DNA of 64,000 bases from positions 573,307 to 637,306 of the forward strand of contig CP179888.1 in NCBI GenBank assembly GCA_047456305.1, read 5' to 3'. This stretch comes from Candidatus Nealsonbacteria bacterium. Its GTDB lineage: Bacteria > Patescibacteriota > Minisyncoccia > Minisyncoccales > CAZKCU01. Each line of letters begins with the position of its first letter. Within the stretch, counting starts at the first letter, position 1. A model generated the notes under the pieces. That model was not told the origin of the DNA. It was given only the letters and a program-made list of their open reading frames with translations, and ran no database searches. Of the stretch, positions 1 to 64,000 are shown one piece after another. A program made the position numbers and the translations under genes.

Positions 1-1
1 T

Positions 2-256
2 GAACTCTTTCTTCAAAAACTAAAGAAAAATCTTGAAGAAAAAAATATTGAATTTATTATTACCCAACCCCTGAAAAAGAAAATAATTGAATTGGGCTAT
101 AATCCAACTTTTGGAGCAAGAGAAATGAGAAGGGTTATTCAAGATAAAGTGGAGAACATTTTAGCCACTGCTCTTTTGTCAGGTCAATTAAAAAAAGGAG
201 ATAAAGTTGAAATTGTGCCAAAAGCTAAGCAATTTAAATTAATATTAAAATCTTAA
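2..256 (+). CDS. Clp/Hsp100-family AAA+ ATPase, C-terminal fragment (5' end outside window)
   Basis: Open frame from window edge to TAA at 254-256. Translation ...GYNPTFGAREMRRVIQDKVENILATALLSG... resembles the conserved ClpA/B/C C-terminal small domain. Confidence 0.7.
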   Translation, partial: ELFLQKLKKNLEEKNIEFIITQPLKKKIIELGYNPTFGAREMRRVIQDKVENILATALLSGQLKKGDKVEIVPKAKQFKLILKS

Positions 257-290
257 TATAGTCAACAATTCATTACCAAGGATAATTGAG

Positions 291-342
291 AGCAATTTGT
301 TCGCCTTTGGCGAAGAAATCTTCAGTAAAGCTGAACATTTTA
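291..342. repeat. Dispersed 52-nt repeat (AGCAATTTGTTCGCCYTTGGCGAAGAAATCT...AGCTGAACATTTTA), intergenic copy
   Basis: About 88% identical to 4688-4739 inside rsmH. Contains hairpin TTCGCC-ytt-GGCGAA. Confidence 0.8.
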
Positions 343-349
343 ATAAAAT

Positions 350-371
350 AGAGGTTTAAAAACCTCTTTTT
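350..371 (+). terminator. Rho-independent terminator after clp-like gene
   Basis: AGAGGTT-taaa-AACCTCT stem-loop followed by TTTT. Confidence 0.6.
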
Positions 372-472
372 AATTGTTGACTTTTTCTAAAAATTGTGAT
401 ATGGTCTAAAGAGGTAAGTCGATGAAAAAATTTCATCTCTATCTTCGTTTTTACTGTGTAAAAACTCGATAA

Positions 473-1471
473 ATGACTAAAAGAATAATGTTAAAACTTA
501 AATTAATATTTATTCCCTGTCTAGAGAATAGTTATAGACCGAAGTTTTTAGAAAGTAAATTTTTATTTTACTATCTCTTATTTTTACTTATTTTAAAGTT
601 CATTACTGTTTCTTATTTAATCTACCTTCCCAAAACCATTTTTTTTGCTGACCTCAGCAGCACTTCTTTGATTAAATTGACCAATCAAAAAAGAGAGGCA
701 TTAGGTTTTGGCCCTTTAACAGAAAATTCCCAATTAAATAACGCCGCTTTTCTAAAGGCTCAAGATATGATAGCTCAGGATTATTTTGCTCATCAAAGTC
801 CAGAGGGAAAGTCACCTTGGTATTGGATAAAATCAGCAAATTACGATTATCAATATGCCGGAGAGAATTTAGCTATAGGATTTTTAGACTCAGAAGAAGT
901 TTATCAGGCCTGGAATAATTCTCCTTCTCACAAAGCTAATCTTTTTAATCCAAATTATCAAGATACTGGAATTACAGTGCTTAAAGGAGATTTTCAGGGC
1001 AATGAAACCTATGTTGTGGTTCAATTGTTTGGTTCTCCTAAAATAAAACCGACCCCAAAAGAACAAGCGACTGAGATTGAGAAAAAAATAATTCAAGAAA
1101 AACCAACAATAGAGATTGAACAGGAAATTGCTTCTGAGGAGGCAGTTGATAAGTTAGAGGAGCCTTTAGCTGAAGGCTATGTTTCTTCCGCTGAAAACAT
1201 AGAAACAGAAAATGAATTTAAAAATAGTTTTAGGTTTAATTTTTTTCAATTCTTATCTTCAGATTATAACAATATAGTTCAAAAGATTATATTTTATTCA
1301 TTACTCTTCATTACCCTTTCTCTAATTTTGAATATTTTTGTTGAATTTAATATTCAACACAAAGACCTGATTCTAAAAACACTTTTCTTTGTTACTTTGT
1401 TAACTTTATTTATCATTTTTGATAAAGAATTAATAATTCGAATTTTGCCCCATAATTTCAATATTTATTGA
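473..1471 (+). CDS. CAP/SCP (YkwD-like) domain membrane-anchored protein
   Basis: ORF track. NNAAFLKAQDMIAQDYFAHQSPEG...YAGENLA...WNNSPSHKANL matches CAP-domain signatures. Hydrophobic N- and C-terminal segments. Confidence 0.7.
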   Translation: MTKRIMLKLKLIFIPCLENSYRPKFLESKFLFYYLLFLLILKFITVSYLIYLPKTIFFADLSSTSLIKLTNQKREALGFGPLTENSQLNNAAFLKAQDMIAQDYFAHQSPEGKSPWYWIKSANYDYQYAGENLAIGFLDSEEVYQAWNNSPSHKANLFNPNYQDTGITVLKGDFQGNETYVVVQLFGSPKIKPTPKEQATEIEKKIIQEKPTIEIEQEIASEEAVDKLEEPLAEGYVSSAENIETENEFKNSFRFNFFQFLSSDYNNIVQKIIFYSLLFITLSLILNIFVEFNIQHKDLILKTLFFVTLLTLFIIFDKELIIRILPHNFNIY

Positions 1472-2175
1472 GGCATTTTGATTTCCTTATGTTAGAAGTT
1501 AAAAACAAAAAATTAAAGATGTTTTTAAAAGAAATAAAGGAAAAAAGTAAGAAGCTTTGGAAGTTTTTTATTTTATTGTTTTTAGTGAACTTCATAATTA
1601 TAAATTGGTCAGATATTTCTTGGATTTTTAATTATAAGGTTGTTTATCGAGGATTATCTAATTTTTTTGAAACGGTAGAAACACGAAAGGAAACAAAAAA
1701 CTCTAATTATTTTGATAGAGAAGATAGTATTGAGATTCCCAAAATTGGAATAGAAGCTCCTATTATTTTTGCTAAAAATAATAGCGAAAAAGAATTTGAA
1801 AAAGCTTTAAAAAAAGGAGTTTTGCATTATCCCCAATCTGGTTTACCAGGAGAAGAAGGGACAACAATCATTCTGGGCCATAGCGCTCCTCCTAACTGGC
1901 CAAAAATAGATTATGATTGGATTTTTAATAATTTAAACGAATTAAATACTGGAGATGAGATTTATATCTATTTTAATCAAAGTCGATATATTTATAGGGT
2001 TACTGAAGAATTTTTTCTCAATCCCGGCCAAGATATTCCTTCCGTCCAAGGCGAGGCTCGCTTGGACGGACAGCAAGGTTTGACAAATTCTAAATACGTG
2101 TTAAACTTAGTAAGTTGTTGGCCTCCAGGGAAAGATCAAAAAAGAATTGCCGTGAGGGCAGAATTAGCGAACTAA
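1468..2175 (+). CDS. Sortase-family transpeptidase
   Basis: N-terminal TM, then TIILGHS (His), LVSCWPPG (Cys) and RIAVRAEL (Arg) in sortase order. Start uncertain (TTG 1468, ATG 1489 or 1516). Confidence 0.7.
   Translation: MRHFDFLMLEVKNKKLKMFLKEIKEKSKKLWKFFILLFLVNFIIINWSDISWIFNYKVVYRGLSNFFETVETRKETKNSNYFDREDSIEIPKIGIEAPIIFAKNNSEKEFEKALKKGVLHYPQSGLPGEEGTTIILGHSAPPNWPKIDYDWIFNNLNELNTGDEIYIYFNQSRYIYRVTEEFFLNPGQDIPSVQGEARLDGQQGLTNSKYVLNLVSCWPPGKDQKRIAVRAELAN
2041..2070. repeat. GC-rich palindromic insert, in-frame in sortase
   Basis: TCCGTCCAAG-gcgaggctcg-CTTGGACGGA, a 10-bp perfect stem. Encodes part of PSVQGEARLDGQ in an otherwise AT-rich gene. Confidence 0.7.
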
Positions 2176-2191
2176 CAATTTCTAAAAAACT

Positions 2192-3838
2192 ATGTTTTTA
2201 AGCTTACCTAAACTTAAGATCTTAAAAAAAACCAATATTTTTTGGATAATTTTTTTATCGATTATTTTTTTATTTGCTATTGGATATCAAATTAAAGCAG
2301 TTTCAGGAATGACTCATCTTCGTCATGATGGCAGAGAAGTTCATATTGGCGCAGGCGATAATATTCAAAGTTATAGCTGGACTCGGCCCTCTGACGCAAC
2401 CTATGTGGTTGTTAATGTCTACTGGAAATGGAAGGGCAGAAAATGTCAGTTTCAGAGCAATGAAACTCACAGAGTAGAAACTCCTCTTGGTTCAGTTGAC
2501 TGTCGTGATTTTGGTAATGAGGAACTGTTATTTGGCAGTATTTCTTGTCCGACAAGCGATAAAGCGATTTATAGTGGACCGGAAAGATTATGCGGTACTC
2601 TTCAGGGAAATTTCTCTGGCAGTAGTTTTAATGTAACCGTCAGGGCTGTCGGTGGTGGTTCTCATTTCTCGGTAGTTAGAGCCGATTGGTATAAACCTGC
2701 TCCTACAATTACCTGCTGGTCTTGTAATACAAGCAGCTATACCTGTTCTTTCCACACCTATACTGGCACCAGCTGTCCTTCAGGAACCTATTCAAGCCTT
2801 TCTTCTTGCCAGAATGTTTGCCAACAACCTACAATTACCTGCTGGTCTTGTAATACATATAATCATACCTGTTCTTCCCAGAGTTATACTGGCACTTACT
2901 GTCCTTCAGGAACCTATTCAAGCTCTTCTTCCTGCCAGAATGCCTGTCAACAATCTACAATTACCTGCTGGTCTTGTAATACATATAATCATACCTGTTC
3001 TTCCCAGAGTTATTCTGGCTATTACTGCCCTTCAGGAACCTATTCAAGCCGTTCCTCTTGCGAGGATGTCTGTGAAGAGCCTCAAATTAAATGTTGGTAT
3101 TGTAGCAACGATAACTGTTACTCCCGGACCTATTCTGGCTATTACTGCCCTTCAGGAACCTATTCAAGCCGTTCCTCTTGCGAGGATGTCTGTGAAATCC
3201 CGCCTTCTCCGGTATTAAATGTTTCAAAAACTGTCCGAAATATTACTGATAATACTACTTTTCAGAATTCAGTATCAGCTGATCCTTTAGAGAGATTAGA
3301 ATTTAAGATAAGAGTTAGCTCTACTGGAAGCACCAGGGTTCAAAGTGTAACAGTAAAAGACAGTTTGCCTTTACATATAACATATCAGAATAATTTAAAG
3401 ATTAATGGGATATCTTCTAGCGGCAATATTTTGACAGGATTAAATTTAGGAACAGTATATCCTGGTCAGTCAAAGATAATCATTTTTGAGGCCAAAGTTG
3501 CTTCAGAAAACCAATTTATTTATGGAACAACTACTTTAACAAATACAGCTATAGCTTATAGTGCAAATAGCGAGGATACCGATACAGCCAAAGTTATTGT
3601 TACTAGAAAAGCTGTAGCCGGGGCTGTTACCGAGGTAAAAACAGGTATTGTTAGTCGGGCTTTAGATTATGTTCTGTTTCCTTTGATAATGACTTTTATA
3701 ATAATCTTGGTTTTCAAAAATTACCTCATCTTTTTAAATGAATGGTTAGAAAAAGGAAAAAATAGAATGATTGAGCATCGAGCAAATAGAAGCTTAAGAA
3801 AAATTATTTCTCGTATTAAAACCAGAGAGAGATTTTAA
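2192..3838 (+). CDS. Secreted Cys-rich-repeat surface protein with C-terminal TM anchor (possible sortase substrate)
   Basis: N-terminal signal/TM, four CWSCN...CPSGTYSS...C repeats, a beta-rich DUF11-like region, then EVKTG + hydrophobic helix + basic tail. Confidence 0.75.
   Translation: MFLSLPKLKILKKTNIFWIIFLSIIFLFAIGYQIKAVSGMTHLRHDGREVHIGAGDNIQSYSWTRPSDATYVVVNVYWKWKGRKCQFQSNETHRVETPLGSVDCRDFGNEELLFGSISCPTSDKAIYSGPERLCGTLQGNFSGSSFNVTVRAVGGGSHFSVVRADWYKPAPTITCWSCNTSSYTCSFHTYTGTSCPSGTYSSLSSCQNVCQQPTITCWSCNTYNHTCSSQSYTGTYCPSGTYSSSSSCQNACQQSTITCWSCNTYNHTCSSQSYSGYYCPSGTYSSRSSCEDVCEEPQIKCWYCSNDNCYSRTYSGYYCPSGTYSSRSSCEDVCEIPPSPVLNVSKTVRNITDNTTFQNSVSADPLERLEFKIRVSSTGSTRVQSVTVKDSLPLHITYQNNLKINGISSSGNILTGLNLGTVYPGQSKIIIFEAKVASENQFIYGTTTLTNTAIAYSANSEDTDTAKVIVTRKAVAGAVTEVKTGIVSRALDYVLFPLIMTFIIILVFKNYLIFLNEWLEKGKNRMIEHRANRSLRKIISRIKTRERF
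2702..3199 (+). repeat. Tandem coding repeat, 4 units (126,126,126,120 nt)
   Basis: Units start at 2702, 2828, 2954 and 3080. 3010-3076 and 3130-3196 are an identical 67-nt stretch. Confidence 0.9.
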
Positions 3839-3872
3839 AAAGAGAGGGCTTTAAAAATTTAAGAAATTAAAA

Positions 3873-3915
3873 AACCTAAAATCGCCTTTTATAAGGCGAT
3901 TTTAGGTTTTCTTTT
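3873..3915 (+). terminator. Rho-independent terminator
   Basis: AACCTAAAATCGCC-ttttataa-GGCGATTTTAGGTT followed by T-rich tract. Confidence 0.8.
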
Positions 3916-3923
3916 AAGCTACC

Positions 3924-4105
3924 TGTGGACGTCACTCACCCGCTACCCTTCAATATTGTGGATATCCTGTGGAAAAAAATGGTTTTCTATCTTATTTTTA
4001 AGGTATTTTAATTTAGGTTGACTTAGGACTATGAAGTGGAATATAGTAAAGGTGAAAGGGTAGATTGTGGATAAAGGTGGGATAAAGGCCTGAATCTGTG
4101 GATAA
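3924..4105 (+). promoter_or_regulatory. Array of seven same-orientation TGTGGA(T/C)A-type boxes upstream of mraZ (MraZ operator or DnaA-box cluster)
   Basis: Boxes at 3924, 3957, 3968, 4035, 4066, 4077 and 4097. Those at 4066-4074 and 4097-4105 are exactly TGTGGATAA. Spacings are multiples of about 10.5-11 nt. Confidence 0.5.
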
Positions 4106-4144
4106 CTTTAAGTATTTAGAAAATAATACTTTTAATAAATTAGC

Positions 4145-4576
4145 ATGTTCATAGGAGAATATAGACATACCATTGATATTAAAAAAAGACTGGCTCTTCC
4201 TGCCAAATTCCGAAAGGAACTGGGCAAGACTATAATAATTACCCGCGGCTTGGATAATTGTTTAGTTGTTTATACTTTAAAAGAATGGAAGGTGATGTCT
4301 GATAAGTTAGGGAAGTTGCCAGCCAGTCAGCTTGAGGCTCGAGGTTTCGCTAGAATTATGTTGGCCGGAGCTATGGCAGTAGAACTCGATAGACTGGGCC
4401 GAATTCTTATTCCGGAGTATTTAAAAATTTATGCTAATTTAAAAAAGAATGTAGTAATTTGCGGTCTTTATAATCGATTGGAAATTTGGGATGGTCGAAA
4501 TTGGGAAATCTATAAGAAAAAGGTGGAAAAAGAAGTAGGTGATTTCGCAGCTAAATTGGGAGAGCTCGGAATCTAA
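4145..4576 (+). CDS. mraZ: Transcriptional regulator MraZ
   Basis: MFIGEYRHTIDIKKRLALPAKFR... and second half-repeat DRLGRILIP; first gene of the dcw order. Confidence 0.9.
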   Translation: MFIGEYRHTIDIKKRLALPAKFRKELGKTIIITRGLDNCLVVYTLKEWKVMSDKLGKLPASQLEARGFARIMLAGAMAVELDRLGRILIPEYLKIYANLKKNVVICGLYNRLEIWDGRNWEIYKKKVEKEVGDFAAKLGELGI

Positions 4577-4583
4577 TTTGAGA

Positions 4584-5603
4584 ATGATTCATATCCCGGT
4601 TTTACAAAAAGAAGTGCTCAAATATCTTGATCCTAAACCTAATCAGAATTTTATTGATTGTACAATTGGTGAAGCCGGCCATACTTTAGCAATTTGTTCG
4701 CCCTTGGCGAAGAAATCTCTAGCTGAGCTGAACATTTTAGAAAAAATACTGCCTCATGGAAAAGTACTTGGTATTGATTGGAGTTCCGAACTAATAAAAA
4801 GTTTAGAGTTTAAAGTTAAAAGTTTAAAGTTGAGTCGGAGACTCATCCTTGTTTGTGATAATTTTGCCAATTTAAAAGAGATTGTTGAAAGAGAGAAATT
4901 TAGGCCGATTCAAGGAATTCTATTTGACTTAGGAATGTCAAGCTGGCATTTAGAAAAGTCAGGCAGAGGATTCAGTTTTTTGAGAAAAGAGCCTCTAGAT
5001 ATGAGATACAATTCTCAGAATGCTTTAACGGCAGAAAAAATAGTGAATTATTGGTCAGAGTCAGAGATAGAAAAAATTCTAAGAGAATACGGAGAAGAGA
5101 GGTTTTCCGGGAAAATTGCCAAGGAAATTGTTAAGGAGAGAAAAGCAAAGCCAATCAAAAACACATCTCAGTTGATAGAACTTTTGAAAAGAGCAATTCC
5201 TTTCAGATATCAGCATCGGAAAATCCATTTTGCAACTAAAACCTTTCAGGCCCTAAGGATTGCCGTAAATGAAGAATTGAAAAATCTAAAAGAAGTTTTA
5301 CCTCAAGCTTTAGAGATTTTAAAGCCAGGGGGGAGAATAGTTGTAATCTCTTTCCATTCTTTAGAAGACAGAATCGTCAAAAATTTCTTTAGAAACCGAG
5401 CTTCCGGAGGAAGCGAATCGAAGAACATTCGTTCTTCTCTACCCTTCGCTGCGGCTCGGGTAGATGAAGAAGAGGACAAAGTCCTCTTCGCCAATCAAAG
5501 ATTTAAAATTTTAACTAAAAAACCAATCAGACCAAAAGAAGAAGAAATTAAAATTAATCCTCGTTCAAGGTCGGCAAAGTTAAGAGCAATATTAAAAACA
5601 TAG
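4584..5603 (+). CDS. rsmH: 16S rRNA (cytosine1402-N4)-methyltransferase RsmH, with in-frame repeat insertions
   Basis: MIHIPVLQKEVL, DCTIGEAGH, FDLGMSS, FHSLEDRIVK. ATG 4584 is preferred over the 4539 ORF-track start. Confidence 0.9.
   Translation: MIHIPVLQKEVLKYLDPKPNQNFIDCTIGEAGHTLAICSPLAKKSLAELNILEKILPHGKVLGIDWSSELIKSLEFKVKSLKLSRRLILVCDNFANLKEIVEREKFRPIQGILFDLGMSSWHLEKSGRGFSFLRKEPLDMRYNSQNALTAEKIVNYWSESEIEKILREYGEERFSGKIAKEIVKERKAKPIKNTSQLIELLKRAIPFRYQHRKIHFATKTFQALRIAVNEELKNLKEVLPQALEILKPGGRIVVISFHSLEDRIVKNFFRNRASGGSESKNIRSSLPFAAARVDEEEDKVLFANQRFKILTKKPIRPKEEEIKINPRSRSAKLRAILKT
4688..4739. repeat. Dispersed 52-nt repeat, in-frame copy inside rsmH
   Basis: Matches 291-342. Encodes ...AICSPLAKKSLAELNIL..., inserted after the GH motif. 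Confidence 0.8.
5396..5492 (-). repeat. Two tandem GC-rich palindromic elements (GGCGAAGAGGAC...CGGCTCGG family), in-frame in rsmH
   Basis: The reverse complement matches 55195-55243 and 56641-56690. Encodes RASGGSESKNIRSSLPFAAARVDEEEDKVLFA. Confidence 0.8.
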
Positions 5604-5608
5604 ATACA

Positions 5609-5956
5609 ATGAACAGTTATTCTTTAACTCAATCTATTTCACAAAGGTTAATAGTTTTACCAAAATTACCAAAAATTGGTTTAAAAGCTTTTTGGATTTT
5701 GAGTTTCATTTCAATAATATCGCTTTTAATATTTTATATTTTTCAGGTTAATGCGATGATTGGAGAGACTTATCTGATTCAAAATTATCAAAGAAAAATA
5801 AAGGAGTTGTCTCAAGAAAATAAAACCCTGGAGATTAATTTTTCTCAGGCAAATTCCTTATCTACTATTGAGACTTTAGTAAAAAATCTAAATTTTGAAA
5901 AAGTAGAACGAATTCATTATATTCAGGTTTTGGAAAGCCAGGTTGTTACAAAGTAG
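5609..5956 (+). CDS. FtsL/DivIC-like cell-division protein
   Basis: Single TM followed by a coiled-coil segment (QRKIKELSQENKTLE). Occupies the position between rsmH and ftsI. Confidence 0.5.
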   Translation: MNSYSLTQSISQRLIVLPKLPKIGLKAFWILSFISIISLLIFYIFQVNAMIGETYLIQNYQRKIKELSQENKTLEINFSQANSLSTIETLVKNLNFEKVERIHYIQVLESQVVTK

Positions 5957-5984
5957 ATAGAGAAACCTTAATCTCTTTTGTTTA

Positions 5985-7679
5985 ATGAAAAGGGGAAGGA
6001 TAAATCTAATTTTAATTTTAATAATATTATTTGGAGTAGCTATTATAGGGAGGCTTTTTTTTATTCAGATACTCCATTGTGAATATTGGAAGGCTTTAGC
6101 TCAAGGTCAGCAAAAATTTTTTGCCCAAATTCAAGGAAATAGAGGAGAAATTTTTTTACAGAATAAAGAAGGAAATTTATACACCTTAGCCTTAAATAAA
6201 AATTGGGAATTGGTTTATATTTCTCCAGAAGAAATTACTACCAAAGGAGAGGATTCAATAGAAACAGCCAAAGCCCTGAGCCGCATATTGAATTTAGATG
6301 AAGACTTAATTTTAGAAAAAATTAAAAAATCAGGCAGTCTCTATGAATTAATAAAAAATAAATTAACTCAGGAAGAGATAGACCTCTTAAAAAAATTAAA
6401 TTTACCAGGAGTTTATTTAGGCTCAGAGACCTTAAGATATTATCCTCAAGAAACTCTGGCTTCTCATTTAGTTGGATTTTTAGGGGGAGATAACATTGGA
6501 CAATACGGGGTAGAAGGGTATTACAATGATATTCTTAAGGGATCAGAAGGATTTCAAGAGGGAGAAAAGGGTGCTCAAGGGTATTTAGTCAAAATGACCT
6601 CAGGCGTTGTTAAAGGAGGTACTGACCTTATTTTAACTTTTGATTACAATATCCAATTTATGGCTGAAAAGCTATTAAGAGAAGCTAAAGAAAATTTAGA
6701 TATTGAGGGGGGTCAAATTATAGTCGGAGACCCTAATTCAGGAAAAATTTTGGCTCTGGCTAATTTTCCGAATTTTAATCCCAATCAGTATTGGAAAGAA
6801 TCTAATTTAGAAATTTTCCAAAATGGGGCAAGCCAAAAGCTTTTTGAACCGGGTTCGGTGTTTAAACCCATTACCATGGCTGCAGCTTTAGACCAGGGAG
6901 TAATAACTCCTCAGACTACCTATATTGATCCGGGGATAATCGAAATCGGAGGTTGGTCTATTTATAATTATGACGAAAGAGTCTGGGGCGAAAGAACTAT
7001 GACTGAAGTTTTGGAAAAATCAATTAACACCGGGGCAGTCTTTGCCGGGAGGCAAATTGCTCACCAGACTTTCTTAGATTATATTGAAAAATTCGGGTTT
7101 TTTGAGCCAACCGGAATTGATTTACAAGGGGAGGTCTTTTCTACGAATTCAAATTTAAAAAAGGGCTATGAAGTAAATTTCGCCACAGCTTCTTTTGGAC
7201 AAGGGATTGAGATGACTCCGCTACAATTATTCAGAGCAATTTGTGCTATTGCTAATGGAGGAAAATTAATTAAACCTTATGTCTTAGAAAATCCTGGTCC
7301 TAATTTAGATGAAATAAAAGGAAAGCAGATAATTTCGCAAAAAACAGCCACTCAATTAACAGCGATGTTGGTTTCAGTGATAGAGAATGGTTTTGGGAAA
7401 TCGGCTAAGATTCCCGGATATTATATTGCTGGTAAAACCGGAACTGCCCAGATATCTTTTTCAGCTTTAGAAATTGATAAATCGGGTTATTCTGAAAAAA
7501 CTATTCAAACTTTTGCTGGATTTGTTCCGGCTTTTAATCCCCGGTTTTTGATTTTGATAAAATTAGATAATCCAAAGGCCAGGACAGCTGAATATTCGGC
7601 TACCCCAATATTTCGAGAACTTGCTAAATACATTATAGATTACTATCAGATTCCCCCTGATTATGATTATGAAGAATAA
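5985..7679 (+). CDS. ftsI: Class B penicillin-binding protein (FtsI/PBP2-type transpeptidase)
   Basis: N-terminal TM; SVFKP (SxxK), SIN (SxN), KTGTA (KTG); dcw context. Confidence 0.85.
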   Translation: MKRGRINLILILIILFGVAIIGRLFFIQILHCEYWKALAQGQQKFFAQIQGNRGEIFLQNKEGNLYTLALNKNWELVYISPEEITTKGEDSIETAKALSRILNLDEDLILEKIKKSGSLYELIKNKLTQEEIDLLKKLNLPGVYLGSETLRYYPQETLASHLVGFLGGDNIGQYGVEGYYNDILKGSEGFQEGEKGAQGYLVKMTSGVVKGGTDLILTFDYNIQFMAEKLLREAKENLDIEGGQIIVGDPNSGKILALANFPNFNPNQYWKESNLEIFQNGASQKLFEPGSVFKPITMAAALDQGVITPQTTYIDPGIIEIGGWSIYNYDERVWGERTMTEVLEKSINTGAVFAGRQIAHQTFLDYIEKFGFFEPTGIDLQGEVFSTNSNLKKGYEVNFATASFGQGIEMTPLQLFRAICAIANGGKLIKPYVLENPGPNLDEIKGKQIISQKTATQLTAMLVSVIENGFGKSAKIPGYYIAGKTGTAQISFSALEIDKSGYSEKTIQTFAGFVPAFNPRFLILIKLDNPKARTAEYSATPIFRELAKYIIDYYQIPPDYDYEE

Positions 7680-7716
7680 ATTGTGAAAAGTTCAAAGATG
7701 GACTTTTAACTAAATT

Positions 7717-8436
7717 ATGTTTAATTTTTTATCTAAACTTATCTTTTTCTGGAAAAAGCCAAAAATTATAATTATTACTGGTCAAGGAAAAGATTGTGCC
7801 GCTAAAGCTATTTTTCAGGTTTTAAGACAGCATTTTAAAATCGGGAGATTAACGAATTTTCCCCATTCCTTGAATTTTGGGCAAATTTTAAGTAAAGAAA
7901 TTCTAATTTTTGAGCCAAAAATAGAAAAGGCAGAAAATTTTAAATTTTTGATTAAGACATCTCAGCTGCCAATTTTGCTTGTGACCCATATTGGAGATAT
8001 TCCTTTTGATAAAGATTTCTTTGCCGGTGATAAGGAAAAAACCAAAGAAATTCGAAAATTAGCAAGAATTTTACCTTCCCAAGGTTATTTAATTTTAAAT
8101 TTTGATGACGAAACAGTCAGAGAAATCAAAGACGAGACTAATTTAAAAGACTACAACCCGCCTACCATCCTCCCGCCAAGGCGGGCCCCTATAACCTTTG
8201 GCTTTCAAGAAAGAGCTGATTTTAGAGCCTCAGATATAAGGTTAAACAATGGAACGAATTTTAAAATAAACTATAAAGGAAATATTGTTCCAATTTGGCT
8301 AGAGAAACTTTTTGGCAAAGAGCAAATTTACGCCAGTCTATCTGCTATAAGTATAGGAGTAATATTCGATTTAAATTTGGTTGAAATTTCCCAGTTATTA
8401 AAAAATTATCAGGGAATTGCTGGCAATAAGGAATGA
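7717..8436 (+). CDS. Degenerate Mur-ligase-like protein (MurF-type central domain only)
   Basis: 239 aa. ITGQGKDCA replaces the TGxNGKT P-loop. LVTHIGD and LILNFDDE resemble MurF motifs. No N- or C-terminal domains. Confidence 0.5.
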   Translation: MFNFLSKLIFFWKKPKIIIITGQGKDCAAKAIFQVLRQHFKIGRLTNFPHSLNFGQILSKEILIFEPKIEKAENFKFLIKTSQLPILLVTHIGDIPFDKDFFAGDKEKTKEIRKLARILPSQGYLILNFDDETVREIKDETNLKDYNPPTILPPRRAPITFGFQERADFRASDIRLNNGTNFKINYKGNIVPIWLEKLFGKEQIYASLSAISIGVIFDLNLVEISQLLKNYQGIAGNKE

Positions 8437-8517
8437 TGCTTGCCCGCCCAAATTTTCGGAAGGAAAACTTAGGAGGGCTTGAAAATATTTTTCAATTTGA
8501 TACAATTAATAAAGCAG

Positions 8518-8542
8518 AGAAAGGAGGTAAATAGTTCTTTTT
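8518..8542 (+). repeat. 25-bp perfect direct repeat, copy 1 (AGAAAGGAGGTAAATAGTTCTTTTT)
   Basis: Identical to 8804-8828. Confidence 0.9.
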
Positions 8543-8593
8543 CAATTTCAATTCTTTGAATCTTTTTAGAATCAACGAAAGGAGAAAGGAGAA

Positions 8594-8836
8594 GTGGGTA
8601 AGAAAAGAAAGCGCAAGATTTCAAATTGTGGTGGATTGAATTATGTATCCAAACAACCAGAAAAATGTCCCTTTTGTGGCGAAGATTTACCACCAAGCTT
8701 AGGAAAAATTTGGGTGAAGTGTCGTTTCTGTAAGGGACTAGTTCACCGCAAGATTAACAAAACTGGCCGCTGTAAAAAAATTGTTCCCCACCGAAATGAT
8801 CCAAGAAAGGAGGTAAATAGTTCTTTTTTTCACTAA
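8594..8836 (+). CDS. Small zinc-ribbon protein
   Basis: GTG start after AAAGGAGAAAGGAG. CPFC...CRFC cysteine pairs. Higher GC than neighbours. Confidence 0.45.
   Translation: MGKKRKRKISNCGGLNYVSKQPEKCPFCGEDLPPSLGKIWVKCRFCKGLVHRKINKTGRCKKIVPHRNDPRKEVNSSFFH
8804..8828 (+). repeat. 25-bp perfect direct repeat, copy 2
   Basis: Identical to 8518-8542. Lies in the 3' end of the zinc-ribbon ORF. Confidence 0.9.
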
Positions 8837-8977
8837 AGATAGTTACTACCAAGCTTACTACCAAGTCGCCTCACAGCCAGTCGAGGCGACTCTTTATTTT
8901 ACAAAATTTAAATTCTGTGATAGATTTGATAATAGTTCTTACTAAAAAAAGGTGGTGATCCAGAAAGGAGGCGAAGA

Positions 8978-9370
8978 ATGGCAAAAAAGAAAAAGATAAC
9001 AAAGCTAATGCGAAGTGGTCGGAAACGCTTCCCGGCTAAATTTCGGGACGATTTTCCTCAGGAAACCGTTCAAAAAATGGATGAGATAATACAGGGAATA
9101 TTAACCAATAACCGAGTTTTAGATGAAAAGGAGTTATGGTTAATAAAGTATATTGAGACATTTCTTGAATTTCGGGCAGCTATTTGGGATAAAAAAGTGA
9201 AAGTTATTAGAAAGATTAACAAGGCTGTAGCTGTAGCTGTAGAAAAAAAATATCTCAACGACGAAGAAGACGAAGAAATTGGTGGAATTAACCGAGCATT
9301 GCTTAAGAAAGAAGAGGAGGCGAATTTTGAAACTTTCAAAAAAAGACTTAAAGAAAGAAGTAAAAAATAA
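8978..9370 (+). CDS. Hypothetical charged protein
   Basis: ORF with strong SD GAAAGGAGG 7 nt upstream. No recognisable motifs. Confidence 0.45.
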   Translation: MAKKKKITKLMRSGRKRFPAKFRDDFPQETVQKMDEIIQGILTNNRVLDEKELWLIKYIETFLEFRAAIWDKKVKVIRKINKAVAVAVEKKYLNDEEDEEIGGINRALLKKEEEANFETFKKRLKERSKK

Positions 9371-9395
9371 CGGATCATCACCTTCTCACTTCTTT

Positions 9396-9471
9396 GGCCC
9401 CATCGTCTAGTGGCTTAGGACGCATGGTTCTCATCCATGTAACTCGGGTTCAAATCCCGATGGGGCCGCCA
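9396..9471 (+). tRNA. tRNA-Glu (anticodon CTC), CCA encoded
   Basis: Manual cloverleaf: acceptor GGCCCCA/TGGGGCC, anticodon stem CATGG/CCATG with loop TTCTCAT, T-arm TCGGG-TTCAAAT-CCCGA. Confidence 0.85.
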
Positions 9472-9479
9472 ATTTTTTT

Positions 9480-9507
9480 GAGAGACTTTTAATCAGTCTC
9501 TTTTTTG
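9480..9507 (+). terminator. Terminator after tRNA-Glu
   Basis: AGAGACT-tttaatc-AGTCTCT followed by TTTTTT. Confidence 0.6.
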
Positions 9508-9521
9508 GATATAATAAGTTA

Positions 9522-12098
9522 ATGGGAAAAATCTCCTGGCATAATCTTACTTGGAAAGAAGTAACAAAATTATTATATTCTGACTCTAAAAAGGGTTTAT
9601 CTGAGAAAGAAGTAAAATTTCGACAAAGAAAATCAGGCAAAAACTTACTTCCAGAAGAGGAGCCTTTATCTCGATTAAGAATATTTTTAGAGCAATTTAG
9701 AAGCCCCCTAATTTATATTTTAGTAATAGCGGGAATTATTACTTTGATTTTGAGAGATTATAGCGACGCCATTGTTATTTTTGGCGCTGTTTTTTTAAAT
9801 ACAATTGTTGGATTTTTTCAGGAAAACAAAGCATCTCAAGCTTTAAGAGAGTTAAAAAAAGTGGTTAAACATACAGCTGAAGTTTTAAGAGAAGGAAATT
9901 TAAAAATTGTTGATTCAGAAGAACTTGTTCCCGGCGATATTATTATTTTGAATCCAGGAGATAAAGTCCCGGCTGATGGCAGAATCATTGAATGTCATGA
10001 TTTAAAAATTAATGAAATGGCTTTGACAGGGGAGTGGTTATCAGCAAAAAAATTGTCAGAGGTTTTACCAAAAGAGAAACCTTTAGCTGATAGAGATAAT
10101 ATGGTCTATATGGGTTGTGTAGTTGAAGATGGAACGGGAAAAGTGATAGTTTCTGAAACAGGGGTTCAAACTGAAATTGGAAAAGTAGCTAAAATAATTA
10201 AGGAGACTAAAGAAGAAAAAACTCCCTATCAAAAAAAATTAGCCAATTTTTCTAGAATTATTGGAATAGTTATTAGTATAATTTGTATTGGAATTTTTAT
10301 TGAAGGGATGATAACTGGCGGAAAGTTTATAGAGATGTTTACAACAGCCGTGGCAGTGGCAGTAGCAGCTATCCCTGAGGGATTACCAGTAGCAATGACA
10401 GTGATTTTAGCTCTTGGAATGCAAAGGATATTAAGAAAGAAGGGATTGGTGAGAAAATTAGCTTCAGCAGAGACACTGGGGAGCACTTCGGTGATTTGTA
10501 GCGATAAGACCGCCACCTTAACCGAGGGAAAAATGAAAGTTGGAGAAGTAATAGGGGATAAATTTTTAGCTCTAAAAGCGGCTACTTTAACTTCAGCGGC
10601 TTTTATTGAAAACCCTGCAGAGCCAAAAGAAAAATGGATTTTCAGAGGGAGACCAACTGATAGGGCTTTACTTGAAGCTGGAATTGAAGCTGGAATTGAT
10701 AGAAAAAAAGAATTCGAAAAAAAGAAAATAGCTGAAATTCCCTTTAACCCAATAAATAAATTTGCCGCCACTTTGTATAAGGAAAATGGCAAGAATTTCC
10801 TATATGTTTGCGGAGCTCCAGAAAAAATTTTAGACCTTTCAAACTTAAAAAAAGAAGCTAAAGAAAATTTGGAAAAAAAATTAGAAGAACTGGCTCAAAA
10901 AGGTTTAAGAGTCGTTGCCTCTGCTTACCGAAAAGTTGCGGAGAACCGTTCTCCGTCTATTGAGGAATTATGTAAGAATTTTACCTTTGTTGGTTTCATC
11001 ACCTTAAAGGACCCGGTTAGAAAAGAAGTAAAAGAAGCAATGAAAGTTTGTAGGCAGGCAGGAATGAGTCCAATTATTATTACCGGTGACCATAAATTAA
11101 CAGCTAAAGCTGTAGCTGAGGAGTTGGGTTTTAAAGTAAAAGAAGGAAATATTATGGAAGGAAGAGAGCTTGATCAACTTTCAGATGAAGAGTTTCTAAA
11201 AAAAGTAAAAGACATTCAAATTTATGCCAGGGTTGAACCAAAACATAAAATGCGAATTATTGAAGCATGGCAAGGAAAAGGAAAAGTGGTGGCAATGACT
11301 GGCGATGGAATTAATGACGCTCCGGCGCTCAAGAAAGCCGACATTGGAGTAGCTTTGGGTTCTGGAACCGAAGTGGCAAAAGAAACTTCAGATTTGATTT
11401 TATTAAATGATAGTTTTTCTATTATTGTGGCGGCAGTTGAAGAAGGGAGGGCAATTATTGATAATATTAGAAAGGTTATTACTTATTTATTATCTGATAG
11501 TTTTACCGAAATAATTTTAATTGGAGTTAGTCTTCTTTTAGGCTGGCCTCTTCCAGTTTTAGCTGCTCAAATTTTGTGGGTGAATCTTATTGAAGATGGG
11601 CCCCTCGGCCTCTGTTTGGCTTTTGAACCAAAAGCAAAAGACCTAATGAAACAGAAACCCCGAGGCCATGATATTCCTCTTTTAACCCGGGAGATGAAGG
11701 CCTTAATTTTTATTATCGGATTAGTGACCGATCTTTTACTTTTAGGGCTTCTTTTCTGGCTAATAAAATATTCTGGTTATGAAATTCCTCATATTAGATC
11801 AATAATCTTTGCCGGACTTACCGTTGATTCGATTTTTTATGTTTTCTCTTGTAAAAGCTTAAGAAAAAATCTCTGGCAGATAAATCCTTTCTCCAATAAA
11901 TTTTTAGTTTTTGCCTGGATTCTCGGTGTTATAATGTTGATATCCGCTCTTTATCTTTCTCCATTACAAACACTTTTAAAAACAGTTCCCCTAAATCTTT
12001 TTGACTGGCAAGTAATTTTAGGTTTAGGATTAATAAATATAATTTTAATTGAAACAACTAAATGGTATTTTATTGCCAGACACCAAACTGAAAGTTAA
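9522..12098 (+). CDS. P2-type cation (Ca2+-like) transporting P-type ATPase
   Basis: TGEW, CSDKTATLT phosphorylation loop, PEGLPVA, TGDGINDAPALKKADIG; about 10 TM. TATAAT lies 6 nt before the ATG. Confidence 0.9.
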   Translation: MGKISWHNLTWKEVTKLLYSDSKKGLSEKEVKFRQRKSGKNLLPEEEPLSRLRIFLEQFRSPLIYILVIAGIITLILRDYSDAIVIFGAVFLNTIVGFFQENKASQALRELKKVVKHTAEVLREGNLKIVDSEELVPGDIIILNPGDKVPADGRIIECHDLKINEMALTGEWLSAKKLSEVLPKEKPLADRDNMVYMGCVVEDGTGKVIVSETGVQTEIGKVAKIIKETKEEKTPYQKKLANFSRIIGIVISIICIGIFIEGMITGGKFIEMFTTAVAVAVAAIPEGLPVAMTVILALGMQRILRKKGLVRKLASAETLGSTSVICSDKTATLTEGKMKVGEVIGDKFLALKAATLTSAAFIENPAEPKEKWIFRGRPTDRALLEAGIEAGIDRKKEFEKKKIAEIPFNPINKFAATLYKENGKNFLYVCGAPEKILDLSNLKKEAKENLEKKLEELAQKGLRVVASAYRKVAENRSPSIEELCKNFTFVGFITLKDPVRKEVKEAMKVCRQAGMSPIIITGDHKLTAKAVAEELGFKVKEGNIMEGRELDQLSDEEFLKKVKDIQIYARVEPKHKMRIIEAWQGKGKVVAMTGDGINDAPALKKADIGVALGSGTEVAKETSDLILLNDSFSIIVAAVEEGRAIIDNIRKVITYLLSDSFTEIILIGVSLLLGWPLPVLAAQILWVNLIEDGPLGLCLAFEPKAKDLMKQKPRGHDIPLLTREMKALIFIIGLVTDLLLLGLLFWLIKYSGYEIPHIRSIIFAGLTVDSIFYVFSCKSLRKNLWQINPFSNKFLVFAWILGVIMLISALYLSPLQTLLKTVPLNLFDWQVILGLGLINIILIETTKWYFIARHQTES

Positions 12099-12104
12099 AG
12101 TTTT

Positions 12105-13217
12105 ATGTCTCAGACCAAAAAAATCATTTATGCAATAGCTATTCTTTCTGGAACCATTATTGGCGTTGGGCTTTTTTCTTTGCCTTATATTACCTCAAAG
12201 GTTGGCTTTTGGGTAATAACAGGTTTCTTTTTAGTTTTGGGAAGTTTAGTGATTTTAATTCATCTGTTTTTTGGAGAATTATCTTTGCGAACCCCTGATT
12301 TTAAGAGATTGCCTGGGTTTGCCAAATTTCATTTGGGAAACTGGGCCGAAAAAATAGCTTATTTTTCAACAACTTTGGGATTATTTGGAGCGATTTTAGC
12401 ATACTTAATTGTCGGCGGTGAATTTTTAACAGAATTATTTTCACCAATTTTCGGCGGCAATTATTTAATTTATACACTTTTTTATTTTGCGATGGGTGCT
12501 ATTTTAATTTTCTTTGGAATGAAAGCCATTGCTAAAGTTGAATTTTGGGGATTAATTTTATTTTTTATAATTTTGTTTGCCATATTTTTTCGGGGAGAAT
12601 CATTTATAGCAATTGAATCCCTTTTTCCTTCTCCAGATATTTCTTATTTTTTCTTACCTTACGGCATTATTCTTTTTTCTTTGTGGGGAGCAGCTTTAAT
12701 TCCGGAAGTTGAAGAAATATTAGGAAGGCAAAAAAAATTAATTTCAAAAATTATTCCCATTGCCATTTTAATTCCGATAGTTGTTTATCTCTTTTTTATC
12801 TATCTAATTTTAGGGATTACGGGGACCGAAACCACAGAATCGGCCTTAACCGGATTGAAAGATGTTTTGGGCGACGGAATAGTTTCTTTGGCTCTCATTT
12901 TCGGGGTTTTAACAACTTTTACATCTTTTATTGCCTTAGGGCTAACTTTAAAGAAAGTTTTTTGGTATGATTTAAAAATTGGAAAAAATTTGGCCTGGGT
13001 AATTACTTGTTTTTTACCCCTAATTCTTTTTTTGATCGGTATTAAAAGTTTTATTCCGGTGATAGCCCTTGTTGGGGGAATAATGCTGGGAATTGATGGA
13101 ATTTTGATTTTGCTAATGTACCAGAAAATCAGACCTAAAAGAAAATTCTTAATCTATCCTTTAGTTTTAATATTTTTAGGAGGGATTATTTATGAAATAA
13201 TATACTTTGTAAAATAA
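12105..13217 (+). CDS. Amino-acid permease-like transporter (Aa_trans / Trp-Tyr permease-like)
   Basis: Polytopic. N-terminal GTIIGVGLFSLPY signature typical of this family. Confidence 0.6.
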   Translation: MSQTKKIIYAIAILSGTIIGVGLFSLPYITSKVGFWVITGFFLVLGSLVILIHLFFGELSLRTPDFKRLPGFAKFHLGNWAEKIAYFSTTLGLFGAILAYLIVGGEFLTELFSPIFGGNYLIYTLFYFAMGAILIFFGMKAIAKVEFWGLILFFIILFAIFFRGESFIAIESLFPSPDISYFFLPYGIILFSLWGAALIPEVEEILGRQKKLISKIIPIAILIPIVVYLFFIYLILGITGTETTESALTGLKDVLGDGIVSLALIFGVLTTFTSFIALGLTLKKVFWYDLKIGKNLAWVITCFLPLILFLIGIKSFIPVIALVGGIMLGIDGILILLMYQKIRPKRKFLIYPLVLIFLGGIIYEIIYFVK

Positions 13218-13218
13218 T

Positions 13219-14175
13219 ATGATTTTATTTTATATTTTCATTTTTTTAGCTTCTTTTGCCCTACTTTTTTGGTCGGGGAAATGGTTAGTTGATACCTTAA
13301 CTAGAGTGGCTCGATTTTTGGAATGGAGGGAATTTGTGGTAGCTTTTTTTGTTATGGCAATAGCGGGCTCTTTACCTAATCTTTTTGTTGGCATTTCTTC
13401 AGCCCTTCATAAAATTCCTCAACTTTCTTTTGGTGATGTAGTTGGTGGAAACCTCGTTGACCTAACAATAGTTGTAGCTTTGGCGGCTTTAATCGCTAAA
13501 GGGCTTCCAGCTAAAAGCAGGATGGTTCAAACTTCTTCAATTTTTACTATCTGCATTGCCATTTTACCCTTACTTTTAATTTTAGATGGGGTTCTGGGCA
13601 GGGGAGACGGAATTTTCTTAATTTTAGTTTTCGCTTTTTACGTCTTTTGGCTTTTTTCCAGAGAAGAAAGATTTAAAAAAGTTTATGAAGAAAACAAAAT
13701 TTCTATCACTAAAGAATTTAAAGTTTTTATAAAAGACCTCGGAAAAGTAATTTTTGGAATAATTTTTTTATTAGCAGCTGCCGAAGGAATTGTTAAATCA
13801 GTTCAGTTTTTTGCCGGAAGCTTTAATTTACCAATAGCCCTAATTGGAATTTTAATTGTTGGCTTAGGAAATGCTCTACCTGAAGCCTATTTTGCAATTG
13901 CCTCTGCCAGAAAGGGTCAAACCTGGATGATTCTCGGCAATTTGATGGGTGCAATTATGATTCCAGCCACTCTGGTACTCGGGATTGTCGCTCTAATTTG
14001 CCCAATTGAGATTGTTGATTTTTCACCATTTGCCATAGGCCGGCTCTTTCTGGTAATTTCAGCTATATTTTTCCTATGGGTAGTCCGAAGCGGTCAAAAA
14101 ATTACCAAAAAAGAAGCTTTATTTTTATTAGGAATTTATGTTCTCTTTGTCATAATTGAAATTTTAATGAAGTAA
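13219..14175 (+). CDS. Ca2+/cation antiporter (CaCA / YrbG-like)
   Basis: Two alpha-repeat-like signatures (AGSLPNL, GNALPEAY) in a roughly 10-TM protein. Confidence 0.7.
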   Translation: MILFYIFIFLASFALLFWSGKWLVDTLTRVARFLEWREFVVAFFVMAIAGSLPNLFVGISSALHKIPQLSFGDVVGGNLVDLTIVVALAALIAKGLPAKSRMVQTSSIFTICIAILPLLLILDGVLGRGDGIFLILVFAFYVFWLFSREERFKKVYEENKISITKEFKVFIKDLGKVIFGIIFLLAAAEGIVKSVQFFAGSFNLPIALIGILIVGLGNALPEAYFAIASARKGQTWMILGNLMGAIMIPATLVLGIVALICPIEIVDFSPFAIGRLFLVISAIFFLWVVRSGQKITKKEALFLLGIYVLFVIIEILMK

Positions 14176-14186
14176 TTCTTTATTAA

Positions 14187-14220
14187 TAGAACGAGAAATA
14201 TTCTCGTTCTATTTGTTTTT
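14187..14220 (+). terminator. Rho-independent terminator
   Basis: TAGAACGAGAA-ata-TTCTCGTTCTA followed by TTTGTTTTT. Confidence 0.75.
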
Positions 14221-14309
14221 GACGAGATTTATGAAAAATGCTAATATATTTTAATATTCAATGAATCTTCGATTTATTTCAATCTTCAATAAATTTTCAA
14301 TTTATTTCG

Positions 14310-15314
14310 ATGAATAATTTTCTTTTTATTTTAATCATATTTTTAGTTGTGGCAGGGGGGGTGGTAATCTTGATTTTTGGGCAGAGAAAATCAAAAACTG
14401 ATGAGAAACAATCAGAAGCTATAAGGGATTTGGAAAGACGGCTCACTGATTTAATGATAAATCAATTAAAAGAAATTAGGGGAAGCGTGGATGGTACCTC
14501 TAAAGCAATGCATGAACAAATTTCTTCTTTTACAAAAGAAACAGTTCAAATTCGTCAAGAATTAAAACAAGTTCAGGAGACAATGAAAAATATATCTTCT
14601 TTTCAAGAAATTTTTAAATCCCCGAAACTTAGAGGGCAATGGGGCGAAGCTTCTTTAGAGCATATCTTGAGCCAGCATTTTCCCAAAGAACTTTATCAAA
14701 CTCAGCATCTTTTTTCTTCTGGAGAACAAGTTGATGCAGTATTAAAACTTCCTGATGGCAAATTGTTGCCAATTGATGCTAAATTTTCCTCTGTCAATTT
14801 TGAAAAAATGAAAGAAGCTGAATCTGATAAAGAAATAGCTCTTTTCCGCAAAAAATTTATCGGAGACGTGAAATTTAATATAGATAAAATTGCTTCAAAA
14901 TATATTTTACCCTCAGAAGGTACTCTTGATTACGCTTTAATGTATATTCCGGCGGAAGCTATTTATTATGAAATAATGGCAAAAGAAATAGATTTAGTAA
15001 AATATGCTCAAGAAAAAAAGGTTACTTTAGCTTCACCTAATACTTTTTATTCAGCTTTGCGAACAATCGAACATTGGTTTCGAAGTATGCAGATTTCTCG
15101 TCAAACTCAGCAAATTCTAAAAAGACTTGACCGTGTTTATCAAGATGCTCAAAAATTAAAGAACGATTTTAGAAAACTGGGAAACCATTTAAGAGATGCC
15201 ACTTCTGCTTATGATACCTCAGGAAAACGACTTTCTTTACTTGGAGAAAGAGTAGAAAGATTAGCCGAGGTTGACGAAACTAAAAAATTAAAAAAAGCAA
15301 AACAAAACTCCTAG
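14310..15314 (+). CDS. rmuC: DNA recombination protein RmuC
   Basis: N-terminal TM and coiled coil, then RGQWGEASLEHIL...YALMYIPAEAIYYE typical of RmuC. Confidence 0.8.
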   Translation: MNNFLFILIIFLVVAGGVVILIFGQRKSKTDEKQSEAIRDLERRLTDLMINQLKEIRGSVDGTSKAMHEQISSFTKETVQIRQELKQVQETMKNISSFQEIFKSPKLRGQWGEASLEHILSQHFPKELYQTQHLFSSGEQVDAVLKLPDGKLLPIDAKFSSVNFEKMKEAESDKEIALFRKKFIGDVKFNIDKIASKYILPSEGTLDYALMYIPAEAIYYEIMAKEIDLVKYAQEKKVTLASPNTFYSALRTIEHWFRSMQISRQTQQILKRLDRVYQDAQKLKNDFRKLGNHLRDATSAYDTSGKRLSLLGERVERLAEVDETKKLKKAKQNS

Positions 15315-15317
15315 AAT

Positions 15318-15626
15318 ATGTTAGCTGTAATTAAAACTGGAGGTAAGCAATATATTGTGACTCCAGGAGATAAAATAAAGATTGAAAAGTTGGATACTAA
15401 AGAAGGAAAAGAAGTTACCTTCAAAGAAGTTTTATTGTTGGAAAAAAACAAAAAATTAGAAATTGGAAACCCGTTAGTTAAAGGGGCCAAGGTTATTGGT
15501 AAAGTATTATCTCAAGGTAAAGGTAAAAAAATAATCATTTTTAAATACAAACCAAAAACCCGCTACAAAGTAAAAAAGGGCCATCGTCAGCCCTTTACAG
15601 AAGTAGAGATTAAAACTATAGTTTGA
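15318..15626 (+). CDS. rplU: 50S ribosomal protein L21
   Basis: MLAVIKTGGKQYIV...KKGHRQPFTEV. Confidence 0.9.
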   Translation: MLAVIKTGGKQYIVTPGDKIKIEKLDTKEGKEVTFKEVLLLEKNKKLEIGNPLVKGAKVIGKVLSQGKGKKIIIFKYKPKTRYKVKKGHRQPFTEVEIKTIV

Positions 15627-15628
15627 AG

Positions 15629-15658
15629 TTATCTTCGGCTCTCGAGAGCCGAAGATAA
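15629..15658. terminator. 30-nt perfect palindrome between convergent rplU and recR (bidirectional terminator candidate)
   Basis: TTATCTTCGGCTCTCGAGAGCCGAAGATAA. Also encodes the last 9 codons plus stop of recR. Confidence 0.6.
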
Positions 15659-16315
15659 AGTTTCTTCGTCAGCGTATTCTAATTCCCCGCCAACTGGCAA
15701 GCCCCGGCCAAGCCGGGTAATTTTTTTATTTAAGGGCTTTAAAAAACGTTCAAGATATAAAGCCGTGGCCTCGCCCTCTTCAGTAGGATTGATGGCAATA
15801 ATGATTTCTTTAAAATCAGTTTTTGGAAGCCCAAAAGTTCTAGGATTTTTTATTCTTTCTTCTAATTCTTTTATTCTTCTGTATGGAACGAAGTGAGAGA
15901 CTCCTTGAAGGGTTGCTTTTTTAATATCTTCCTTCCTAAGTTTTGAAACCATCCCTCCCAAAATAAAATAAAGACCTTTATATTTTTTTATTTTTTCAAT
16001 TGAAATTAAATCAGTTTCTTTCTCAATCACACAAACCAGCGTTCTATCTCTTGAGGCATCTTGGCAGATGGGGCAGAGGACTGTTGCAGCTTCAGCTGGC
16101 GGTGAAATTTCTCTAGTGCCTATCTCGAAAGAATTAAAACAAAAAGAGCAAATCTTTACTGATTCTTTGAGGTTAGAAATTGATTTTATTAAATCATTAA
16201 TTTCTTTTTCTGGTTTTTTAATTAAATAAAAAACAAAACGGGCAGCAGTTCGCGGCCCAACCGTTGGAAATTTGGAGAAGATATCAATGAGTTTTTGGAT
16301 AGATTTAGGATACAT
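15629..16315 (-). CDS. recR: Recombination protein RecR
   Basis: HhH (GPRTAARFVFYL), C4 zinc finger CSFC...CPIC with an unusually long spacer, Toprim VCVIEKETD. Confidence 0.9.
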   Translation of the reverse strand: MYPKSIQKLIDIFSKFPTVGPRTAARFVFYLIKKPEKEINDLIKSISNLKESVKICSFCFNSFEIGTREISPPAEAATVLCPICQDASRDRTLVCVIEKETDLISIEKIKKYKGLYFILGGMVSKLRKEDIKKATLQGVSHFVPYRRIKELEERIKNPRTFGLPKTDFKEIIIAINPTEEGEATALYLERFLKPLNKKITRLGRGLPVGGELEYADEETLSSALESRR

Positions 16316-17678
16316 CGTATTCTTTTTCTAAATTTCTAAAACTGACTCGTCTTTCATCGAAATATAATTCAATTTTTCCCACCGGACCATTGCGATGCTT
16401 AGCGATTATAATATCTGCAATATTTTTTCTTGAAGTATCCGGGCGATAACGATCCTCCCTATGAATAAATAAAACCACATCGCTATCCTGTTCCAGCGCG
16501 CCAGTTTCTCTCAAGTCAGATAATCTCGGAATTTGGGGAGAACGCTGCTCTACTGCCCTTGATAATTGCGATAAAGCCAAAACTGGAACATTAATTTCTC
16601 TGGCTAAAGCTTTTAAAGAACGAGAAATCTCAGTCATTTGTTGAACCATATTGACTGCAGGATTTCTCGGTTCCATCAATTGTAAATAATCAACAATAAT
16701 TAGCCCTAGTCCTTTTTCTGCCTGCAATCTACGGGCCATTGCCCTCATTTGTAAAATGTTTGAAATAGCGGCATCATCAATATAAATTGGGGCCTCAGAT
16801 AAAATACCCAGAGCCTGTTGAATTCTTGAAAAATCATTATCTTCGCCCTCATCAGAAAGTCTGCCCGTCCTCAGTCTCCATAAGTCAACATTAGCCAGCC
16901 CGGCAATTAATCTATCTACCACCTGGTCTTTTGACATTTCAAGCGAAAATATACCGACCGGCACCTTATCGTTCGTAGTAACATTGGCTGCGATATTTAA
17001 AGCCATGGCGCTCTTTCCCAAACTTGGTCGCGAAGCCAAAATAATAAGGTCAGATTTTTGAAGACCAGCCAGAATGTTATCTAAATTAACAAAACCAGTA
17101 GGAAGGCCCCGGGGAGCTCCCTGGTGCTTGGATAATCTGTCAATCCTTTCAAAGGCTTCTTCCAAGGCCGCTTTAACGGGTAAAAAATTTTGAGTTAAAC
17201 TTCCTTGAGCAATGCTGAAAATTCTTTTTTCAGCTTTATCTAATAAAATATCAACATCTTCTGACTCATTATAACCCATAGTCCCGATTTCTTGACTGGC
17301 TTCAATCAAATCTCGGAGGATTCTTTTTCTCTGAACAATCTTGGCGTAGTTTAGAACATGGCTGGCAGTGGGAACGCAATTTATGAGCTCTGTCAAATAA
17401 CTTGCTTCACCAATTTCTTCAAGGAGATTTTTTTCTTTTAAGCGGGTGGAAGTTGATAGCAGATCAATGGGCTCTCCTTTTTCAAAAAGTTCAATTATTG
17501 CTTGATAAATTTGCTGATGAATTTTTTTATAAAAATCTCGAGTTTGCAAAAAATCAGCCACTCGAATTATGGCATTTTTATCAAGAAGTAAGCAGCCGAG
17601 TAGCGATTTCTCAGCCTCAATACTTTGAGGAGGAAGTTTTTCTGGTAAAGCATTTTGAGGAAAGTCGTTAACCATCAT
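16305..17678 (-). CDS. dnaB: Replicative DNA helicase DnaB
   Basis: PPQSIEAEKSLLGCLL N-domain; Walker A SRPSLGKSAMAL. Confidence 0.9.
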   Translation of the reverse strand: MMVNDFPQNALPEKLPPQSIEAEKSLLGCLLLDKNAIIRVADFLQTRDFYKKIHQQIYQAIIELFEKGEPIDLLSTSTRLKEKNLLEEIGEASYLTELINCVPTASHVLNYAKIVQRKRILRDLIEASQEIGTMGYNESEDVDILLDKAEKRIFSIAQGSLTQNFLPVKAALEEAFERIDRLSKHQGAPRGLPTGFVNLDNILAGLQKSDLIILASRPSLGKSAMALNIAANVTTNDKVPVGIFSLEMSKDQVVDRLIAGLANVDLWRLRTGRLSDEGEDNDFSRIQQALGILSEAPIYIDDAAISNILQMRAMARRLQAEKGLGLIIVDYLQLMEPRNPAVNMVQQMTEISRSLKALAREINVPVLALSQLSRAVEQRSPQIPRLSDLRETGALEQDSDVVLFIHREDRYRPDTSRKNIADIIIAKHRNGPVGKIELYFDERRVSFRNLEKEYDVS

Positions 17679-17786
17679 TTTTATATTACACTATCTAAAA
17701 ACTCTTGGCAAGGATTGGACAATTTTCGAATATATGTCAAACTTAAATAACTGATCTTTACCAACATTATAGGAAGGAGGTAATAG

Positions 17787-18377
17787 GTGCGAGTTTTAAA
17801 AGGTTTTTTGAAAGTTTTATGGTATAAAATAAAAAGTATGGCTTATCCTTACACGCCAAAATTAGAGTTTCCTCTAGAAAAATGGAGGCTGAATAATTGC
17901 CGATTTAAACAAAGAAATGAGTATGATGGAAAGGACTGGGGTTTGCATTTAGGAGAGGACTGTAATATTAAAGCAGGAACCTTAGTTAGAGCTATCGGCA
18001 GAGGAAAAGTGGTTTATTCTGCTCTTCATGCCACAAAAAAAAGCCCAAAGCGCGGCGGCTATCGGAATTGGGGGAATATTATCATTATTGCCCATAAAAA
18101 TCCTGAGACCAAAAGAGTATTCTTTTCTCTTTATGGACATATCGGAAAAAGGTTAGTAGAAAAAGGAGATAAAGTAGAGAGAGGTCAAAAAATAGGAACG
18201 GTGGCTTTAGCTTGGTCCCAGGCAAATGGCTGGTGGGAAGAAAGTCATCTTCATTTGGCTATCTATGTTGGTCTTTGGAGAGGAGTAGTCCTTCCCGGCT
18301 ATTTCAGCAAAAAAACAGAAAAAAGGACAAAATTAAAATACTGGAGGGGACCAACAAAATTTATTAAGAATTACTAG
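17787..18377 (+). CDS. M23/LytM-family peptidase
   Basis: HLGEDC (HxxxD), GDKVERGQKIG, HLHLAIY (HxH). GTG start after AGGAAGGAGG. Confidence 0.7.
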   Translation: MRVLKGFLKVLWYKIKSMAYPYTPKLEFPLEKWRLNNCRFKQRNEYDGKDWGLHLGEDCNIKAGTLVRAIGRGKVVYSALHATKKSPKRGGYRNWGNIIIIAHKNPETKRVFFSLYGHIGKRLVEKGDKVERGQKIGTVALAWSQANGWWEESHLHLAIYVGLWRGVVLPGYFSKKTEKRTKLKYWRGPTKFIKNY

Positions 18378-18438
18378 ATTTAAGAAAAAGTACAATAAAA
18401 GCCTGTTGCTCGGTCAAGTAATGGGCTTTTTTATTTTA

Positions 18439-19848
18439 TCAAATTTTTTTGATTTTTGGTTTCCCTTTAGTATCTTCAACCCAATAGCCCATCTGCTTTA
18501 TTTTTTTCCTTATTTGATCAGCTTTTTGCCACTGTTTTTTTTGGCGGTATTCCTTTCTTATTTTTACTAATCTTAAAATATTTTCAGGGATTTTCTTTTT
18601 TTTCGGTCTTCCCCAAAAAATAAAATTCAAAACTTTATCAAATTTTCTTAAAAGGTTTAATATATCTCTAGCCTCAATTGAAGTCAGCTTACCTCTATCA
18701 AAAAGATAATTTCCCTTGTTAATTAAATGAAAAACTGAAGCTAAGGCTTTTGAAGTATTGAAATCATTATCCATGGCTTTTTCAAATTCCTTTTCGGTTC
18801 TCGAAATTAAATTTTTAACTATTTTTGATTTTTGATATTTGTTTTTACCTCTTGCCTTTTGGCTTTTAGCTTTATCTATGAATTCATCAATTTTTTCTAA
18901 TTCTCTTTTAGTTTGTAAAATTGCTCTTTCTTGATAATCAATAGGGGATTGATAAAGAGTTTTAATTACAAAAAATCTTAAGATTCGAGGAGAATTCTTC
19001 TTTAAAAAGTCTCTTATGGTAATAAAATTACCTAAAGATTTTGCCATCTTTTGACCGCTCACAGTTAAAAAACCTGAATGAATCCAATATCTAACCATAG
19101 GTTTTCTTCCAGATATAGCTTCCATCTGAGCTATTTCAGCTTCGTGGTGAGGGAAAATTAAATCTTTGGCTCCACCGTGAATATCGTATTGAAAACCGAA
19201 ATATTTTTCAGTAATGGCAGTATCCTCAATGTGCCAGCCGGGTCGGCCAAAAAACCAATGGCTTTTCCATTTCGGTTCCCCGGGTTTAGACCTTTTCCAT
19301 AAACAAAAGTCACCCCGGTTCCTTTTCTCTTTTGCCTCATCAATCCTCGATACAGCGTCTTCGGCCTGCAAAACCGTCCTTCTTGACAACTTTCCGTAAT
19401 CTTTGAATTTCGAAATGTCATAGTAAATTCCATCTTTTGTTTGATAGGCGTAACCTTTTTTCAAAAGTCTTTCAACCTGGCTTATAATTTCTTTAATGTG
19501 TTCAGTGGCTCTGGCATATTTTGTTACACTGTCAATTTTTAGACTTTTCATATCCTTCAAATATTCCTTCTCAAAGTCTCGAGCTAATTTCTGAGGAGAA
19601 ATTTTTTTCTCTTTTGCTCTTTTTATAATCTTATCATCAATATCAGTAATATTTTGAAGATAAAAAACATCAAACTTTTTCTCTCTCAGATATTTTGCAA
19701 TCACGTCAAAAACAATATAGGTCCTGGCATGTCCAATATGGGAAAGAGCGTAAACCGTCGGTCCACAGACAAACATATTTATCTTTTTTGCTCTTTTTGG
19801 TCTGAAATTTTCTTTTTTTCTGGTTAAGGTATTGTATAATTTAAGCAT
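18439..19848 (-). CDS. cysS: Cysteine--tRNA ligase
   Basis: MLKLYNTLTRKKE start, HIGHARTY (HIGH), KMAKSLGN (KMSKS). ATG 19848 is preferred to the TTG at 19893. Confidence 0.9.
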   Translation of the reverse strand: MLKLYNTLTRKKENFRPKRAKKINMFVCGPTVYALSHIGHARTYIVFDVIAKYLREKKFDVFYLQNITDIDDKIIKRAKEKKISPQKLARDFEKEYLKDMKSLKIDSVTKYARATEHIKEIISQVERLLKKGYAYQTKDGIYYDISKFKDYGKLSRRTVLQAEDAVSRIDEAKEKRNRGDFCLWKRSKPGEPKWKSHWFFGRPGWHIEDTAITEKYFGFQYDIHGGAKDLIFPHHEAEIAQMEAISGRKPMVRYWIHSGFLTVSGQKMAKSLGNFITIRDFLKKNSPRILRFFVIKTLYQSPIDYQERAILQTKRELEKIDEFIDKAKSQKARGKNKYQKSKIVKNLISRTEKEFEKAMDNDFNTSKALASVFHLINKGNYLFDRGKLTSIEARDILNLLRKFDKVLNFIFWGRPKKKKIPENILRLVKIRKEYRQKKQWQKADQIRKKIKQMGYWVEDTKGKPKIKKI

Positions 19849-19896
19849 ATTGTTTGATTTTAGCATAAAATTTACACTTTTCAAAAACTCCAATTT

Positions 19897-20508
19897 ATGT
19901 TAATCTTAAAGAAGATGAAAAAAGTAGACGCGATAATCAGTATTATAATTGGTTTTTTAATAGGAGTTTTTTTCTTTATTGGGTTGAAAAACATCGGGAA
20001 AAGCTTTCCTTATAGCTGGTTGCTTTTGATTATTTTCCCTCCTCTTGCCTTGCTTGGAATGTTTATTGCTTCCTACATTGGTAAAAAGCTTTTAATTATT
20101 TACCAGGCAGCAAAATGGGTTTTGGTAGGAGCTCTTAATACTTTTATTGATTTGGGACTACTAAATGGATTAATCTGGATTTCAGGTATTGCCACCGGGC
20201 TCTTCTTTTCGGTCTTTAAAGGAATCTCTTTTTTAGTTGCAACCCTAAATAGTTATTTTTGGAATAAACACTGGACTTTTCGCAAAAGAGAGAAAGTTTT
20301 TGCTCCCAGGGAATTTTCTAAGTTTTTGGTAGTAACTACCATTGGTCTTTTTATTAACGTGGGGATTGCTTCTTTTGTGGTGAATATTATTGGACCTCAA
20401 TATGGCATAGCAGAGAAAATGTGGGCAAATGTTGGAGCGTTGGCTGCCGTTTTAGTTGCCTGGGTCTGGAATTTTTTAGCATCCAAATTTATTGTATTTA
20501 AAAAGTGA
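19897..20508 (+). CDS. GtrA-family membrane protein
   Basis: Four TM helices with GALNTFIDLGLLNGL and a C-terminal WNFLASKFIVF pattern. Confidence 0.65.
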   Translation: MLILKKMKKVDAIISIIIGFLIGVFFFIGLKNIGKSFPYSWLLLIIFPPLALLGMFIASYIGKKLLIIYQAAKWVLVGALNTFIDLGLLNGLIWISGIATGLFFSVFKGISFLVATLNSYFWNKHWTFRKREKVFAPREFSKFLVVTTIGLFINVGIASFVVNIIGPQYGIAEKMWANVGALAAVLVAWVWNFLASKFIVFKK

Positions 20509-21629
20509 TGACAAATTTGGTCCTTTATCGCAAATACAGACCGCAAACTTTTGCTGAAATTATCGGTCAAGAACATATTGTTCAGACTTTAACCAATGCC
20601 ATCTCAACAGGGATGACTTCCCATGCCTATTTGTTTTCCGGGCCTAAAGGATCAGGAAAAACGACAATTGCCAGGCTTTTAGCAAAAGCAGTTAATTGCG
20701 AAAATCGAAAAGATGACCAATATGAGCCCTGTAATAAATGCTCGTCATGCCTTGAGATTATGGAAGGAAGGTCTATGGATTTAATTGAAATTGATGCTGC
20801 TTCCCATCGGGGAATTGATGAAATGAGAGAATTAAAAGATGGAATTCGATTCGTACCTACAAAGTCAAAATATAAGGTATTTATAATTGATGAAAGTCAT
20901 CAGCTTACGAAAGAAGCTGCCAATGCCCTCTTAAAAACTTTAGAAGAACCGCCTTCTCATGCTATTTTTGTTTTAGCCACCACTGAAATCCATAAAATGA
21001 TTCCAACCATTATCTCTCGCTGCCAAAGATTTGATTTCAGAAAACTAACTTTGCCAGAAATCATCAAAAGATTAGAAATTATTTCCCAGAAAGAAAAAGC
21101 TAAAATCGAAAAAGCGGCCTTAGAATTAATTGCCTTGAATTCTGGAGGTTCAATCAGAGATGGTGAGAGCTTATTAGACCAGATTCTAACTTTCGCCGGA
21201 ACTTCTGGGGAAGGGAAAGAAATAAAAGCTGAAGACATTAAAGATTTACTGGGATTGGTTGAAATAAATTTAGTGAGCAATTTTTGTGATTTTATTGCCG
21301 AAAAAAAAGTTTCAAAAGCTATTAATTTTTTAAACGATATAATCGATAAAGGATTAGACCTTCAAAACTTTACCAAAGCTCTGATTAATTATTTAAGACA
21401 AACTTTAATTTTAAAAATGACCGGCGGAGGAGAAGGAAATTCAATAATTACTGGATTAACCAAAGAGGAATTTCAAAAACTTGAAAAGCAAGCAACTTTC
21501 TTTAAAGAAGATGAGCTTCGAAATATTTTGGAGCTCTTCCTCGAAGCCGAAAATAAAATGAAATATTCCTCAATACCCCAATTACCCTTGGAATTAGCAA
21601 TAATTGAAGCAATCGGAGCAGGGGAGTAA
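20505..21629 (+). CDS. dnaX: DNA polymerase III gamma/tau subunit (short form)
   Basis: RPQTFAEIIGQEH, GPKGSGKTT, CNKCSSC, IIDESHQL, ISRCQRF. Confidence 0.85.
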   Translation: MMTNLVLYRKYRPQTFAEIIGQEHIVQTLTNAISTGMTSHAYLFSGPKGSGKTTIARLLAKAVNCENRKDDQYEPCNKCSSCLEIMEGRSMDLIEIDAASHRGIDEMRELKDGIRFVPTKSKYKVFIIDESHQLTKEAANALLKTLEEPPSHAIFVLATTEIHKMIPTIISRCQRFDFRKLTLPEIIKRLEIISQKEKAKIEKAALELIALNSGGSIRDGESLLDQILTFAGTSGEGKEIKAEDIKDLLGLVEINLVSNFCDFIAEKKVSKAINFLNDIIDKGLDLQNFTKALINYLRQTLILKMTGGGEGNSIITGLTKEEFQKLEKQATFFKEDELRNILELFLEAENKMKYSSIPQLPLELAIIEAIGAGE

Positions 21630-21633
21630 TTAT

Positions 21634-21704
21634 TCCGGGGTCGTCTAATGGTAGGACAGTTGGTTTTGGTCCAACCAATCTTGGTTCGAATCCAAGCCCC
21701 GGAG
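21634..21704 (+). tRNA. tRNA-Gln (anticodon TTG)
   Basis: Manual cloverleaf: acceptor TCCGGGG/CCCCGGA (U1-A72), anticodon stem GTTGG/CCAAC with loop TTTTGGT, T-arm CTTGG-TTCGAAT-CCAAG. Confidence 0.8.
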
Positions 21705-21877
21705 CCCACATTTTCATTGTTGTTTCTATTCTCTCTTTAATTGGCTCGGTCGCTCGCTACGGCTCGCTCCCTCGCCCTTATTTTATATTCAAAAATGGGT
21801 TTAAAAAAGTCAAAAAAAATTCTACTAAGCAAAACCTTTCGGTTTCGCTTTTTTATTTTCGCCAAAATTAGACAAAA

Positions 21878-21906
21878 TTGACAAAGAGAAAATAAAAATA
21901 TAAGAT
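21878..21906 (+). promoter_or_regulatory. Sigma70-type promoter of the helicase/nuclease operon
   Basis: TTGACA, 17 nt, TAAGAT. ATG of the HTH gene lies 10 nt downstream. Confidence 0.5.
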
Positions 21907-21916
21907 AAAGAATAAT

Positions 21917-22096
21917 ATGGACAAACTTTTAACTATTAAAGAAATAGCAAAAATTCTCCGTGTCAGTGAACGGTCAGTAAACCGCTATATTGAATCTGGG
22001 AAGCTCAAAGCTTCCAAAATCGGCCAATGGCGAATATCCCAAAAAGATTTAGAAGGGTTTTTGCAAAAAACTAAAAATATTAAAAAGAGAAAGTGA
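21917..22096 (+). CDS. Excisionase/MerR-type helix-turn-helix DNA-binding protein (59 aa, below ORF-track cutoff)
   Basis: Own translation: MDKLLTIKEIAKILRVSERSVNRYIESGKLKASKIGQWRISQKDLEGFL... matches the excisionase-family HTH pattern. Confidence 0.6.
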   Translation: MDKLLTIKEIAKILRVSERSVNRYIESGKLKASKIGQWRISQKDLEGFLQKTKNIKKRK

Positions 22097-22100
22097 GATC

Positions 22101-25100
22101 ATGGATCAAGTTTCATTATTAAATTTCATAAAGTATTGTTTTGGGTATATAAAATTGACTCGACAACGTTCCTTTATGCTCCAAAGTAAGCTCGCAATTA
22201 AATTGCCCGAGCATTTTTTTAATCTTGCAGAACTACTAGAAAGTGATATAGATGACAATACCGGCAAGCTGATAAATTTGGAAACTTTTTATTCTCTTGA
22301 CCCGAAAAGGATAACAAAAGAGACCCAAAAACAATATAACGAAGAGCAGTCTGTAGCAAAAAAGATAGAAGAAATTTATAACAAAGGTAGGAACGATCCT
22401 TATACTAAGCAGATTGTCTTTAGTTTCGGGTATTACGAAATTGAAATTCCTTTGGAAGAAGAAGAAATTGAATTAAGATCAGATTATTTGAGAGAGGAAG
22501 ATGAGAGTGAAAAGCCAGCGACGAAGATTGACCGTTATCCTTTATTTTCTCTTCCAATTAGTATCGAAAAAGTATTTGAAAAGGGAGCCGGTAAATATTT
22601 CATTAAGCCAATCGATACCGGGGTTCAAGTAAATATTGGTGTTCTCGCAGATATTTTAGGTGAAGATCTTTACTATAAACTGATAGAAGAATTTGGCAGA
22701 TACGAGGTGAAGGGCGATTTATCTTTGCCAATAACAAACTCGGTAATTTTTAACGAAATATGGGACAAGATCAGAGCTCAATTGAAATTAACGGATGTTA
22801 AATTTGGTGAAGACTCTTTTGTCTTTAATGAAATACGAGTAGGTATTAGTCCAAGGGCAAATTATTTTATAGCAGATGATTTACAAAAACTTTCTAAATA
22901 CGAAGAAGATGATTTTAAAAATACATCACTAATCAGTTGGATCGAGAATGAAGACCTTTCCTCAAAAGATGAGATACCAGAAGAAGGAGAACTATATTTT
23001 CCGTTCCTTTACGATGAATATCAATTAAGGGTTCTCTCAAATATCAATAATAATGCAAGCATTGTTCAGGGTCCTCCCGGAACAGGAAAATCCCAAACTA
23101 TCGCAAATCTTCTTTGTCATCTTGCCGCAAAAGGGAAAAAGATTCTCTTTGTGAGCCAGAAAGAGCAAGCTTTAAAAGTGGTAAAAGATATGTTGAAAAA
23201 ATTAGACACCCGGTATTTATTTGGATATATGCCAGATGTTGGCTCCATCCAATTAAATGAAGAAGATAGGTTAGATGGAATTGCTCCCCAGCTAGCTGCC
23301 TTAGAGTCTCACATAGATGAATTAGGTTATAAAATTTATCCGAGAAGAAAATATCCTCTTATTGTATATAAAGAGAAAAAAGGAGACACAATAACAACTC
23401 AAAGTATTAAAAATATTACCGAAAAGAAGACAGAATTAAAACAATTGTTTAGTCAATCAATCGAAGCACAAAGATTATTCTATAAGCTTTACCAAGAATT
23501 AGAGGATTTAAAGGAATATGATTTTGAGATTTCTAATTTGAGACGGTTTCAAAAAACATTTTCTGATGAGTTGCAGAAAAAAATTATAGAACTAAAGGAT
23601 GCTATAGAAAAGTTAGTTAAAGAAATTAAAAACTATGGAAGAAATAAAAAGAAGACCGGGTTTGATAAACTATTTTCTATTCTTGATCTAAAAAATAATC
23701 ACTACTCAGAGCTTATCCGAGAAATTGTTAACGATATCACTCAAGCTGGTTACGATGGGCATAATAAACTTTTGCGTAGTTTAAAAAATACTTTACAAAG
23801 GTGGCGCTTAAAGAATATTCGTTCTGCTTTACCCAGAGAATTACTTGATTATATCGATGAGCAAATTGGACAAGATATTTCAAGAACTCAAGCCATTAAG
23901 ACAATGGAAGAATTATTGAATTATTGTCGTTACCACGAACAACAAAAAGAGTTAAAAGAAATGGAAAAGGATTTAGAAGATTCGTTAAATAGTTGTGGGT
24001 CATCTAATAAAGAATTTCTTCGGATAGAAAAACTTATATCTAAGGCTAACTTCAATGAAGTTAAAGAAAAAATTCTCAGAACCTCGGAAATCCATAGACA
24101 ATTAGATGAGATTGAAACTAAAAACCCAAATGATATTAGTTTGTCTCTTGAGAAGACAGAAAAAACTCGACAGCAACGTATAGCAAAATATCTTCAAAAC
24201 ATTATTAATAAAAAAATCTTAGATAAATATAAAGAAGGAGCTTCGGTGAGAGCGATAATTAGAAAACTTGCCAAGGCCTTTGGTAAATCTAAAAAAGCAT
24301 ACAAGACTTTTGATCGGCTTAGAGATGACCCTAACAATTTTCTGGCTATTATGGATTTCATTCCAGTTTGGATAATGGAACTTGACGATGCGAGTCGGGT
24401 TATTCCTCTAGGGCCCGGAATTTTCGATTATGTTATTTTTGACGAATCTTCTCAATGCAATATCGCCTATGGAATTCCAGCAATGTACCGGGCTAAAAAA
24501 GCTCTTTTCGTAGGAGATAGTGAACAGATGCGAGATAATACGATTATCTTTAAATCAAATCGCTCTTTCGATGAATTGGCTAAAAAATATCAAATTTCTG
24601 AAGATCTTCAAATCAAGGCTACTGGAGAGGCAGTGCAGTCAATTTTAGACATAGCTCGATTAACAGGTTTTGAAGAAGTGCCGTTAAGGAATCATTATCG
24701 TTCACCGAGAGAATTAATTGGTTTTAGTAATAAATACTTCTATAAACCAAAAGGCAAAGAATTGATAATCCAAAATACTAACTATTTATCGTATAAAAAC
24801 ACTGATCAGATAATGGTCATTCATCCGATTGAAGTTGATTGGAATAAAGAAATTTCAGAAAGGATAAATGTCTCCGAGGCGGAAAAAATATTAAAGTTTT
24901 TCCGTGAACTAAAATCTGATAAACGCTACCAAGACAAATCTATTGGAATTCTTTCGTTTTTTAACGCTCAAGCAGCTTATCTCCGTGAGCTATTTGAAAA
25001 AGAAGGATATAAAGAAGAAGTTGATAATTACAAAATCGGGATTATTGAAGGAATTCAGGGCGATGAAAAAGATATTATTATCTATTCCTTTGTTATTCGG

Positions 25101-25676
25101 ACTCCAGATCAAAAAAATAAATATATTCCTCTTACAGGTGAAGGTGGAGACATTAGAGCCGGCATAAACAAAGGCAGAGTAAATGTTGCTTTCTCCCGAG
25201 CGCGATTACAAACTCACTGTTTTGTAAGTATGCCTATTGAAGAAATCCCGGACGGAATTTGGATTAAGAAATATCTTGAGTATGTAAAGGATAATTGCAA
25301 AATTGATTTTTTCTCAGTAGAGTTAAAACCTTTTGATTCTGAATTTGAAAAGAAGTTTTATAATTTTGTCTATTCAAACTTACCTAAAAAAGGGTATCGC
25401 ATCCAGAACCAAGTTAGGAGTTGCGGATTTAAAATTGACTTTGTTATCACTAATACTAAGACTGGAGAGAAGGTTGCCATTGAGTGTGATGGCCCAACTC
25501 ATTTTCAAAATGAAGCTGATGAAGAAATTGGAATCTATGCTGAAGATGATGAAGAAAGACGACAAATATTAGAAGCTGCCGGCTGGGAGTTTTGTAGAAT
25601 AAAATACTCTGATTGGATTGATGAAAAATTCGATCGTAAACTAATATTAAATGACATTATAAAGATACTCTCATAG
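22101..25676 (+). CDS. Upf1-like SF1B helicase fused to C-terminal DUF559/Vsr-fold endonuclease (DUF4011-type architecture)
   Basis: GPPGTGKSQT, FDESSQC, VGDSEQM, HYRSPRELI, IQGDEKDIIIYSFV, NVAFSRAR. C-terminus FKIDFVI...VAIECDGPTHF...AGWEFCRIKYSDW. Confidence 0.8.
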   Translation: MDQVSLLNFIKYCFGYIKLTRQRSFMLQSKLAIKLPEHFFNLAELLESDIDDNTGKLINLETFYSLDPKRITKETQKQYNEEQSVAKKIEEIYNKGRNDPYTKQIVFSFGYYEIEIPLEEEEIELRSDYLREEDESEKPATKIDRYPLFSLPISIEKVFEKGAGKYFIKPIDTGVQVNIGVLADILGEDLYYKLIEEFGRYEVKGDLSLPITNSVIFNEIWDKIRAQLKLTDVKFGEDSFVFNEIRVGISPRANYFIADDLQKLSKYEEDDFKNTSLISWIENEDLSSKDEIPEEGELYFPFLYDEYQLRVLSNINNNASIVQGPPGTGKSQTIANLLCHLAAKGKKILFVSQKEQALKVVKDMLKKLDTRYLFGYMPDVGSIQLNEEDRLDGIAPQLAALESHIDELGYKIYPRRKYPLIVYKEKKGDTITTQSIKNITEKKTELKQLFSQSIEAQRLFYKLYQELEDLKEYDFEISNLRRFQKTFSDELQKKIIELKDAIEKLVKEIKNYGRNKKKTGFDKLFSILDLKNNHYSELIREIVNDITQAGYDGHNKLLRSLKNTLQRWRLKNIRSALPRELLDYIDEQIGQDISRTQAIKTMEELLNYCRYHEQQKELKEMEKDLEDSLNSCGSSNKEFLRIEKLISKANFNEVKEKILRTSEIHRQLDEIETKNPNDISLSLEKTEKTRQQRIAKYLQNIINKKILDKYKEGASVRAIIRKLAKAFGKSKKAYKTFDRLRDDPNNFLAIMDFIPVWIMELDDASRVIPLGPGIFDYVIFDESSQCNIAYGIPAMYRAKKALFVGDSEQMRDNTIIFKSNRSFDELAKKYQISEDLQIKATGEAVQSILDIARLTGFEEVPLRNHYRSPRELIGFSNKYFYKPKGKELIIQNTNYLSYKNTDQIMVIHPIEVDWNKEISERINVSEAEKILKFFRELKSDKRYQDKSIGILSFFNAQAAYLRELFEKEGYKEEVDNYKIGIIEGIQGDEKDIIIYSFVIRTPDQKNKYIPLTGEGGDIRAGINKGRVNVAFSRARLQTHCFVSMPIEEIPDGIWIKKYLEYVKDNCKIDFFSVELKPFDSEFEKKFYNFVYSNLPKKGYRIQNQVRSCGFKIDFVITNTKTGEKVAIECDGPTHFQNEADEEIGIYAEDDEERRQILEAAGWEFCRIKYSDWIDEKFDRKLILNDIIKILS

Positions 25677-25700
25677 AAAATTAAATGAAAAATTAATTAT

Positions 25701-27188
25701 ATGAAAAAAATTACAGCTACTAATTTTTACGATTATACTAAATGCAAATATTGTGTATATTTAGAAAAAAACGGAGACCCAAAATTAAAAGATAAGATCT
25801 CCAATTTTGTGAAATTATTATGGTATAGAGGTATCCAGCATGAAGAGGCGGTTATTAAAGATTTTATTAAAAGCAAAAATAAATCTTTTGCAGAGGTTGC
25901 AAGAGATAAGCCAGCTGGTAAAGCAACTTTTATAGAAACAATTAACCTTATGAAAAGAGGAGTTGACTATATATATCAAGGAGTATTGATGGCTGATAAC
26001 TTTGTGGGCAGACCTGATTTACTTGAAAAAATAAAAGGTAATTCATCTTTTGGAGAGTACTGTTATATACCTGTTGATATTAAATCAGGAAGGGGTTATG
26101 AAGGAGAGGATTTTGATAATGGGAAAGTTAAAGAATCATATTGGCTCCAAATTAATTTCTACAGTCTTTTATTGGGCAAGATTCAAGGGTACCTTCCTAA
26201 ATTCGGTAAAATTATCAATATAGATTATCAAGAATTAGAATATAAGATCGATTTAGACAACAAAAATTTTATTAAGATTAAAGAAGATATATCATTGATG
26301 GCAAAAGGCCGTGAGTTATATCAGCCGACAATTAGTAGCAAGTGCGATTTATGTAGATGGAAAACTTATTGTAAAAAATGGGCAAACAAAAGAAAGGATT
26401 TATCTTTATTGTTTTATGTTGGTGAGATTAAATATGGATTACAGGATTGTGGAATTAATAAAATTGAGGAAATACTTAAATTGCCGTTAGAAGAATGGCT
26501 TAAAAAACTACCGGAAATAAAAAAAGAAGGACACTTTAAGGGTATTGCAGAAAAAACTTTTACCAACCTTTATAGAAGAGCGGAGGTTTACAAACAAGGC
26601 AAAGAAGTCTTTTATTCTCGGATAGAGTTTCCTGATTCAGATATAGAAATACATTTTGACATAGAAGATGACCCGACACAGGATATTACTTATTTATTTG
26701 GTTTCTGGATAAGAGAATTTTCAAAAAACAAAAGCTATTATAAATACTTCATGGCACAAGATATTAATGAAGAAGAAAAAACCGTAAAGGAGTTGTGGAG
26801 ATTTTTGCAAGAATGCTACGGAATACCAATATACCATTATTCTATGCATGAAATATCTACATTAAGAAGATTACAGCAAAAATATAAATTGACTCCAAGC
26901 CCCTTGGAACAACTTGAAGAGAAATCTATCGACTTATACAAAATAATACAAAAGTATTCTGATTGGCCTTTGACTAGTTATGGTTTGAAACCAATTTGCA
27001 AATTTATAGGTTTTCAGTGGTCTTCTGATGATGCTGGTGGAGCGAATTCAATTGAATGGTTCTCTAAATTTCTTTCTGGCGATAAGGAAATGAGAGAGAA
27101 GATATTAGAATATAATAAAGAAGACTGCGAAGCGACAGCCCACTTAAAAGATTATATACAAAAAAATGATAAATTTATCTCCAAGTAA
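25701..27188 (+). CDS. TM0106-type RecB/Cas4-like Fe-S nuclease fused to RNase-H-like (DEDD) exonuclease
   Basis: CKYC, GRPDLL, PVDIKSG, QINFYSLLL, CDLCRWKTYC; then IHFDIEDDP and YNKEDCEAT. Confidence 0.75.
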   Translation: MKKITATNFYDYTKCKYCVYLEKNGDPKLKDKISNFVKLLWYRGIQHEEAVIKDFIKSKNKSFAEVARDKPAGKATFIETINLMKRGVDYIYQGVLMADNFVGRPDLLEKIKGNSSFGEYCYIPVDIKSGRGYEGEDFDNGKVKESYWLQINFYSLLLGKIQGYLPKFGKIINIDYQELEYKIDLDNKNFIKIKEDISLMAKGRELYQPTISSKCDLCRWKTYCKKWANKRKDLSLLFYVGEIKYGLQDCGINKIEEILKLPLEEWLKKLPEIKKEGHFKGIAEKTFTNLYRRAEVYKQGKEVFYSRIEFPDSDIEIHFDIEDDPTQDITYLFGFWIREFSKNKSYYKYFMAQDINEEEKTVKELWRFLQECYGIPIYHYSMHEISTLRRLQQKYKLTPSPLEQLEEKSIDLYKIIQKYSDWPLTSYGLKPICKFIGFQWSSDDAGGANSIEWFSKFLSGDKEMREKILEYNKEDCEATAHLKDYIQKNDKFISK

Positions 27189-27903
27189 AATCAATATCTA
27201 CAAGCAGTGTCCGTTTAAATATAAATGCGAGATAGATACCGAATTAAGAAAAAAATATAAGAGAGAAACTCCTCCGCTTGTTTTCGGTAATTTGGTACAT
27301 ACTTGTTTAAATGACCTGTATAAGAGAACTCAAAAAGAAGATAGAAGTTTACAGAGACTCAGAGATTTGTTTGAACAAAAATTTAAAGCCAATCTGGCAA
27401 AACATATCAATATTTTTGGTTCGCAAGAGAATATAATAAGTTATGTAGAAAAGGCAAAGAAGATGTTTAAAAATTATACAGAAAGCGAATTTTTTGAACC
27501 GGAGCCAATGCTTACAGAAGAATTCCCTAAGTCTTTAATAAATGAAAATATTGAACTTAGAGGAAAGTTTGATAGGGTCGATCTTAATAAGAATAAATTG
27601 ACCTTAATAGATTATAAGACAGGAAAATTTAAAGAGGATGAAGCAGATAAATTTCAAGTAAGCCTTTACGAGCTTCTTTTATCAAGATACTTACCCGAAT
27701 ATACCGTAGAGGAAAAGATACTATATTATCTTGATGATAATAAAACAATCAGATTTCCATCTGAGAAAGATAGTCTTTCTGAAATAGAGAAAAAATTAAT
27801 GTCTATTGCTAATAAAATAGATAATGACAAAGAACTACTTCCGACACAAAATAATCTATGCAGATATTGCGATTATAAAGTTATATGTCCTGTTTTTAAA
27901 TAA
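27166..27903 (+). CDS. Cas4/AddB-type PD-(D/E)xK nuclease with Fe-S cysteines
   Basis: QCPFKYKC, GKFDRVD, LIDYKTGK, QVSLYELLL, CRYCDYKVIC. Overlaps the upstream gene by 23 nt. Confidence 0.75.
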   Translation: MINLSPSKINIYKQCPFKYKCEIDTELRKKYKRETPPLVFGNLVHTCLNDLYKRTQKEDRSLQRLRDLFEQKFKANLAKHINIFGSQENIISYVEKAKKMFKNYTESEFFEPEPMLTEEFPKSLINENIELRGKFDRVDLNKNKLTLIDYKTGKFKEDEADKFQVSLYELLLSRYLPEYTVEEKILYYLDDNKTIRFPSEKDSLSEIEKKLMSIANKIDNDKELLPTQNNLCRYCDYKVICPVFK

Positions 27904-27918
27904 AAGAATTACAATTTG

Positions 27919-29322
27919 ATGACCCAGCGAGAAGCATTAGATATATTGAAGCTTGGCCACAATGTTTTTTTGACTGGCCCTGCCGGAAGCGGTAAGACTT
28001 TTTTGTTAAACAAGTATATAGAGTATTTAAAAGACAAAAAAGTTAAAGTTGGAATTACTGCTTCTACAGGAATTGCGGCTACCCATATTAACGGAAGAAC
28101 AATTCATTCTTGGTCCGGTTTTGGTATTAAAGACAAGTTGATAGAAAAAGAAATGAGAAAATTGTTAAATAGCAGGCATCTTAATTTAAGAATTTCAGCA
28201 ACAAAAGTTCTTATTATAGACGAGATTTCAATGCTTCATGCTCATCAATTAGATTTGGTAAATAGAATCTGCAAAAAAATTAGAAATAACTATTTGCCAT
28301 TTGGGGGATTACAGGTTGTATTGTGTGGAGATTTTTTCCAACTGTCTCCTGTAGAAAGAAGCGGTAAAAAACCTCACTTTGTTAATGAATCCAAGGCTTG
28401 GCTTGAAATGGGTATTAAGGTTTGTTATTTGGATAAATGTCAGCATAGGCACAAAGATGAGAATTTCATTAAGCTTTTAAACGAAATAAGAAAAAATAAT
28501 GTCAGTGTTTCAAGTAAAAAATTATTACTTGAAAGGTTATATAAATCAGTAAATACCCCTATTAAACCTGTGAAGCTTCATACTCATAATGCTAATGTAG
28601 ATGCTATTAATAGTTTTGAGTTAAAAAAGATAAAAACTAAAGAAAGGGTTTATGAAATGACTTCTGATGGTCCTAAGAATTTAGTCGATTCTTTGAAAAA
28701 ATGGTGTTTAGCTCCAGAAGGACTAACTGTGAAAAAAGGAGCTGCTGTAATATTTGTTAAGAATAATTTTGATAGAGGATATATAAATGGAACCCTTGGA
28801 AAGATTGTAGGATTTAATAAAGAAGATGGTTATCCGGTAGTAAAAGTTGTTTCTGGTAAAAGAATTCCAGCATATCCTGAATCATGGAAAATAGAGGAAG
28901 ATGATGAAGTTAAAGCCCAGATTAGTCAAATTCCACTCCGTTTGGCTTGGGCTATTACAGTTCATAAAAGTCAAGGTATGACTTTAGATATAGCGGAAAT
29001 GGATTTAAGTAAGTCATTTGATTATGGTATGGGTTATGTAGCTCTTTCTAGGGTAAGGTCTTTTAATGGAATAAAGTTAATAGGGGTAAATCGTTTAGCC
29101 CTTCAGGTTAGCAAGGAAGTCATAGAATTAGACAAATACCTGCAAAAAATGTCAGAGAAAGTAGAAAAGAGTTTAGGAGATATAAGTGTCAAAGAAATTA
29201 GGAAAAGGCAAAAGAGCTTTGTAGAATTGAATACAGATGAAGATGAGAGCGAAGAAGACGAAGCAATACCAACAGTAGATATTGCTGAAGATGAAATACC
29301 AATAGTAGATATTCCTTTTTAA
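27919..29322 (+). CDS. Pif1/RecD-type SF1B helicase with acidic C-terminal tail
   Basis: GPAGSGKTF, IIDEISML, LCGDFFQLSPV, ITVHKSQGMT, YVALSRVRS. Confidence 0.8.
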   Translation: MTQREALDILKLGHNVFLTGPAGSGKTFLLNKYIEYLKDKKVKVGITASTGIAATHINGRTIHSWSGFGIKDKLIEKEMRKLLNSRHLNLRISATKVLIIDEISMLHAHQLDLVNRICKKIRNNYLPFGGLQVVLCGDFFQLSPVERSGKKPHFVNESKAWLEMGIKVCYLDKCQHRHKDENFIKLLNEIRKNNVSVSSKKLLLERLYKSVNTPIKPVKLHTHNANVDAINSFELKKIKTKERVYEMTSDGPKNLVDSLKKWCLAPEGLTVKKGAAVIFVKNNFDRGYINGTLGKIVGFNKEDGYPVVKVVSGKRIPAYPESWKIEEDDEVKAQISQIPLRLAWAITVHKSQGMTLDIAEMDLSKSFDYGMGYVALSRVRSFNGIKLIGVNRLALQVSKEVIELDKYLQKMSEKVEKSLGDISVKEIRKRQKSFVELNTDEDESEEDEAIPTVDIAEDEIPIVDIPF

Positions 29323-29457
29323 TTTTTATTTGACTGGTGATTATCGGCAGTGCTTTTTTGCGATGGTAGGGTAGAGGAGAAGAAAAAGAAATAAATTTAT
29401 GAAGGCAAAAATATAATAATCATTTTGGCGTTGATAGTTATTATTTTATAATTACTT

Positions 29458-30225
29458 ATGAAAATATATTCTGATTTTGAACTTAGAACAGAAATAAAAA
29501 AACTCAAAAAAGAAAAAAAATACACAGAGGCTAAGAAGTTACTATTATCAAGAATAGATGAGAAATTTTTTAAAAAATCCGGTGCTTATAAGGATTATTG
29601 TTCGCAAACATTTACTACTTACTTTATCGAAGAACTTATAAAATTGTTAATTCAACTAGGCGAAAAAGAAAAGGCTCTCCATGTCTTTAAGAAAGGGCTA
29701 AAATTACCACATTTAAAAAGAGAAAATGAAATTGCCTTTTCTCTATCAATACAAAGTATCTATCCTCAAATAGCAAAACAGTATATTCCAAGATATAAAA
29801 TAAAAACAATCGAAAGAAGGGTAGTTTTCAAGAAAGGCAAACAAAAATTTTTAGAAAAAAATAGAAAGGAATTATTTGTTGAAGAGATAGCTTTGGAATA
29901 TTACCGTTATAATGGTAATTGGCGCGGTGTATGGCTCACTCCCACAACAGAAGTTTTATATTTTAAACGCTTAAGACAAACAATTGGTTTAAGTAATTAC
30001 AAAAAATTAACAAGCAATGCAATGGATAGCATGGGGCATATTTGCAATTTGTGCTATGGAGCACCAGATTTAATTTTGTATAAAGGGTTTATCAAGAAGA
30101 TTGGGAAGTCTGTTGAAGTAAAAGGCTTAAAAGACAAACTCTCTACAGCACAGTTAGTATGGATTGAACAATTTAATAAACTACATTTAGATTTTGAGGT
30201 GTTACAAGTTAAAGAAAAAAAATAA
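29458..30225 (+). CDS. FAN1-like nuclease (helical/TPR-like N-domain + VRR-NUC)
   Basis: VEEIALEYYRYNGNWRGVW and GAPDLILYK...SVEVKGLKDKLSTAQLVWIEQF (PD...ExK VRR-NUC pattern). Confidence 0.6.
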   Translation: MKIYSDFELRTEIKKLKKEKKYTEAKKLLLSRIDEKFFKKSGAYKDYCSQTFTTYFIEELIKLLIQLGEKEKALHVFKKGLKLPHLKRENEIAFSLSIQSIYPQIAKQYIPRYKIKTIERRVVFKKGKQKFLEKNRKELFVEEIALEYYRYNGNWRGVWLTPTTEVLYFKRLRQTIGLSNYKKLTSNAMDSMGHICNLCYGAPDLILYKGFIKKIGKSVEVKGLKDKLSTAQLVWIEQFNKLHLDFEVLQVKEKK

Positions 30226-30436
30226 TATTTTTGTGAGAGGTTAACTCTAACTCGAAAAAATTAAAGAAATTAGAATTTGGAGAGTGAATAAAATTTTTAA
30301 ATAAAAATGTGAATTTTTTAGTAGAAAATCTTTTAAAAGTTAGGGCAACTGACCATCGAAAAATTCAAGAGGAAATTAGAAGAATTATTAAAAGAAGCCA
30401 AACAAAAAGTCGAGGAATTAATTGAGAAATAAAATT

Positions 30437-30730
30437 ATGGATTATATAAAAACGTATATATTTAAAGATAAAGATGGTAAATTTTGGCCAAAAGTAAAAT
30501 TTAATACTGAGAAAGGAGATTGGCAACCTAAGGCGGAACAAATTAAAGATATTGTTAGGGTATATTCTTATTGTCTAGAAAAATCTCGTTATTCTGAAGC
30601 TTTTGGTGGTGCAGAAAAATTTGCAGAACAAATCAACCTCGCCATTTTATACAATAAAGATGGTTCCCCTAGGTCGTATGAATACGGAGATGAAATATAT
30701 GATATAGAAGAGGAAGTAAAAGAACATTGA
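30437..30730 (+). CDS. Hypothetical protein
   Basis: ORF track; ATG 30437 preferred. No recognisable motifs. Confidence 0.4.
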   Translation: MDYIKTYIFKDKDGKFWPKVKFNTEKGDWQPKAEQIKDIVRVYSYCLEKSRYSEAFGGAEKFAEQINLAILYNKDGSPRSYEYGDEIYDIEEEVKEH

Positions 30731-30751
30731 GAGAAAAATAAAAGATCAATC

Positions 30752-30770
30752 AAAATTTAGCCCGAAATTA
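30752..30770 (+). repeat. Junction repeat family 1 (AAAATTTAGGCYGAARTTGAG), short copy
   Basis: AAAATTTAGCCCGAAATTA immediately before ATG 30773. Confidence 0.6.
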
Positions 30771-30772
30771 AT

Positions 30773-31477
30773 ATGAAACAATGGGATAAAATATTTAAAA
30801 AATATGGTAAAGTTTTTACAAAAATCGAAAGGGATTTGCCAAAAATTGTAAAAATATTTAAAAAACATAATGTTAAAAAAGTCCTTGATTTAGGTTCAGG
30901 CACGGGACGACATGTAATTTATTTAGCTAAAAATGGATTTGAAGTATATGGAATTGATATTTCCGAGGAAGGAATAAAAATTACCAAAAATTGGTTAAGA
31001 GAGAACGAATTAAAGGCGGGCCTTAAAGTTGGCTCCATCTACAAAAAGTTGCAATACAAAGATAACTTTTTTGATGCGGTTATATCTACAAGCACGATTC
31101 ATCATGCCAGAATTAAAACCATCAGAAAAGCAATCAAAGAAATAGAAAGGATATTAAAGCCAGGCGGATTAATTTTTATAACTGTCCGTAAAAGAAAGCT
31201 TAAGAAGTTCTGGCCAAAATCTACAATAATTGAGAAATACGGAAAACAAAAATCAAGCTATAAAGTAATTGGACCAAGGACTTATATACCGATAGAAGGA
31301 GGCGAAAAAGGATTAATACATTATCTTTTTAATAAAGAATTGATAAAAAAAGAATTTAAGAACTTTAAAATTAATAATATTTGGATTGATTCTAAAAGAA
31401 GGCATTATTGTTTCTTAGGGGAATTAAAAAACTTACCAAAATTTAGGCCGAAGTTGAGGGAAATCAATAAAATATGA
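30773..31477 (+). CDS. Class I SAM-dependent methyltransferase
   Basis: [11 protein letters not shown] motif I, GIDIS acidic loop, [10 protein letters not shown]. Confidence 0.75.
31438..31465 (+). repeat. Junction repeat family 1, copy inside 3' end of methyltransferase ORF
   Basis: AAAATTTAGGCCGAAGTTGAGGGAAATC, 9 nt before ATG 31474. Confidence 0.7.
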
Positions 31478-32016
31478 AATATCCTGATTTGAAGATAAAA
31501 TTTCAAAATAAAACATTAACTTTTCAATTTTTGGGGCAATTTGAGATCGAGCGAGACGAAAAAGGAACCCCAATTACTTATGAGAGGAAAAATCAAGAAG
31601 AAACGAGTTATTTATTAAGTGTTCGGACAGAACTAACAAAAAGTGGTAAACCTGAGGTAATTACAATTCTTCCAAATCATTTACGTACAAAATTAAAACG
31701 AAAATATTACGATACAAAAAATCTTGGTGATATCTGGCGATTACCCGGAATTTATGCATTTATATTGACAAAAGATAATAACGTAAAATACAAATATATA
31801 GGTCGAGCAAGTATCAGAATTGCAAACCGTTTACGACAATACCTTGCACCGAGCTCTAAAAGAATGACGACTTTTTATGTAAATCGATTGTTGTTTAAAA
31901 CACTTAAAGAGGGAGACACAGTGCTAATCTATTTTTATCCCGAGCCTGACACAGAAAAGGAATTGCAAATTCTTCTTCGTCCAGATTGGAACCGTGAGAT
32001 TCCTAGAAATAATTAA
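31474..32016 (+). CDS. GIY-YIG-like nuclease-domain protein (tentative)
   Basis: [22 protein letters not shown]...ANRLRQY resembles GIY-(x13)-YIG plus a conserved Arg. ATGA overlap with the upstream gene. Confidence 0.4.
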
Positions 32017-32042
32017 AATTTAGGCCAAAGTTGAGAGAAATT
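32015..32042 (+). repeat. Junction repeat family 1, intergenic copy
   Basis: AAAATTTAGGCCAAAGTTGAGAGAAATT, 10 nt before ATG 32053. Confidence 0.7.
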
Positions 32043-32052
32043 CAAAAAGAAT

Positions 32053-32628
32053 ATGAATGATATTGAAATCGAGATTCAAGTTAATATTGAAGATAATAAG
32101 CCGCTAATAGATTTTTTAGAAAAGAGCGGTCAGTTTATGTCAGAGAACCATCAGATAGACGAGTATTTTTCTCCGGTTCACCGAAATTTTATTGGAGTTC
32201 GTCCAGTTAAAGAATGGTTAAGGTTACGAAACTCAGACGGGAAATTCTCTATAAATTATAAAAACTGGTATTTTGATGAAAAAGGAAAAAGCCACCATTG
32301 TGATGAATACGAAACTAAAATAGAAGATTTAACCCAAATTAAAAAGATATTAGATGTCCTTAATTTTAAATCTATTATTAAGGTTGATAAACTAAGAAAA
32401 ACCTGGATATACAAAGATTATGAAATTGATGTAGATTCAGTAAAAGGGCTGAGAGATTTTGTGGAGATTGAATACATCGGAAAAGAAGAAAAAATAGACC
32501 CAAAAAAGATTACAGAAGAAATGATGAGCTTTCTTAAAAGTCTTGGGTGCGGAAAAATAAAAAGGAATTATGTAGGTTATCCGTTTCAATTACTATTTCC
32601 AGATGAAGTAAAATATGAAGAGCAATAA
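32053..32628 (+). CDS. CYTH-domain protein (CyaB-like class IV adenylyl cyclase / triphosphatase fold)
   Basis: N-terminal IEIEIQ (ExExK-like), WLRLR, DEYETKI, LRKTW, DFVEIEY in CyaB-like order. Confidence 0.7.
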   Translation: MNDIEIEIQVNIEDNKPLIDFLEKSGQFMSENHQIDEYFSPVHRNFIGVRPVKEWLRLRNSDGKFSINYKNWYFDEKGKSHHCDEYETKIEDLTQIKKILDVLNFKSIIKVDKLRKTWIYKDYEIDVDSVKGLRDFVEIEYIGKEEKIDPKKITEEMMSFLKSLGCGKIKRNYVGYPFQLLFPDEVKYEEQ

Positions 32629-32629
32629 A

Positions 32630-32658
32630 TCGCCAAGATGGCGGTTTTTTGATAGAAT
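32630..32658 (+). promoter_or_regulatory. Junction element family 2: hairpin + T-run + TGnTAGAAT (-10) cassette
   Basis: TCGCCAAGATGGCGGTTTTTTGATAGAAT; ATG 32666 lies 7 nt after the -10. Confidence 0.6.
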
Positions 32659-32665
32659 AAATAAA

Positions 32666-32956
32666 ATGAAATATAGTAAAAAACCAATTGATAATAATTT
32701 AGAGAAATATTACAAAAAATGGATTTCAGCAATTGCTAATGACGAAACCGGCCGAACAATCAAACGGCATATCATTAGACATGCCAAAGAAATTTATTCA
32801 AAAGAATCAAAAGTATGGTCGGCGAGCATGAGAAATTTGATAGAAGTTTTTGATGAGGTCTATAAATCGACTCCGTCAATAAAATTAAAAATAAAAAGAC
32901 TCCAACATAAGTACAAACTGAATCCAAAAAGATATACCCCTCCACCGTCCAAGTAA
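32666..32956 (+). CDS. Hypothetical basic protein
   Basis: ORF-track frame trimmed to the ATG that follows the junction element (MKYSKKPID...). Confidence 0.4.
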   Translation: MKYSKKPIDNNLEKYYKKWISAIANDETGRTIKRHIIRHAKEIYSKESKVWSASMRNLIEVFDEVYKSTPSIKLKIKRLQHKYKLNPKRYTPPPSK

Positions 32957-32973
32957 GGTTTAAATTTTCGTAA

Positions 32974-33002
32974 TCGCCAAGATAGCGGTTTTTTGGTAGA
33001 AT
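32974..33002 (+). promoter_or_regulatory. Junction element family 2
   Basis: TCGCCAAGATAGCGGTTTTTTGGTAGAAT; ATG 33010 lies 7 nt after the -10. Confidence 0.6.
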
Positions 33003-33009
33003 AGAAAAT

Positions 33010-33552
33010 ATGAAGAAAGAGGAATATTTAGATATAGTTGACGAAAATGACAAGGTAATTGATAGAGATACTAGAAAAAATATATATAGAAAAAGAATAG
33101 ATTCCCAAGTTAGAGTTGTAAATGTTTTTATTTTAAACTCGGAAGGAAAATTACTCCTACCTAAAAGGTCGATGAATAGACAGATTTTTCCTGGATGCTA
33201 TGATTTTTCTTGTGGAGAACATGTTTTATCTGGAGAAAAGTATTATGAAACAGCCTTGAGAGGCGTGAGAGAAGAATTGGGCCTTGAAGGAGTAGAATTA
33301 ATTGAGTTAGGGAAACTTACTCCTCGGGATGGTGTTAGTTGTTTTATGAAAATCTATAAAGTGATCTATGATGCAGAAATAAATAATTATGACACGGATG
33401 GAATTGATAGATTGTTTTGGTATAGCTTGGATAAAGTGAGAAAAATGATCATGGAGGACAAGAAAAAATTTAAGGATGATTTTTCAATTGTACTAGAAAA
33501 ATTTGCTAATCAACTTGAAAACATAAGTAGCAAAAAACAGAATTTAGGCTGA
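33010..33552 (+). CDS. Nudix hydrolase (IDI/YfcD-like)
   Basis: Nudix box GEHVLSGEKYYETALRGVREELGL, with RG in place of the canonical RE. Confidence 0.8.
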   Translation: MKKEEYLDIVDENDKVIDRDTRKNIYRKRIDSQVRVVNVFILNSEGKLLLPKRSMNRQIFPGCYDFSCGEHVLSGEKYYETALRGVREELGLEGVELIELGKLTPRDGVSCFMKIYKVIYDAEINNYDTDGIDRLFWYSLDKVRKMIMEDKKKFKDDFSIVLEKFANQLENISSKKQNLG

Positions 33553-33559
33553 AATTGAG
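33541..33559 (+). repeat. Junction repeat family 1, copy at 3' end of Nudix ORF
   Basis: AATTTAGGCTGAAATTGAG. Confidence 0.6.
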
Positions 33560-33582
33560 CCCTTCGCCAAGCTCAGGGTAAA
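33560..33582. repeat. 23-nt GC-rich motif CCCTTCGCCAAGCTCAGGGTAAA
   Basis: One mismatch to 54426-54448 inside murC. Confidence 0.7.
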
Positions 33583-33609
33583 GGAAAATTTAATAACTAT
33601 ATAAAGATT

Positions 33610-34173
33610 ATGGCATTAAAAGTAGGTATAATTGGACCCGCTAATATTCCGAAAATAAGTAAAATTGTTGGGAAACCAGCAGGTTTTTTTCTTGAGAGGG
33701 GTGATAAGATTGGAGAAATTTTAGTCGAAACTGGTTGTGAATTGTGGGTAAATAGTGATAAAGGTATGCTGGCTAAAATTGCCAGAGCTTATAAGAAAAA
33801 TAATGGTAAAAAATTAGTTATTCTATACCCTGGTAAAGGCGAGCCATGGCCTAAAGATCATGCCGAATTATACAGAAAATACGGAGATGAAATTAGAAAA
33901 GAACCTAACTGGTTTTGGTCAAATTATAATGTAGTTTCATTACCAGATGTTTGTATTTGTGTAGGATTAAGCGCTGGTGGTTTGAGTGAGTTGGCATATA
34001 TTAAATGGAATTATTCATTGAAATGTGGGAATTTAAAAAAATTAATTGCAATAAAAGAATTGTTAAGAGGTGGTAAGTTGCCACCAGAAATTGAATTTGA
34101 TATCCAAAAAATATTAATATACATCAATAAAACTGAGGAATTAAAGGAACTTTTAGAAAAACTTTCTAAATAA
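33610..34173 (+). CDS. LOG/SLOG-like Rossmann-fold protein (TIGR00725-like, tentative)
   Basis: VGIIGPAN N-terminal strand, GCELWVNSDKGMLAKIARAY, CVGLSAGGLSELAY resembling the LOG GGxGTxxE region. Confidence 0.45.
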   Translation: MALKVGIIGPANIPKISKIVGKPAGFFLERGDKIGEILVETGCELWVNSDKGMLAKIARAYKKNNGKKLVILYPGKGEPWPKDHAELYRKYGDEIRKEPNWFWSNYNVVSLPDVCICVGLSAGGLSELAYIKWNYSLKCGNLKKLIAIKELLRGGKLPPEIEFDIQKILIYINKTEELKELLEKLSK

Positions 34174-34231
34174 ATCTTTTTAGTTAAAAAAAGCCTATTG
34201 CTGGGCAATTTTTATTTATACTCTCTCGGCC

Positions 34232-34261
34232 TTGACTTTTTTATTTATAAATGCTAAAAAT
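34232..34261 (+). promoter_or_regulatory. Sigma70-type promoter of SD-led small-gene operon
   Basis: TTGACT, 17 nt, TGCTAAAAAT. Confidence 0.5.
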
Positions 34262-34323
34262 AAAATGTCCTAAAATATAACTTTAGGATATTGTTCATTA
34301 TCATTCAGGAAAGGAGGGGAAGA

Positions 34324-34506
34324 GTGAAAGTAACCAATATAAAATTAAAGCGACCCGGTGAATATCTAATCGTAGAGGTAAGGTGTCCTGACTGCAACCA
34401 CCTCAACATAGTAAGGATAAAACACCAAGGCCAAAAGAGGGGAGCAGATGCAGAGGTGGAGTGTAAAGCTTGTGGAGCAACTATAAGATACGACTGGGAG
34501 AGGTAG
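34324..34506 (+). CDS. Small zinc-ribbon protein
   Basis: GTG start after AAAGGAGGGG. CPDC...CKAC pairs. Confidence 0.45.
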   Translation: MKVTNIKLKRPGEYLIVEVRCPDCNHLNIVRIKHQGQKRGADAEVECKACGATIRYDWER

Positions 34507-34522
34507 AACAAAGGAGGGCGTT

Positions 34523-34864
34523 ATGCTTAATAGAACAGAATTGGAAGTACCAAAAGAAGTGAGGACGAAGGTAAGGGCTTTAAGAAAAGGATTTAATAAG
34601 CTGATGACTGAACAACGAAAGATGGATCAGGTTGCGAGAGATAGGTATTTTCCTCAGGAAGAGTCTTGCAAAATAGCAAGAGCGACCAGAGAAAAGGCTA
34701 AATCCCTTTTAAAAAAGTCAGGAATTGATTCTGAGACATTCCGTAAGGCTTTGCTTCTATATGAGTCCATTGAGCAGGAGAAAACAGGTAAGGACTATAC
34801 TTCCAGCACCTGGGTACTATTTTGGGCAGGTGGTCTTGAACTCTTTGGTTATTCAGGCGAGTAA
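34523..34864 (+). CDS. Hypothetical protein
   Basis: ORF with SD AAAGGAGGG 6 nt upstream. Confidence 0.45.
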   Translation: MLNRTELEVPKEVRTKVRALRKGFNKLMTEQRKMDQVARDRYFPQEESCKIARATREKAKSLLKKSGIDSETFRKALLLYESIEQEKTGKDYTSSTWVLFWAGGLELFGYSGE

Positions 34865-34881
34865 AAAAAAGGAGTTAGAAA

Positions 34882-35100
34882 ATGATTGAGGAAATAGAGA
34901 GTGCAATAAAAGAAGGGAAGATAGTTGCTCTGGAAGAAGACAGAAGAACTGGCGAATTAAGTATACACACATTTGACGATGATCGTTCATTGCTGTTAGC
35001 TTATTTTGCTGGCGCTGATACATCAGAAAAATTTGAGTATACACCAAGAGTCCTGTTCATTAAGGAGATTTATGAGCCAGAGCCTATTCATCAAATATGA
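34882..35100 (+). CDS. Hypothetical acidic protein
   Basis: ORF with SD AAGGAG upstream. Confidence 0.45.
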   Translation: MIEEIESAIKEGKIVALEEDRRTGELSIHTFDDDRSLLLAYFAGADTSEKFEYTPRVLFIKEIYEPEPIHQI

Positions 35101-35120
35101 CGATAATTGGTCGTCATATT

Positions 35121-35163
35121 AAAGAGGTACGTCCTGTTCAGGAAACGGCCTCTTTCTATTTTG
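35121..35163 (+). terminator. Terminator of small-gene operon
   Basis: AAAGAGG...(inner CCTG-tt-CAGG)...CCTCTTT followed by CTATTTTG. Confidence 0.45.
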
Positions 35164-35297
35164 TAAAACTCACAAAATCGATAGCTCAAAATACTTTTTA
35201 GACAACTGCCAGTAGGTTCTAATAGTGTTCAATCCTTGCAGTTAATGAATTTCAAAAAAAGTTGCCGAGAAGAAATTTTTTTGGTAAGATAGAATAT

Positions 35298-36011
35298 ATG
35301 AAATTAGTCAATAAAACAGCTTTAATAACTGGTGGCTCAAAAGGAATTGGAAGGGCTATTGCTCAAATGTTTATTAAAGAAGGAGCAAAAGTTATAGTTT
35401 TTGACATTGAAAAACCAGATTACGAAGTGGAATTTTATCAAGTTGATACAGGCAAAGAAGAACAAATAGGAAAGGCGTTTGGTCAGATTAAACAATTAGA
35501 TATCCTTGTAAATAATGCTGGAGTATATTTTCAGGCATCTGTAGAAGAAACCTCAAAAGAGCAATTGGATAAAATTGTGGATATAAATTTAAAAGGAACA
35601 TATCTAATGTCAAAATACGCAATTCCCATAATCAGGAAAACCAAGGGCAATATTATCAATATTTCATCAGGATTAGGGGTTGTTCCTGAGCCAGAATCTC
35701 CTGCCTATTGTTCAACAAAAGCAGCGATAATAATGCTTACAAAATGTATGGCTCAAGAATACGCGTCAGAGGGATTAAGGATAAATGCGATATTACCAGG
35801 ACCAATAGATACTCCATTATTAAGAAATGCTTTTTCTTCAGAAAAGGAAATTGAAGAATATGCAAAATTAAATCCTATGAAGAGGATTGGGAGACCGGAA
35901 GATGTTGCAAGTATAGCAGTTTTTTTAGCTTCAGATGAAGCAAGCTACGTCACTGGTGGACTATATTCAGTCGATGGTGGAGAGTCTACTTCCAGTGTTT
36001 ATTCAAAATAA
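35298..36011 (+). CDS. Short-chain dehydrogenase/reductase (FabG-like)
   Basis: TGGSKGIGRAIA, NNAG, YCSTKAA. ATG 35298 follows a TGGTAAGAT box. Confidence 0.85.
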   Translation: MKLVNKTALITGGSKGIGRAIAQMFIKEGAKVIVFDIEKPDYEVEFYQVDTGKEEQIGKAFGQIKQLDILVNNAGVYFQASVEETSKEQLDKIVDINLKGTYLMSKYAIPIIRKTKGNIINISSGLGVVPEPESPAYCSTKAAIIMLTKCMAQEYASEGLRINAILPGPIDTPLLRNAFSSEKEIEEYAKLNPMKRIGRPEDVASIAVFLASDEASYVTGGLYSVDGGESTSSVYSK

Positions 36012-36027
36012 GTCGCCGTAAGGAAAA

Positions 36028-36056
36028 TCGCCAATCAGGCGTTTTTTTGGTAGAAT
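36028..36056 (+). promoter_or_regulatory. Junction element family 2
   Basis: TCGCCAATCAGGCGTTTTTTTGGTAGAAT; ATG 36063 lies 6 nt after the -10. Confidence 0.6.
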
Positions 36057-36062
36057 AGGAAT

Positions 36063-36704
36063 ATGAATAATAATTTTAACTCAGAAAATTTAGGTAAAAT
36101 TTTTGATTTTTTACATAAAGTAGGAAAGTTAAAATTAACTTTCAGATTTAGTGAGGTAAAAAACATGCCTAAAGATTTAAAAGACTCAAGTGCTGCGCAT
36201 TCGTGGAGATTGGTCTTAATGGTATTTATAATAGCTGATGAATTAAATTTGGATATAAATATAGAGCACGCCTTAGAGATTGCTATTATTCACGATATTG
36301 TAGAAGCAATTACAGGAGATATAGACCAAGTTTTAATTTTTGATGGTAAGGTATCAAAAGAAGAAAAACAAAGAAATGAAAAAGAAGCGATGAAAAAACT
36401 TAAAGAAAGCCTACCTTTAAAACTCGGAAATAAAGTATCTAATTTATGGAATGAATATGAGGGAAGCTCTACAAAAGAAGCGAAATTTGTAAAAGCGCTT
36501 GATAAATTAGAAACATTAACTCATTTAATTGAAACTGGTTATAAAACCTATGATAGACCAGAATTTATAGTCAAATATGCCGATAAAACAGTTAAAAATT
36601 TCCCCGAATTAACGGGTGTGTTAAAAATAATCAAAAAGAAGCTAAAAGCAGAATTTGATAAGGGCAATATTCCATGGAAAGAAGAATATGATTGTTTAGA
36701 TTAA
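36063..36704 (+). CDS. HD-domain phosphohydrolase (YfbR-like 5'-nucleotidase type)
   Basis: AAHSWRL...AIIHDIVEAITGDI (H...HD...D). Confidence 0.75.
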   Translation: MNNNFNSENLGKIFDFLHKVGKLKLTFRFSEVKNMPKDLKDSSAAHSWRLVLMVFIIADELNLDINIEHALEIAIIHDIVEAITGDIDQVLIFDGKVSKEEKQRNEKEAMKKLKESLPLKLGNKVSNLWNEYEGSSTKEAKFVKALDKLETLTHLIETGYKTYDRPEFIVKYADKTVKNFPELTGVLKIIKKKLKAEFDKGNIPWKEEYDCLD

Positions 36705-36718
36705 TAAACTGCCAAAAA

Positions 36719-36747
36719 TCGCCAAAAAGGCGGTTTTTTGATAGAAT
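36719..36747 (+). promoter_or_regulatory. Junction element family 2
   Basis: TCGCCAAAAAGGCGGTTTTTTGATAGAAT; ATG 36754 lies 6 nt after the -10. Confidence 0.6.
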
Positions 36748-36753
36748 AGAATA

Positions 36754-38931
36754 ATGAATCTAAAAGACCAACGAACTAATTGGAAATATATTTTAATTGT
36801 AGTTATTTTAACTTTTCTTGGAATAACAGTTTTAGCTCAAGAAGCCGAACTTCCATCACCAGGACTTACCCCCGATAGTCCATTTTATTTCTTAGATACT
36901 TTAGCAGAGAAAATAGGGATGTTCTTTACTTTGGGTGCTGAGAAGAAAGCCGAGAAAGCTGTACGATATGCCGAAGAGAAATTAGCTGAGCTTAAGGCAA
37001 TGGCGGAGAAGAATAAAATTCAAGCCCTAGAGAGAGCTAACCAGAAATATCAAGAATTTCTGAGATTGGCTAATATGAAAACCCAGGAAGCCAAAGAGAA
37101 AGGAAAAGACGTAGAAGAGTTAGCAGTTTTAATTACTGAAAAAACTCTAAAACATCAAGAAGTATTAATAGAAATATTTGAGAAGGTTCCAGAAGAAGCT
37201 AAAGAGGGAATCCAAAAAGCAATTGAAGTTTCAAGAAGTGGTTCAGAAGAAGCTGTCCAGGCAGTAACTGGAGTAAAGAAAGAAGAATTACTACAAAAAA
37301 TAGAAGAAGTAAAAATAAAGGCAGAGGAAAGGATAAAGCTCGAACAATTACTTGCAGAAACTGCTGATTGGAATATATACAATAACCATATTTTTGGATA
37401 TAAAATTAAATATCCAGACGATATATTTGCTATAATTCCGACCTCATTTTCAGATAATAAAAACACCCTCTTTGAAATCGTTCCTCAAGCAGCCGTGACT
37501 ATCCAGATTGGTCAAAATCCGGAAAGATTATCTGTAATAGATTGGATTGAACAAACCCCCGATGATATTTCATTTTTTATCAGAAAATATAAGGATACCA
37601 TAGAAACGATAAACATTAATGAGAAAGAGTGTGCCCGGGTCATTTCTGTTACTCAATCACAAGGACGCCCAATGGAGCAATGGGTACACACTGTAATACC
37701 GTTTGAAACAAGAATGGTTGTTATTTCAAAAGTTGAGGAAGATAAAAGCTATAACCTTGAACAAGTTTACCAGAAGATGTTGCCTACCTTTGAATTTGTA
37801 GAATTAGAAGAAGCTGAGGAAGCTCCAAAGGTTGAAGAGAAGCCATATATTAAGGTAATTTCTCCCAATGGAGGCGAAGAATGGAAAGTAGGGAGTACTT
37901 ACAATATCACTTGGGCATCAGAAGACGTAGAAAAAGTTAATATTTTTCTTCTGGGATGCAAAACAAAAGAGTGCCCTGTGGAGTCAGGAATTTCTTCGTA
38001 TAAAATTTATCCTCATTCGCTAGACGCTGAAGCAGGAAAACATTCTTGGACTATTTATTCAAAAGACATTGGATTTGGATTCGGGTTTGGTATTTCTGAA
38101 TATGTCTGCTTTAAAATAAAAATCGAAGAAGCTTCCTCGGAGTCAGTAGGAATTTTAGACAATTTTCTTTCAATGTTAGCTTATATTGCTAATAAGCTGG
38201 GAATTCAAACTTCTGATTTAGTTAAAGATGTAAGCGACGAGTGTTTTAGAATTATTGAAGTAGCATTACCCGAGGAAGAGAAGGAAAAAGAAGAAGCTTG
38301 TCCTTTGCCTGAGACTCCTGTTTTAACAGGTCCGGGAATTTCTGTTAATAATAATGAACCTTATACCTTGAATTGGACAAGTGTTGAGGGTGCAACGGGG
38401 TATTGGTATCAAAGTGGATATGGTGCTCCAGTTTTCGACGCGCCTGCTGTGTATACTAACTTAAATAGTATTACACACACTCAACACCTCGGGACTTCTG
38501 TTACTTTTTATTATCGAGTAAAAGCCTGTAATGATTGTGGATGTAGTGTTTGGAGTAATATAGTAGATATCCAAGTTATTGTTGCTCCATTCATTAGGAT
38601 TACTTCTCCTAACGGAGGTGAGAGGTGGGTAGTGGGTCAGACTTACAATATCGAGTGGCAATCTTACAGGCTTGAAAAAGTTACCATTGACTTATTTGCT
38701 TATAACGCCGAGGGTCAGGTAATAAAAGGATTCCAGTATTTTATTGCTGAGTCTATTGATGCAACAAGGGGTTATTACAATTGGACTATTCCAGAAATTG
38801 CAGATTACCCTAATTATAAATTAAGGATATACAATAAGTTATGCATAGGAGGAGATGCAGATTTATTAGCAGAATGTTTGAAAGATCGATATTTCGATGA
38901 AAGCGATGGTTATTTTAGTATTGTAGAATAA
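36754..38931 (+). CDS. Large secreted/surface protein (DUF5667-like N-domain, repeated beta-domains)
   Basis: Signal/TM, PGLTPDSPFYFLDTLAEKI, ETADWNIYNN..GYKIKYP, two ISPNGGE.W.VG.TYNI.W modules, FN3-like segment. Confidence 0.7.
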   Translation: MNLKDQRTNWKYILIVVILTFLGITVLAQEAELPSPGLTPDSPFYFLDTLAEKIGMFFTLGAEKKAEKAVRYAEEKLAELKAMAEKNKIQALERANQKYQEFLRLANMKTQEAKEKGKDVEELAVLITEKTLKHQEVLIEIFEKVPEEAKEGIQKAIEVSRSGSEEAVQAVTGVKKEELLQKIEEVKIKAEERIKLEQLLAETADWNIYNNHIFGYKIKYPDDIFAIIPTSFSDNKNTLFEIVPQAAVTIQIGQNPERLSVIDWIEQTPDDISFFIRKYKDTIETININEKECARVISVTQSQGRPMEQWVHTVIPFETRMVVISKVEEDKSYNLEQVYQKMLPTFEFVELEEAEEAPKVEEKPYIKVISPNGGEEWKVGSTYNITWASEDVEKVNIFLLGCKTKECPVESGISSYKIYPHSLDAEAGKHSWTIYSKDIGFGFGFGISEYVCFKIKIEEASSESVGILDNFLSMLAYIANKLGIQTSDLVKDVSDECFRIIEVALPEEEKEKEEACPLPETPVLTGPGISVNNNEPYTLNWTSVEGATGYWYQSGYGAPVFDAPAVYTNLNSITHTQHLGTSVTFYYRVKACNDCGCSVWSNIVDIQVIVAPFIRITSPNGGERWVVGQTYNIEWQSYRLEKVTIDLFAYNAEGQVIKGFQYFIAESIDATRGYYNWTIPEIADYPNYKLRIYNKLCIGGDADLLAECLKDRYFDESDGYFSIVE

Positions 38932-38945
38932 AAGGGATTAAAAAA

Positions 38946-40532
38946 ATGATTATATCCAAAAAACCCCGAACAATCCTACGGATTTTACGGGGCAAGCAAT
39001 TAGGCTTTGCTTTACCTCTGGTTATTTTAATAGTGGTAATTTTAATCGCTGCTGGGGGAGGGGGGTATTATTTTTACAAAACTTTGCAGGAACAGAAAGA
39101 AGCTGAAATAGTTGAGCCCGAGCAAGTAATTGATGAAACTGCGGATTGGCAGATTTATAAGAATGAAAAATATGGGTTTATTTTGAAGTTCCCTGAATCT
39201 TGGACAGATTTTGAGGTACATGAATGGAGGGTGGACCAAGATCCGGGGAGGATGCCGCCATATTTTGATACGATAGAATTTAAGATAGATCGAATCCAAG
39301 ACAACGGCAAAGAATATTATTTTTCGGTCCGGATTTATCCTTATTCTCATGATAACTGGGCAGTAAGACGATTAGGTCAACAAACGAAAAAATATTTTTT
39401 CATCAGCGCCTCACACCTCCTTTATCCTTATCTTGGAGAAAATAAGGATTATGTTTTTTCTTGGGATACGAGTAGAGGCATTCTTTCTCCGGAAGTGCTC
39501 GGAGAAGATTTAACCGAAGATGTTCTTCAATTAAGAACCCAGGAAGCAGAAAGTATTATTTCTACTTTTAAAATAATTAATCCTCTTGAAAAAACTGCTG
39601 AATGGGAAAATTATTTTAATCCCGAGAGATGCAAAGATATCGAAGAAAATGATTACACTAATGAATGCTATTTAGAATCTCTTAGAGATCTCAGAGAAGT
39701 GGAAATGTGCAAGAAAGCGAGGCCGGATTACCAAGATTTTTGTTATTTTCAAGTTGCCCAAAATTTGAAAAATTCTTTTATTTGTGAAAATCTTTCGACT
39801 TTGATTAATCAAGAATCGTGTTACTTAAATATTGCTATATCTTTAAAAAAAGCTTCAATATGCCAGAGTATCCAAACCGAAGAGCGAAGAAATATTTGCT
39901 ATATGGATGTTGCCGAGCTCTTAAAAGACCCTTCAATATGTGAAGAAATTGAGAACCAAAAAGCAAAAGGATATTGTCTTAGGGGTAGCAGCCCAGAACA
40001 GCCAGAACTGCCAATCCCTCCAATTTCTGAATGGAAAACCTATACCAATGAAAAACATAAATATTCTTTCAAGCATCCGCCGAAATGGAATTTTCAAGTG
40101 GAGTTGACTAACCCGGAAATTAGTGAACTTTATGTAATCAGAGAAAAAATTAGCAATGAAACTAGAACAGCTGAATGGCTCTGGTTTGTCACAATAGATG
40201 TCTGGGATAACCCTTCAGAATTATCTCTTATTGATTGGCTTAAATTTCGAAGAGAGCCCGGCGTACTTATTCCCAAAGATATGCCTTTTGTGGCTAATAC
40301 TTCTGTCGGAGAAGAAAAAATAGAAGCACTTCGGCTATGGAAGGATGGTACCAGCACCTGGGACAAACCCGGTAAATGTTTCCAAGCCTGTCCATCCTTA
40401 GCCGTTTATTTTGTTTATAAAGGCAAGGCCTATCTAGCTGGATTGGAATATCGAGGAGAAGTTGATGATGTTGACCAAGGAAGCCAGGAAGTTTTTGAAC
40501 AAATCCTTTCTACTTTTCGCTTTTTAGAGTAA
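38946..40532 (+). CDS. Membrane-anchored secreted protein
   Basis: N-terminal TM; two copies of the (ETAD)W.IY.NEK.G/K..K.P module; Cys-rich helical-repeat middle region. Confidence 0.65.
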   Translation: MIISKKPRTILRILRGKQLGFALPLVILIVVILIAAGGGGYYFYKTLQEQKEAEIVEPEQVIDETADWQIYKNEKYGFILKFPESWTDFEVHEWRVDQDPGRMPPYFDTIEFKIDRIQDNGKEYYFSVRIYPYSHDNWAVRRLGQQTKKYFFISASHLLYPYLGENKDYVFSWDTSRGILSPEVLGEDLTEDVLQLRTQEAESIISTFKIINPLEKTAEWENYFNPERCKDIEENDYTNECYLESLRDLREVEMCKKARPDYQDFCYFQVAQNLKNSFICENLSTLINQESCYLNIAISLKKASICQSIQTEERRNICYMDVAELLKDPSICEEIENQKAKGYCLRGSSPEQPELPIPPISEWKTYTNEKHKYSFKHPPKWNFQVELTNPEISELYVIREKISNETRTAEWLWFVTIDVWDNPSELSLIDWLKFRREPGVLIPKDMPFVANTSVGEEKIEALRLWKDGTSTWDKPGKCFQACPSLAVYFVYKGKAYLAGLEYRGEVDDVDQGSQEVFEQILSTFRFLE

Positions 40533-40606
40533 AGTATCCTGCCAGACAGGTTCTAACATCCCTCCTTCGCCGAAGCTACGGAGGGCGCAGCCGAAGTTTA
40601 AGAATT

Positions 40607-41890
40607 ATGGAAGAAGAAAACCAACAAAAAGATGAGAAAATTTTTTCAATTTCGGATTATATTAAAATTGTAAATCAGGGATTAAAAGCTTTTAGATCAA
40701 AAATCATAGGAGAAGTCAGCGAGGTTAGTTTTGGGCCCACTGGTCATGTCTATTTTACTCTGAAAGATGAAAAAGATGAGAGTATAATAAAGTGTGTAAT
40801 CTGGAAATCCAGATACGATATTTATGGCATTGAGTTAAAAGAAGGGATTAAAATTATTGCCACTGGATATCCTGAAATATACGCGCCGTGGGGAAAGCTA
40901 TCTTTTAAATCTGAAGTTATTGAACATGCCGGAGAGGGAACCTTGAAAAAAGAGTATGAAAAATTAAAAGAGAAATTAACCAAAGAGGGGCTTTTTGAGG
41001 AAGTTAGAAAACGACCAATCCCAAAATATCCGCAGAAAGTCGGAATAATTACCTCAAAACAGGGCGCGGTTCTCGCCGATTTTTTAAATAACCTGGGAAG
41101 GTTTGGACTCAAAATTAAAATGATTGATTCTCGCGTAGAGGGACAGGCCGCTATTGCCGATTTATTGCTTTCGATTAAAACGCTGAAGAAAGAAAATATA
41201 GAAGTGCTGGTAATTATGCGTGGGGGAGGTTCTTTGGAATCAATGTTGGCTTTTAATAATGAATCGCTGGTTAGAGAAATAACCAATTTTTCGGTTCCGG
41301 TAATTGCGGCAATCGGTCATCATAAAGATGTTCCTCTTGTAGCGTTAGCAGCCGATCGTTCGGTTTCAACGCCAAGCATTGCTGCAACCGTTCTTAGCGA
41401 ATCTTGGGAGCAAGCCACCTCATTATTAGAAGAATACGAAAGAGACACTATTAGTTCTTATGAGAATCTATTAGAAAATGCCAATTTATTAATAAACCAG
41501 TCAGTAGATACAATTTGCGGGATAAAGGACTTAATTTTTGATAAATATAAAGAAGTTGAAACTGCGCTAAAAATTTCTTTCCAGGCATTCAAGAATACTC
41601 TCCAAAACAGTAAAAATAACCTAAAGAATTCGTGGAAGAAATCCATATTTGGCTTTAATTCATTATTATCAATAATCAAGCAACAATTAGAGCATTCAGA
41701 AAAAATCGTTTATCTTCGCAATCCGGAAACCCAACTTAAGCTTGGTTATAGTATCGCACGATGCGGTGGCAGATTGATTAGAAGTATAAGAGATACTAAA
41801 ATAGGAGAAGATGTGGATATTCGGGTGGTAGATGGAACAATTATTTCTAAAGTAAAAAACATAAATAAAATTAACAAAAAACATGCCTAA
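40607..41890 (+). CDS. xseA: Exodeoxyribonuclease VII large subunit
   Basis: N-terminal OB region, VGIITSKQGAVLADF, IMRGGGSLES, long helical C-terminus. Confidence 0.85.
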   Translation: MEEENQQKDEKIFSISDYIKIVNQGLKAFRSKIIGEVSEVSFGPTGHVYFTLKDEKDESIIKCVIWKSRYDIYGIELKEGIKIIATGYPEIYAPWGKLSFKSEVIEHAGEGTLKKEYEKLKEKLTKEGLFEEVRKRPIPKYPQKVGIITSKQGAVLADFLNNLGRFGLKIKMIDSRVEGQAAIADLLLSIKTLKKENIEVLVIMRGGGSLESMLAFNNESLVREITNFSVPVIAAIGHHKDVPLVALAADRSVSTPSIAATVLSESWEQATSLLEEYERDTISSYENLLENANLLINQSVDTICGIKDLIFDKYKEVETALKISFQAFKNTLQNSKNNLKNSWKKSIFGFNSLLSIIKQQLEHSEKIVYLRNPETQLKLGYSIARCGGRLIRSIRDTKIGEDVDIRVVDGTIISKVKNINKINKKHA

Positions 41891-42161
41891 AGAAAAACCA
41901 GATGTTAAAAATTTAAGCGACAATCTTAAGAAGCTTTCTGAAATTACCGAATGGTTTGAGAGTCAAAAAGAGGTTGATATTGAGGAGGGTTTGAAAAAAG
42001 TAAAAGAGGCGGTAGCTCTTATTAAGGCTAGCAAAGAACGACTCAAGGCGGTGGAAAATGAGTTTGAAGAAATTAAGAAAGAGGTAGATATTGAGGGGGA
42101 TAACGATGACGAAGAAGGGCCAGAAGGGGACGAAGAAGATGCCAAAGATATACCACTTTGA
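41883..42161 (+). CDS. xseB: Exodeoxyribonuclease VII small subunit with acidic tail
   Basis: 8-nt overlap with xseA. LKKLSEITEWFESQ..DIEEGLKKVKEAVALIK helical-hairpin pattern. Confidence 0.7.
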   Translation: MPKEKPDVKNLSDNLKKLSEITEWFESQKEVDIEEGLKKVKEAVALIKASKERLKAVENEFEEIKKEVDIEGDNDDEEGPEGDEEDAKDIPL

Positions 42162-42191
42162 GACACCCCTTAAGGTCCCCAAATTTGTTCC

Positions 42192-42237
42192 TAAAATCCA
42201 GGTTCGAGACCAGGGATGCCAGCACCAGTCAGCGCAG
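42192..42237 (+). repeat. Direct repeat with tRNA T-arm-like core (left copy)
   Basis: TAAAATCCAGGTTCGAGACCAGGGATGCCAGCACC...AGCGCAG, about 85-90% identical to 42796-42841. Confidence 0.75.
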
Positions 42238-42387
42238 TATCGAGGCCGACCGAGACGTCCTCTTTTGACCAGGGAGCGTTTTTCGATAGAATAAAAACAT
42301 GAACGACAATAAACTAGTTCGGTTTTCACCATCGGATTTATTGGAGCATAACGATGCGCTTGAGATTCTAATAATGTTTTGAAAAAT

Positions 42388-42711
42388 ATGAGCCTTATAC
42401 CAAAAACTATTTTAGGTAAGTGGTCTATTGTATTAATTGTTGCGATACCGGTATTTTTTTATATCGGTATGTCATTTGTAGGTTTTTATGAATCTGTTCC
42501 AGCTGGAAAAACAATACCACATGATATTGTTGTGAGGCCTAGAGTAGCGTTACCGATGTTAGCCGGATTTATTTCCGGAATTGCGGCTTTTTTCGTCGGC
42601 ATCATTAGTATTACAAGGAAAAAAGATCATTCTGTTTTTGTATTTTTATCTACGGCGATTGGGTTTTTGGTGCTGCTTTGGTGTTTGGCTGAAATTTTAT
42701 TTCCGCATTAA
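42388..42711 (+). CDS. Small membrane protein (4 TM)
   Basis: ORF track; hydrophobic segments. ATG 42388 preferred. Confidence 0.5.
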   Translation: MSLIPKTILGKWSIVLIVAIPVFFYIGMSFVGFYESVPAGKTIPHDIVVRPRVALPMLAGFISGIAAFFVGIISITRKKDHSVFVFLSTAIGFLVLLWCLAEILFPH

Positions 42712-42795
42712 TTAAAATTTTATCTCATTTTAGCTTAAAAATGCCCCGACCGAGGCGGGTCGATGGAATACTGCCAAAAGCCCCGAAATCCCTCT

Positions 42796-42841
42796 TAAAA
42801 TCCAGGTTCGAGACCGGGGATGCCAGCAACCCTGAGCGCAG
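42796..42841 (+). repeat. Direct repeat with tRNA T-arm-like core (right copy)
   Basis: TAAAATCCAGGTTCGAGACCGGGGATGCCAGCAACC...AGCGCAG. Confidence 0.75.
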
Positions 42842-42887
42842 CTCCAAGTAAACAGGTTCTAACAGCGTCCAGTTAGCGGAGCAAGGC

Positions 42888-42936
42888 TTGACAAAGATGT
42901 ATGGCATGCTAATGTGATGTAATACAAATTATTACA
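42888..42936 (+). promoter_or_regulatory. Promoter plus palindromic operator of the TA module
   Basis: TTGACA, 16 nt, TGCTAATGT; then TGTAATA-caaat-TATTACA (42918-42936) 5 nt before the ATG. Confidence 0.5.
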
Positions 42937-42941
42937 ATTTT

Positions 42942-43157
42942 ATGCGTGAAATAATTAATATTTCATTACCAAAAGAGTTAAATAAGAAAGTCGAAGAGTT
43001 AATGAAAAAGGGTAGATATGCCACCAAGAGCGAATTTTTTCGTGATTTAATTAGAATGTGTATAGAAGGAAGAATTGTCCGAGAATTAGCTGAGAGTCGA
43101 AAAGAATTATCCTCTAGTAAAGGAAAACTTCTAAAATCATTAAAGGATTTAAAATAA
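42942..43157 (+). CDS. Ribbon-helix-helix (CopG/RelB-like) antitoxin
   Basis: MREIINISLPKELNKKVEELMKKGRYATKSEFFRDLIR, a typical RHH N-terminus. Confidence 0.7.
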   Translation: MREIINISLPKELNKKVEELMKKGRYATKSEFFRDLIRMCIEGRIVRELAESRKELSSSKGKLLKSLKDLK

Positions 43158-43167
43158 ATCCTTGTGT

Positions 43168-43434
43168 ATGAAGATTTACTATTCGAGTAAGTTTGCTCGA
43201 GAGTATCGAAAATTACCTTTAAAAGTGAAGAAGTGTGCCGAGAGGAAAGAACAAATCTTCCGGAAAAATCCTTTCGATCCAAAACTTAAAACTCATAAAT
43301 TAAAAGGGAGTCTTAAAGGATTTCTTTCTTTCTCTATAAGTCAAAAATATCGAATTATTTTTGAATTTGTTAATTCTCACACAGTTTGGTTCCACTCTGT
43401 CGGGGAACATTCCATTTATAAATTGTGGGACTGA
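43168..43434 (+). CDS. RelE/ParE-superfamily type II toxin
   Basis: FAREYRKL, KTHKLKGSLKGFLSFSIS.KYRIIFEF...HSVGEHSIY pattern; 10 nt after the antitoxin. Confidence 0.7.
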   Translation: MKIYYSSKFAREYRKLPLKVKKCAERKEQIFRKNPFDPKLKTHKLKGSLKGFLSFSISQKYRIIFEFVNSHTVWFHSVGEHSIYKLWD

Positions 43435-43460
43435 GAATTGCTGAATTGCTGTTACCGGAA

Positions 43461-43489
43461 TCGCCAAGATGGCGGTTTTTTGATAGAAT
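43461..43489 (+). promoter_or_regulatory. Junction element family 2
   Basis: TCGCCAAGATGGCGGTTTTTTGATAGAAT, identical to the 32630 copy. ATG 43496 lies 6 nt after the -10. Confidence 0.6.
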
Positions 43490-43495
43490 GAAATA

Positions 43496-43636
43496 ATGAA
43501 AGAAGAAATTATGAAAAAAAAGCCGCCGAGAAAAATTAAAAATATAAAATCAACGAAAAAGTCAAAATCTATTTGTCGGTTTTGGAATTTGGCAGCTCGG
43601 TTGGAACACAGAAGAATTAAGAGTAAGAAAAGATAA
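43496..43636 (+). CDS. Possible 46-aa highly basic peptide
   Basis: Own translation MKEEIMKKKPPRKIKNIKSTKKSKSICRFWNLAARLEHRRIKSKKR. Supported only by its position after the junction promoter. Confidence 0.25.
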   Translation: MKEEIMKKKPPRKIKNIKSTKKSKSICRFWNLAARLEHRRIKSKKR

Positions 43637-43696
43637 AAATTAGTATCTTGATATACTCTAAATTAGAGACGAAGTAGGTTTTAACATCAAAATAGG

Positions 43697-43756
43697 CAAA
43701 AAAATAACCCCTTGGTTTGTTTTAGACAGAGTTTCTGCTAAAACGTCCAAGGGGTT
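43697..43756 (-). terminator. Terminator of cassette A
   Basis: AACCCCTTGG / CCAAGGGGTT 10-bp stem with inner GTTTTAG/CTAAAAC stem, followed by a T-run on the minus strand. Confidence 0.65.
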
Positions 43757-43789
43757 CTGCTTTAAATACAGCAACTAGTCCTCTTTTTT

Positions 43790-44008
43790 CTAATCTTTCC
43801 TTTTCCTTTCCCTGATATCTCTTATCAATAGAATTACACACGCGATAAAACCCACTCCACCAACCAGCAAACAAAGAGAAGAAGGTATAAGGTTATTATA
43901 AATATCAACACTTGTTCCTTTTATAAGTGAATAGGTTGAGAAACCTATCATTAAAGGAAAGACTGTAAATGCAGAAATCAACCAAAAAATAAATACTGAC
44001 CTTTTCAT
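43790..44008 (-). CDS. Small 2-TM protein with RERKRKD tail (cassette A, gene 2)
   Basis: ORF track; ATGA overlap with the upstream gene. Confidence 0.55.
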   Translation of the reverse strand: MKRSVFIFWLISAFTVFPLMIGFSTYSLIKGTSVDIYNNLIPSSLCLLVGGVGFIACVILLIRDIRERKRKD

Positions 44009-44229
44009 CTTTCCCTATCCTTTCCTTTCTTATTTTTACTACACTCAAAAAGGAAGACAATTCTTTCCTTTATCAGCCCCATTTTCTTTAGATGCTTTAA
44101 CAGTTCTTCTACTACTTTTTCATATGTGTCGTAACCTATATTACACGCCTCATTTATTAAACCCTGAATATCTTTTGCTATTGTTTGAGCACTTCTAATT
44201 TTGTAGGATTTAAGTTCTTTCCCACTCAT
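44005..44229 (-). CDS. Small soluble protein (cassette A, gene 1)
   Basis: ORF track; SD GGAGG 7 nt upstream. Confidence 0.5.
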   Translation of the reverse strand: MSGKELKSYKIRSAQTIAKDIQGLINEACNIGYDTYEKVVEELLKHLKKMGLIKERIVFLFECSKNKKGKDRER

Positions 44230-44318
44230 TACATACCTCCATCTTTCATTATATTAAAATTTATATTAAAAATTGTCTTAAAGAGCAATTAGTTTTTTTA
44301 AAAGAGCAATTATTCTGA

Positions 44319-44347
44319 ATCATAGCATAACAAGGAAGTAAAGTCAA
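44319..44347 (-). promoter_or_regulatory. Cassette A promoter
   Basis: Minus strand TTGACT, 17 nt, TGCTATGAT. Confidence 0.6.
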
Positions 44348-44563
44348 ATTATAAGGCAATTCGCGCCTTAAAACCTTTGCCTTTACTAACATCGGGTGTT
44401 GGTGAAAAATAAAGACCGAAAAATCGGCAAAAAAAGACCTTGGTTAGAAGAGTTAAGAATTTAAAAAAGAAAATTTTCACTAAAGAAACTTGATAAATTC
44501 TTAACTTAACAAAATAACCTTGGTCTCTTTTTGCACTTTAAAATTTTTTGCCTTTTTGCCCTT

Positions 44564-44818
44564 TTAATGATTTTTATCTTCATTTTTCGATTCCTTCTCC
44601 TTATCGGTAATTTTTCTTTTATAAAAGTAACAACCTGTTAGAATTTCAACGCCTAAAGCGATAATAGCAAAAATTCCTCCAGTCCATATATATTCACGAG
44701 ATTCCTTGGCGATGCCGTAAAAAATTCCACCGATACTACAAAATAAAATTAGAGCAAAAAAAACAATAAAGAAGATACATGCATCAGAATATAATGATTT
44801 ATCATCCATTGAAACCAC
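44564..44818 (-). CDS. Small 2-TM protein with Lys/Glu-rich tail (cassette B, gene 2)
   Basis: ORF track; SD GAGGTGG upstream. Confidence 0.55.
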   Translation of the reverse strand: MVSMDDKSLYSDACIFFIVFFALILFCSIGGIFYGIAKESREYIWTGGIFAIIALGVEILTGCYFYKRKITDKEKESKNEDKNH

Positions 44819-44917
44819 CTCTTTTCATTGAAAATTCTTAGGCAATTGGCCAAATTTCAAAGCGCTTTTATATTTAAGAAGATAAGATAGGAAACCGCTT
44901 CGTTAATAAAAATTTTC

Positions 44918-45331
44918 CTATAAGAAAAAGGCTTTAACTTTACGGTAAAACTCTTCTTCAGAAAAATTTTGCAGAGACATAAACTCTACTTTTGGTTCTT
45001 CTCTGTTTACTCCTTCAGTGTAAATTATATATGGGGGGATATCTTTACTTCCCTTACAAAGCTCTAATGATATTATTTTCACTTTAACCCCACCATCTTT
45101 TTTAATAAGAAAAGAGACACCATTTTTAGACTGATTAAGCCCTTTTGGTTTAATTAAATTCTCGCCCTCGTTTTTTAAGCGACTATAAACCGAAAGAATT
45201 ATTTCATTAATCTCACCGAATTTTTTATTTAATTTATTCTCTTCCAAGCCCTTTTTTCTCGTCTTAGTCTTATTAGTTTTTTTCTTTTTCTTTTCCTTGC
45301 ACTTATTTCTAATATAGTTAAGTCCCCTCAT
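44918..45331 (-). CDS. Hypothetical protein with poly-Lys N-terminus (cassette B, gene 1)
   Basis: ORF track; SD GAGGAGG 6 nt upstream. Confidence 0.5.
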   Translation of the reverse strand: MRGLNYIRNKCKEKKKKKTNKTKTRKKGLEENKLNKKFGEINEIILSVYSRLKNEGENLIKPKGLNQSKNGVSFLIKKDGGVKVKIISLELCKGSKDIPPYIIYTEGVNREEPKVEFMSLQNFSEEEFYRKVKAFFL

Positions 45332-45361
45332 TATACCTCCTCTTTTTAGAATAAAGCGGTT

Positions 45362-45405
45362 CTTGCCTATCTTATCTTTTAAACTTGCCTATCTTATCTT
45401 TTAAA
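45362..45405. repeat. Tandem 22-nt repeat x2 in the cassette B leader
   Basis: CTTGCCTATCTTATCTTTTAAA twice. An inverted partial copy GATAAGATAGG lies at 44881-44891. Confidence 0.85.
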
Positions 45406-45444
45406 ATTTTAAAAGAACAGCAACAACAATAGTAGGTAGTCTAA

Positions 45445-45473
45445 ATAATAGCAAAAGAGGGTAGAGAAGTCAA
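45445..45473 (-). promoter_or_regulatory. Cassette B promoter
   Basis: Minus strand TTGACT, 17 nt, TGCTATTAT. Confidence 0.6.
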
Positions 45474-45490
45474 ATTATGCATTAATAGGT

Positions 45491-45541
45491 AAAAAAGAAC
45501 CCTGTCGGTTAATAAACTTTTGGTTTACCACCAACAGGGTA
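45491..45541 (-). terminator. Terminator of cassette C
   Basis: ACCCTGT...ACAGGGT stem followed by a T-run on the minus strand. Confidence 0.55.
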
Positions 45542-45570
45542 AGGCTTTTGGCTTAAAGTTTGTATTCCTT

Positions 45571-45723
45571 TCAAGATAACTTCTCCGATCTTTCTCGTTT
45601 ATCCTTTCTTTTTTTATTATCACGCTTACTACGAAAATAGACGATTAGAATAGATATTATGGCTATCACATAAACTATTCCTCCTAACAACCATGTTCCT
45701 AAAAGAGATTCATCAGGCAACAT
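45571..45723 (-). CDS. 50-aa single-TM peptide with RSKRDNKKRKDKRERSEKLS tail (cassette C, gene 2)
   Basis: Own translation MLPDESLLGTWLLGGIVYVIAIISILIVYF... Below the ORF-track cutoff. Confidence 0.4.
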   Translation of the reverse strand: MLPDESLLGTWLLGGIVYVIAIISILIVYFRSKRDNKKRKDKRERSEKLS

Positions 45724-45727
45724 TTTT

Positions 45728-46045
45728 TTACTCACCCCTCTTAATCATTTTCATTCTCGACTCATAACAAATAGAATCTCCCAAGGCAAAAATTATCGCA
45801 TAAATCCCCGACAGAACTACAAAGGGACCTATGCCCAGAAGTATTTTTAGATGTCCCTGACCAATAACTCCCTTCCAAATAAGCGCTGCACCAAAAACAA
45901 TAAAAGTCAAAGCAACAAACCATGATATAAAGACACCTACTAATCTCTCCTTCATATTATTCAAAAACACTAAACCAACAAGATACATAAGACCCCATAA
46001 GACAACAAGGCCAATAACGCAACCAATAAGAATATCCCAAACCAT
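45728..46045 (-). CDS. Small polytopic membrane protein (cassette C, gene 1)
   Basis: ORF track; 3-4 hydrophobic helices; SD AAGGAAG upstream. Confidence 0.55.
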   Translation of the reverse strand: MVWDILIGCVIGLVVLWGLMYLVGLVFLNNMKERLVGVFISWFVALTFIVFGAALIWKGVIGQGHLKILLGIGPFVVLSGIYAIIFALGDSICYESRMKMIKRGE

Positions 46046-46155
46046 CTTACTTCCTTTCTCTCAAAGTTTTTAATAAAAATTTATATTAAAAATTGTCTCT
46101 TCAAAGTCTTTTTAAAGAGCAATTAGTTTTTAAAGAACAACACCACCTAATTTGA

Positions 46156-46184
46156 ATAATAGCATAATAGGGGAGAGAAGTCAA
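46156..46184 (-). promoter_or_regulatory. Cassette C promoter
   Basis: Minus strand TTGACT, 17 nt, TGCTATTAT. Confidence 0.6.
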
Positions 46185-46196
46185 ATAAAAGCTTTT

Positions 46197-46760
46197 TCAC
46201 TCAATTCTTCTTACATATTCGCCACTCTGGGTATTTACCTCAATAATATCTCCTTCTTTAATGAATATGGGAACGCTTATTTTGACTCCGGTTTCCAGGG
46301 TTACTTGTTTGGTGCCAGCTTCTGCCCTGCCAGCCCTGACTCCTGGTGGAGCTTCAACAACTTTTAAATGAACCTTAATTGGCAAAGAAATATTAACAAT
46401 TTTCTCTTTGTAAATCAGAGTTTCAACGATTTGCCTTGGCTTCAAAAATTGAGCCTGATACCCAATTTGCTCTTGGGTCAAATTAAATCTCTTAGCTGGC
46501 TGGTCAATTTCTGAGAAGAAATATTGACTGCGATGAGCATACAAAAACTTTGTTTGAAGCTTCTTTAGTTCTGCCTCTTCAAAAACATCTGAGGGGTGAA
46601 AGGTCTGGGAAATTATATTTCCAGTAATCAAGTTTTTAATTTTTGCTTGTAAAACTGAATGACCCCTTCCTTTGAAGAGAGGCCGAGCTTCCAAAATTTC
46701 GTGGGGTTCTTTATTTAAAATAATCCTTAATCCTTTTTTGAGTTCGCTGTAAGAAATCAT
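46197..46760 (-). CDS. efp: Elongation factor P
   Basis: MISYSELKKGLRI...FKGRGHSVLQAKIKNLITG and three-domain length. Confidence 0.9.
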   Translation of the reverse strand: MISYSELKKGLRIILNKEPHEILEARPLFKGRGHSVLQAKIKNLITGNIISQTFHPSDVFEEAELKKLQTKFLYAHRSQYFFSEIDQPAKRFNLTQEQIGYQAQFLKPRQIVETLIYKEKIVNISLPIKVHLKVVEAPPGVRAGRAEAGTKQVTLETGVKISVPIFIKEGDIIEVNTQSGEYVRRIE

Positions 46761-46766
46761 TATGAG

Positions 46767-47717
46767 TTATTTGAGCACTAAACCGATGAATTTTAAGTGG
46801 CCCCTTAAAAATTCTTCAGAACTCATTGTTTTTTTCCCCTCGAGTTGGAGTTTTTCAATTACAAGAAAATCTTTTCCAGTCTGAACAGCAATTTTATCAT
46901 TGGGAGCTAAAAAAGTCTTTCCAGGAACACCGAAAGGACCATTTTTTGTTTGTTTTAAAATATCAGCTTTTAATATCTTTAATTTTTGAGACTTTTGATT
47001 CGAAATTTGGAACTCAGAGAAACTTCCCGGCCAGGGCTGAAAAGCTCTAATTTGCCGCTCAATAGATTCTGCTGGTTTTTTCCAATCAATTTTCCCATCT
47101 TCTTTCTTAAGAATTTTTGTATAGGTTGCCCTTGAGTCATCTTGGGGTTTTGGCTCAATTTCACCATTTATCCATTTTGGAATAGTTTCTAGAAGGAGTT
47201 TAGCTCCTAACTCTGCTAATTTTTGAGAAAGTTCTGGATAAGTAATTTTCTCATTGGAAATTGGAAATTGGAAATTGGAAATTACCTTACCCTGGTCCAG
47301 TTTCTCTGTCATTAAAATTATCGTTACTCCGGTTTCTTTATCACCATTTAAAATAGTATATTGGATTGGAGAGCTGCCGCGATATTCTGGCAATAATGAA
47401 GGATGAATATTCAAGCAACCGTACTGAGGAATATCTAATATATCATTAGGTATTATTTGACCATAGGCGCATACAATTATTAAGTCAGGTTTTAGATTTA
47501 AGATTTCAGATTTAAGATTAAAGATTGCTTCTGGTTGTAGCACGGGAATATTATATTTTTTAGCTGAATTTTTGACGGGTGGGGGAGTGATAATTTGTTT
47601 ACGACCAACCGGTTTGTCAGGCACAGTTACAATTAAAACTGGCTTAAAATTTGCTTTAATAAGCTCTTCTAAAATAATTACTCCAAATTCTGGAGTACCA
47701 ATAAATATTATCTTCAT
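46767..47717 (-). CDS. fmt: Methionyl-tRNA formyltransferase
   Basis: MKIIFIGTPEF, NIHPSLLPEYRGSSPIQ. Contains a heptamer repeat and AAGATT-type low-complexity inserts. Confidence 0.9.
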   Translation of the reverse strand: MKIIFIGTPEFGVIILEELIKANFKPVLIVTVPDKPVGRKQIITPPPVKNSAKKYNIPVLQPEAIFNLKSEILNLKPDLIIVCAYGQIIPNDILDIPQYGCLNIHPSLLPEYRGSSPIQYTILNGDKETGVTIILMTEKLDQGKVISNFQFPISNEKITYPELSQKLAELGAKLLLETIPKWINGEIEPKPQDDSRATYTKILKKEDGKIDWKKPAESIERQIRAFQPWPGSFSEFQISNQKSQKLKILKADILKQTKNGPFGVPGKTFLAPNDKIAVQTGKDFLVIEKLQLEGKKTMSSEEFLRGHLKFIGLVLK

Positions 47718-47729
47718 AAGAAATTTAAT

Positions 47730-48407
47730 CTATTTAATAGTTCTCCATTCTATTTCTTCTTTTTTTCCTGCAAACTCCAACCAATCGCCTTCTGGGCTAA
47801 TTACATACCATTTTCTCTTAGTTTCTGACCAGACCATTAGATTATTTTGATAGTAAGGTTTCTTAACAATTTCTTTTGGCTTTAATCTATCTAACTCTAA
47901 CCATTTTTTAAAGACGGTCTCAATGGCATAGTCTAAGTCTCTTGATTTTGCCCATTCAGCCACTTTATCTATTGCTTTTTTGGCTTTTTTTATCGAACCA
48001 GCCAGTTCGAGCAGCTGTTTTGCCGGCCTGGTAAATCTCGAATAAATTATTCTTCTTTTTTTAGCGTTTCTTTTTAATTCATATAAGCTCAACCCTTTAG
48101 TTTTAAAATAATGAGTAATAATTTGACGGATGGCTGTTTCTTTTTTTAGCTCTTCGTAATACTTAATTTTTCCTTTTTTTAAATACTCCTCAATTTTCTT
48201 GGCAATACTTTTGCCTATTCCTGGGATTTTTTCAATTCCCTTAATACCTTCTTCTTTATAAATTAAAGAAGCATCTTTTTTTAAACTTTCCAAAGCTCCA
48301 GCTGCCCTTCGGTAAGCTCTGGGTTTAAAAGCCACCCCTTTTATTTCCAGAAGTTCGGCTATTTTATAAAATATCTTTGCAATTTTTTTATTATTCATAT
48401 TTTTCAA
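47730..48407 (-). CDS. Helix-hairpin-helix protein (Pol X N-terminal-like domain + unknown C-domain)
   Basis: IAKIFYKIAELLEIKGVAFKPRAYRRAAGALE...IPGIGKSIAKKIEEYL. Confidence 0.5.
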   Translation of the reverse strand: MKNMNNKKIAKIFYKIAELLEIKGVAFKPRAYRRAAGALESLKKDASLIYKEEGIKGIEKIPGIGKSIAKKIEEYLKKGKIKYYEELKKETAIRQIITHYFKTKGLSLYELKRNAKKRRIIYSRFTRPAKQLLELAGSIKKAKKAIDKVAEWAKSRDLDYAIETVFKKWLELDRLKPKEIVKKPYYQNNLMVWSETKRKWYVISPEGDWLEFAGKKEEIEWRTIK

Positions 48408-48969
48408 CTGTAAATTTATAAATAATAATTTTTTCTTTTTTAGGGTCTATTCCTCCTTTCTGACAGGCAATAGAAATTTGTTTCTCAATTGTATCTATTC
48501 CTTCCAAATCCGGCAGCAAGAGAGCGGATTTTGCTACAGCGTGACCGTTAAAGACCACGTCTGTCCTATTGGGTGAGAGAATAGGGGTTGTTTTGACAAT
48601 AATACCATATTTTTTAGGATTTAATTCTTTGATATCCTGTACTAACTCTGGCTCACTTAAAATATAAACAGTATAAGAAAGATAGGGGAGCTCAGTTTTT
48701 TGAATTGGCCCGAAACGGTAATCCTCGGTGGCAGCGGCAATGGCATTGAAAACAATTTCTTTGGCAATATTTTCTTTTGTCGGCAGGTAAGTCCCAATAC
48801 ACCCCCGCAATTGGCCATTTTTCTCAATAGTAACAAAAGTGCCGGCTTTTCGGTCTTGTATCTCTTTTACTAAATCATTTGGTACCTCAATAATTTCTCC
48901 TTTTTCAACATAACTTTCTACTACCCTTTTGGCTAACCCAACATAAGGGTTCATTATTTTATTTATCAT
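48391..48969 (-). CDS. AMMECR1-domain protein
   Basis: LRGCIGTY motif and family-typical length. Confidence 0.8.
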   Translation of the reverse strand: MINKIMNPYVGLAKRVVESYVEKGEIIEVPNDLVKEIQDRKAGTFVTIEKNGQLRGCIGTYLPTKENIAKEIVFNAIAAATEDYRFGPIQKTELPYLSYTVYILSEPELVQDIKELNPKKYGIIVKTTPILSPNRTDVVFNGHAVAKSALLLPDLEGIDTIEKQISIACQKGGIDPKKEKIIIYKFTVEKYE

Positions 48970-48974
48970 TTACT

Positions 48975-49274
48975 TTATGCATTTTTAATTCTTTCTGCTT
49001 CGGTTTCGACTATTTTACCATCATATTCGCCGCTATGAGCTGGAGCCCCTTTATAAATGGGCTTTTTCTGGTCAAGGTGCAAGTTAATAAATATCTCTCC
49101 GGTCTTTTTATTTTCTTTGAGATAAATATGGAATCGGGGATAGTTATTTGGCCCAAGGGAGTGGGTGAAAGCTAATTCCTCTTTTTCCTTGTCTGTTCCT
49201 TGGAAATGATAGCCAATTTCTCTCATTAAATTTACAACATTCTTCCCCGATACATTTTTGACAACAAATTTCAT
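48975..49274 (-). CDS. Hypothetical protein
   Basis: ORF track only. Confidence 0.4.
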   Translation of the reverse strand: MKFVVKNVSGKNVVNLMREIGYHFQGTDKEKEELAFTHSLGPNNYPRFHIYLKENKKTGEIFINLHLDQKKPIYKGAPAHSGEYDGKIVETEAERIKNA

Positions 49275-50251
49275 AATCTAATTTCTTTTTCGAGCCAGGG
49301 GATTTTTTGGGTTTTTCTTTTCCAAAAAATATCTTCCCAAATGTAATGTACTGCAAGCTGTTTATATTTTCCATATCTTTCAAAATACTTCAATAATTTT
49401 TTAACCGGCACAGGATTTTTAGGGTTTCTGTTAAAGAAAAGTTTTGAATAAATTTTTTGCTCCCAAGGTGAAATATGGTTGAAAAAATTCCAATGATGGA
49501 AAACATCAAAAAGCAGATACCAAACGGTTGCAGGACCGACACCATACATTTTCAACAATTCTTTCATCTGTGTTTCTCTGTCTTTCTTTCTTAATTCCTG
49601 TTCATTAATTATTTCTTGAACAAAATAATCATCAATTTTTTTAATTGATTTTGCCCGGTAACCAATTTTTAGTACCCGTAACTCTCTCTCACTAATTTTT
49701 TGAAGTTTTCCCGGTATCCAAAAATTCCATAGTTTTTTGTTATCAAATTCAAGTAATGTTCCATAGTTCTCTAAAAGTACTTTAAACATTTGAACCGACC
49801 GCTTCACCGAAGCATTTTGTAAAACTATCCCGATTATCAAATACTCATACAAAGAGCTTGGGTGTCCTGGACGCATGCCGCGCCATTTTTTCAGAATAGG
49901 ATAGAGAAAATTATCTTTCTTAAAAATTTTATAAAAATCATTTAATTTAAGATTAAAATTGTAACGATATTTAATTTCCTCAATCAAAGAATTAAGAAAA
50001 TCATCTGAAAGTTTATCTTTCGCGTAAATCTTTATTGCGACTAAAGGATTATTAATTGTTCCTTTATCGGAAAATTTAATGCCCAACGGTTTATTTTTCC
50101 AATTCCAAGTTTGCCAACGAACGCCTTTTTTCCAATAATTATCTCCCGAGGTGAAGTGGTCTGGTTTATGAAAGGTTGGGTCAAAGGCAAATGGTTTTAT
50201 TGGTTTAACTCTAATTGTCTTTTGTAGTTTCAACTTAATAGGTTTCTTCAT
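49271..50251 (-). CDS. HhH-GPD-like DNA glycosylase (AlkA/Ogg-like, tentative)
   Basis: LLKMYGVGPATVWYLLF helix-hairpin-helix element in a helical protein. Catalytic residues not verified. Confidence 0.45.
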   Translation of the reverse strand: MKKPIKLKLQKTIRVKPIKPFAFDPTFHKPDHFTSGDNYWKKGVRWQTWNWKNKPLGIKFSDKGTINNPLVAIKIYAKDKLSDDFLNSLIEEIKYRYNFNLKLNDFYKIFKKDNFLYPILKKWRGMRPGHPSSLYEYLIIGIVLQNASVKRSVQMFKVLLENYGTLLEFDNKKLWNFWIPGKLQKISERELRVLKIGYRAKSIKKIDDYFVQEIINEQELRKKDRETQMKELLKMYGVGPATVWYLLFDVFHHWNFFNHISPWEQKIYSKLFFNRNPKNPVPVKKLLKYFERYGKYKQLAVHYIWEDIFWKRKTQKIPWLEKEIRL

Positions 50252-50322
50252 ATATCAGCTTTATTTTTTTGCTTTAATTTCCCTTTTAAGTATAAATAAT
50301 TTCCAATATTTTTTATTATTTT

Positions 50323-50937
50323 TCATTTTAAATTAATAATTCCGTATATTGCAACTTTTCTTTTTTTTCGTCTTGCCCACCAATAATCACCGTATGACCA
50401 ATGCCAAAATTCTTTCGGATAATTAGAGAAGCCAGCTTTTGCCATTGCCTTAATTAAAATTTCCCGATTTTTCCTCAAATAGTTAGGTAATCTCTTGCTA
50501 TAGGTTCTTGCTGATTCTTGATAAGATAATTTTTTACTAACCATTGGTAATTTTTTTCCATTCTTACCTATAATTCGGATATCTACTGCCGCTCCTGTCA
50601 TATGCCCCGAGGCATATTTTCCTTTCCAAGGGGCAACATATTTATTGACTTCTCTAATGATTCTCTTTTCATTCCATTTTGGATATTGTGTAGATAGTTT
50701 CTTAATAAGACTATGATAAATTTGTTTCTGATACCAGGCTGGCCTCCAACCCTCTCCTATTAAAATTCTCATTCCTTTTGGAAGACTCCTTTGAGCTTGA
50801 TTTAACATTTTGGCAATTGTTTTTCTAATATAAGGGCCGTGTCTTTTTAATATTTTTTTAGGAATTTCAATTGAAACCTTAGGACAGGTCTTCCGAAGAT
50901 TAACTAATGGTTCTTGATTATCTTTGATAATAATCAT
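50323..50937 (-). CDS. M15-family D-Ala-D-Ala peptidase (VanX/VanY-like)
   Basis: SGHMTGAAVDI (HxxGxAxD) and EFWHWSY. Confidence 0.65.
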   Translation of the reverse strand: MIIIKDNQEPLVNLRKTCPKVSIEIPKKILKRHGPYIRKTIAKMLNQAQRSLPKGMRILIGEGWRPAWYQKQIYHSLIKKLSTQYPKWNEKRIIREVNKYVAPWKGKYASGHMTGAAVDIRIIGKNGKKLPMVSKKLSYQESARTYSKRLPNYLRKNREILIKAMAKAGFSNYPKEFWHWSYGDYWWARRKKRKVAIYGIINLK

Positions 50938-50948
50938 AATTTTTAATT

Positions 50949-51557
50949 TTAAAGTTTAAAATTTGCTACTAAATATCCCACCCCAAAAGGGCCTTCGTAA
51001 GATAAAATTTCTGGCTGATAATTTATTCCTGAGGCTTCTAAAATTCCCAAAAGAAAACAAAATGACCTCAAGCCACATTCACCAGCTTCTGGAAACATCT
51101 CATCTAATTTTAAAATTGTTTCAATGTCTTTTTTCTTTAATGCTTCAATTAATGCTTTATCAAATTTTGGGCCATCGGGATGAAATCCGTAGGGTCCATC
51201 TTCTTTTAAGCAGTGGGACATATCGCCGGAGGCAATTAAAGCATATTTTTTATTTTTGTCTAATTCTTGATAAACTTTTTTTCCTTTTTCAAAATAAAAT
51301 TCAGGCGTTTCCAATCCCATTAAATAAGTTTCAATTCCTCCTTTAAAATCTTTTGCTAGAAAATATAAAGGGACATTAAAGCCCCAATCAGGATGGGGAG
51401 AAGAAATAATTATTGAATCCGGATTTGATTCTTTTAATTTCTCGCCCAAACTATTTAAACTTTCAATAGTTTTTTTAACCTGCTTTCTGTCTTTTTCAGA
51501 ACCAACCGAAGGAAATAATATGGGTGGATGGGGAGAAATGGCTGCAAAATTTAACAT
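50949..51557 (-). CDS. LigB/Memo-superfamily (class III extradiol dioxygenase-like) protein
   Basis: MLNFAAISPHPPILFP N-terminus and SGDMSH. Shorter than typical Memo. Confidence 0.5.
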   Translation of the reverse strand: MLNFAAISPHPPILFPSVGSEKDRKQVKKTIESLNSLGEKLKESNPDSIIISSPHPDWGFNVPLYFLAKDFKGGIETYLMGLETPEFYFEKGKKVYQELDKNKKYALIASGDMSHCLKEDGPYGFHPDGPKFDKALIEALKKKDIETILKLDEMFPEAGECGLRSFCFLLGILEASGINYQPEILSYEGPFGVGYLVANFKL

Positions 51558-51603
51558 ATTATCTCAAGGCGATGAAAACATTGTTTTCATCTTCACGCTT
51601 CGC

Positions 51604-52623
51604 TTACGCTCGCGTAATTAAATTTAAATCTTCCCCGCATTTGGGGCATAGACCCTGTTTATCGTAGCGCGAAATTGTATAGCCAGTTCTGTCAATTACC
51701 AAAGCATTACATTTGGGACAGAAAGTGTCTTCAGACGGTAATCCTGGAATATTACCTGTATAAACATATTTTAAGCCAGCTTTTTTTCCAATATTATAAG
51801 CTTTTTCTAAAGTTTCAACTGACGTATCAGAGAGATATTGGAGCTTCCAGGAAATTGCTCCACAAAATTGACTGATATGCCAAGGAGTTTCGGGGCCCAA
51901 TTCTTCTTTTATAAACTTGGCGATTTTTTTAAAGTTTTCTTCGGAATCATTTAAGGTTGGGATAATTAAAGTTGTTATTTCCAACCAAATTTTTTTCTGC
52001 TTTACTCTTTTCAAGGTATCTAAAACAGGTTGGAGCCGACCGCCAGAATATTTAATATAAAATTCATCAGTAAAACCTTTTAAATCAATATTAGCTGCAT
52101 CCAAATAAGAAGAAATTAAATCGAAAAGTTCTTTTGACCAAAACCCGTTGCTCACCCAGTTATTTTTTAAGCCTGCTTTTTTGGCTAATTTCATAGTATC
52201 AAAAGCATATTCGGAAAAGACACCAGGTTCGGTATAGGTATAAGAAATACTAGGTAATTTGTTTTTCAAAGCCATTTGGACAATTTCTCTTGGTGGCAAA
52301 TCTTCACCTAAAACTGGTCTGTCTGGCTTTGGCGCTTGAGAGATATCCCAATTTTGGCATGACTTGCAAGTGAAATTACAGCCGACAGTGGCAATAGAAA
52401 GAGATTGGCTTCCGGGTAAAAAATGGAAAAATGGCTTCTTTTCAATCGGATCAATATTTAAAGCAACAGCTTTACCATAGACTAAAGAATAAAGTTTACC
52501 TGCTTTGTTTCCCCTTACTCCGCAAATCCCTCTTTTACCATTTTCAATAATACAGAAATGAGCACAATTTCGGCACTGGACTTTTTTCTCAGAAAGTTTT
52601 TTATATAAATAAGCTTCTTTCAT
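51604..52623 (-). CDS. AmmeMemoRadiSam-type radical SAM enzyme
   Basis: GCNFTCKSCQNW (CxxxCxxC), N-terminal CRNCAHFC cluster, C-terminal CPKC...CPKC. Confidence 0.8.
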   Translation of the reverse strand: MKEAYLYKKLSEKKVQCRNCAHFCIIENGKRGICGVRGNKAGKLYSLVYGKAVALNIDPIEKKPFFHFLPGSQSLSIATVGCNFTCKSCQNWDISQAPKPDRPVLGEDLPPREIVQMALKNKLPSISYTYTEPGVFSEYAFDTMKLAKKAGLKNNWVSNGFWSKELFDLISSYLDAANIDLKGFTDEFYIKYSGGRLQPVLDTLKRVKQKKIWLEITTLIIPTLNDSEENFKKIAKFIKEELGPETPWHISQFCGAISWKLQYLSDTSVETLEKAYNIGKKAGLKYVYTGNIPGLPSEDTFCPKCNALVIDRTGYTISRYDKQGLCPKCGEDLNLITRA

Positions 52624-52663
52624 ACTTCAATTTTAAATCTTTTTATGATAAAATTCAATTGAT

Positions 52664-53341
52664 ATGAGACATCGGACTTTTATTGCCATAAATCTGCCGG
52701 AAGAAATAAAAAAGAAACTTTCAGAATATGAGGGAAAATGGCCAGAGCTTCCTATAAGATGGACAAAGGAAGAGAATCTCCATATTACTTTAATTTTTCT
52801 TGGTTATCTTTCAGACGAAGAACTTTTGGAAATTTGTAAAATTACCAAAGAAGTGGCCTCAAGAAATCAATCTTTTTCAATAAATTTAAATAAAATTTGT
52901 TATGGCCCTAGGACGGGGCCTCCCGCTACGCGGGAAGGCCTCGCGTCCCGACCCAAAAAGATGTTGCCACGGTCAATGAGCCCTTCGGGCTCATTTCCCC
53001 GTTCGTCCCACTTCTCAATTGAGAGTAGGACTCCGAGGATGATTTGGGTTAATGGAGAAAAATCTCGAGAATTTACTGCTTTAAAAGATGATATAGAAAA
53101 ATCTTTAGGTACTTCAGAAAGAGTAAGTTTTTCTCCGGAAAAGCGAGTTTTCTCGCCTCATATCACTCTGGGGAGAATCAGAGCCTGGGAATTTCGCCAA
53201 ATTGAACCTGAAGAAAGGCCAGAAGTTGATGAAGATATTGACTTAAGTTTTGAAGTAAGTTCAATTGAAGCTATGGAAAGCCAACTAAAAAGAGGAGGAC
53301 CTAATTACACGGTGCTGGAATCAGCACCGTTAAAATCCTAG
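52664..53341 (+). CDS. thpR: RNA 2',3'-cyclic phosphodiesterase / 2'-5' RNA ligase family (2H), carrying a ~45-aa insert
   Basis: Two HxT motifs: HITLIFLG and HITLGRI. Confidence 0.75.
   Translation: MRHRTFIAINLPEEIKKKLSEYEGKWPELPIRWTKEENLHITLIFLGYLSDEELLEICKITKEVASRNQSFSINLNKICYGPRTGPPATREGLASRPKKMLPRSMSPSGSFPRSSHFSIESRTPRMIWVNGEKSREFTALKDDIEKSLGTSERVSFSPEKRVFSPHITLGRIRAWEFRQIEPEERPEVDEDIDLSFEVSSIEAMESQLKRGGPNYTVLESAPLKS
52906..53036. repeat. ~131-nt GC-rich composite palindromic element, in-frame in thpR
   Basis: GGACGGGGCCTCCCGC-tac-GCGGGAAGGCCTCGCGTCC and GAGCCC-ttc-GGGCTC hairpins. Encodes RTGPPATREGLASRPKKMLPRSMSPSGSFPRSSHFSIESRTPR. Confidence 0.75.
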
Positions 53342-53353
53342 TTTCTAAACAAA

Positions 53354-54766
53354 ATGAAGATACATTTTATTGGCATTGGGGGAATTGGTGTTTCCGCCCT
53401 TGCCAAATATTACCTAGAAAAGGGGCACAAAATTAGTGGTTCTGATTTAGTTTCTTCTGAAATTACTGAAGCCCTTAAAAAATTAGGAGCTAAAATTTAT
53501 ATTGGCAAACATAAAGCCAAAAATTTACCAAAAGATACTGATTTGGTAATTCATAGTCTGGCAGTACAACCAAACAACCCCGAACTTATTGGTGGACATC
53601 GGATGTCCACCATATTGAGTTATCCTCAGGCTTTGGGAGAACTGACAAAACAATACTTTACTATCGCTGTTTCTGGAACTCATGGGAAAAGCACAACGAC
53701 AGCGATGATTGGTTTAATTTTAATTAAAGCCGGATTAGACCCTACGGTAATTGTTGGAACAAAACTTAAGGAATTCGGGAATTCCAATTGCAGAGTAGGG
53801 AAGGGTAAATATTTAGTGATTGAGGCTGATGAGTGGCAAGCCTCCTTTTTAAATTATTGGCCCAAAATTATTGTCTTAACTAATATTGAAAAAGAACACT
53901 TAGATTTTTATAAAAATCTAAATCATATTTTAAAAACTTATAAAAAATACATTGGACATTTGCCCAAAGACGGAGTAGTGGTGGCAAATAGTGACGACTT
54001 CAACACCCGAAAAATTATTAAAGATCGCATCTCCAAAGGAGATCCAATTTCCTTATATTGGTTAAATCAAAGAGGAACAAAAAAACTCAAGAAAATTTTG
54101 AAAATTCTTGGAGAGTATAATGTTTATAATGCTTTGGCAGCCTTGACTATTGCTAGAGTTTTAAAAATTCCAGATAAAATCTCTCTCAATGCCCTTTCAA
54201 AATATAAGGGTTCCTGGCGTCGCTTCGAAGAAAAAACTATTAAGCTAAAAGCTAAAAGCTGTAAGCTGATAAGCGATTATGCTCATCACCCGACCGAGAT
54301 AAAAAAGACATTAGAAGCAGCCCGGGAGAAATTCCCGCGAAAAAAAATCTGGTGCATTTTTCAGCCCCATCAATATCAAAGAACTTTTTATTTATTTGAT
54401 GATTTCGTTAAAGTATTCTCAAAAACCCTTCGACAAGCTCAGGGTAAACCTCTTATTGACAAACTAATAATCACTGATATTTATGATGTAGTTGGTAGAG
54501 AAAATAAAAAAATAAAGAAAAAAATAAGCGCAAGAAAACTAATTAAAGCAATTAACAAACCTCAGGCAATTTATGTTTCCACAATTAAAAAAGCAGCTGA
54601 TTATTTAAAGAAAAATCTTCAGGGTAGGGAAGTGGTAATAATTATGGGAGCAGGAGATATTTATAAATTGGGTGAACAATTGAACAATTTTAAATACCCG
54701 AGCCGCAGGCGAAGGGTGAAGAAGAGGACGAAGTCCTCTTCGCCTAGCTTTTATCTATCCACTTGA
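53354..54766 (+). CDS. murC: UDP-N-acetylmuramate--L-alanine ligase
   Basis: IGIGGIGVSALA, GTHGKSTT P-loop. The C-terminal ~25 aa are read from a repeat element. Confidence 0.85.
   Translation: MKIHFIGIGGIGVSALAKYYLEKGHKISGSDLVSSEITEALKKLGAKIYIGKHKAKNLPKDTDLVIHSLAVQPNNPELIGGHRMSTILSYPQALGELTKQYFTIAVSGTHGKSTTTAMIGLILIKAGLDPTVIVGTKLKEFGNSNCRVGKGKYLVIEADEWQASFLNYWPKIIVLTNIEKEHLDFYKNLNHILKTYKKYIGHLPKDGVVVANSDDFNTRKIIKDRISKGDPISLYWLNQRGTKKLKKILKILGEYNVYNALAALTIARVLKIPDKISLNALSKYKGSWRRFEEKTIKLKAKSCKLISDYAHHPTEIKKTLEAAREKFPRKKIWCIFQPHQYQRTFYLFDDFVKVFSKTLRQAQGKPLIDKLIITDIYDVVGRENKKIKKKISARKLIKAINKPQAIYVSTIKKAADYLKKNLQGREVVIIMGAGDIYKLGEQLNNFKYPSRRRRVKKRTKSSSPSFYLST
54697..54744 (-). repeat. GGCGAAGAGGAC...CGGCTCGG palindromic element forming the murC 3' end
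   Basis: The reverse complement GGCGAAGAGGACTTCGTCCTCTTCTTCACCCTTCGCCTGCGGCTCGGG matches 55195-55243. Confidence 0.8.
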
Positions 54767-54936
54767 CAAAGGAAAGGTAAAAAGAGAAAATAAAATAAGA
54801 AGTTTTCTTCTTTAAAAGGTCGCAACAATTAAGACCAAATAGCCAATTCCCAATAACCAATAAAAATAGTACTTAGAGTTTAGAGAATTGGGATTCGATT
54901 AAAAATTGGTGCTTGGGATTGGAATTTTTAACTATT

Positions 54937-55056
54937 ATGACTCTTTTTTGGATAATCGTAGCTATCGTGGTAGTAGGATTAATAATCTGGTTTTTAAAAG
55001 GGAAAAAGAAAAAAGGACCCGGAATTTCAGCACCATCGGGAGGCCCGACAGTTTAA
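54937..55056 (+). CDS. Possible 39-aa single-TM peptide
   Basis: Own translation MTLFWIIVAIVVVGLIIWFLKGKKKKGPGISAPSGGPTV, followed by a terminator. Confidence 0.3.
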   Translation: MTLFWIIVAIVVVGLIIWFLKGKKKKGPGISAPSGGPTV

Positions 55057-55091
55057 ATTCTCAATTCAGAAAGAAAAATTAAAATAAAAAG

Positions 55092-55126
55092 CAGGGGCTG
55101 TTTTAATAGTCCCTGTTTTATTTTTG
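55092..55126 (+). terminator. Rho-independent terminator
   Basis: CAGGGG-ctgttttaatag-TCCCTG followed by TTTTATTTTT. Confidence 0.5.
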
Positions 55127-55194
55127 TAACCAATTGATTCCGGGCGTCTTTTCAAATAATAGAAAATTTACTATAATTAATATAACATAACTTA

Positions 55195-55243
55195 GGCGAA
55201 GAGAACTTTGTTCTCTTCTTCACCCTTCACCTGCGGCTCGGGT
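55195..55243 (+). repeat. GGCGAAGAG...CGGCTCGGG palindromic element abutting the aspS start
   Basis: GAAGAGAAC-ttt-GTTCTCTTC hairpin then TTCACCCTTCACCTGCGGCTCGGGT; the ATG follows immediately. Confidence 0.8.
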
Positions 55244-56644
55244 ATGAAAAGAATTTTAAACAAGCAAACACCTAATTATCTCGGGAAATCAGTCAAGGTC
55301 TGCGGTTGGGTTAAAACTATAAGGTCTCATGGTAAGATTATTTTTATTGATCTTCGCGACAGAAGCGGGATTTTGCAATTAGTCTTTACTCCAGGGACTT
55401 CTTCTTTGTATGCAAGGGCTCAACAATTGAGGCCAGAGTGGGTGATTGCCGCTGTTGGTAAAATCAAAGAAAGACCAAAAGAAATGATAAATCCTAAATT
55501 GGAAACTGGCAAAATAGAACTTCAGCCAGAAAAATTAGAAATTTTTTCTGAGGCAAAAACTCTGCCTTTTTCTATTGATACTCCAGGCTATGAAATAACA
55601 GAAGAAAAGAGGCTAAAATACAGGTATCTTGATTTGAGAAGAGAAAGGATGAGAAAAAATTTACAATGGCGCCAGAAAGTTATTCAGTTTATGAGAGATT
55701 TTCTCCAGAAAGAAGGATTTATAGAAGTGGAAACGCCAATTTTAACCAAATCAACGCCAGAGGGAGCCAGGGATTTCTTGGTTCCATCAAGATTGCAACC
55801 TGGTAAATTTTACGCTCTTCCCCAATCGCCCCAGCAATATAAACAATTATTAATGGTTGCTGGAATAGAAAAATACTTTCAAATAGCCAGATGTTTAAGA
55901 GACGAGGACCCGAGGGCAGATAGACAGGCAGAGCATACCCAATTAGATATTGAAATGGCATTTACTTACCAGGAAGAGATTTTAGATTTAGTTGAGAGAT
56001 TATATGTAGCTTTAACTAAGAAATTATTTCCCGAAAAGAAAATTACTAAAATTCCCTTCCCCAGAATTTCTTATAAAGAGGCGATTAAAAAATACAATTC
56101 TGATAAACCCGATCTACGAAAAAATAAAAAAATTTCAGATGAACTTGCCTTTTGCTTTATTGTTGATTTCCCAATGTTTGAATGGCATAAAAAGGAAAAA
56201 AGGTGGGGAGCAATGCATCATCCTTTTACCAAACCCCAAACCGAGAATATCTCTGAGATTAAAAAGCATCCAGAAAGAATTTTGGCCTACCAATATGACT
56301 TTGTTTTAAACGGCTGTGAAATTGGCGGCGGCAGTCTAAGAACCACTAATTTAGATGTATTAACCGCCGTCTTTGAGGTTTTGGGTCATAAAAAGCAGGA
56401 GATTAGAAAACTGTTTAGTAATTATTTTGAAGCATTTAGTTATGGAGTTCCGCCTCATGGCGGGATTGCTCCAGGTATTGATAGATTTTTGGCCGTTCTC
56501 TTGAAAGAACCCAATATTCGAGAAGTAATGGCTTTCCCTAAAACCGGAGACAACCGAGACCTAATGATGGGTGTTCCGGCCAAAGTAACTGAGAAACAAC
56601 TAAAAGAATTGCATATTAAGATAATAAAACCTAAAGGGCGATGA
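55244..56644 (+). CDS. aspS: Aspartate--tRNA ligase, bacterial-type core lacking the GAD insertion domain
   Basis: OB N-domain; motif 2 CLRDEDPRADRQAEHTQLD; SDKPDLR directly followed by VDFPMFEW...AMHHPFT; motif 3 GGIAPGIDRF. Confidence 0.9.
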   Translation: MKRILNKQTPNYLGKSVKVCGWVKTIRSHGKIIFIDLRDRSGILQLVFTPGTSSLYARAQQLRPEWVIAAVGKIKERPKEMINPKLETGKIELQPEKLEIFSEAKTLPFSIDTPGYEITEEKRLKYRYLDLRRERMRKNLQWRQKVIQFMRDFLQKEGFIEVETPILTKSTPEGARDFLVPSRLQPGKFYALPQSPQQYKQLLMVAGIEKYFQIARCLRDEDPRADRQAEHTQLDIEMAFTYQEEILDLVERLYVALTKKLFPEKKITKIPFPRISYKEAIKKYNSDKPDLRKNKKISDELAFCFIVDFPMFEWHKKEKRWGAMHHPFTKPQTENISEIKKHPERILAYQYDFVLNGCEIGGGSLRTTNLDVLTAVFEVLGHKKQEIRKLFSNYFEAFSYGVPPHGGIAPGIDRFLAVLLKEPNIREVMAFPKTGDNRDLMMGVPAKVTEKQLKELHIKIIKPKGR

Positions 56645-56690
56645 GGACTTTATCCTCATCTTCACCTTCGCTTCCTTCGGAAGCTCGGTA
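56641..56690 (+). repeat. Palindromic element (TTCGCTTCCTTCGGAAGCTCGG subfamily) between aspS and the carboxypeptidase gene
   Basis: ATGAGGAC-ttt-ATCCTCAT hairpin overlaps the aspS stop. Matches the reverse complement of 5396-5440. Confidence 0.75.
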
Positions 56691-56691
56691 A

Positions 56692-57657
56692 ATGAGTAGG
56701 AATCTTAAATTTTTTTTAGTAACTCTTATTTTAAGCTTGCCTTTTTGGTGGGGGATAAATGTTTTAGAAGAAAGATTGGAAAATTTTTTTTATTGGCGAG
56801 AATTAAGTCAAAATGCTCAAATTTTCACTGCTCAAATAAGACTTGAAGAGAAATTAAACGAATTAAAACCTATTCGTCATAGAAATGTGAAAGATTTAGA
56901 GTTAAAAGCAACATCAGTAATTTCAGTTTTCTTAGATAATAAGGGTAAAGAAAAAATTCTTTTTGAAAAAGAAAGTGACAAAATTTTACCGATTGCAAGT
57001 TTAACTAAATTGATGACAGCAAATGTTGTTTTAGAAAACTACGACCTTTCAAAAAAAATTAAAATTTCTGAAAAAGCAGTGGAACAACCAGAAGATCTCG
57101 GAAAATTAGTAGCTGAAAGAATCTTCCCGGTGGAATATCTTCTTTATCCATTACTAATGGAATCAAGTAATGATGCGGCTTTTTCCCTGGCTAATGATTA
57201 TGATGGCATGACAATAGAAAAATTCGTTGCATTGATGAATTCCACGGCTCAAAAGTTAAATCTTAACGATACTTTTTTTGTAAATTCTAGCGGCCTCGAC
57301 CCGGAAGAAAATAAACCTAAAACTAAGATAAATTATTCAACTACAAGCGACTTAGCAAAACTCACTAAAGAATTATTAAAAAAACCCTTAATTTGGGAAA
57401 TTCTCTCTACTCCAAAATATGACTCCTATGGCCCAAAGCTTGTAAATACTAATGAACTTTTAGGAGAAATTCCGGGAATAGTTGGAGGGAAAACCGGCTA
57501 TACCTATGCGGCCGAGGGCTGCATAATTTTGGTGACAATCGCTCCAAAAGACAGTGGTTATTTAGTAAATGTAATTTTAGGAGCAGACGGACAAAACGGC
57601 AGATTTGGCGAAATGGAAAAATTAGTAAATTGGGTTAATATAGCTTATAAGTGGTAA
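56692..57657 (+). CDS. D-alanyl-D-alanine carboxypeptidase (S11, PBP5/6-like)
   Basis: SLTK (SxxK), SSN (SxN), KTGYT (KTG); N-terminal TM. Confidence 0.75.
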   Translation: MSRNLKFFLVTLILSLPFWWGINVLEERLENFFYWRELSQNAQIFTAQIRLEEKLNELKPIRHRNVKDLELKATSVISVFLDNKGKEKILFEKESDKILPIASLTKLMTANVVLENYDLSKKIKISEKAVEQPEDLGKLVAERIFPVEYLLYPLLMESSNDAAFSLANDYDGMTIEKFVALMNSTAQKLNLNDTFFVNSSGLDPEENKPKTKINYSTTSDLAKLTKELLKKPLIWEILSTPKYDSYGPKLVNTNELLGEIPGIVGGKTGYTYAAEGCIILVTIAPKDSGYLVNVILGADGQNGRFGEMEKLVNWVNIAYKW

Positions 57658-57669
57658 TTAAAAAGTGGT

Positions 57670-57695
57670 CTCCAAATTGCTATCGCAATTTGGAG
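57670..57695 (+). promoter_or_regulatory. 11-bp hairpin whose 3' arm contains the mraY Shine-Dalgarno
   Basis: CTCCAAATTGC-tatc-GCAATTTGGAG. GGAG sits 9 nt before ATG 57705; no T-run follows. Confidence 0.4.
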
Positions 57696-57704
57696 TAAGA
57701 AATT

Positions 57705-58778
57705 ATGTCTTTTTACGAAAATCCAGATTTGGCAATAAGCGTTATTAAAATTTTTACCTTAGGTTTTCTGGGATTCATCGTGGCCTTTTTATTGACCCCT
57801 TCCTTAACCCATTTTTTGTACAAACATAAGCTCTGGCGAAAAAAAGTAAGGGATAAATCCTTAGACGGAAGAAAACTTCCTTTTTTTCAAAAATTTCATA
57901 CCGAAGGCGAAACCCAAACTCCCAGATTCGGGGGAATATTAATTTGGGTAACGACCTTAATACTGGCAATTCTATTTTTTGTTCTTTCTAAAACTGACAT
58001 CTGGTGGTTTGAAAAATTAAACTTTTTAAGCCGTTCTCAAACCTGGCTACCTCTTTTGACTTTAGTTGTCGCTTCTTTGTTGGGATTGGCCGATGATATT
58101 TTACAAGTTTTTAGCAAAGGTAAACATATTGATGGAGGCTTATCTCTCAGGTACCGCCTAATTTTAGTCGGATTTATTGGTCTTATTGGCGCCTGGTGGT
58201 TTTTCGCAAAATTGGGCTGGCAAACTATTCATATTCCAGGAATAGGAGATTTTCTAATTGGAGCTTGGTATATTCCTTTTTTTGTCTTCTGTATGATGGC
58301 AACTTACAGTGGGGGAGTAATTGATGGCCTTGATGGCCTATCTGGGGGAACTTTTGCCACAATTTTTGGGGCTTTTGCCATAATTTCACTTTGGCGAGGG
58401 CAAATTGATTTGGCTGCTTTTTGTGCTGTAATTTCAGGAACAATTTTAGCCTTTTTATGGTTTAACATTCCTCCAGCCAGATTTTATATGGGAGAAACTG
58501 GGATGTTGGGTCTTTGCACCTCTTTAACTGTTGTCGCCTTTTTAACTGATTCAGTTTTAGTTTTGCCAATAATTGGATTTTTATTAGTGATTGAATCGGG
58601 ATCAGTGATTTTGCAACTTCTTTCCAAAAAATTTCGCCATAAAAAACTGTTTTTAGCTGCTCCCCTTCATCACCATTTCGAAGCAAAAGGCTGGCCTTCT
58701 TATAAAGTAACAATGAGATTTTGGGTAATTGGAGTGGTTATGGCATTTATCGGGGTAGCTATTCGCCTGTTAGGGTAA
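57705..58778 (+). CDS. mraY: Phospho-N-acetylmuramoyl-pentapeptide transferase
   Basis: Polytopic; GLADDILQV, NIPPARFYMGETG, APLHHHFE. Confidence 0.9.
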   Translation: MSFYENPDLAISVIKIFTLGFLGFIVAFLLTPSLTHFLYKHKLWRKKVRDKSLDGRKLPFFQKFHTEGETQTPRFGGILIWVTTLILAILFFVLSKTDIWWFEKLNFLSRSQTWLPLLTLVVASLLGLADDILQVFSKGKHIDGGLSLRYRLILVGFIGLIGAWWFFAKLGWQTIHIPGIGDFLIGAWYIPFFVFCMMATYSGGVIDGLDGLSGGTFATIFGAFAIISLWRGQIDLAAFCAVISGTILAFLWFNIPPARFYMGETGMLGLCTSLTVVAFLTDSVLVLPIIGFLLVIESGSVILQLLSKKFRHKKLFLAAPLHHHFEAKGWPSYKVTMRFWVIGVVMAFIGVAIRLLG

Positions 58779-58784
58779 AAAAAT

Positions 58785-59651
58785 ATGACAAATCAACGCC
58801 TACCCGGTAAGACAACCGAAGTTGCTCTACCGGGCATAGGTATTTTTGATTCCGGTTTTGGGGGTTTGGATATTCTTAGAGAAATAGTCAGGGTTCTGCC
58901 GGAATATGACTATATTTATCTGGGAGATACAGCCAGAGCGCCTTATGGCAGCCGCTCGCAAGAATTGATTTACAAATTCACCGAGCAAGCGGTTAATTTT
59001 TTATTCAAGCAAAATTGTGGATTGATAGTTTTGGCTTGTAATACTGCTTCAAGCGAGGCGCTGCGGAGAATTCAACAAGAATACCTGCCAAATCATTATC
59101 CGAAAAGAAAAGTTTTAGGTGTTATTATCCCAACAGCCGAGACGGCGGTTAAGCTAACGAAAAACAACCGCATTGGCGTCATTGCCACCGAAGGAACAGT
59201 TGCCTCAGGTGTATTTGAACAAGAACTCAAGAAACTAAATCCAACTATAACTGTTTTTCAAAAGAGCTGTCCTTTGTTGGTGCCGATTGTTGAGACAGGG
59301 CAATATAACTCTGAAATAGCGAAGAACGTCATTAAAAATTATCTCAATCCTTTAATTAAACAAGGCATTGATACTTTAATTTTAGGCTGCACTCACTATG
59401 GTTTACTGGAGGATAAAATTAGAGCAGTTGCCGGAAAGAACATAAATCTTATTTCCGAGGGCAGGATAGTTGCCGATAAATTAAAAGATTATTTAGCGAG
59501 ACATCCCGAGATAGAGAATAAATTTCATAAAAGTTCGGGAATTAAATTTTTAACAACGGATTTAACCAATAAGTTCCAAATTTTAGGCAGCCAGTTCTTC
59601 AGCAAACCAATTAACCCAGAAAAAGTAATTATCGAGGTCAAACCTCAATAA
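58785..59651 (+). CDS. murI: Glutamate racemase
   Basis: GIFDSGFGGL, LACNTAS, LGCTHY. N-terminal 14 aa overlap a GC-rich hairpin (58803-58834). Confidence 0.9.
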   Translation: MTNQRLPGKTTEVALPGIGIFDSGFGGLDILREIVRVLPEYDYIYLGDTARAPYGSRSQELIYKFTEQAVNFLFKQNCGLIVLACNTASSEALRRIQQEYLPNHYPKRKVLGVIIPTAETAVKLTKNNRIGVIATEGTVASGVFEQELKKLNPTITVFQKSCPLLVPIVETGQYNSEIAKNVIKNYLNPLIKQGIDTLILGCTHYGLLEDKIRAVAGKNINLISEGRIVADKLKDYLARHPEIENKFHKSSGIKFLTTDLTNKFQILGSQFFSKPINPEKVIIEVKPQ

Positions 59652-59697
59652 TCCTCTTAGGAAGAGTTCTTACTAAGGAGAGTTGAGAGGAAAAAAT

Positions 59698-59731
59698 AAG
59701 GTCTAACGTCGGGTTTTAGACCTTTACTTTT
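59698..59731 (+). terminator. Terminator after murI
   Basis: AAGGTCTAA-cgtcgggtt-TTAGACCTT followed by a T-rich tract. Confidence 0.5.
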
Positions 59732-59861
59732 GAGATATTTTGAAAAGAAAATATTACCAAGGCATCCTAATTTAGAAAAAGAATCCATTAAAATTTTAAA
59801 TTCCTGGAATAAACAGAATAATTTACCAAAAGAGTTTGAAAAAATATTAAAAGCCTTACTA

Positions 59862-59890
59862 TTGACAAAAATAGAATAATGTGCTATTGT
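59862..59890 (+). promoter_or_regulatory. Sigma70-type promoter of the small gene / RNA unit
   Basis: TTGACA, 17 nt, TGCTATTGT. Confidence 0.45.
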
Positions 59891-59922
59891 TATAGTATAA
59901 GGAATGAAAGGAGGTAAGAAGA

Positions 59923-60135
59923 ATGGACGAGAAAAGGAAAGGCGAGATTGCATACCAGGTTATGAAACTCAATCTCCGAAAAAACGCTTCTTTCAAAGAC
60001 ATTGTCAATGCAACAAGAAATATTGGCAATATAATGAAAGAGCCGGAAATGAAAGGTTTCTCGAAAGATGAGCTTCTGCAGTTCGGGAAGCACATCACAC
60101 AAGAAGTCTTTAAAGAGCTAATGGCGAGGGTATAA
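59923..60135 (+). CDS. Hypothetical 70-aa protein
   Basis: Strong SD AAAGGAGG 8 nt upstream; plausible helical sequence. Confidence 0.4.
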   Translation: MDEKRKGEIAYQVMKLNLRKNASFKDIVNATRNIGNIMKEPEMKGFSKDELLQFGKHITQEVFKELMARV

Positions 60136-60139
60136 TCTC

Positions 60140-60410
60140 ACATCAGGGAGAAGGCAAGGTTGAACCGTAAGGTTCCTAAAAGGGTAATTATACTTCTTTT
60201 GTGGAGTACCACAAAACAAAGACAGAACAAGAACCTTTCCTCCCTTCTTCCCACATTCAAATTAAATCGTAGCTTTATCGAGCTTCGGCTCGAGACAGCT
60301 CGATCCGCTTGGAGAGGTAAGGAAGAATCTTTCCAGATGACGTGAACCATTTTAAAAGTTCACTCTCTGAAATCGAAAGATTTTCTCCTTCCTCTCCCCT
60401 TTTTTTTGGT
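60140..60410 (+). ncRNA. Candidate structured RNA / structured 3' UTR ending in a long terminator helix
   Basis: Hairpins GAACC-GTAA-GGTTC, GTGG-agta-CCAC, CGAGC-TTCG-GCTCG, GTGAAC-cattttaaaa-GTTCAC. Outer helix GGAGAGGTAAGGAAGAATCTTTC / GAAAGATTTTCTCCTTCCTCTCC then T8. Confidence 0.35.
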
Positions 60411-60437
60411 TTAAATTTGTGATATCCTATAATTAGA

Positions 60438-61763
60438 ATGATTTTAGAAGACCTTAAAAACAAAAATTTTTTAGTTTTAGGAATAGGCAGAGAAGGGATA
60501 AACAGTCTTAAATTTTTGAGAAAACTTTTTCCGAAAAAGATTTTAGGGATAGCAGACAGATTAAAGATTAAAGATTTAAGATTAAGGATAAAAGATAAAA
60601 GGACAAGGTTACATTTGGGTAAGAATTACCTTAAGGCGTTAAAAGATTATGATGTTATAATAAAGTCGCCGGGGATTCCGATTCATCTTCCAGAAATCGA
60701 AAAGGCGTTCAAGGAAGGAAAGGTAACTTCCCAAACCGAAATTTTCTTTGAAAATTGTCCTGGAAAAATTATCGGCGTCACCGGTACCAAGGGAAAAGGC
60801 ACCACTGCCTCTTTAATCTACAGAATTTTAAAGGAAGGGGGATTCAAGGTTCATTTAATTGGAAATATTGGGAAACCGGTTTTATCGACGCTCTTTTTTA
60901 AGGTAAAAGCTAATGATATTTTTGTCTATGAACTATCCAGTCATCAACTATACAATCTCAAAAAGAGTCCCCAGGTTGCTGTTTTTTTAAACCTTTTTGC
61001 AGCTCATTTAGATTATTACAAAAATTTTAGAGAATATGTTAATGCCAAGGCAAATATAACCCGCTATCAGACAAATCGAGACTATTTAATTTTTAATTCT
61101 CAAGATAAGCTTGTTAAAGAAATTGCCAAAAGTTCCCGAGCTAAAAAAATTCCTATCCCTACGAATTTGGGGGTTATTAAGAATATACGAACTCCTCTGA
61201 TAGGTAAATTTAACTTAAAAAATGTAATGGCGGCAGTGGTGGTGGGAAAGTTGTTTAATATTCCCAAGAAAAAAATAAGAGAGGCAATAAAATCTTTCAA
61301 ACCTTTGTCTCATCGCTTAGAATTTGTTGGAAAATACAAGGGAATAGAATTTTATAATGATTCTTTAGCAACCGTTCCTCAGGCAGTTGAGGCAGCATTG
61401 GAGGCCTTAGAAAATAATAAAGTAAAAACCCTGATTTTGGGCGGCTGTGACCAGGAAAGTATTGATTTTACTTCTTTGGCAAAAAAGATTTTAGAAAGCA
61501 GAATAAGGACTCTTATTTTTCTCTCGCCCGGCACTGCTGAAATAATCTGGCAGAAAATTTTATCTTTAAAAACAAAAAGGAGAAGTTCGCCTGAAGCATT
61601 TTTTGTCTCCTCAATGAAAGAAGCAGTTAAGATAGCTTATCAAAAAACAAAAAAGGGAGAGATTTGTCTGCTTTCACCGGCCAGCCCGAGTTTTAATCTT
61701 TTCCGAGATTATAAAGAAAGGGGTAATTTATTTAAAAAATACGTAAAAAAGTATGCCCGGTAG
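60438..61763 (+). CDS. murD: UDP-N-acetylmuramoylalanine--D-glutamate ligase
   Basis: LGIGREG, GTKGKGTT P-loop, dcw context. Carries a low-complexity LKIKDLRLRIKDK insert. Confidence 0.9.
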   Translation: MILEDLKNKNFLVLGIGREGINSLKFLRKLFPKKILGIADRLKIKDLRLRIKDKRTRLHLGKNYLKALKDYDVIIKSPGIPIHLPEIEKAFKEGKVTSQTEIFFENCPGKIIGVTGTKGKGTTASLIYRILKEGGFKVHLIGNIGKPVLSTLFFKVKANDIFVYELSSHQLYNLKKSPQVAVFLNLFAAHLDYYKNFREYVNAKANITRYQTNRDYLIFNSQDKLVKEIAKSSRAKKIPIPTNLGVIKNIRTPLIGKFNLKNVMAAVVVGKLFNIPKKKIREAIKSFKPLSHRLEFVGKYKGIEFYNDSLATVPQAVEAALEALENNKVKTLILGGCDQESIDFTSLAKKILESRIRTLIFLSPGTAEIIWQKILSLKTKRRSSPEAFFVSSMKEAVKIAYQKTKKGEICLLSPASPSFNLFRDYKERGNLFKKYVKKYAR

Positions 61764-62874
61764 AAATCCTCATCGTCCTGATTATATTTTAGCTGGAGTT
61801 ATAATGATTTTGTTGATTTTGGGAATTTTAATCCTATCCAGTGTTTCAGCTACCCTTTCTCAGGAAAGATTTGGCACTACTTTTTACTTTCTAAATCACC
61901 AAATCTTTTTCGGATTAATTCCGGGGATAATCTTAGCTTTTCTATTTTTTAAGATTAAATTGGATTTTTTAAAAAAATGGTCTCCGGTCTTACTTTTAAT
62001 AAATTTAGGGCTGGTAGGAATGGTTTTTTTACCTAAGATTGGAACTGGAGCTGGAGGGGCAGTGAGATGGATTTCAGTAGGTCCAATTTCTTTTCAGCCT
62101 TCAGAATTTTTAAAACTTACCTTTATCTTATATTTAGCAAGTTGGTTAACCAGCAAGGCTAAAAAAGCTATACCAAGTAAAAAACAAAAGATATTCAGTG
62201 AAGCCTTAATTGCTTTCTTAATAATAATCGGAGTAATAAGTTTGTTTTTAATTTTTCAGCCAGATATTAGCACCCTGGGAATAATTGTTTTAGTGGCAGC
62301 TTTAATGTATTTCATATCTAATACTCCTTTGTGGCACAGTATCTTAATATTTTTAGTTACTTCAGGAAGTCTATTGGCTCTAATAAGAATTGCTCCTTAT
62401 AGAGCCAACCGTCTTTTAGTTTTTTTAAACCCTTTGCTCGATCCAATGGGAAAAGGTTATCAGATAAAACAGGCTCTGATTACTGTGGGGTCGGGAGGAA
62501 TATCTGGTTTAGGTCTTGGAATGAGTCTCCAAAAATTTGGGTTTTTACCCCAATCAATGTCAGATACAATTTTTGCCATATTTGCTGAAGAAACAGGATT
62601 TATTGGATGTTTAATTTTAATTTTTCTATTTTTAATTTTTTTCTGGCGGGGATTTAAAATTGGAAAATCCACTCAAGATAAATTTTCTCAATTAACCGCC
62701 CTGGGAATTAGCTCCTGGATTGTTCTTCAAGGATTTATTAATATCGGAGCTATGATTGGAATTTTACCTCTAACTGGCGTTCCCTTGCCTTTTATCAGCT
62801 ATGGGGGGTCACATTTAATTGTTGAACTTATTGGAATTGGAATTTTACTTAATATTTCAAAATACAAAGCATGA
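61753..62874 (+). CDS. ftsW: SEDS-family peptidoglycan glycosyltransferase/lipid II flippase FtsW
   Basis: Polytopic; FQPSEFLKL, QPDISTL, PFISYGGS. Confidence 0.85.
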   Translation: MPGRNPHRPDYILAGVIMILLILGILILSSVSATLSQERFGTTFYFLNHQIFFGLIPGIILAFLFFKIKLDFLKKWSPVLLLINLGLVGMVFLPKIGTGAGGAVRWISVGPISFQPSEFLKLTFILYLASWLTSKAKKAIPSKKQKIFSEALIAFLIIIGVISLFLIFQPDISTLGIIVLVAALMYFISNTPLWHSILIFLVTSGSLLALIRIAPYRANRLLVFLNPLLDPMGKGYQIKQALITVGSGGISGLGLGMSLQKFGFLPQSMSDTIFAIFAEETGFIGCLILIFLFLIFFWRGFKIGKSTQDKFSQLTALGISSWIVLQGFINIGAMIGILPLTGVPLPFISYGGSHLIVELIGIGILLNISKYKA

Positions 62875-64000
62875 AGATTTTATTTACCGGTGGAGGCACC
62901 GGAGGCCATATTTTTCCAATAATTGCCATTGTGAGAGAGATAAGAAGAGTTTTTCCTTTAATTGCGAAGCAATTACAGGAAGCGGAGCGACTGGTTCGCA
63001 ACTCAGAAAAACTGGAGTTTTACTATATGGGCCCGAAAGATGAAATTTCCTCGATTTTACTTTCTCAGGAGGAAATTAAGGTTAAAAGAGTTTTAACCGG
63101 AAAAATTCGGCGGTATTTCGGATTTCTTGCCATCTTGCAAAACTTTATAGATGTTTTATTTAAAATCCCAATAGGTATAATTCAAGCTCTCCTTTATATT
63201 TTCTTTTTGGCTCCTGACCTTATTTTTAGCAAAGGAGGATATGGTTCAATTCCAGCCGTAATCTCTGGCCGGCTTTTGGCAGTCCCGATTTTTTTACATG
63301 AATCAGATATTGCTCCAGGTCTTGCTAATAGATTTTTAAGTCGATTTTCTTTGGAAATTTTTGTTTCCTTTCCAGTTCGAAAAACTGAATTTTTTTCACC
63401 AAAAAAAATGATTTCAGTTGGCAACCCAATTAGGAGAGAAGTATTGGAGGGTTCAAAAGAAGAAGCTAAAGGAACATTTAAATTGACAGGAGAAAAACCG
63501 ATAATTTTAATTTTAGGTGGTTCTCAGGGAGCCCAAAGAATTAATGATATGTTGCTTCAGGTTTTACCTCAAATTTTGCTAAATTTTGAAATAATTCATC
63601 AAACAGGTCTAAAAAATTTTAAAGAGGTAAAAGCCGAAGCGGGAATTGTAATAACCAGAGAATTAAAAAAGTATTATCATCCTTTTCCATTTTTAGAGGA
63701 AACAAATCTCAGCCAGGCCTACCAGGCTGCAGATTTAGTTGTAGCAAGAGCGGGATCGGGAACTATTTTTGAGATTTCAGCTCTAGGAATACCAAGTATT
63801 TTAATTCCCTTACCTGAATCTGCCCAAAACCATCAAGTAAAAAATGCCTATTTATATGCTGAAGCGGGAGCTGCTTTAGTACTTGAGGAGGAAAATTTAA
63901 CTCCCCATTTTTTCTTTGAAAGACTAAAATATTTATTTTCTCATCCAGAAGAGCTGGAAAAAATGAGAAGAGAAGCCAAAGAATTTTCCAAACCCCGAGC
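62871..64000 (+). CDS. murG: UDP-GlcNAc:lipid I N-acetylglucosaminyltransferase MurG (3' end outside window)
   Basis: Own translation: MKILFTGGGTGGHIFP..., GGSQGAQ, ARAGSGTIFE. ATGA overlap with ftsW; open to the window end. Confidence 0.85.
   Translation, partial: MKILFTGGGTGGHIFPIIAIVREIRRVFPLIAKQLQEAERLVRNSEKLEFYYMGPKDEISSILLSQEEIKVKRVLTGKIRRYFGFLAILQNFIDVLFKIPIGIIQALLYIFFLAPDLIFSKGGYGSIPAVISGRLLAVPIFLHESDIAPGLANRFLSRFSLEIFVSFPVRKTEFFSPKKMISVGNPIRREVLEGSKEEAKGTFKLTGEKPIILILGGSQGAQRINDMLLQVLPQILLNFEIIHQTGLKNFKEVKAEAGIVITRELKKYYHPFPFLEETNLSQAYQAADLVVARAGSGTIFEISALGIPSILIPLPESAQNHQVKNAYLYAEAGAALVLEEENLTPHFFFERLKYLFSHPEELEKMRREAKEFSKPR

Follow-up and report, generated by a model that had tools for sequence, protein, structure and literature searches.

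A probable mosaic of DNA-processing cassettes downstream of dnaX and tRNA-Gln in a Candidatus Nealsonbacteria chromosome

Does a run of tightly packed helicase and nuclease genes beside a tRNA gene encode a single molecular machine? The question is raised by six genes that follow tRNA-Gln on the chromosome of a Candidatus Nealsonbacteria bacterium (Patescibacteria/CPR), which has a tiny genome. The original prediction read them as one undescribed antiphage or DNA-targeting system, with a lineage-specific double-strand-break end-processing machine as the main alternative.

Gene content of the cluster

The six open reading frames lie on the + strand of the analysed 64-kb stretch of DNA (the window; Table 1). 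Their coordinates confirmed the predicted spacing, in order a 4-nt gap, a 24-nt gap, a 23-nt overlap (between the TM0106 and Cas4-like genes), a 12-nt gap and a 135-nt gap, and the genes look intact. From 21.9 to 32.6 kb, no terminator-like site was found on the + strand between genes, and a terminator/promoter cassette is repeated six times just downstream of this stretch. Because of the tight packing and the lack of such sites, the six genes are probably co-transcribed. The canonical promoter thought to drive them is present as TTGACA-17-TAAGAT, with a terminator-like hairpin and T-run on its 5′ side (~21829-21859, read by eye). Its TTGACA -35 box is retained where the cassette recurs at another location (L039; related loci carry the prefix L), but the match is no better than chance, as 52 promoter-like sites were found against 49.4 expected from shuffles.

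Pfam and NCBIfam profile searches bore out nearly all of the domain calls, with the exception of DUF4011. Inspected by eye, the translations have apparently intact catalytic and Fe-S motifs, as claimed. Likewise as predicted, no cas1/cas2, CRISPR array or integrase was found at the locus. A generic SAM methyltransferase gene lies 550 nt downstream of the cluster (30773-31477).

Table 1 Features of the cluster and extents of DNA homology to related loci (window coordinates)
Feature	Position	Strand	Evidence
tRNA-Gln(UUG), anticodon ttg	21633..21708	+	ARAGORN; Rfam 59.9 bits
Cassette A: promoter, HTH gene, helicase-nuclease gene	21839..25710	+	DNA homology to relocated copy (L039/L040)
Candidate sigma-70-type promoter	21878..21906	+	Top-scoring site in promoter scan
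HTH_17/excisionase-type DNA-binding protein, 59 aa	21917..22096	+	Pfam HTH_17 4e-17; TIGR01764 39.8 bits
Helicase-nuclease, 1191 aa	22101..25676	+	Pfam AAA_11 4e-12, AAA_12 3e-21, MTES_1575 5e-18, weak DUF559
Block: helicase 3′ end, TM0106, Cas4-like nuclease	24459-27958	+	DNA homology to L042
TM0106-family protein, 495 aa	25701..27188	+	TIGR03491 292 bits (cut-off 97); RNase_H_2 2.5e-30; PDDEXK_1/Cas4 matches
Stand-alone Cas4/AddB-type PD-(D/E)XK Fe-S nuclease, 245 aa	27166..27903	+	PDDEXK_1 2e-36; Cas_Cas4 2e-8
Pif1-family SF1B helicase, 468 aa	27916..29322	+	PIF1 4.5e-40; Pif1_2B
Block: Pif1 alone	27961-29322	+	DNA homology to L060
Cassette D (block: VRR-NUC alone)	29440..30272	+	DNA homology to L065
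VRR-NUC protein, 255 aa	29458..30225	+	VRR_NUC 6e-11

The 59-aa HTH protein is a probable regulator of the gene that follows it. That gene encodes a 1191-aa protein with a family-specific N-terminal domain (residues 1-310), an Upf1/Sen1-like SF1B helicase that contains a lengthy insert of helices (about 436-727), and, at the C-terminus, an endonuclease of the MTES_1575/DUF559 type (Vsr fold). Its motifs are GPPGTGKS (K330), DE 781-782 and D1113/E1128/D1130, and invariant positions among homologues include the K330 region, D781/E782, D1113, E1128 and D1130. Residues 1-310 gave no Pfam match, to DUF4011 or any other family, even at E 0.1; this domain was found only in 62 cluster representatives, and is N-terminal in every full-length match (about 1150-1450 aa). 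An AF2 model (pLDDT 72) has senataxin, Aquarius, Upf1, IGHMBP2 and Dna2 as its best fold matches. Across Patescibacteria there are over 1000 homologues of similar length (about 1190 aa), and DUF4011/DUF3320 plasmid proteins resemble the protein at 27-31% identity.

The 495-aa TM0106-family protein joins an N-terminal Cas4/RecB-like Fe-S nuclease (D126-x-K128; C15 or C18 plus C215/C218/C224) to a C-terminal RNase_H_2 (DEDD-type) exonuclease (D320/E322), and lacks a helicase domain. Its whole length aligns with the first 484 residues of proteobacterial plasmid proteins of about 1100 aa. Five of the six plasmid TM0106 proteins inspected carry a C-terminal AAA_11/AAA_12 helicase, on plasmids of Sphingobium, Rhizobium, Roseovarius, Piscirickettsia and Legionella; four of these five have a WYL regulator upstream, and their surroundings are defence-rich. 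No published function for the family was found in the literature searched. The 245-aa Cas4-like protein (D149-x-K151; C15 plus C232/C235/C241) matches Cas4 models at 35-58 bits, under the equivalog cut-off of 65, and PHROG 69 exonuclease at 105 bits.

Homologues of the Pif1 helicase (Walker A motif GSGKT) number more than 8000 at about 60% identity across Patescibacteria. The protein matches the Dda-like helicase family phrog_325 at 232 bits, and two viral contigs encode relatives at 41-51% identity, with none of the other cluster genes co-occurring there. The 255-aa VRR-NUC protein, consisting of a helical N-terminal part and a C-terminal nuclease (D204, E220-x-K222), is rare, with only about 10 homologues among 5.8 billion proteins; the solved structures closest to it are those of FAN1, which match just its final 50 residues (E 7e-4).

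Neighbourhoods and breakpoints

All window proteins were compared by tblastn with loci centred on homologues of the helicase, TM0106, Cas4-like, Pif1 and VRR-NUC genes, a sample of about 30 loci, many on short contigs and gathered by methods biased to close relatives. Contrary to the proposal of a single system, the six genes never recur together in this sample. DNA homology to close relatives, at 88-91% identity, ends no more than about 45 nt from a gene boundary, and nothing in the window is homologous to the genes that adjoin the blocks in those relatives. Cassette A is 88% identical over 3.88 kb (blastn) to its copy in L039/L040, which has unrelated flanks, an LPG synthase upstream and Metallophos and SMC-like genes downstream. 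In the closest relative (L042), TM0106 is 97% and the Cas4-like protein 93% identical, and an unrelated 341-aa ORF takes the position of Pif1. Pif1 and VRR-NUC each have 91% DNA identity to one further locus, over their own blocks only, where they are preceded by HerA (L060) and by an SMC/SbcC-like gene (L065). Other Pif1 contexts are housekeeping ones, in which the gene is flanked either by ClpP and RNase Y or by UPF0182 and a cold-shock gene, and VRR-NUC is otherwise found with a transposase or an MNT-HEPN toxin-antitoxin pair. In none of five other Pif1 loci and none of three other VRR-NUC loci does the gene adjoin another member of the cluster.

Co-occurrence among relatives is limited to three recurring two-gene sub-modules: the small HTH gene with the helicase-nuclease, the helicase-nuclease then TM0106, and TM0106 then the Cas4-like gene. 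The HTH protein is 82% identical in L039/L040, its position is taken by an unrelated HTH_3/HTH_31 gene in L037 and L001, and no HTH gene is present there in L041, L002 and L046. TM0106 follows the helicase-nuclease in only three of seven other loci (L041, L042 and L046), representing two independent lineages; the pair in L046 is distant, at 55% and 62% identity. The helicase-nuclease occurs without TM0106 in L001, L002, L037 and L039. The Cas4-like gene comes after TM0106 in three of about 10 informative loci (L042, L048/49 and L050), which are three lineages. The slot between a flank gene and TM0106, both shared by L045 and L046 (66% and 68%), holds the helicase-nuclease in L046, and in L045 an N6_Mtase-Methylase_S fusion with a full-length PADLOC PDC-S11 protein (486 bits). 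An R-M-like pair can take the place of the helicase without loss of TM0106. Elsewhere, the blocks neighbour type I R-M, ResIII and AAA_21, HerA, SbcCD-like, Fic, PhdYeFM, MNT-HEPN and PDC-S11 genes; a Cas4-like homologue directly follows type I HsdR in L005 and lies near ResIII and AAA_21 in L004.

The 5′ side is more constant. L041 retains the order P-type ATPase ... RmuC, RecR, DnaB, CysS, GtrA, DnaX, tRNA-Gln, and L037 a part of it; the order dnaX-tRNA-Gln-helicase is present in both, and tRNA-Gln is a conserved anchor directly 5′ of the variable region. In L001, a tRNA-Gln(CUG) precedes the helicase, but in a different context. The best reading of the locus is a variable, defence-island-like stretch after dnaX-tRNA-Gln, which supports the tRNA-adjacent, island character first ascribed to it.

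Interpretation and alternatives

We consider the cluster probably a lineage-specific mosaic of small DNA-processing cassettes, moved or inherited independently and gathered head to tail on one strand, rather than one conserved six-gene system. Activities and any defence role are predicted from sequence. Cassette A would be a self-contained unit of promoter, small HTH gene and SF1B helicase fused to a Vsr-fold endonuclease, most likely acting like single-protein antiphage helicase-nucleases of the Hhe type: the motor would load on and translocate along foreign or aberrant DNA, the C-terminal nuclease would then cut it, and the HTH protein would repress the helicase-nuclease. The helicase-less TM0106 nuclease/exonuclease, putatively coupled in translation to the Cas4-like Fe-S nuclease, would form a second unit, most likely for digesting both the 5′ and the 3′ strands of DNA ends. 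The common Pif1, mostly found in housekeeping contexts, and the rare VRR-NUC nuclease would be the third and fourth. The helicase-nuclease and TM0106 may work together, as the plasmid TM0106-helicase fusion divided over two genes.

Extending that cooperation to the Cas4-like protein gives a functional three-part unit, with or without the HTH gene. Three or four nuclease sites would receive DNA from an SF1B motor, either in defence or to control mobile DNA, and Pif1 and VRR-NUC would play no part in it. The recurring pairs and the 24-nt gap and 23-nt overlap between its genes point this way, and the plasmid fusions from five genera lend the helicase-TM0106 partnership indirect support. However, all three genes are found only in the window and in its close relative L042, the helicase-nuclease occurs without TM0106 at four loci, most stand-alone TM0106 genes lack a nearby SF1 helicase gene, similarity between the fused helicase and the 1191-aa protein is confined to motifs (E 7e-6), and the L045/L046 swap leaves TM0106 in place. 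Such a unit is possible but unlikely. A housekeeping end-resection machine with AddAB/AdnAB-like logic, built from TM0106, the Cas4-like protein and Pif1 (perhaps with VRR-NUC), draws on the dnaX, dnaB, recR, rmuC and xseA genes in the window, a replication-associated MgsA/RarA gene preceding the TM0106-Cas4-like pair in L048 and L050, the wide distribution of Pif1 in Patescibacteria, and weak AddB/AddA nuclease-domain matches of the Cas4-like protein. The neighbourhood data support it no better than the six-gene proposal: Pif1 adjoins neither nuclease at its other loci or at 12 TM0106/Cas4-like loci, and is replaced in the nearest relative; the nearer Cas4-like homologues have R-M and defence genes around them; relatives do not keep the synteny of the locus; and, because it has so few homologues, VRR-NUC is incompatible with a core repair role. 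We regard this machine as improbable.

A remnant of a phage or plasmid replication-recombination module integrated at the tRNA gene would account for the position and for the PHROG matches to excisionase (47 bits), exonuclease and Dda-like helicase, with VRR-NUC as a further part, and the viral Pif1 relatives agree with it. Against this stand the lack of integrase, structural or packaging genes, a tRNA 3′ end with no second copy elsewhere in the window and no att-like repeat, per-gene G+C without anomaly, the absence of close viral relatives of the helicase-nuclease and TM0106 and of the other cluster genes from the viral Pif1 contigs, and the independent histories of the cassettes, making a remnant very improbable. 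For the six-gene system itself, strand, packing, one good promoter match, intact motifs and the lack of a match to any complete named system can be cited, but with cassettes standing alone elsewhere at 88-91% DNA identity and the set never found together in the related loci compared, we give this proposal scarcely any credence. Tight packing also counts against the mosaic reading, as the genes could since have been recruited to work together in this lineage, and so do the unremarkable per-gene G+C values and the modest sample of loci. The plasmid fusions show the TM0106 family working with an SF1 helicase, and two such helicases flank TM0106 here.

Comparison with known systems

Like core defence hotspots and tRNA-adjacent defence islands, for example cDHS1 of Pseudomonas aeruginosa (PMC10250203), which is bordered by a large DUF4011 helicase gene, the locus has conserved flanking core genes (dnaX and tRNA-Gln) and cargo that differs among relatives. 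This cargo includes many nuclease, helicase, R-M and toxin-antitoxin genes and no integrase. It differs in that only one flank is defined, few genomes are compared, and the cargo is of predicted defence type only, some of it (Pif1) looking housekeeping.

The 1191-aa protein is similar to antiphage Hhe (Gao_Hhe/HheA), as well as to the anti-phage protein ProA and the PADLOC candidate PDC-S37, in joining an Upf1-like AAA_11/AAA_12 SF1 helicase to a DUF559/MTES_1575 (Vsr-fold) nuclease in one polypeptide. Like Hhe, it is also encoded by a gene that can stand alone, in surroundings that vary and are rich in defence genes. It is not a family member by sequence: matches to these profiles of about 1550-1900 positions span the helicase C-half and nuclease, scoring 238 bits (PDC-S37, partial) and 110 bits (Hhe) in PADLOC and, far under the equivalog cut-offs, 245 against 1500 (ProA) and 148 against 2000 (Hhe) in NCBIfam. 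The view that the cluster matches no named defence system holds. Unlike Hhe, the protein has its own conserved N-terminal domain in place of DUF4011, and its family is largely restricted to Patescibacteria.

The 495-aa protein matches the TM0106 family model (TIGR03491) over its full length, sharing the arrangement of Cas4-like Fe-S nuclease and RNase_H_2 with the plasmid proteins; those continue into an SF1 helicase, usually with the WYL regulator upstream, whereas here a separate second Cas4-like nuclease gene comes next. AddAB, AdnAB and RecBCD likewise combine SF1 helicase motors with RecB/Cas4-type Fe-S nucleases, but the locus lacks UvrD-like (SF1A) AddA/AddB-type subunits, the AddB/AddA matches of the 245-aa protein reach 24-31 bits against cut-offs of 486-904, and its helicase and nuclease genes are not conserved neighbours. 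Finally, the Pif1 protein shares the full Pif1 core with bacterial Pif1 (Bacteroides, Thermus and others) and phage Dda, including the 2B domain, Walker A/B and the Pif1 signature region, and differs in an acidic C-terminal tail ending in DIPF, like an SSB tip, a tail that only 12 of its 120 top homologues share.

Gene content and transcription of the locus

The cluster lies among ordinary chromosomal genes: a P-type ATPase, Na/Ca exchanger, RmuC, RecR, DnaB, M23 peptidase, CysS, GtrA, a short DnaX and tRNA-Gln upstream, and XseA farther downstream. Window G+C content is ~0.33 throughout and the cluster genes (0.29–0.34) are compositionally not distinct; no foreign-DNA signal was found in per-gene G+C or GC3, and Rfam found no RNA genes in the window besides two tRNAs. 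The ORFs, gaps and overlap agree exactly with the original prediction, and Pfam and NCBIfam profile searches bore out its domain calls (excisionase-type HTH_17, AAA_11/AAA_12/MTES_1575 with a weak DUF559, RNase_H_2, Cas4/PDDEXK_1, PIF1 with its 2B domain, and VRR_NUC). The catalytic motifs it judged intact (Walker, PD-(D/E)XK, DEDD acidic residues) and the Fe-S cysteines are all seen in the translations. The window contains no cas genes or CRISPR arrays, and Pfam, NCBIfam and PADLOC gave partial domain matches only, with no complete named system. The headline claim, a single undescribed six-gene DNA-targeting system, is not supported, as the genes traced into other genomes occur apart.

The proposed promoter at 21878 is the best match in the region, and a relocated copy of the cassette comprising the promoter, the HTH gene and the helicase-nuclease gene retains its -35 box, but such sites are no commoner than in shuffled sequence. 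No terminator-like site was found on the + strand between genes before 32.6 kb, and read-through transcription from this promoter is plausible.

Several repeated elements were observed in the region. A ~49-nt intergenic unit that reads as terminator and promoter in one, with a hairpin (CGCCAAGATGGCG), T-run and TAGAAT -10-like box, is found in six copies, each between genes on the + strand; none lies inside 21.9–32.6 kb. The motif AAAATTTAGSCCRAARTT is present in four copies (0.38 expected). Three of these precede the methyltransferase, GIY-YIG-like and CYTH genes, 4–21 nt before the start codon, and the fourth lies 54 nt upstream of the start, at 33610, of a 187-aa ORF. The gene for a generic SAM methyltransferase (Methyltransf_11; partial mad2-like match, 87 bits) overlaps by 4 nt a 180-aa ORF whose GIY-YIG match is sub-threshold (20.7 bits, cut-off 22.6); the genes after these encode a CYTH/class IV adenylate cyclase-like protein and a Nudix hydrolase. 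ARAGORN and Rfam predicted no RNA at a 61-nt direct repeat with 82% identity, which carries the tRNA T-arm-like GGTTCGAGACC; the ORFs around it are short and match no family. Just past tRNA-Gln, a G+C-rich, CGCT-repetitive stretch (GGCTCGGTCGCTCGCTACGGCTCGCTCCCTCGCC) interrupts the A+T-rich spacer; three loci from other genomes (L037, L041 and L001) lack it in the equivalent spacer.

Coordinates of features in the window
Feature	Position	Remark
tRNA-Gln(UUG)	21633–21708	
G+C-rich stretch	21743–21778	
HTH gene	21917–22096	+ strand
1191-aa helicase-nuclease gene	22101–25676	+ strand
495-aa TM0106 gene	25701–27188	+ strand
245-aa Cas4-like gene	27166–27903	+ strand
468-aa Pif1 gene	27916–29322	+ strand
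Pif1 acidic C-terminal tail	29230–29322	
255-aa VRR-NUC ORF	29458–30225	+ strand
Block shared with L039/40	21839–25710	88% DNA identity; promoter, HTH, helicase
Block shared with L042	24459–27958	90% DNA identity; helicase 3' part, TM0106, Cas4-like
Block shared with L060	27961–29322	91% DNA identity; Pif1
Block shared with L065	29440–30272	91% DNA identity; VRR-NUC
AAAATTTAGSCCRAARTT copies	30752–30769, 31438–31455, 32015–32032, 33539–33556	
SAM methyltransferase and overlapping 180-aa ORF	30773–32016	
~49-nt unit copies	32625–32673, 32969–33017, 35257–35305, 36023–36071, 36714–36762, 43456–43504	
61-nt direct repeat	42177–42237, 42781–42841	

Mosaic structure and variable cargo

Close relatives' DNA matches the window only in blocks that end at gene boundaries or within ~45 nt of them. 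The end of the block shared with L042 and the start of that shared with L060 lie no more than 3 nt apart, ~45 nt into the Pif1 ORF. These breakpoints show the cluster to be a mosaic, assembled from four or more pieces that were reshuffled independently. No homologues of the relatives' neighbour genes were found anywhere in the 64-kb window.

Across relatives, combinations of the genes recur in part: in two independent lineages TM0106 comes after a helicase-nuclease gene, and in three a Cas4-like gene comes after TM0106. In seven further loci TM0106 stands alone. A 260-aa ORF after TM0106 in L046 was considered as a diverged Cas4-like protein and rejected. A small HTH gene lies directly 5' of the helicase-nuclease in four of the seven informative loci, and these genes belong to two unrelated HTH families, as expected of a swappable repressor. 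The L037/L038 contig, patescibacterial-looking and syntenic with the window, also carries three tandem Zn_Ribbon_TF + TFIIB genes (archaeal/eukaryotic-type transcription factor B) between cysS and dnaX (positions 3588–6781 of that contig), which are absent from the window.

Loci of other genomes with homologues of the helicase-nuclease or TM0106 protein
Locus	Protein identity	Arrangement
L041	helicase 77%	upstream fully syntenic, then tRNA-Gln, helicase, TM0106 at contig end
L037/38	helicase 81%	dnaX, tRNA-Gln, HTH_3 gene, helicase, three unknown ORFs
L039/40	helicase 89%	HTH_17, helicase, Metallophos + SMC-like ATPase; upstream genes unrelated
L001	helicase 76%	ftsX, tRNA-Gln(CUG), HTH_31, helicase, aspartate decarboxylase and others
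L002/3	helicase 56%	flanked by DUF1016 nuclease and Fic/PhdYeFM genes
L042	TM0106 97%	helicase, TM0106, Cas4-like (93%), then unrelated 341-aa ORF at the Pif1 position of the window
L046	TM0106 62%	preceded by helicase (55%); no Cas4-like gene
L048/49, L050	TM0106 ~58%	MgsA/RarA, TM0106, Cas4-like (~52%)

A flank gene (66%) and TM0106 (68%) are common to the loci L045 and L046, which differ in the slot between: L046 holds a helicase-nuclease there, and L045 an N6_Mtase-Methylase_S fusion with a protein that matches the PADLOC candidate PDC-S11 end to end (486 bits). Similarly, the dnaX-tRNA-Gln anchor occurs in three loci (L037, L041 and the window) with different cargo after the helicase, namely TM0106 and further genes, three unknown ORFs, or other genes. 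Taken together, slot swapping and differing cargo are what a defence hotspot shows (compare PMC10250203). Cargo matches to validated defence systems are partial only, with PDC-S11 and PDC-S37-like candidates and restriction-modification or toxin-antitoxin neighbours in relatives. An integrative element at the tRNA gene was rejected, as no integrase was found among the window ORFs and the 25-nt tRNA 3' end occurs once when up to three mismatches are allowed, leaving no direct repeat. Exchange therefore probably proceeds by homologous recombination through conserved flanks. The defence-island flavour noted earlier is plausible.

The helicase-nuclease and its neighbours

Within the 1191-aa protein Pfam identified AAA_11 (4e-12), AAA_12 (3e-21), MTES_1575 (5e-18) and DUF559 (1.6e-3), and the helicase and nuclease motifs are invariant across an alignment of 30 homologues. 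Its AlphaFold2 model (pLDDT 72) resembles senataxin, Aquarius, Upf1, IGHMBP2 and Dna2, confirming the earlier 'Upf1-like SF1B' call. A fold search with the full-length model recovered the helicase core only, and placed the N-terminal domain in no class; the domain is a small family of its own, found in just 62 cluster representatives. DUF4011, one of the profiles put forward earlier, was not detectable (Pfam, residues 1–310, E up to 0.1). An exact look-up of the 1191-aa product gave no match because the public annotation begins 25 codons later; the alignment shows the longer start to be the conserved one. More than 1000 homologues of ~1190 aa, 53–57% identical, occur in Moranii-, Buchanan- and Gottesman-bacteria and Paceibacterota. 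Single-protein scans of viral contigs found no match for the helicase-nuclease or for TM0106.

The 495-aa protein genuinely belongs to the TM0106 family (TIGR03491, 292.3 bits, cut-off 97.45), with residues 5–486 aligning to profile positions 2–462 of 462, and it lacks a helicase half, ending at residue 495 where plasmid members carry AAA_11/AAA_12 at ~700–1080. Both Cas4-like domains show the C...CxxCx5C cysteines in translation; PDB sequence searches with the TM0106 and Cas4-like proteins gave no match. They would be expected to trim both strands of DNA ends, pairing an Fe-S RecB-type 5' nuclease with a DEDD 3' exonuclease. The four closest genome homologues of the Cas4-like protein (55–62%) have none of the other cluster genes nearby: one begins within the 3' end of a gene for type I HsdR, which is preceded by HsdS and DUF3800 genes, and another adjoins a ResIII enzyme and an AAA_21 ATPase.

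Pif1 (PIF1 138 bits, cut-off 25.9; Pif1_2B_dom 26.4 bits, cut-off 23.9; motifs visible in the translation) is probably the general 5'-3' helicase of these organisms, with >8000 homologues at ~60% identity. Relatives follow a HerA-type ATPase (88% identity), lie between ClpP-side genes and RNase Y (64%), or sit between UPF0182 and a cold-shock gene (61%). A viral-contig scan gave two distant matches only, and other cluster genes were not found near them. The protein ends in an acidic ~30-aa tail (...EDEAIPTVDIAEDEIPIVDIPF) whose last four residues, DIPF, are also those with which bacterial SSB ends (the SSB-Ct motif, PMC10143822); the tail may mimic that of SSB. Most homologues have no acidic tail; an -IPF ending is also present in 12 of the 120 best, including distant ones with otherwise unrelated tails. 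A literature search found no paper on an SSB-like tail of such a helicase.

The VRR-NUC protein (42.8 bits, cut-off 23.8; D204/E220/K222 present) shows, of the SAP and TPR domains that precede VRR-NUC in FAN1, faint TPR hints only in residues 1–196 (E 0.017–0.09), and its FAN1 likeness is limited to the last 50 residues. It has only about 10 homologues, whose neighbours include a transposase and a NucS-like gene, an MNT-HEPN pair, and an SMC/SbcC-like gene upstream. It would be a sporadic structure-specific nuclease.

Plasmids suggest another way of joining some of these parts. TM0106-family proteins are encoded on 67 plasmids, and in five of the six inspected TM0106 is the N-terminal half of a ~1100-aa protein, aligning with residues 5–486 of the window protein (E 2e-39). 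The rest of the protein is a C-terminal SF1 helicase (AAA_11/AAA_12) in which Walker A and B motifs are present. A divergent WYL regulator lies beside four of these fusions, and the surroundings hold SbcCD-like genes, HEPN, DUF3883, dGTPase, a ubiquitin-like conjugation set and methyltransferases. On proteobacterial conjugative plasmids (L068, L070, L071 and L073), WYL plus the TM0106-nuclease/SF1-helicase protein recurs among defence genes. The pair is no recognised system in PADLOC v2, which reports MkoA/MkoC-like helicase matches only. Such a fusion is an argument for TM0106 nucleases acting together with an SF1 helicase, and for a defence association of the family. By extension, the helicase-nuclease, helicase-less TM0106 and Cas4-like proteins could form a Patescibacteria-specific split defence module, fission/fusion kin of the WYL-controlled plasmid proteins, and both would then belong to a widespread, so far undescribed class of immune systems that degrade DNA. 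We consider this full proposal unlikely. The fused helicase resembles the 1191-aa protein at motif level only, and in Patescibacteria an SF1 helicase is missing near most TM0106 genes that stand alone, so that the three-part module itself is possible rather than established. The favoured reading is an Hhe-like helicase-nuclease in a hotspot. Our literature search found no paper on the uncharacterised TM0106 family; an immune role is suggested by its fusion to SF1 helicases on plasmids, where WYL regulators and known defence genes lie close by.

Recognised defence systems are very few in Patescibacteria (PMC12366544). The candidates from this locus are the TM0106 nucleases and a compact family of Hhe-like helicase-nucleases, which have an N-terminal domain of their own and are spread at ~55% identity over many patescibacterial lineages. 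Cassette-level shuffling beside a tRNA gene in ~0.6 Mb genomes bears on how gene pools stay flexible in ultra-small symbionts. The main value of the analysis is negative, in that a co-linear set of helicases and nucleases does not by itself make a system.

Comparison with known systems

Mokosh, Nhi, Druantia DruK and CRISPR Cas4 were rejected, with partial domain matches only (Pfam, NCBIfam, PADLOC). So was MADS (mad1-mad8): the HTH protein scores 31 bits against a MAD1 cut-off of 80, the mad2 and mad8 matches are partial domains and the other components are absent. Against CRISPR Cas4 (TIGR00372, equivalog cut-off 65 bits) the 245-aa protein scores 53.6 bits and TM0106 29.3 bits, and linkage to cas1/cas2 and an array is absent within the window; the 245-aa protein is classed as a generic nuclease of Cas4/AddB type with no CRISPR link. 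Likeness to AddAB amounts to 24–31 bits (cut-offs 486–904) over the nuclease domain only.

The 1191-aa protein reaches 245 bits with ProA (NF058533; cut-off 1500) over profile positions 1000–1692 of 1903, and 238 bits with PADLOC PDC-S37 over positions 623–1328 of 1550; no relevant papers on either were found in a literature search. With Hhe (NF042953) it scores 147.6 bits against an equivalog cut-off of 2000, the match spanning only residues 749–1176 and profile positions 1256–1669 of 1797, and the PADLOC Hhe model gives 110 bits. Hhe's N-terminal DUF4011 domain is lacking, and the protein carries a distinct N-domain. It would work like Hhe, ProA and PDC-S37, but membership in these is ruled out by scores at 7–16% of the cut-offs, the lack of DUF4011 and this N-domain. 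What the protein has in common with Hhe is an SF1 AAA_11/AAA_12 helicase and a Vsr/DUF559-type endonuclease in one polypeptide. The promoter-HTH-helicase-nuclease cassette would most likely act like Hhe-type single-protein defences, combining an SF1B motor with a Vsr-fold nuclease that the HTH protein would keep in check.

Follow-up and report, generated by a model that had tools for sequence, protein, structure and literature searches.

Hhe was reportedly described by Gao et al. in 2020 as a single-gene anti-phage system, and Nhi is said to have been implicated in anti-phage defence by Bari et al. in 2022. Cloned by itself, Hhe confers protection against phage, and its defence depends on the Vsr domain; the E1731A substitution abolishes defence (bioRxiv 10.1101/2022.06.16.496414). 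Nhi, of ~610 aa, consists of an N-terminal nuclease and a DUF2075 SF1 helicase (PMC11232893). The defining trait of CoCoNuT systems is linkage to CnuB/McrB and CnuC/McrC (Bell et al., PMC10542128 / eLife RP94800). Two further profiles, NCBIfam ProA (NF058533, “anti-phage protein ProA”) and PADLOC PDC-S37 (PDLC05009, itself a PADLOC candidate only), had no describing paper in the literature searched. Here we describe a relative of these proteins on a 64,000-nt stretch of DNA (the window) from Candidatus Nealsonbacteria bacterium (GCA_047456305.1, CP179888.1:573307–637306).

An uninterrupted ORF on the + strand (22101..25676, including the stop codon), with an ATG start, encodes a protein of 1191 aa, in agreement with the initial annotation of this locus. 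It was studied over its whole length with Pfam, PADLOC, NCBIfam, a PDB sequence search, alignment, AlphaFold2 and Foldseek. The NCBI model of an identical protein begins at Met26, but the correct start is ATG 22101: residues 1–25 are conserved across the clade, with L6, Y12, C13, Y16 and T20 invariant in an alignment of 39 members. More than 1100 database proteins matched the helicase-nuclease, the best 120 being full-length with 49–100% identity. Every helicase motif and four nuclease residues (D1113, E1128, D1130 and H1134) were invariant in the 39-member alignment. Judged from sequence, the motif set and the number of homologues are far beyond chance.

The SF1B motifs quoted in the initial annotation were all located in the translation: Walker A GPPGTGKS (aa 324–331, nt 23070–23093), motif II DESSQ (aa 781–785, nt 24441–24455), motif III GDSEQM (aa 805–810), HYRSP (aa 865–869), QGDEKD (aa 986–991) and NVAFSRAR (aa 1028–1035). 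These and motif Ia LFVSQK (aa 349–354) were invariant in the 39 sequences and lie in two RecA-like domains. The first part of RecA1 (aa 306–380; 23016..23240, +), containing motif Ia, was recognized by Pfam AAA_11, AAA_19 and AAA_30 and by invariant columns. The second part of RecA1 together with RecA2 (aa 754–1045; 24360..25235, +), containing motifs II and III, HYRSP, QGDEKD and NVAFSRAR, was recognized by Pfam AAA_12, Sen1/SETX alignments and Foldseek. AAA_11 and AAA_12 scored above threshold (AAA_12, E 2.6e-21). Sequence matches in the PDB (phmmer) were Sen1, SETX, IGHMBP2 and UPF1, and a Foldseek search with the full model retrieved SETX, Aquarius, UPF1, IGHMBP2, ZNFX1, Sen1 and Dna2 (E 4e-9 to 2e-4, probability 1.00). 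TM-scores were low (0.2–0.4) because of the helical insert described below and the mediocre model (pLDDT 71). The proposed Upf1-like SF1B helicase was thus borne out by Pfam, PDB sequence matches and Foldseek, and by sequence and model the core is of the Upf1/Sen1/IGHMBP2-like SF1B type. From its family membership it would be expected to translocate 5′ to 3′ on single-stranded nucleic acid.

Motifs I and II are 450 residues apart. The insert between them, put at aa ~400–720 by the initial annotation, is real and all-helical, but its bounds are better set at aa ~381–753 (~375 aa; 23241..24359, +), beginning after motif Ia and ending before motif II, as delimited by AlphaFold2/DSSP, alignment and the PDC-S37 and ProA profiles. 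DSSP of the AlphaFold2 model gave only helices, 25–38 residues in length, over aa 436–753 (pLDDT 80–92). The insert was less conserved than the rest of the protein but still contained invariant residues (F483, D552, R559, R569, P578, G633 and Y697) among the 39 members. It had been regarded as having no assignable motif; it is not, though, peculiar to this protein, as it is aligned by the PDC-S37 profile (starting at aa 440) and the ProA profile (starting at aa 432), and in relatives the insert measures between 450 and ~1150 aa.

The N-terminal domain (aa 1–300; 22101..23000, +) was modelled alone by AlphaFold2 (pLDDT 75, pTM 0.70) as an alpha/beta domain with three strands of 8–20 residues and an acidic disordered loop at aa 119–138. 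Its conserved motifs include NDxxTKQ and DRYPLFSLP. The domain, of ~300 aa, had been called unassignable, and indeed gave no Pfam match in this protein or the 39 members and no match to a solved structure (best PDB Foldseek E 0.33); one match, to a 440-aa “AAA domain protein”, was obtained in BFVD (E 2e-4). By hhalign, however, aa 82–287 were homologous to the region preceding Walker A in 28 larger superfamily proteins (probability 97.7%, E 1.5e-12), which themselves match PDC-S37 and Hhe.

The C-terminus is a predicted Vsr-fold PD-(D/E)XK nuclease of the MTES_1575 family (aa 1079–1177; 25335..25631, +), identified by profile, alignment and model. PF18741 matched aa 1086–1176 with 65.4 bits (gathering score 38.2; E 5.1e-18), and MTES_1575 was found in 39/39 family members. 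Of the combined DUF559/MTES_1575 label given initially, the second half stood, while DUF559 fell just under threshold (18.7 vs 20.6). RAP matched weakly in 39/39 members (best E 1.4e-7), and the best PDB sequence match of the domain was a RAP-domain protein, at a non-significant E of 0.13. The nuclease motifs are FKIDFVI (aa 1110–1116), AIECDGPTHF (aa 1126–1135) and GWEFCRI (aa 1161–1167). Putative catalytic D1113, E1128, D1130 and H1134 form the invariant D...ExD...H set, and the counterparts of D1113, E1128 and D1130 were invariant also in 28 distant relatives. The model has the order alpha-beta-beta-beta-alpha-beta. Lack of a profile match or loss of catalytic residues had been named as grounds for dismissing a nuclease; neither holds, the PF18741 match being significant and the residues kept.

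The gene is preceded by tRNA-Gln (anticodon UUG; 21633..21708, +; ARAGORN, and 59.9 bits with Rfam tRNA), directly upstream of the module; this tRNA was probably the former integration site of the island. The order tRNA-Gln, small HTH, helicase-nuclease is the same in locus L004, with a 76%-identical homologue. Between tRNA and helicase-nuclease lies a gene (21917..22096, +) for a 59-aa HTH_17 (excisionase/MerR-like) protein (Pfam HTH_17 4.3e-17; PHROG excisionase/transcriptional regulator 5e-12), its stop codon 4 nt before the helicase-nuclease ATG. A promoter-like TTGACA-17 nt-TAAGAT (21878..21906, +; 10/12 consensus positions) is found 10 nt before this HTH gene; it was the top-listed + strand match in 21600–30800, as a consensus match only, with a site total not above shuffles. 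In 9 other loci the homologue likewise has a small HTH gene 2–14 nt upstream (76 nt in L017), making 10 with the window; these HTH genes fall into two unrelated classes, and HTH_17 homologues adjoin a recombinase in L038 and L048. The 59-aa protein is a putative regulator of the module.

Downstream, a 495-aa PD-(D/E)XK (Cas4-like) plus RNase_H_2/DUF2779 protein (25701..27188, +; Pfam RNase_H_2 2.5e-30, PDDEXK_1, DUF2779) is encoded from 24 nt past the helicase-nuclease stop. Homologues occur immediately downstream in L006/L067 (62% identity), L019, L009 and L073, and related DUF2779 or PDDEXK_1 proteins in L015, L020, L075, L003 and L055; overall, a Cas4-like or RNase-H-like nuclease was downstream in ~15% of loci. 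The 495-aa protein is a putative facultative partner nuclease. Its gene is overlapped by 23 nt by that of a 245-aa PDDEXK_1/Cas4-like exonuclease (27166..27903, +; Pfam PDDEXK_1 2e-36, PHROG exonuclease 7e-30), followed after 12 nt by the gene of a 468-aa Pif1/Dda-like SF1B helicase (27916..29322, +; Pfam PIF1 4.5e-40, PHROG Dda-like helicase 3e-68) and, 135 nt beyond this, by a VRR-NUC gene. The 245-aa nuclease and 468-aa helicase genes belong to the same putative operon, and their membership of the system is uncertain. In L071 the pair is found again, 6.6 kb away from the homologue; neither the Pif1 nor the VRR-NUC neighbour was conserved in other loci.

Patterns built on the invariant motifs were run against 185,579 species genomes. 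The clade was rare and patchy, with 70 distinct loci. Most were in Patescibacteria; the others, at 50–55% identity, came from Omnitrophota, Nitrospirota, Planctomycetales, TM6, Verrucomicrobia and Ignavibacteriae. One MAG contained two copies. No member was found in the viral contigs of IMG/VR. Such identity, end to end across phyla, is unusually high for a defence gene. Neighbourhoods varied (including restriction-modification, Fic, Phd, RhuM and YhcG genes), and no synteny was conserved across loci. GC content of the gene was below that of the flanks in 53/57 loci (median −5.3 points); in the window the dip was small (33.1% vs 34.0%). A large serine recombinase was encoded within 6 kb in 22 of the ~70 distinct loci (24 before duplicate removal), a raw count without genome-wide background, and 14/23 recombinase copies had their 3′ end at a tRNA, often overlapping the tRNA gene. 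A tyrosine integrase lay within ~5 kb in 6 loci, directly upstream in 3. About two-thirds of the loci, the window's included, had no recombinase within 6 kb. In the window as a whole there was neither a recombinase nor an att repeat, the 3′ end of tRNA-Gln not being repeated elsewhere there. The gene is an accessory one that moves horizontally, as a rule within small tRNA-adjacent islands with a large serine recombinase.

The best explanation, to which we assign a probability of roughly 0.55, is that the protein acts as a single-polypeptide ATP-driven helicase-nuclease against invading nucleic acid and is carried as HTH-regulated island cargo. We favour defence because of homology (Hhe, ProA and PDC-S37) and genomic context. 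The HTH protein would hold expression of the helicase-nuclease in check. The motor may engage foreign nucleic acid that is invading or replicating, loading at its fork or 5′ single-stranded tail and then moving 5′ to 3′, with the N-terminal domain and helical insert as a possible substrate-sensing, autoinhibitory or oligomerisation module; the C-terminal nuclease would nick or cut once licensed by translocation. In loci that have it, the downstream exonuclease might make 5′ overhangs or complete degradation, by analogy with DruH-DruE of type III Druantia (bioRxiv 10.64898/2026.05.13.724313). The net outcome would be protection of the host and the island from phages or other mobile DNA. The architecture, kinship with defence proteins, accessory and mobile status, upstream HTH gene, partner nuclease and the mechanistic parallel with DruH-DruE count for defence. 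Counting against it are Hhe and ProA scores an order of magnitude under the equivalog cut-offs, a window with a small GC dip and without recombinase or att repeat, the high cross-phylum conservation, the RAP matches in 39/39 members and the argument of the CoCoNuT authors for RNA targets (PMC10542128).

Also counting against defence, the Cas4-like, Pif1 and VRR-NUC neighbours, and RecA and RecX in L001, would suit DNA repair as well. The protein could then be a housekeeping repair or recombination enzyme, a Dna2/AddAB-like end-resection helicase-nuclease of genome-reduced Patescibacteria partnered by Cas4-like nucleases, Pif1 and a VRR-NUC resolvase. The close spacing with PDDEXK, PDDEXK_1 and Pif1 genes, with VRR-NUC just beyond, is consistent with this, as are a Pif1/RecD-like helicase, RecA and RecX within 6 kb in L001, Dna2 among the structural matches and strong purifying selection throughout the protein. 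However, a gene with ~70 loci in 185,579 species genomes is rare and patchy and therefore not a core gene; its synteny and its Pif1 and VRR-NUC neighbours are not kept in other loci, it is associated with recombinases and tRNA sites, its GC is below that of the flanks, it is 50–55% identical between phyla and it occurs twice in one MAG. Housekeeping repair is thus quite unlikely. That the gene serves the mobile element and not its host, either as a maintenance/addiction module (nuclease toxin with HTH antitoxin-like repressor) or as an island replication, transfer or competitor-exclusion factor, also seems improbable. It would agree with the recombinase-tRNA geometry in 14/23 recombinase copies, very compact recombinase / HTH / helicase-nuclease units (e.g. 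L044, L035 and L060), the excisionase-like HTH_17 with homologues adjoining a recombinase, and high conservation, as expected of element core genes. About two-thirds of loci, however, lack a recombinase within 6 kb; the upstream HTH genes come from different families, which suggests regulators and not a dedicated partner; and Hhe, a relative with the same core, protects against phage when cloned alone.

A system of the same kind might instead have an RNA target, with an Upf1-like RNA helicase and a RAP/Vsr-fold ribonuclease surveying or degrading foreign or aberrant transcripts. Most of the closest relatives of solved structure are RNA helicases (UPF1, Sen1/SETX, IGHMBP2, Aquarius and ZNFX1), but Upf1-family motors also act on ssDNA, and the matches include Dna2. 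Likewise, the RAP matches point to RNA, whereas Vsr itself and most PD-(D/E)XK enzymes cut DNA. The Mokosh helicase profiles match as well, and RNA targeting was predicted for CnuH systems, Vsr-fused type III-B included (PMC10542128). Against this, the nucleases that recur next to the gene are of DNA type (Cas4-like and RNase-H/DnaQ-like), and we consider an RNA target unlikely. A more doubtful proposal is that the HTH and helicase-nuclease pair, with its optional Cas4/RNase-H-like nuclease, is the signature cargo, or even a functional component, of small islands that form a family not described before. If so, a large serine recombinase would insert these islands at tRNA genes, and they would pass between Patescibacteria and unrelated phyla. 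The helicase-nuclease would then have its role in the life cycle of the element (e.g. in processing replication or transfer intermediates or in destroying competing elements) and not in classical host defence, which would account for its unusually high conservation across phyla.

Compared with eukaryotic and archaeal Upf1-like SF1B helicases (UPF1, Sen1/SETX, IGHMBP2, Aquarius, ZNFX1 and Dna2), the protein has the motor fold and motifs in common, and all have accessory domains inserted into RecA1. Identity is only 10–18%, however, and the inserts differ, being 1B/1C (barrel and stalk) in those proteins and a 375-aa helical insert here. None of them has a C-terminal Vsr nuclease, the nuclease of Dna2 being N-terminal and of another PD-(D/E)XK type. 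Nhi, which the initial annotation cited as of the same general type, is also a single-polypeptide nuclease plus SF1 helicase, but its domain order is opposite, its helicase belongs to a different family and the PADLOC Nhi model gave no match; only a loose analogy was retained and identity with Nhi rejected, the proper comparators being PDC-S37, ProA, Hhe and type III-B CnuH. Mokosh (helicase plus PLD-family nuclease) was rejected, as the MkoC/MkoA profiles covered the helicase core only (aa 316–1037) and Pfam detected no PLD domain.

The best profile matches were NCBIfam ProA (1e-72) and PADLOC PDC-S37 (5e-71), and others were NCBIfam Hhe (3e-43), PADLOC Hhe (1e-32) and PADLOC MkoC (3e-28), the PADLOC models being scored here without cut-off. 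Both ProA and PDC-S37 matched from the insert (aa 432–440) via RecA2 to the nuclease (aa 1176–1177). ProA identity was rejected at 245.4 bits against an NCBIfam equivalog cut-off of 1500, with only profile positions 1000–1692 of 1903 covered; PDC-S37 gave 238 bits over positions 623–1328 of 1550 only. Hhe (NCBIfam NF042953, PADLOC PDLC02194) likewise has an Upf1-like SF1 helicase followed by an MTES_1575 Vsr-fold nuclease in one polypeptide, but is ~1800–1900 aa with DUF4011, against 1191 aa here. Its profile matched aa 749–1176, leaving the N-terminal domain and most of the insert unmatched, and Hhe identity was rejected at 147.6 bits (equivalog cut-off 2000). The comparison with DUF4011 proteins proposed initially came to nothing: DUF4011 (PF13195) was detected neither in this protein (E ≤ 0.1) nor in any of the 39 members (E ≤ 0.01), and in only 1/28 larger relatives (E 6.7e-4).

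CnuH of type III-B CoCoNuTs, likened here by description, has an Upf1-like helicase whose Walker A is followed by a large insertion, helical and in part coiled-coil, and to which a Vsr-like nuclease is directly fused (PMC10542128). The helical insert after Walker A and fused Vsr nuclease are present in our protein; the Sul7s-like N-terminal wHTH of type III-B CnuH (PMC10542128) was not seen in it. No CnuB/McrB, CnuC/McrC or CnuA gene was found in the window, nor any such recurrent family on clustering the flanking ORFs of ~70 loci, and assignment as a type III-B CoCoNuT was rejected for absence of operonic linkage to CnuB (McrB-like GTPase), CnuC (McrC-like) and CnuA. The protein represents a compact (~1190 aa) clade, conserved from end to end, within the Hhe / ProA / PDC-S37 / CnuH-III-B superfamily. 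Such a helicase-nuclease in a Patescibacteria (CPR) genome is useful but not surprising: the branch is uncharacterised and spreads horizontally, but the family of single-protein anti-phage candidates is known.

The helicase-nuclease gene at 22101–25676 (+ strand) was an uninterrupted ORF in the ORF listing and translation, starting with ATG and encoding 1191 aa. All nine motif strings quoted in the initial annotation were located by a motif search of the translation: GPPGTGKS (aa 324–331), DESSQ (781–785), GDSEQM (805–810), HYRSP (865–869), QGDEKD (986–991), NVAFSRAR (1028–1035), FKIDFVI (1110–1116), AIECDGPTHF (1126–1135) and GWEFCRI (1161–1167). The identical NCBI protein (P0001) was named 'AAA domain-containing protein [Candidatus Nealsonbacteria bacterium]', and its 1166-aa model began at Met26. 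Since the family conserves aa 1–25 (window 22101–22175), L6, Y12, C13, Y16 and T20 being invariant, the ATG at 22101 was the better start; judged from sequence, the public NCBI annotation is probably truncated at the N-terminus. The chromosome around the gene was of ordinary Patescibacteria type (~34% GC), and surrounding genes in the window included those for DnaB, CysS, DnaX, tRNA-Gln and a DUF5667 protein.

The reading of the protein as an Upf1-like SF1B helicase was borne out by Pfam matches to AAA_11 (aa 306–515, split) and AAA_12 (860–1037), and the nearest solved sequences were Sen1, SETX, IGHMBP2 and UPF1. The proposed fusion to a Vsr-fold nuclease also held. Pfam MTES_1575 matched aa 1086–1176 at 65.4 bits, above its gathering score of 38.2, with weak matches to DUF559 and RAP, and no member of a 39-sequence alignment (53–91% identity to the query) had lost its catalytic residues, the helicase motifs and D1113, E1128, D1130, H1134 and R1166 being invariant. 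Against PDB sequences, the C-terminal domain gave only a non-significant RAP-domain match (E 0.13). Conservation in the alignment was equal in the N-domain and the motor and lowest in the insert.

An AlphaFold2 model of the protein was built from 39 homologues (mean pLDDT 71), and a Foldseek search with it retrieved SETX, Aquarius, UPF1, IGHMBP2, ZNFX1, Sen1 and Dna2. In this model RecA1 was broken after motif Ia; aa 436–753, the best-predicted part, consisted of helices only, the longest of 38 residues; and the motif II strand followed at aa 775–780, indicating that the insert proposed between motif I and motif II was real and covered ~aa 381–753. The C-terminal domain had the order alpha-beta-beta-beta-alpha-beta, as in PD-(D/E)XK nucleases, with D1113 on the second strand and E1128-x-D1130 ending the third. 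The earlier statement that the insert held no assignable motif needed amending: the PDC-S37 and ProA profiles aligned to the protein starting inside it, at aa 432–440, and inserts of ~450 to ~1150 aa occurred at the same place in relatives.

The same statement on the N-domain (aa 1–300) stood in part. None of the 39 members had a Pfam match there, and the fold of a separate N-domain model (pLDDT 75, pTM 0.70) gave nothing significant against PDB by Foldseek (best E 0.33). A sequence search with the N-domain only returned just fragments of the same clade, and BFVD yielded one neighbour (E 2e-4, TM 0.26), a 440-aa 'AAA domain protein' that probably represents a fragment of some related protein. 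What did not stand was the lack of any assignment: when a profile of aa 1–298 was aligned by hhalign with a profile built from the regions before Walker A in 28 larger relatives (1090–1997 aa) of the Hhe/ProA/PDC-S37/CnuH III-B superfamily, homology was detected over aa 82–287 (probability 97.7%, E 1.5e-12), with the common motifs NDxxTKQ/NPYxRE, (Y/A)PLF, RxNYF(L/I)xxDLxxL and xFPF. This homology, together with the insert in the relatives, indicated that all four modules of the protein share one superfamily plan.

When 1.84 billion cluster representatives were searched exhaustively, ~25–30 full-length, end-to-end representatives of 1150–1450 aa with 37–53% identity were obtained, beyond which the score fell sharply to ~300 bits; the proteins below the fall were 1000–2000 aa long and aligned over aa 600–1175 only. 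In all, 2776 clusters matched at E ≤ 1e-30. PADLOC profiles matched the protein at 5e-71 (PDC-S37), 1e-32 (Hhe) and, on the helicase core only, MkoC/MkoA; NCBIfam gave 1e-72 for ProA (245 bits, cut-off 1500) and 3e-43 for Hhe (148 bits, cut-off 2000). The larger relatives gave moderate matches to PDC-S37 (best 3e-94). These profile scores placed the protein in a distinct compact clade, orthologous to no named system. The curated Hhe and ProA models did not call the clade, whose database names were only 'AAA domain-containing', 'DUF559 domain-containing' and generic 'superfamily I helicase/very-short-patch-repair endonuclease' labels, and no description of ProA or PDC-S37 was found in the literature searched.

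A scan of 185,579 species, each represented by one genome, with patterns from the invariant motifs revealed 70 distinct clade loci (given L numbers here), the majority in Patescibacteria of many classes. The clade also occurred, at 50–55% identity, on long contigs labelled Planctomycetales, Thermodesulfovibrionales, Nitrospiraceae, Ignavibacteriae, TM6, Omnitrophota and Verrucomicrobia. Some MAG taxon labels look unreliable: L013 ('Gammaproteobacteria') duplicated L003 (Gottesmanbacteria) with identical gene order and coordinates, and a 76%-identical database homologue (P0010) lay on a 4.5-kb contig labelled Promethearchaeota. One MAG (SRP292972_co3_31) carried two copies, each ~55% identical to the query (L036 and L053, on CAZXKC010000004.1 and CAZXKC010000003.1). 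A phage-encoded origin was ruled out, because the clade was absent from IMG/VR, where one distant relative (26% identity) was found, and the sole PHROG match was a helicase family of unknown function.

The gene is accessory and mobile. In 53 of 57 loci it had a lower GC content than its flanks (median −5.3 points, maximum −16.5), and its neighbourhoods varied by locus, including restriction-modification, RhuM, Fic, Phd and YhcG genes. When all flanking ORFs were clustered, a single neighbour recurred strongly: a large serine recombinase (Resolvase, Recombinase and Zn-ribbon domains), found no more than 6 kb away in 22 distinct loci (24 including duplicates). The 3′ end of the recombinase ORF overlapped an opposite-strand tRNA gene in 12 loci (L003, L012, L019, L035, L038, L039, L044, L048, L051, L055, L062 and L070) and was within 160 nt of one in two more (L057 and L059), a geometry typical of tRNA-inserted islands; the tRNA identities varied among loci. 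In L044, two tRNA-Thr genes (6068–6141 and 6150–6224) both lay under the recombinase C-terminus. A search of 20 related loci revealed no att-like flanking direct repeats, as is to be expected of serine recombinases. Six loci had a tyrosine integrase no more than ~5 kb away, and in three of these it was immediately upstream. A tRNA gene was directly upstream of the module, with no intervening recombinase, in seven loci, among them the window and L004 (homologue 76% identical). Island limits could not be drawn in the window, since the tRNA-Gln 3′ end had no second copy, 21–46 kb contained no informative direct repeat, and no serine recombinase was found in the whole 64 kb.

A 59-aa HTH_17 protein, resembling excisionases and regulators in PHROG, was encoded at 21917–22096 (+ strand), its stop codon 4 nt before the ATG of the helicase-nuclease gene; just upstream was the promoter-like site listed first for the + strand of this region. 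Nine other loci had a 60–91-aa HTH gene 2–14 nt upstream of the homologue (76 nt in L017), and these fell into two unrelated classes, XRE-like (L004, L021, L044, L050, L054 and, more distantly, L014 and L016) and HTH_17/MerR-like (L012 and L017). Because non-homologous HTH proteins replace one another at this position, a regulatory role is suggested for them.

On the other side, a 495-aa protein with PD-(D/E)XK and RNase_H_2/DUF2779 domains began 24 nt past the stop codon. Proteins of this type, or with PDDEXK_1 only or DUF2779, were directly downstream in ~9–10 loci (L006, L009, L019, L073, L015, L020, L075, L003 and L055), and in L019 and L006 shared a recombinase island with the homologue. 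DUF2130 proteins were downstream in L012, L047 and L057, and members of the same ORF cluster lay 0.7–0.8 kb downstream in L051 and L065. Further tightly spaced window neighbours, a PDDEXK_1 nuclease, a Pif1/Dda-like helicase and a VRR-NUC protein, were not kept at other loci, save a distant pair in L071.

Past this putative operon, 29458–34173 encoded VRR-NUC, class I methyltransferase, weak GIY-YIG, CYTH and NUDIX proteins at the lowest GC of the window (29–31%), and may be part of the same acquired region. A 49-nt intergenic repeat occurred at 32625–32673, 32969–33017, 35257–35305, 36023–36071, 36714–36762 and 43456–43504. Each copy comprised a hairpin AATCGCCAAGATGGCGG, a T-run and then GATAGAAT ~10 nt before the next start codon, and the repeat resembles a terminator-plus-promoter cassette used repeatedly between + strand genes. 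A 61-nt sequence was directly repeated (82% identity) at 42177–42237 and 42781–42841 and contained the tRNA T-arm-like GGTTCGAGACC; neither ARAGORN nor Rfam called an RNA gene there. At 45362–45405, near a strand-switch region, a 22-nt unit, CTTGCCTATCTTATCTTTTAAA, was perfectly duplicated in tandem between genes.

We infer that the protein acts in defence against invading nucleic acid. The motor would load 5′-to-3′ on single-stranded tails or forks, the N-domain and insert would gate the Vsr nuclease, and the downstream exonuclease may cooperate, by analogy with DruH, which makes 5′ overhangs for the helicase-nuclease DruE. A housekeeping repair enzyme is a weakened alternative, and a core Patescibacteria housekeeping gene unlikely, given the rarity, variable synteny and GC deviation of the gene. 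A gene serving the island itself would fit the geometry of the recombinases and a degree of conservation that is unusually high. A rival to action on DNA is the same kind of defence system directed at RNA: among motors of solved structure, RNA helicases are the nearest, and the nuclease is also RAP-like, but the neighbouring nucleases are of DNA type. If the defence reading is wrong, the protein is one more uncharacterised helicase-nuclease.

Patescibacteria (CPR bacteria) have tiny genomes, and CRISPR is usually absent from them. Surveys suggest that defence systems in this group are missed by current tools (PMC12259885). The clade is a compact, tractable representative (1191 vs 1500–1900 aa), well conserved and from a lineage with a poorly known defence repertoire; as no mechanistic study of this helicase-nuclease type was found in the literature searched, it is convenient for biochemistry and structure of an Upf1-like motor gating a Vsr nuclease. 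Gene flow into and out of CPR bacteria can also be approached through the recurrent association with tRNA-linked serine-recombinase islands.

Two suggested comparisons failed. Nhi had no PADLOC profile match and a different architecture, so kinship was ruled out, and membership of DUF4011 was ruled out at the Pfam level by the lack of a match in the protein or the 39 members. A specialist would be unsurprised by the protein, for its architecture is already described (Pfam MTES_1575 family, Anantharaman et al. 2013, Hhe and CnuH III-B). The analysis adds that the N-domain is homologous throughout the superfamily, corrects the start codon, and brings in the HTH gene upstream, a facultative partner nuclease and the association with serine-recombinase islands located at tRNA genes. 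Hhe, the validated superfamily member, gives protection from lambda, T3, T7 and PhiV-1 and loses this activity when its Vsr domain carries a point mutation (bioRxiv 10.1101/2022.06.16.496414). Type III-B CnuH of the CoCoNuT study is built alike, with an Upf1-like motor that has a helical insert after Walker A and is fused to a Vsr nuclease, but is tied to McrBC-like genes; no such partners were present in the window or among the clustered neighbours of the clade loci, ruling out CoCoNuT membership. The protein is thus an uncharacterised new member, as a subfamily, of an already described helicase-nuclease type.

Follow-up and report, generated by a model that had tools for sequence, protein, structure and literature searches.

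What do two adjacent Cas4-type nucleases do in a genome region with no CRISPR system around them? The question is raised by a 64,000-nt stretch from a Candidatus Nealsonbacteria bacterium (GCA_047456305.1, CP179888.1, positions 573,307 to 637,306, forward strand), here termed the window and analysed as a whole. An earlier note on this DNA had described two overlapping Cas4/AddB-type nuclease genes, one of them fused to an RNase-H-like exonuclease, and had proposed joint action with a downstream Pif1-type helicase, by analogy to AddA/AddB. Both open reading frames are present on the + strand with an overlap of 23 nt, and both products, which we call P1 and P2, match Pfam and NCBIfam nuclease profiles. 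We found no CRISPR array in the 64-kb window and no cas genes among the ∼45 window ORFs scanned; with no array present a CRISPR context for the pair was rejected, as the note had supposed. The protein names already stand at NCBI, and what is new is the genomic context of the two genes.

Layout of the locus

The features of the cluster and its borders are as follows.

20505-21629: dnaX, a housekeeping gene
21633..21708, +: tRNA-Gln(UUG) (ARAGORN; Rfam RF00005, 59.9 bits)
21878..21906, +: top sigma-70-like promoter match upstream of the cluster (TTGACA-17-TAAGAT, 10/12 matches; weak)
21917..22096, +: small HTH_17 (excisionase/MerR-like) DNA-binding protein, 59 aa (PF12728, 4.3e-17)
22101..25676, +: Upf1-like SF1 helicase with a MTES_1575/DUF559-type restriction-endonuclease domain, 1191 aa (helicase-REase)
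25701..27188, +: P1, TM0106-family dual nuclease, 495 aa
25701-26390: P1 N-domain, residues 1-230, Cas4-like PD-(D/E)XK nuclease with four conserved Cys
26391-26636: P1 helical linker, residues 231-312
26637-27188: P1 C-domain, residues 313-495, DEDDy RNase-H-like exonuclease, predicted 3'-5'
27166..27903, +: P2, stand-alone PF12705 (COG2887-type) RecB-family nuclease, predicted Fe-S, 245 aa
27916..29322, +: Pif1-type SF1B helicase (PF05970, 4.5e-40; Pif1_2B)
29458..30225, +: 255-aa protein with a C-terminal VRR-NUC nuclease domain (PF08774, 6e-11)

The tRNA gene marks the border between housekeeping dnaX and the nuclease/helicase cluster. The promoter match upstream of the cluster is suggestive only, since such sites are no commoner in this region than in shuffled sequence. 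An HTH_17 gene also adjoins the serine recombinase of a related island in another locus (L005). At the far end, a promoter-like site at 29425-29452 lies just before the VRR-NUC gene, which probably has its own promoter. No homologues of its product were found in related loci, and it is doubtful that this gene belongs to the nuclease module. RmuC, RecR and XseA are further repair genes within the window, unlinked to the pair.

Two distantly related nucleases

P1 matched the NCBIfam profile TIGR03491, 'TM0106 family RecB-like putative nuclease', at 292.3 bits (cutoff 97.45) and from end to end, its residues 5-486 covering profile positions 2-462 of 462; the protein already carries the name of this family at NCBI (XOB41725.1). 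TM0106 corresponds to COG2251 and to family F.13 of the RNase-H-like survey of Majorek et al. 2014 (PMC3985635). As a full-length member, P1 combines the Cas4-like (DUF83) domain and the PF13482 exonuclease domain of this family. RNase_H_2 (PF13482) matched residues 318-486 at 2.5e-30, and PDDEXK_1 gave a weak match at residues 68-225. The TM0106 architecture with a DEDD-like domain, which had been read from motifs by eye, is thus confirmed by profiles. The family comprises at least 1285 clusters (50% identity) at E ≤ 1e-30, nearly all of them stand-alone proteins of 450-520 aa. To our knowledge it is a large family without known function or solved structure; we found no experimental paper on it in the literature, and nothing relevant on ProA (see below) either.

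P2 matched PF12705 (PDDEXK_1) over its full length at 2e-36 (126.6 bits, cutoff 22) and PF01930 (Cas_Cas4) at 2e-8, and its NCBI name already agrees with the nuclease assignment. It also matched the phage exonuclease family phrog_69 at 7e-30.

Conservation was checked in alignments of 22 relatives of P1 and 23 of P2. Invariant in the P1 N-domain are C15, D106, K128, Q150, Y154, C215, C218 and C224, with D126 nearly so; in its exonuclease domain D320, E322, D323, D324, D411, Y471 and D475 are invariant. In P2 the invariant residues are C15, C21, D136, R137, D139, D149, Y150, K151, Q164, Y168, C232, C235 and C241. All the motifs quoted in the earlier note are therefore present and most are invariant; one exception is the second Cys of 'CKYC' in P1 (C18), which is not conserved, so that the likely cluster ligands of P1 are C15, C215, C218 and C224. 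A four-Cys cluster motif is invariant in both proteins, each of which is predicted from these residues to hold an Fe-S cluster. The domain identities and the intactness of the active-site and Cys motifs are directly supported by these data.

AlphaFold2 models were obtained for P1 (pLDDT 90.4, pTM 0.84) and P2 (pLDDT 88.1, pTM 0.83) and compared with known structures using Foldseek. The P1 N-domain best matched the type I-C Cas4 8d3l (7e-6), and also Pcal_0546. No PDB chain matched P1 over its whole length, sequence searches of PDB with P1 gave nothing, and MrfB, a DEDDh repair exonuclease with a helicase partner that we considered as an analogue of the C-domain, was absent from the Foldseek matches. 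The best match of P2 was ACE1 9iab (1e-9, TM 0.72), and others were AdnA 7sjr (TM 0.74) and the nuclease domains of AddB 3u4q and Dna2 5eaw (TM 0.63-0.68 for Dna2).

In a profile-profile comparison P1 and P2 matched each other over only 97 columns, at 22% identity. We rejected the possibility that they are recent paralogues: being only distant relatives, they are two specialised enzymes rather than the products of a recent duplication.

The pair recurs in fixed order

P2 is encoded in the +1 frame relative to P1. Programmed frameshifting or transcriptional slippage at an A7 run, producing a P1-P2 fusion, was considered and rejected, because neither the run nor the frame relation is conserved among orthologues.

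We collected 20 informative loci with a P2 orthologue (≥ 45% identical). A TM0106 gene lies directly upstream of P2 on the same strand in 11 of these, and in three others a third, short RecB-like nuclease takes the place of P1, so that P2 is paired in 14/20 and solo in 6/20. The gene order is fixed and the junction always tight, ranging from a 53-nt overlap to a 13-nt gap, a range compatible with coupled translation. Both branches of the deepest (basal) split in the TM0106 clade contain the pair. Between loci, the similarity of P1 and that of P2 go together, with a correlation of r = 0.95 for their pairwise identities; in one locus (L171) P2 is paired with a TM0106 protein only 36% identical to P1. 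Pairing and order are thus observed directly.

The earlier note had taken normally unlinked orthologues as evidence against its proposal. Linkage is the rule for P2, whereas TM0106 genes outside CPR (Patescibacteria) are unlinked: a P2-like gene was near none of them at about 65 loci. No universal partner gene of TM0106 was found there, only lineage-specific synteny. Most TM0106 genes have ordinary neighbours, for example genes for a P-type ATPase, a response regulator or YqeY, and both genes of the pair are also found alone elsewhere. Among 2.9 million viral contigs (IMG/VR) the two genes had only 3 and 2 distant matches; a phage origin was rejected on the ground of this near absence. Our literature search found no published account of the pairing of TM0106 with a second nuclease, or of its helicase neighbours.

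Different helicases usually flank the pair

An ATPase gene usually flanks the pair: Pif1 on either side, an Upf1-like SF1 helicase-restriction-endonuclease fusion, or RarA. Helicase neighbours are recurrent, as directly observed, and no one helicase type is constant across the paired loci.

The Pif1-type helicase to which the note had drawn attention does lie directly downstream, beginning 12 nt after P2. It matched the Dda-like helicase family phrog_325 at 3e-68, and its C-terminal tail of roughly 55 aa is acidic and closes with EDEIPIVDIPF, so with DIPF at the very end. Orthologues about 57-61% identical are found upstream of the pair in two groups of loci (L088, L090/91), and in a third locus (L170) one within this identity range sits between the two nucleases. 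It is not a fixed partner, however. In the closest relative, a contig with 90% DNA identity, the similarity ends about 55 nt beyond the stop codon of P2, shortly after the Pif1 gene has begun, and a different gene occupies that place. Linkage of Pif1 to the pair is optional.

The note had overlooked the helicase-REase, which stops 24 nt before P1. Its Pfam matches are AAA_12 (2.6e-21), MTES_1575 (5e-18) and AAA_11 (4e-12). NCBIfam models ProA (1e-72, 245 bits against a cutoff of 1500) and Hhe (3e-43, 148 against 2000) matched well below cutoff, and PADLOC PDC-S37 matched at 5e-71, partially, over profile positions 623-1328 of 1550. These profile matches place it, as a short relative, with the candidate defence proteins PDC-S37, Hhe and ProA: it has the same AAA_11/12 helicase and MTES_1575 nuclease region, but lacks their DUF4011 N-terminal part, for which there was no Pfam match, and is about 350-700 aa shorter. 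Those proteins count as single-gene systems, whereas a TM0106 gene follows at this locus and at several others. Genes of this type immediately precede the nuclease pair at L083, L168 and L171/172, and they precede TM0106 at L087, L123, L132/135 and L154; SF1 AAA_11/12 helicases abut the pair in four lineages. We also found a fusion of TM0106 to AAA_11/AAA_12, in a protein with an MkoA-like helicase (P0285), and a COG2251-helicase fusion was noted earlier (PMC3985635). Because such fusions exist, the case for the helicase-REase as motor is no weaker than that for Pif1.

One subclade shows a stable RarA-TM0106-P2 arrangement amid housekeeping genes, with UDG and RmuC nearby.

Comparison with known nuclease-helicase systems

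Joint action of both genes with a helicase, the core of the AddA/AddB analogy, is supported by the pairing, the correlated identities, the Pif1 neighbours and the fold of P2. As in AddAB and AdnAB, an SF1 motor would serve two dissimilar RecB-family nucleases, one or both of them with a 4-Cys cluster, to judge here from the genes. Membership in AddA/AddB did not hold up: the NCBIfam AddA/AddB models gave P1 and P2 only 22-31 bits, against cutoffs of 486-904. Unlike AddAB/AdnAB, P1 and P2 are separate small proteins with neither a UvrD-like SF1A motor nor an inactivated helicase domain; the motors at hand are SF1B Pif1 or Upf1-like, and P1 has a DEDDy exonuclease, which AddAB lacks.

With Dna2 the set shares the nuclease type and the helicase classes (AAA_11/AAA_12, Pif1), and the TM0106-AAA_11/12 fusion has a Dna2-like layout. 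Eukaryotic Dna2 cooperates with Pif1. It is, however, a fusion of an Fe-S RecB-like nuclease to an Upf1-like SF1B helicase, while the parts lie in separate genes here, and the match to Pfam Dna2 (PF08696) was sub-threshold (17.2 bits against 22.4).

P2 belongs to the solo-Cas4 / pfam12705 Cas4-like proteins of CPR/DPANN. In small CPR genomes without CRISPR, solo-Cas4 is overrepresented (Hudaiberdiev et al. 2017, PMC5704561), and Cas4-like nucleases have been linked to UvrD or YprA helicases (PMC5704561). Our pair differs from this group and from ACE1 in having no Argonaute, UvrD or YprA partner; TM0106 (or the short nuclease) and Pif1 or the Upf1-like helicase are found instead. CRISPR-associated Cas4 (TIGR00372) has the same fold, 4-Cys cluster motif and RecB motifs, but P1 and P2 score too low for its equivalog cutoff, and the window showed neither an array nor, among the ORFs scanned, cas1 or cas2.

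A proposed split DNA-end-processing set

We tentatively prefer, with slightly less than even confidence, to interpret P1 and P2, together with the helicases, as a split and modular DNA-end-processing set, similar to AddAB/AdnAB or Dna2-Pif1 and outside those families. P1 and P2 would form a conserved two-nuclease cassette of CPR with no motor of its own, which would work with whichever SF1 helicase adjoins: here the helicase-REase, Pif1, or both. The substrate of characterised RecB/Cas4-type Fe-S relatives is single-stranded DNA, attacked mostly in the 5' to 3' direction. The helicase would open the duplex at a broken fork or an end and feed the strand with the 5' terminus into an Fe-S nuclease of the RecB/Cas4 type (P2, the P1 N-domain or both), and the DEDDy exonuclease of P1 would trim the 3'-terminated strand. 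Either the end would thereby be resected for recombination, or the linear DNA would be destroyed. We infer the physical complex, the polarity of each nuclease on its strand and the biological role from gene content and relatives; the putative role, trimming broken or foreign DNA ends, is a probable one.

Within this end-processing scheme we favour a mainly housekeeping repair role, bearing also on foreign DNA as with RecBCD. The RarA-TM0106-P2 subclade with its UDG/RmuC context, the likeness of P2 to AdnA, AddB and Dna2 domains and the cellular origin of the genes speak for this reading. Against it are the solo occurrence of both genes, the variable helicase, the absence of Pif1 from the closest relative, and the defence-island-like character of many flanks (restriction-modification genes, PDC-S37/Hhe, a serine-recombinase element). 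A repair role predicts that cassette genomes lack AddAB/RecBCD; we found no statement on AddAB/RecBCD content in the CPR DNA repair literature.

Such flanks suggest the chief alternative reading, which we consider possible though on balance unlikely, of the cassette as a defence accessory in an anti-phage/anti-plasmid locus. P1 and P2 (with Pif1) would then degrade an invader linearised or sensed by the helicase-REase or, elsewhere, by restriction-modification or Wadjet. The PDC-S37 match of the helicase-REase fits this, and in unrelated bacteria (L123, L132/135, L154) TM0106 has genuine giant PDC-S37/Hhe genes (E = 0) as direct neighbours. TM0106 is fused to Wadjet JetD (P0257, JetD2 1.8e-120) as well as to the MkoA-like helicase, and P2 orthologues come after type I HsdR (with a 4-nt overlap), HsdS, type III Res with an AAA_21 ATPase, and dnd-associated genes. 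Flanks vary, as in the near-identical relative that breaks off shortly beyond P2, and ACE1, a characterised structural relative of P2, is a defence accessory nuclease (PMC12094033). However, P1 and P2 themselves match no system-specific component of PADLOC 2.0, only generic Cas4, DruK and Aga-Cas4-like profiles (1e-5 to 1e-16), and defence fits poorly with the stable housekeeping synteny of the RarA subclade and the ordinary neighbours of most TM0106 genes. Moreover, the helicase or restriction-modification genes of L086/L087 look as if they had arrived with a serine-recombinase element that inserted next to TM0106; as cargo, their adjacency to TM0106 would be an insertion hot-spot effect.

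It is quite improbable, in our estimate, that the two are independent repair nucleases, merely co-transcribed for operon economy in a 640-kb genome, with separate substrates, no complex and no dedicated helicase. Each gene is indeed widespread alone, the neighbouring ATPase varies, and the window has other, unlinked repair genes; but independence would leave unexplained the fixed order and tight junctions over deep divergence, the replacement of P1 by another RecB-like nuclease rather than an arbitrary gene, and the retention of Pif1 through rearrangement. We regard as highly improbable a CRISPR-related or mobile-element role, either as Cas4 for spacer acquisition at a distant CRISPR locus or as recombination exonucleases of a prophage or integrative element. 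The weak Cas4 profile matches, the phrog_69 match of P2 and the HTH_17 gene adjoining the tRNA gene point that way. Against this, cas1/cas2 occur at no related locus examined, just as the window shows no array and, among the ORFs scanned, no cas genes; TIGR00372 scores are 29.3 (P1) and 53.6 bits (P2), below the cutoff of 65; viral contigs hold very few and distant matches; and the window has no integrase among the ORFs scanned and no homologues of the serine recombinase of a related island (L087) or of that island's flanking genes.

Implications

The solo Cas4-like nucleases seen in CPR/DPANN have posed a puzzle since 2017. Pairing of two conserved nucleases with SF1 helicases that can replace one another offers a testable hypothesis for DNA-end processing in these ultra-small bacteria. 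A broader version, speculative and rather unlikely as a whole, is that in CPR, and perhaps in DPANN archaea, a modular and so far undescribed split end-resection machine replaces RecBCD/AddAB. It would combine a constant P2 with an exchangeable second nuclease (TM0106 or the short RecB-like one) and exchangeable SF1 motors (Pif1 or the Upf1-like helicase-REase), tethered by SSB-tip-like acidic DIPF tails, and defence systems (Hhe/PDC-S37, Wadjet JetD, restriction-modification) would have recruited it to degrade foreign DNA after cutting. Tails of this kind are sporadic, occurring on the helicase, P2 or TM0106.

The pair also suggests a reason why defence proteins (Hhe/PDC-S37, JetD, the MkoA-like helicase) recur as neighbours or fusion partners of TM0106. 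If true, the split machine would add a minimal, mix-and-match version to the AddAB/AdnAB/RecBCD/Dna2 theme.

Two predicted Fe-S nucleases encoded by overlapping genes

Both nuclease genes lie in a same-strand gene run that begins beyond a tRNA-Gln gene, itself after dnaX:

21633-21708, tRNA-Gln
21917-22096, + strand, HTH_17 protein of 59 aa (4e-17)
22101-25676, + strand, Upf1-like SF1 helicase (AAA_11/AAA_12) fused to an MTES_1575 REase, 1191 aa
25701-27188, + strand, P1, ORF of 495 aa, TM0106 family
27166-27903, + strand, P2, ORF of 245 aa, PF12705 family
27916-29322, + strand, Pif1, 12 nt past P2
from 29458, + strand, VRR-NUC nuclease-domain protein, after a 135-nt gap past Pif1

The two ORFs and their 23-nt overlap, described in an earlier note from sequence alone, are real; P2 reads in the +1 frame. 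P1 matched TIGR03491 ('TM0106 family RecB-like putative nuclease') end-to-end at 292 bits against a cutoff of 97; its residues 318-486 matched the RNase-H-like PF13482 (2.5e-30), and its N-terminal half matched PDDEXK_1/Cas4 weakly. P2 matched PF12705 PDDEXK_1 over its full length (2e-36) and Cas_Cas4 at 2e-8; with the CRISPR Cas4 equivalog it scored 53.6 bits, under the curated cutoff of 65.

Residue conservation was judged in alignments with 21 relatives of P1 and 22 of P2. Invariant in the P1 nuclease domain were C15, D106, K128, Q150, Y154, C215, C218 and C224, with D126 nearly so; in its exonuclease domain D320, E322, D411, Y471 and D475 were invariant, which makes this domain DEDDy type. 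Invariant P2 residues were C15, C21, D136, D139, D149-Y150-K151, Q164, Y168, C232, C235 and C241. Almost all motif residues picked out by the earlier note were thus invariant, but C18 of the P1 'CKYC' was not conserved. We conclude that P1 and P2 are two different predicted Fe-S RecB/Cas4-type nucleases, apparently active, and that one of them, P1, additionally carries a DEDDy exonuclease. Identical proteins from a metagenome-assembled Candidatus Nealsonbacteria genome are already named at NCBI (XOB41725.1, 'TM0106 family RecB-like putative nuclease'; XOB41726.1, 'RecB family exonuclease'), so the single-gene annotation holds no novelty.

AlphaFold2 models were confident for both P1 (pLDDT 90.4, pTM 0.84) and P2 (pLDDT 88.1, pTM 0.83). 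The P1 N-terminal domain matched CRISPR type I-C Cas4 (8d3l, 7e-6), Pcal_0546 Cas4 and ACE1; its C-terminal domain gave RNase-H-fold and TREX1-like matches, all weak, and no PDB chain similar to whole P1 was found by fold or sequence profile. P2 matched ACE1 (1e-9, TM 0.72), the mycobacterial AdnA nuclease domain (TM 0.74), AddB, and Dna2 (TM 0.63-0.68). Aligned with each other, the P1 nuclease domain and P2 shared 22% identity over 97 columns (profile E-value 1e-5), a kinship so remote that recent duplication was rejected; they are separate branches within the RecB/Cas4 group.

A conserved gene pair in Patescibacteria

With the window's proteins we scanned six-frame ORFs of 77 genome loci (found with the P2 alignment), 80 metagenome loci (found with the P1 alignment) and a further 17 retrieved by exact homologue look-ups. 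Loci were counted if they had enough upstream sequence to judge and a P2 orthologue of 45% identity or more. A TM0106 gene lay directly upstream of P2 on the same strand in 11 distinct loci (the window, L083, L088, L090/91, L092, L094/95, L096, L001, L007, L171/172 and L178). Another short RecB-like nuclease (224-254 aa) took its place in three (L168, L169 and L170), and P2 occurred without a second nuclease in six (L008 with L175-177, L009, L010, L011, L012 and L174); in L173 the copy has decayed, leaving TM0106 and Pif1 remnants. The order, second nuclease and then P2, was constant in all paired loci, and where the two nuclease genes abut, their junction ranged from a 53-nt overlap to a 13-nt gap. 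It is established that TM0106 and P2 are conserved in CPR bacteria as a tightly joined pair of genes.

The distance tree built for the close TM0106 clade has pair-bearers on each side of its deepest split. The pair is thus probably ancestral, with several losses, as in L089, which lacks P2 though 87% identical to pair-bearing L088. Pairwise identities of P1 and P2 were correlated (r = 0.95 across eight pairs), and the P2 of L171 is paired with a TM0106 protein only 36% identical to P1. Among ~65 loci outside CPR (35-43% identical) we found neither a P2-like gene near TM0106 nor any other constant neighbour.

The short RecB-like nuclease (L168 3346-4029, L169 5312-5986, L170 2083-2847) has an N-terminal CPRC motif and represents a third family, as upstream partner of P2. 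It was also seen in L027, L030, L032, L034 and L036; in other CPR genomes it sits 6-7 kb away from genes for distant P2-like proteins.

Helicase and ATPase neighbours

Helicase or ATPase genes of three recurrent kinds adjoin the pair. Pif1 follows the pair in the window, immediately precedes it in L088 and L090/91, and separates the nucleases in L170; the Pif1 proteins of these other three are 57-61% identical to the window's. An Upf1-like SF1 helicase, with or without the REase domain, lies directly upstream in the window (24 nt before P1), L083, L168 and L171/172. RarA/MgsA overlaps or abuts TM0106 in L001, L007, L094/95 and L096, close to UDG and RmuC and embedded in otherwise stable housekeeping synteny. 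That an SF1 helicase or RarA usually adjoins the pair is established.

Linkage to Pif1 is not fixed. L083 matches window 24459-27958 at 90% DNA identity, and similarity ends ~55 nt beyond the P2 stop codon, just within the Pif1 gene; in the compared stretch (3497-5153) an unrelated 341-aa gene replaces Pif1, its product DUF559-like at the C-terminus by eye and without a Pfam match. The downstream flank is thus a variable region.

The best two promoter-like matches precede the HTH gene and the VRR-NUC gene, and a single HTH-helicase-P1-P2-Pif1 transcript would fit them; shuffled sequence contains such matches at least as often.

An extra acidic tail on the window's Pif1 (C-terminus 29160-29322) ends in …EDEIPIVDIPF. 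Similar endings were noted in P2 orthologues of L168 (4038-4823, …TNIPF) and L169 (5980-6777, …TDIPF), distant P2-like proteins of L018 (3044-3913) and L019 (524-1357; both …SSDIPF), and the TM0106 protein P0189 (…AEDDDIPF). Only six of 13,349 six-frame ORFs in all loci end in IPF, five of them these Pif1, P2 and TM0106-family proteins. The tip of the bacterial SSB C-terminus docks onto many repair proteins, and we take the D/N-I-P-F tails of Pif1, the P2 orthologues and P0189 to resemble it; by analogy they may be docking motifs that tether parts of the module or its partners.

The wider window is ordinary CPR chromosome, with PBP2, Mur ligases, aminoacyl-tRNA synthetases and Fmt, as well as DnaB, RecR, RmuC, DnaX and XseA. 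The HTH_17 and helicase-REase genes (21917-25676) directly follow tRNA-Gln. The helicase-REase, a short PDC-S37/Hhe/ProA-like protein, partially matched PADLOC PDC-S37 (5e-71) and NCBIfam ProA and Hhe, the latter two far under their cutoffs; the same type adjoins a serine-recombinase element in L087/L005. This gene could be island cargo, a defence candidate or a motor for P1/P2. Same-strand genes at 29458-34173 encode the VRR-NUC protein with its unassigned N-terminal domain, a SAM methyltransferase that matched PADLOC mad2 (2e-25), several family-less ORFs, a CYTH-domain protein and a NUDIX hydrolase. The stretch has slightly reduced GC (0.30-0.32) and may represent an island of variable or defence type. 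Elsewhere, a 126-nt unit is repeated four times in tandem (2702-3193, 85% matches) inside a 548-aa ORF (2192-3838) with a DUF11 domain, which looks like a repeat-containing surface protein, and an intergenic 22-nt unit is perfectly duplicated in tandem (45362-45405).

TM0106 proteins more widely

When 1.84 billion representatives were scanned in full with HMMER, TM0106 clusters numbered 1285 at E <= 1e-30 and 4656 at E <= 1e-10; almost every one is a stand-alone protein 450-520 aa long. Exceptions were a fusion to an MkoA-like AAA_11/AAA_12 helicase (P0285), two Wadjet JetD-TM0106 fusions (P0257 and P0270; JetD2 1.8e-120) and a protein with an added AAA+ domain (P0251), in agreement with the remark of Majorek et al. 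2014 that tandem AAA domains are frequent in COG2251 (PMC3985635). Genuine PDC-S37/Hhe giants (E = 0) lay directly upstream of TM0106 in unrelated bacteria:

L123, 327-6777, giant and TM0106
L132 (with L135), 4162-11437, giant and TM0106
L154, 2855-9430, giant and TM0106

Listings of PDC-S37/Hhe, MkoA-like and JetD systems show a single gene or omit TM0106, so it may be their unrecognised accessory component. In L086 and L087 a large serine recombinase lies beside the genes that precede TM0106 (restriction-modification genes, or a helicase-REase of the window's type), so part of this adjacency may reflect an insertion hot spot.

Possible roles of the pair

AddB, AdnA and Dna2 nucleases work inside helicase-nuclease machines. 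Cas4 (PMC5704561) and ACE1 (PMC12094033) act on single-stranded DNA, and the DEDD enzymes of P1's clade are predicted 3'-5' exonucleases (PMC3985635). From this family chemistry we infer a motor-less end-processing nuclease set, and tentatively, at a little under even chances, we read P1 and P2 as a helicase-coupled DNA-end-processing cassette. A neighbouring helicase would open DNA ends, where the nuclease set would act, a RecB-type site cutting the 5' strand and the DEDDy domain of P1 trimming the 3' strand. The set is proposed to work in the manner of AddAB/AdnAB, or of Dna2 with Pif1. The AddA/AddB analogy of the earlier note would hold to that extent but not as membership, because P1 and P2 lack the defining motor-nuclease fusions and fall short of the curated scores of AddAB/AdnAB and Dna2.

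A dedicated defence accessory is the rather unlikely reading for which the recurrent Hhe/PDC-S37, restriction-modification and JetD links speak; solo P2 genes in three loci follow HsdR (type I, 4-nt overlap), HsdS, or a type III Res with an AAA_21 ATPase. Repair is favoured by RarA/UDG/RmuC synteny, by vertical inheritance and by the fact that most TM0106 genes have ordinary neighbours. That so tightly joined a pair encodes two independent enzymes seems improbable to us. A role in CRISPR or mobile elements we consider very improbable: a search of the 64-kb window found no CRISPR array, bearing out the lack of CRISPR context proposed earlier, and both genes were essentially absent from 2.9 million viral contigs (three and two distant matches).

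That CPR are enriched in solo Cas4-like proteins is already known, as are the families themselves (PMC5704561; NCBI annotation). We found no published description of P2 pairing with TM0106 or the short nuclease, of interchangeable SF1 motors for the pair, or of repeated TM0106 recruitment by defence proteins. For a helicase-coupled end-processing cassette, recombinational repair and the destruction of foreign DNA need not exclude each other.
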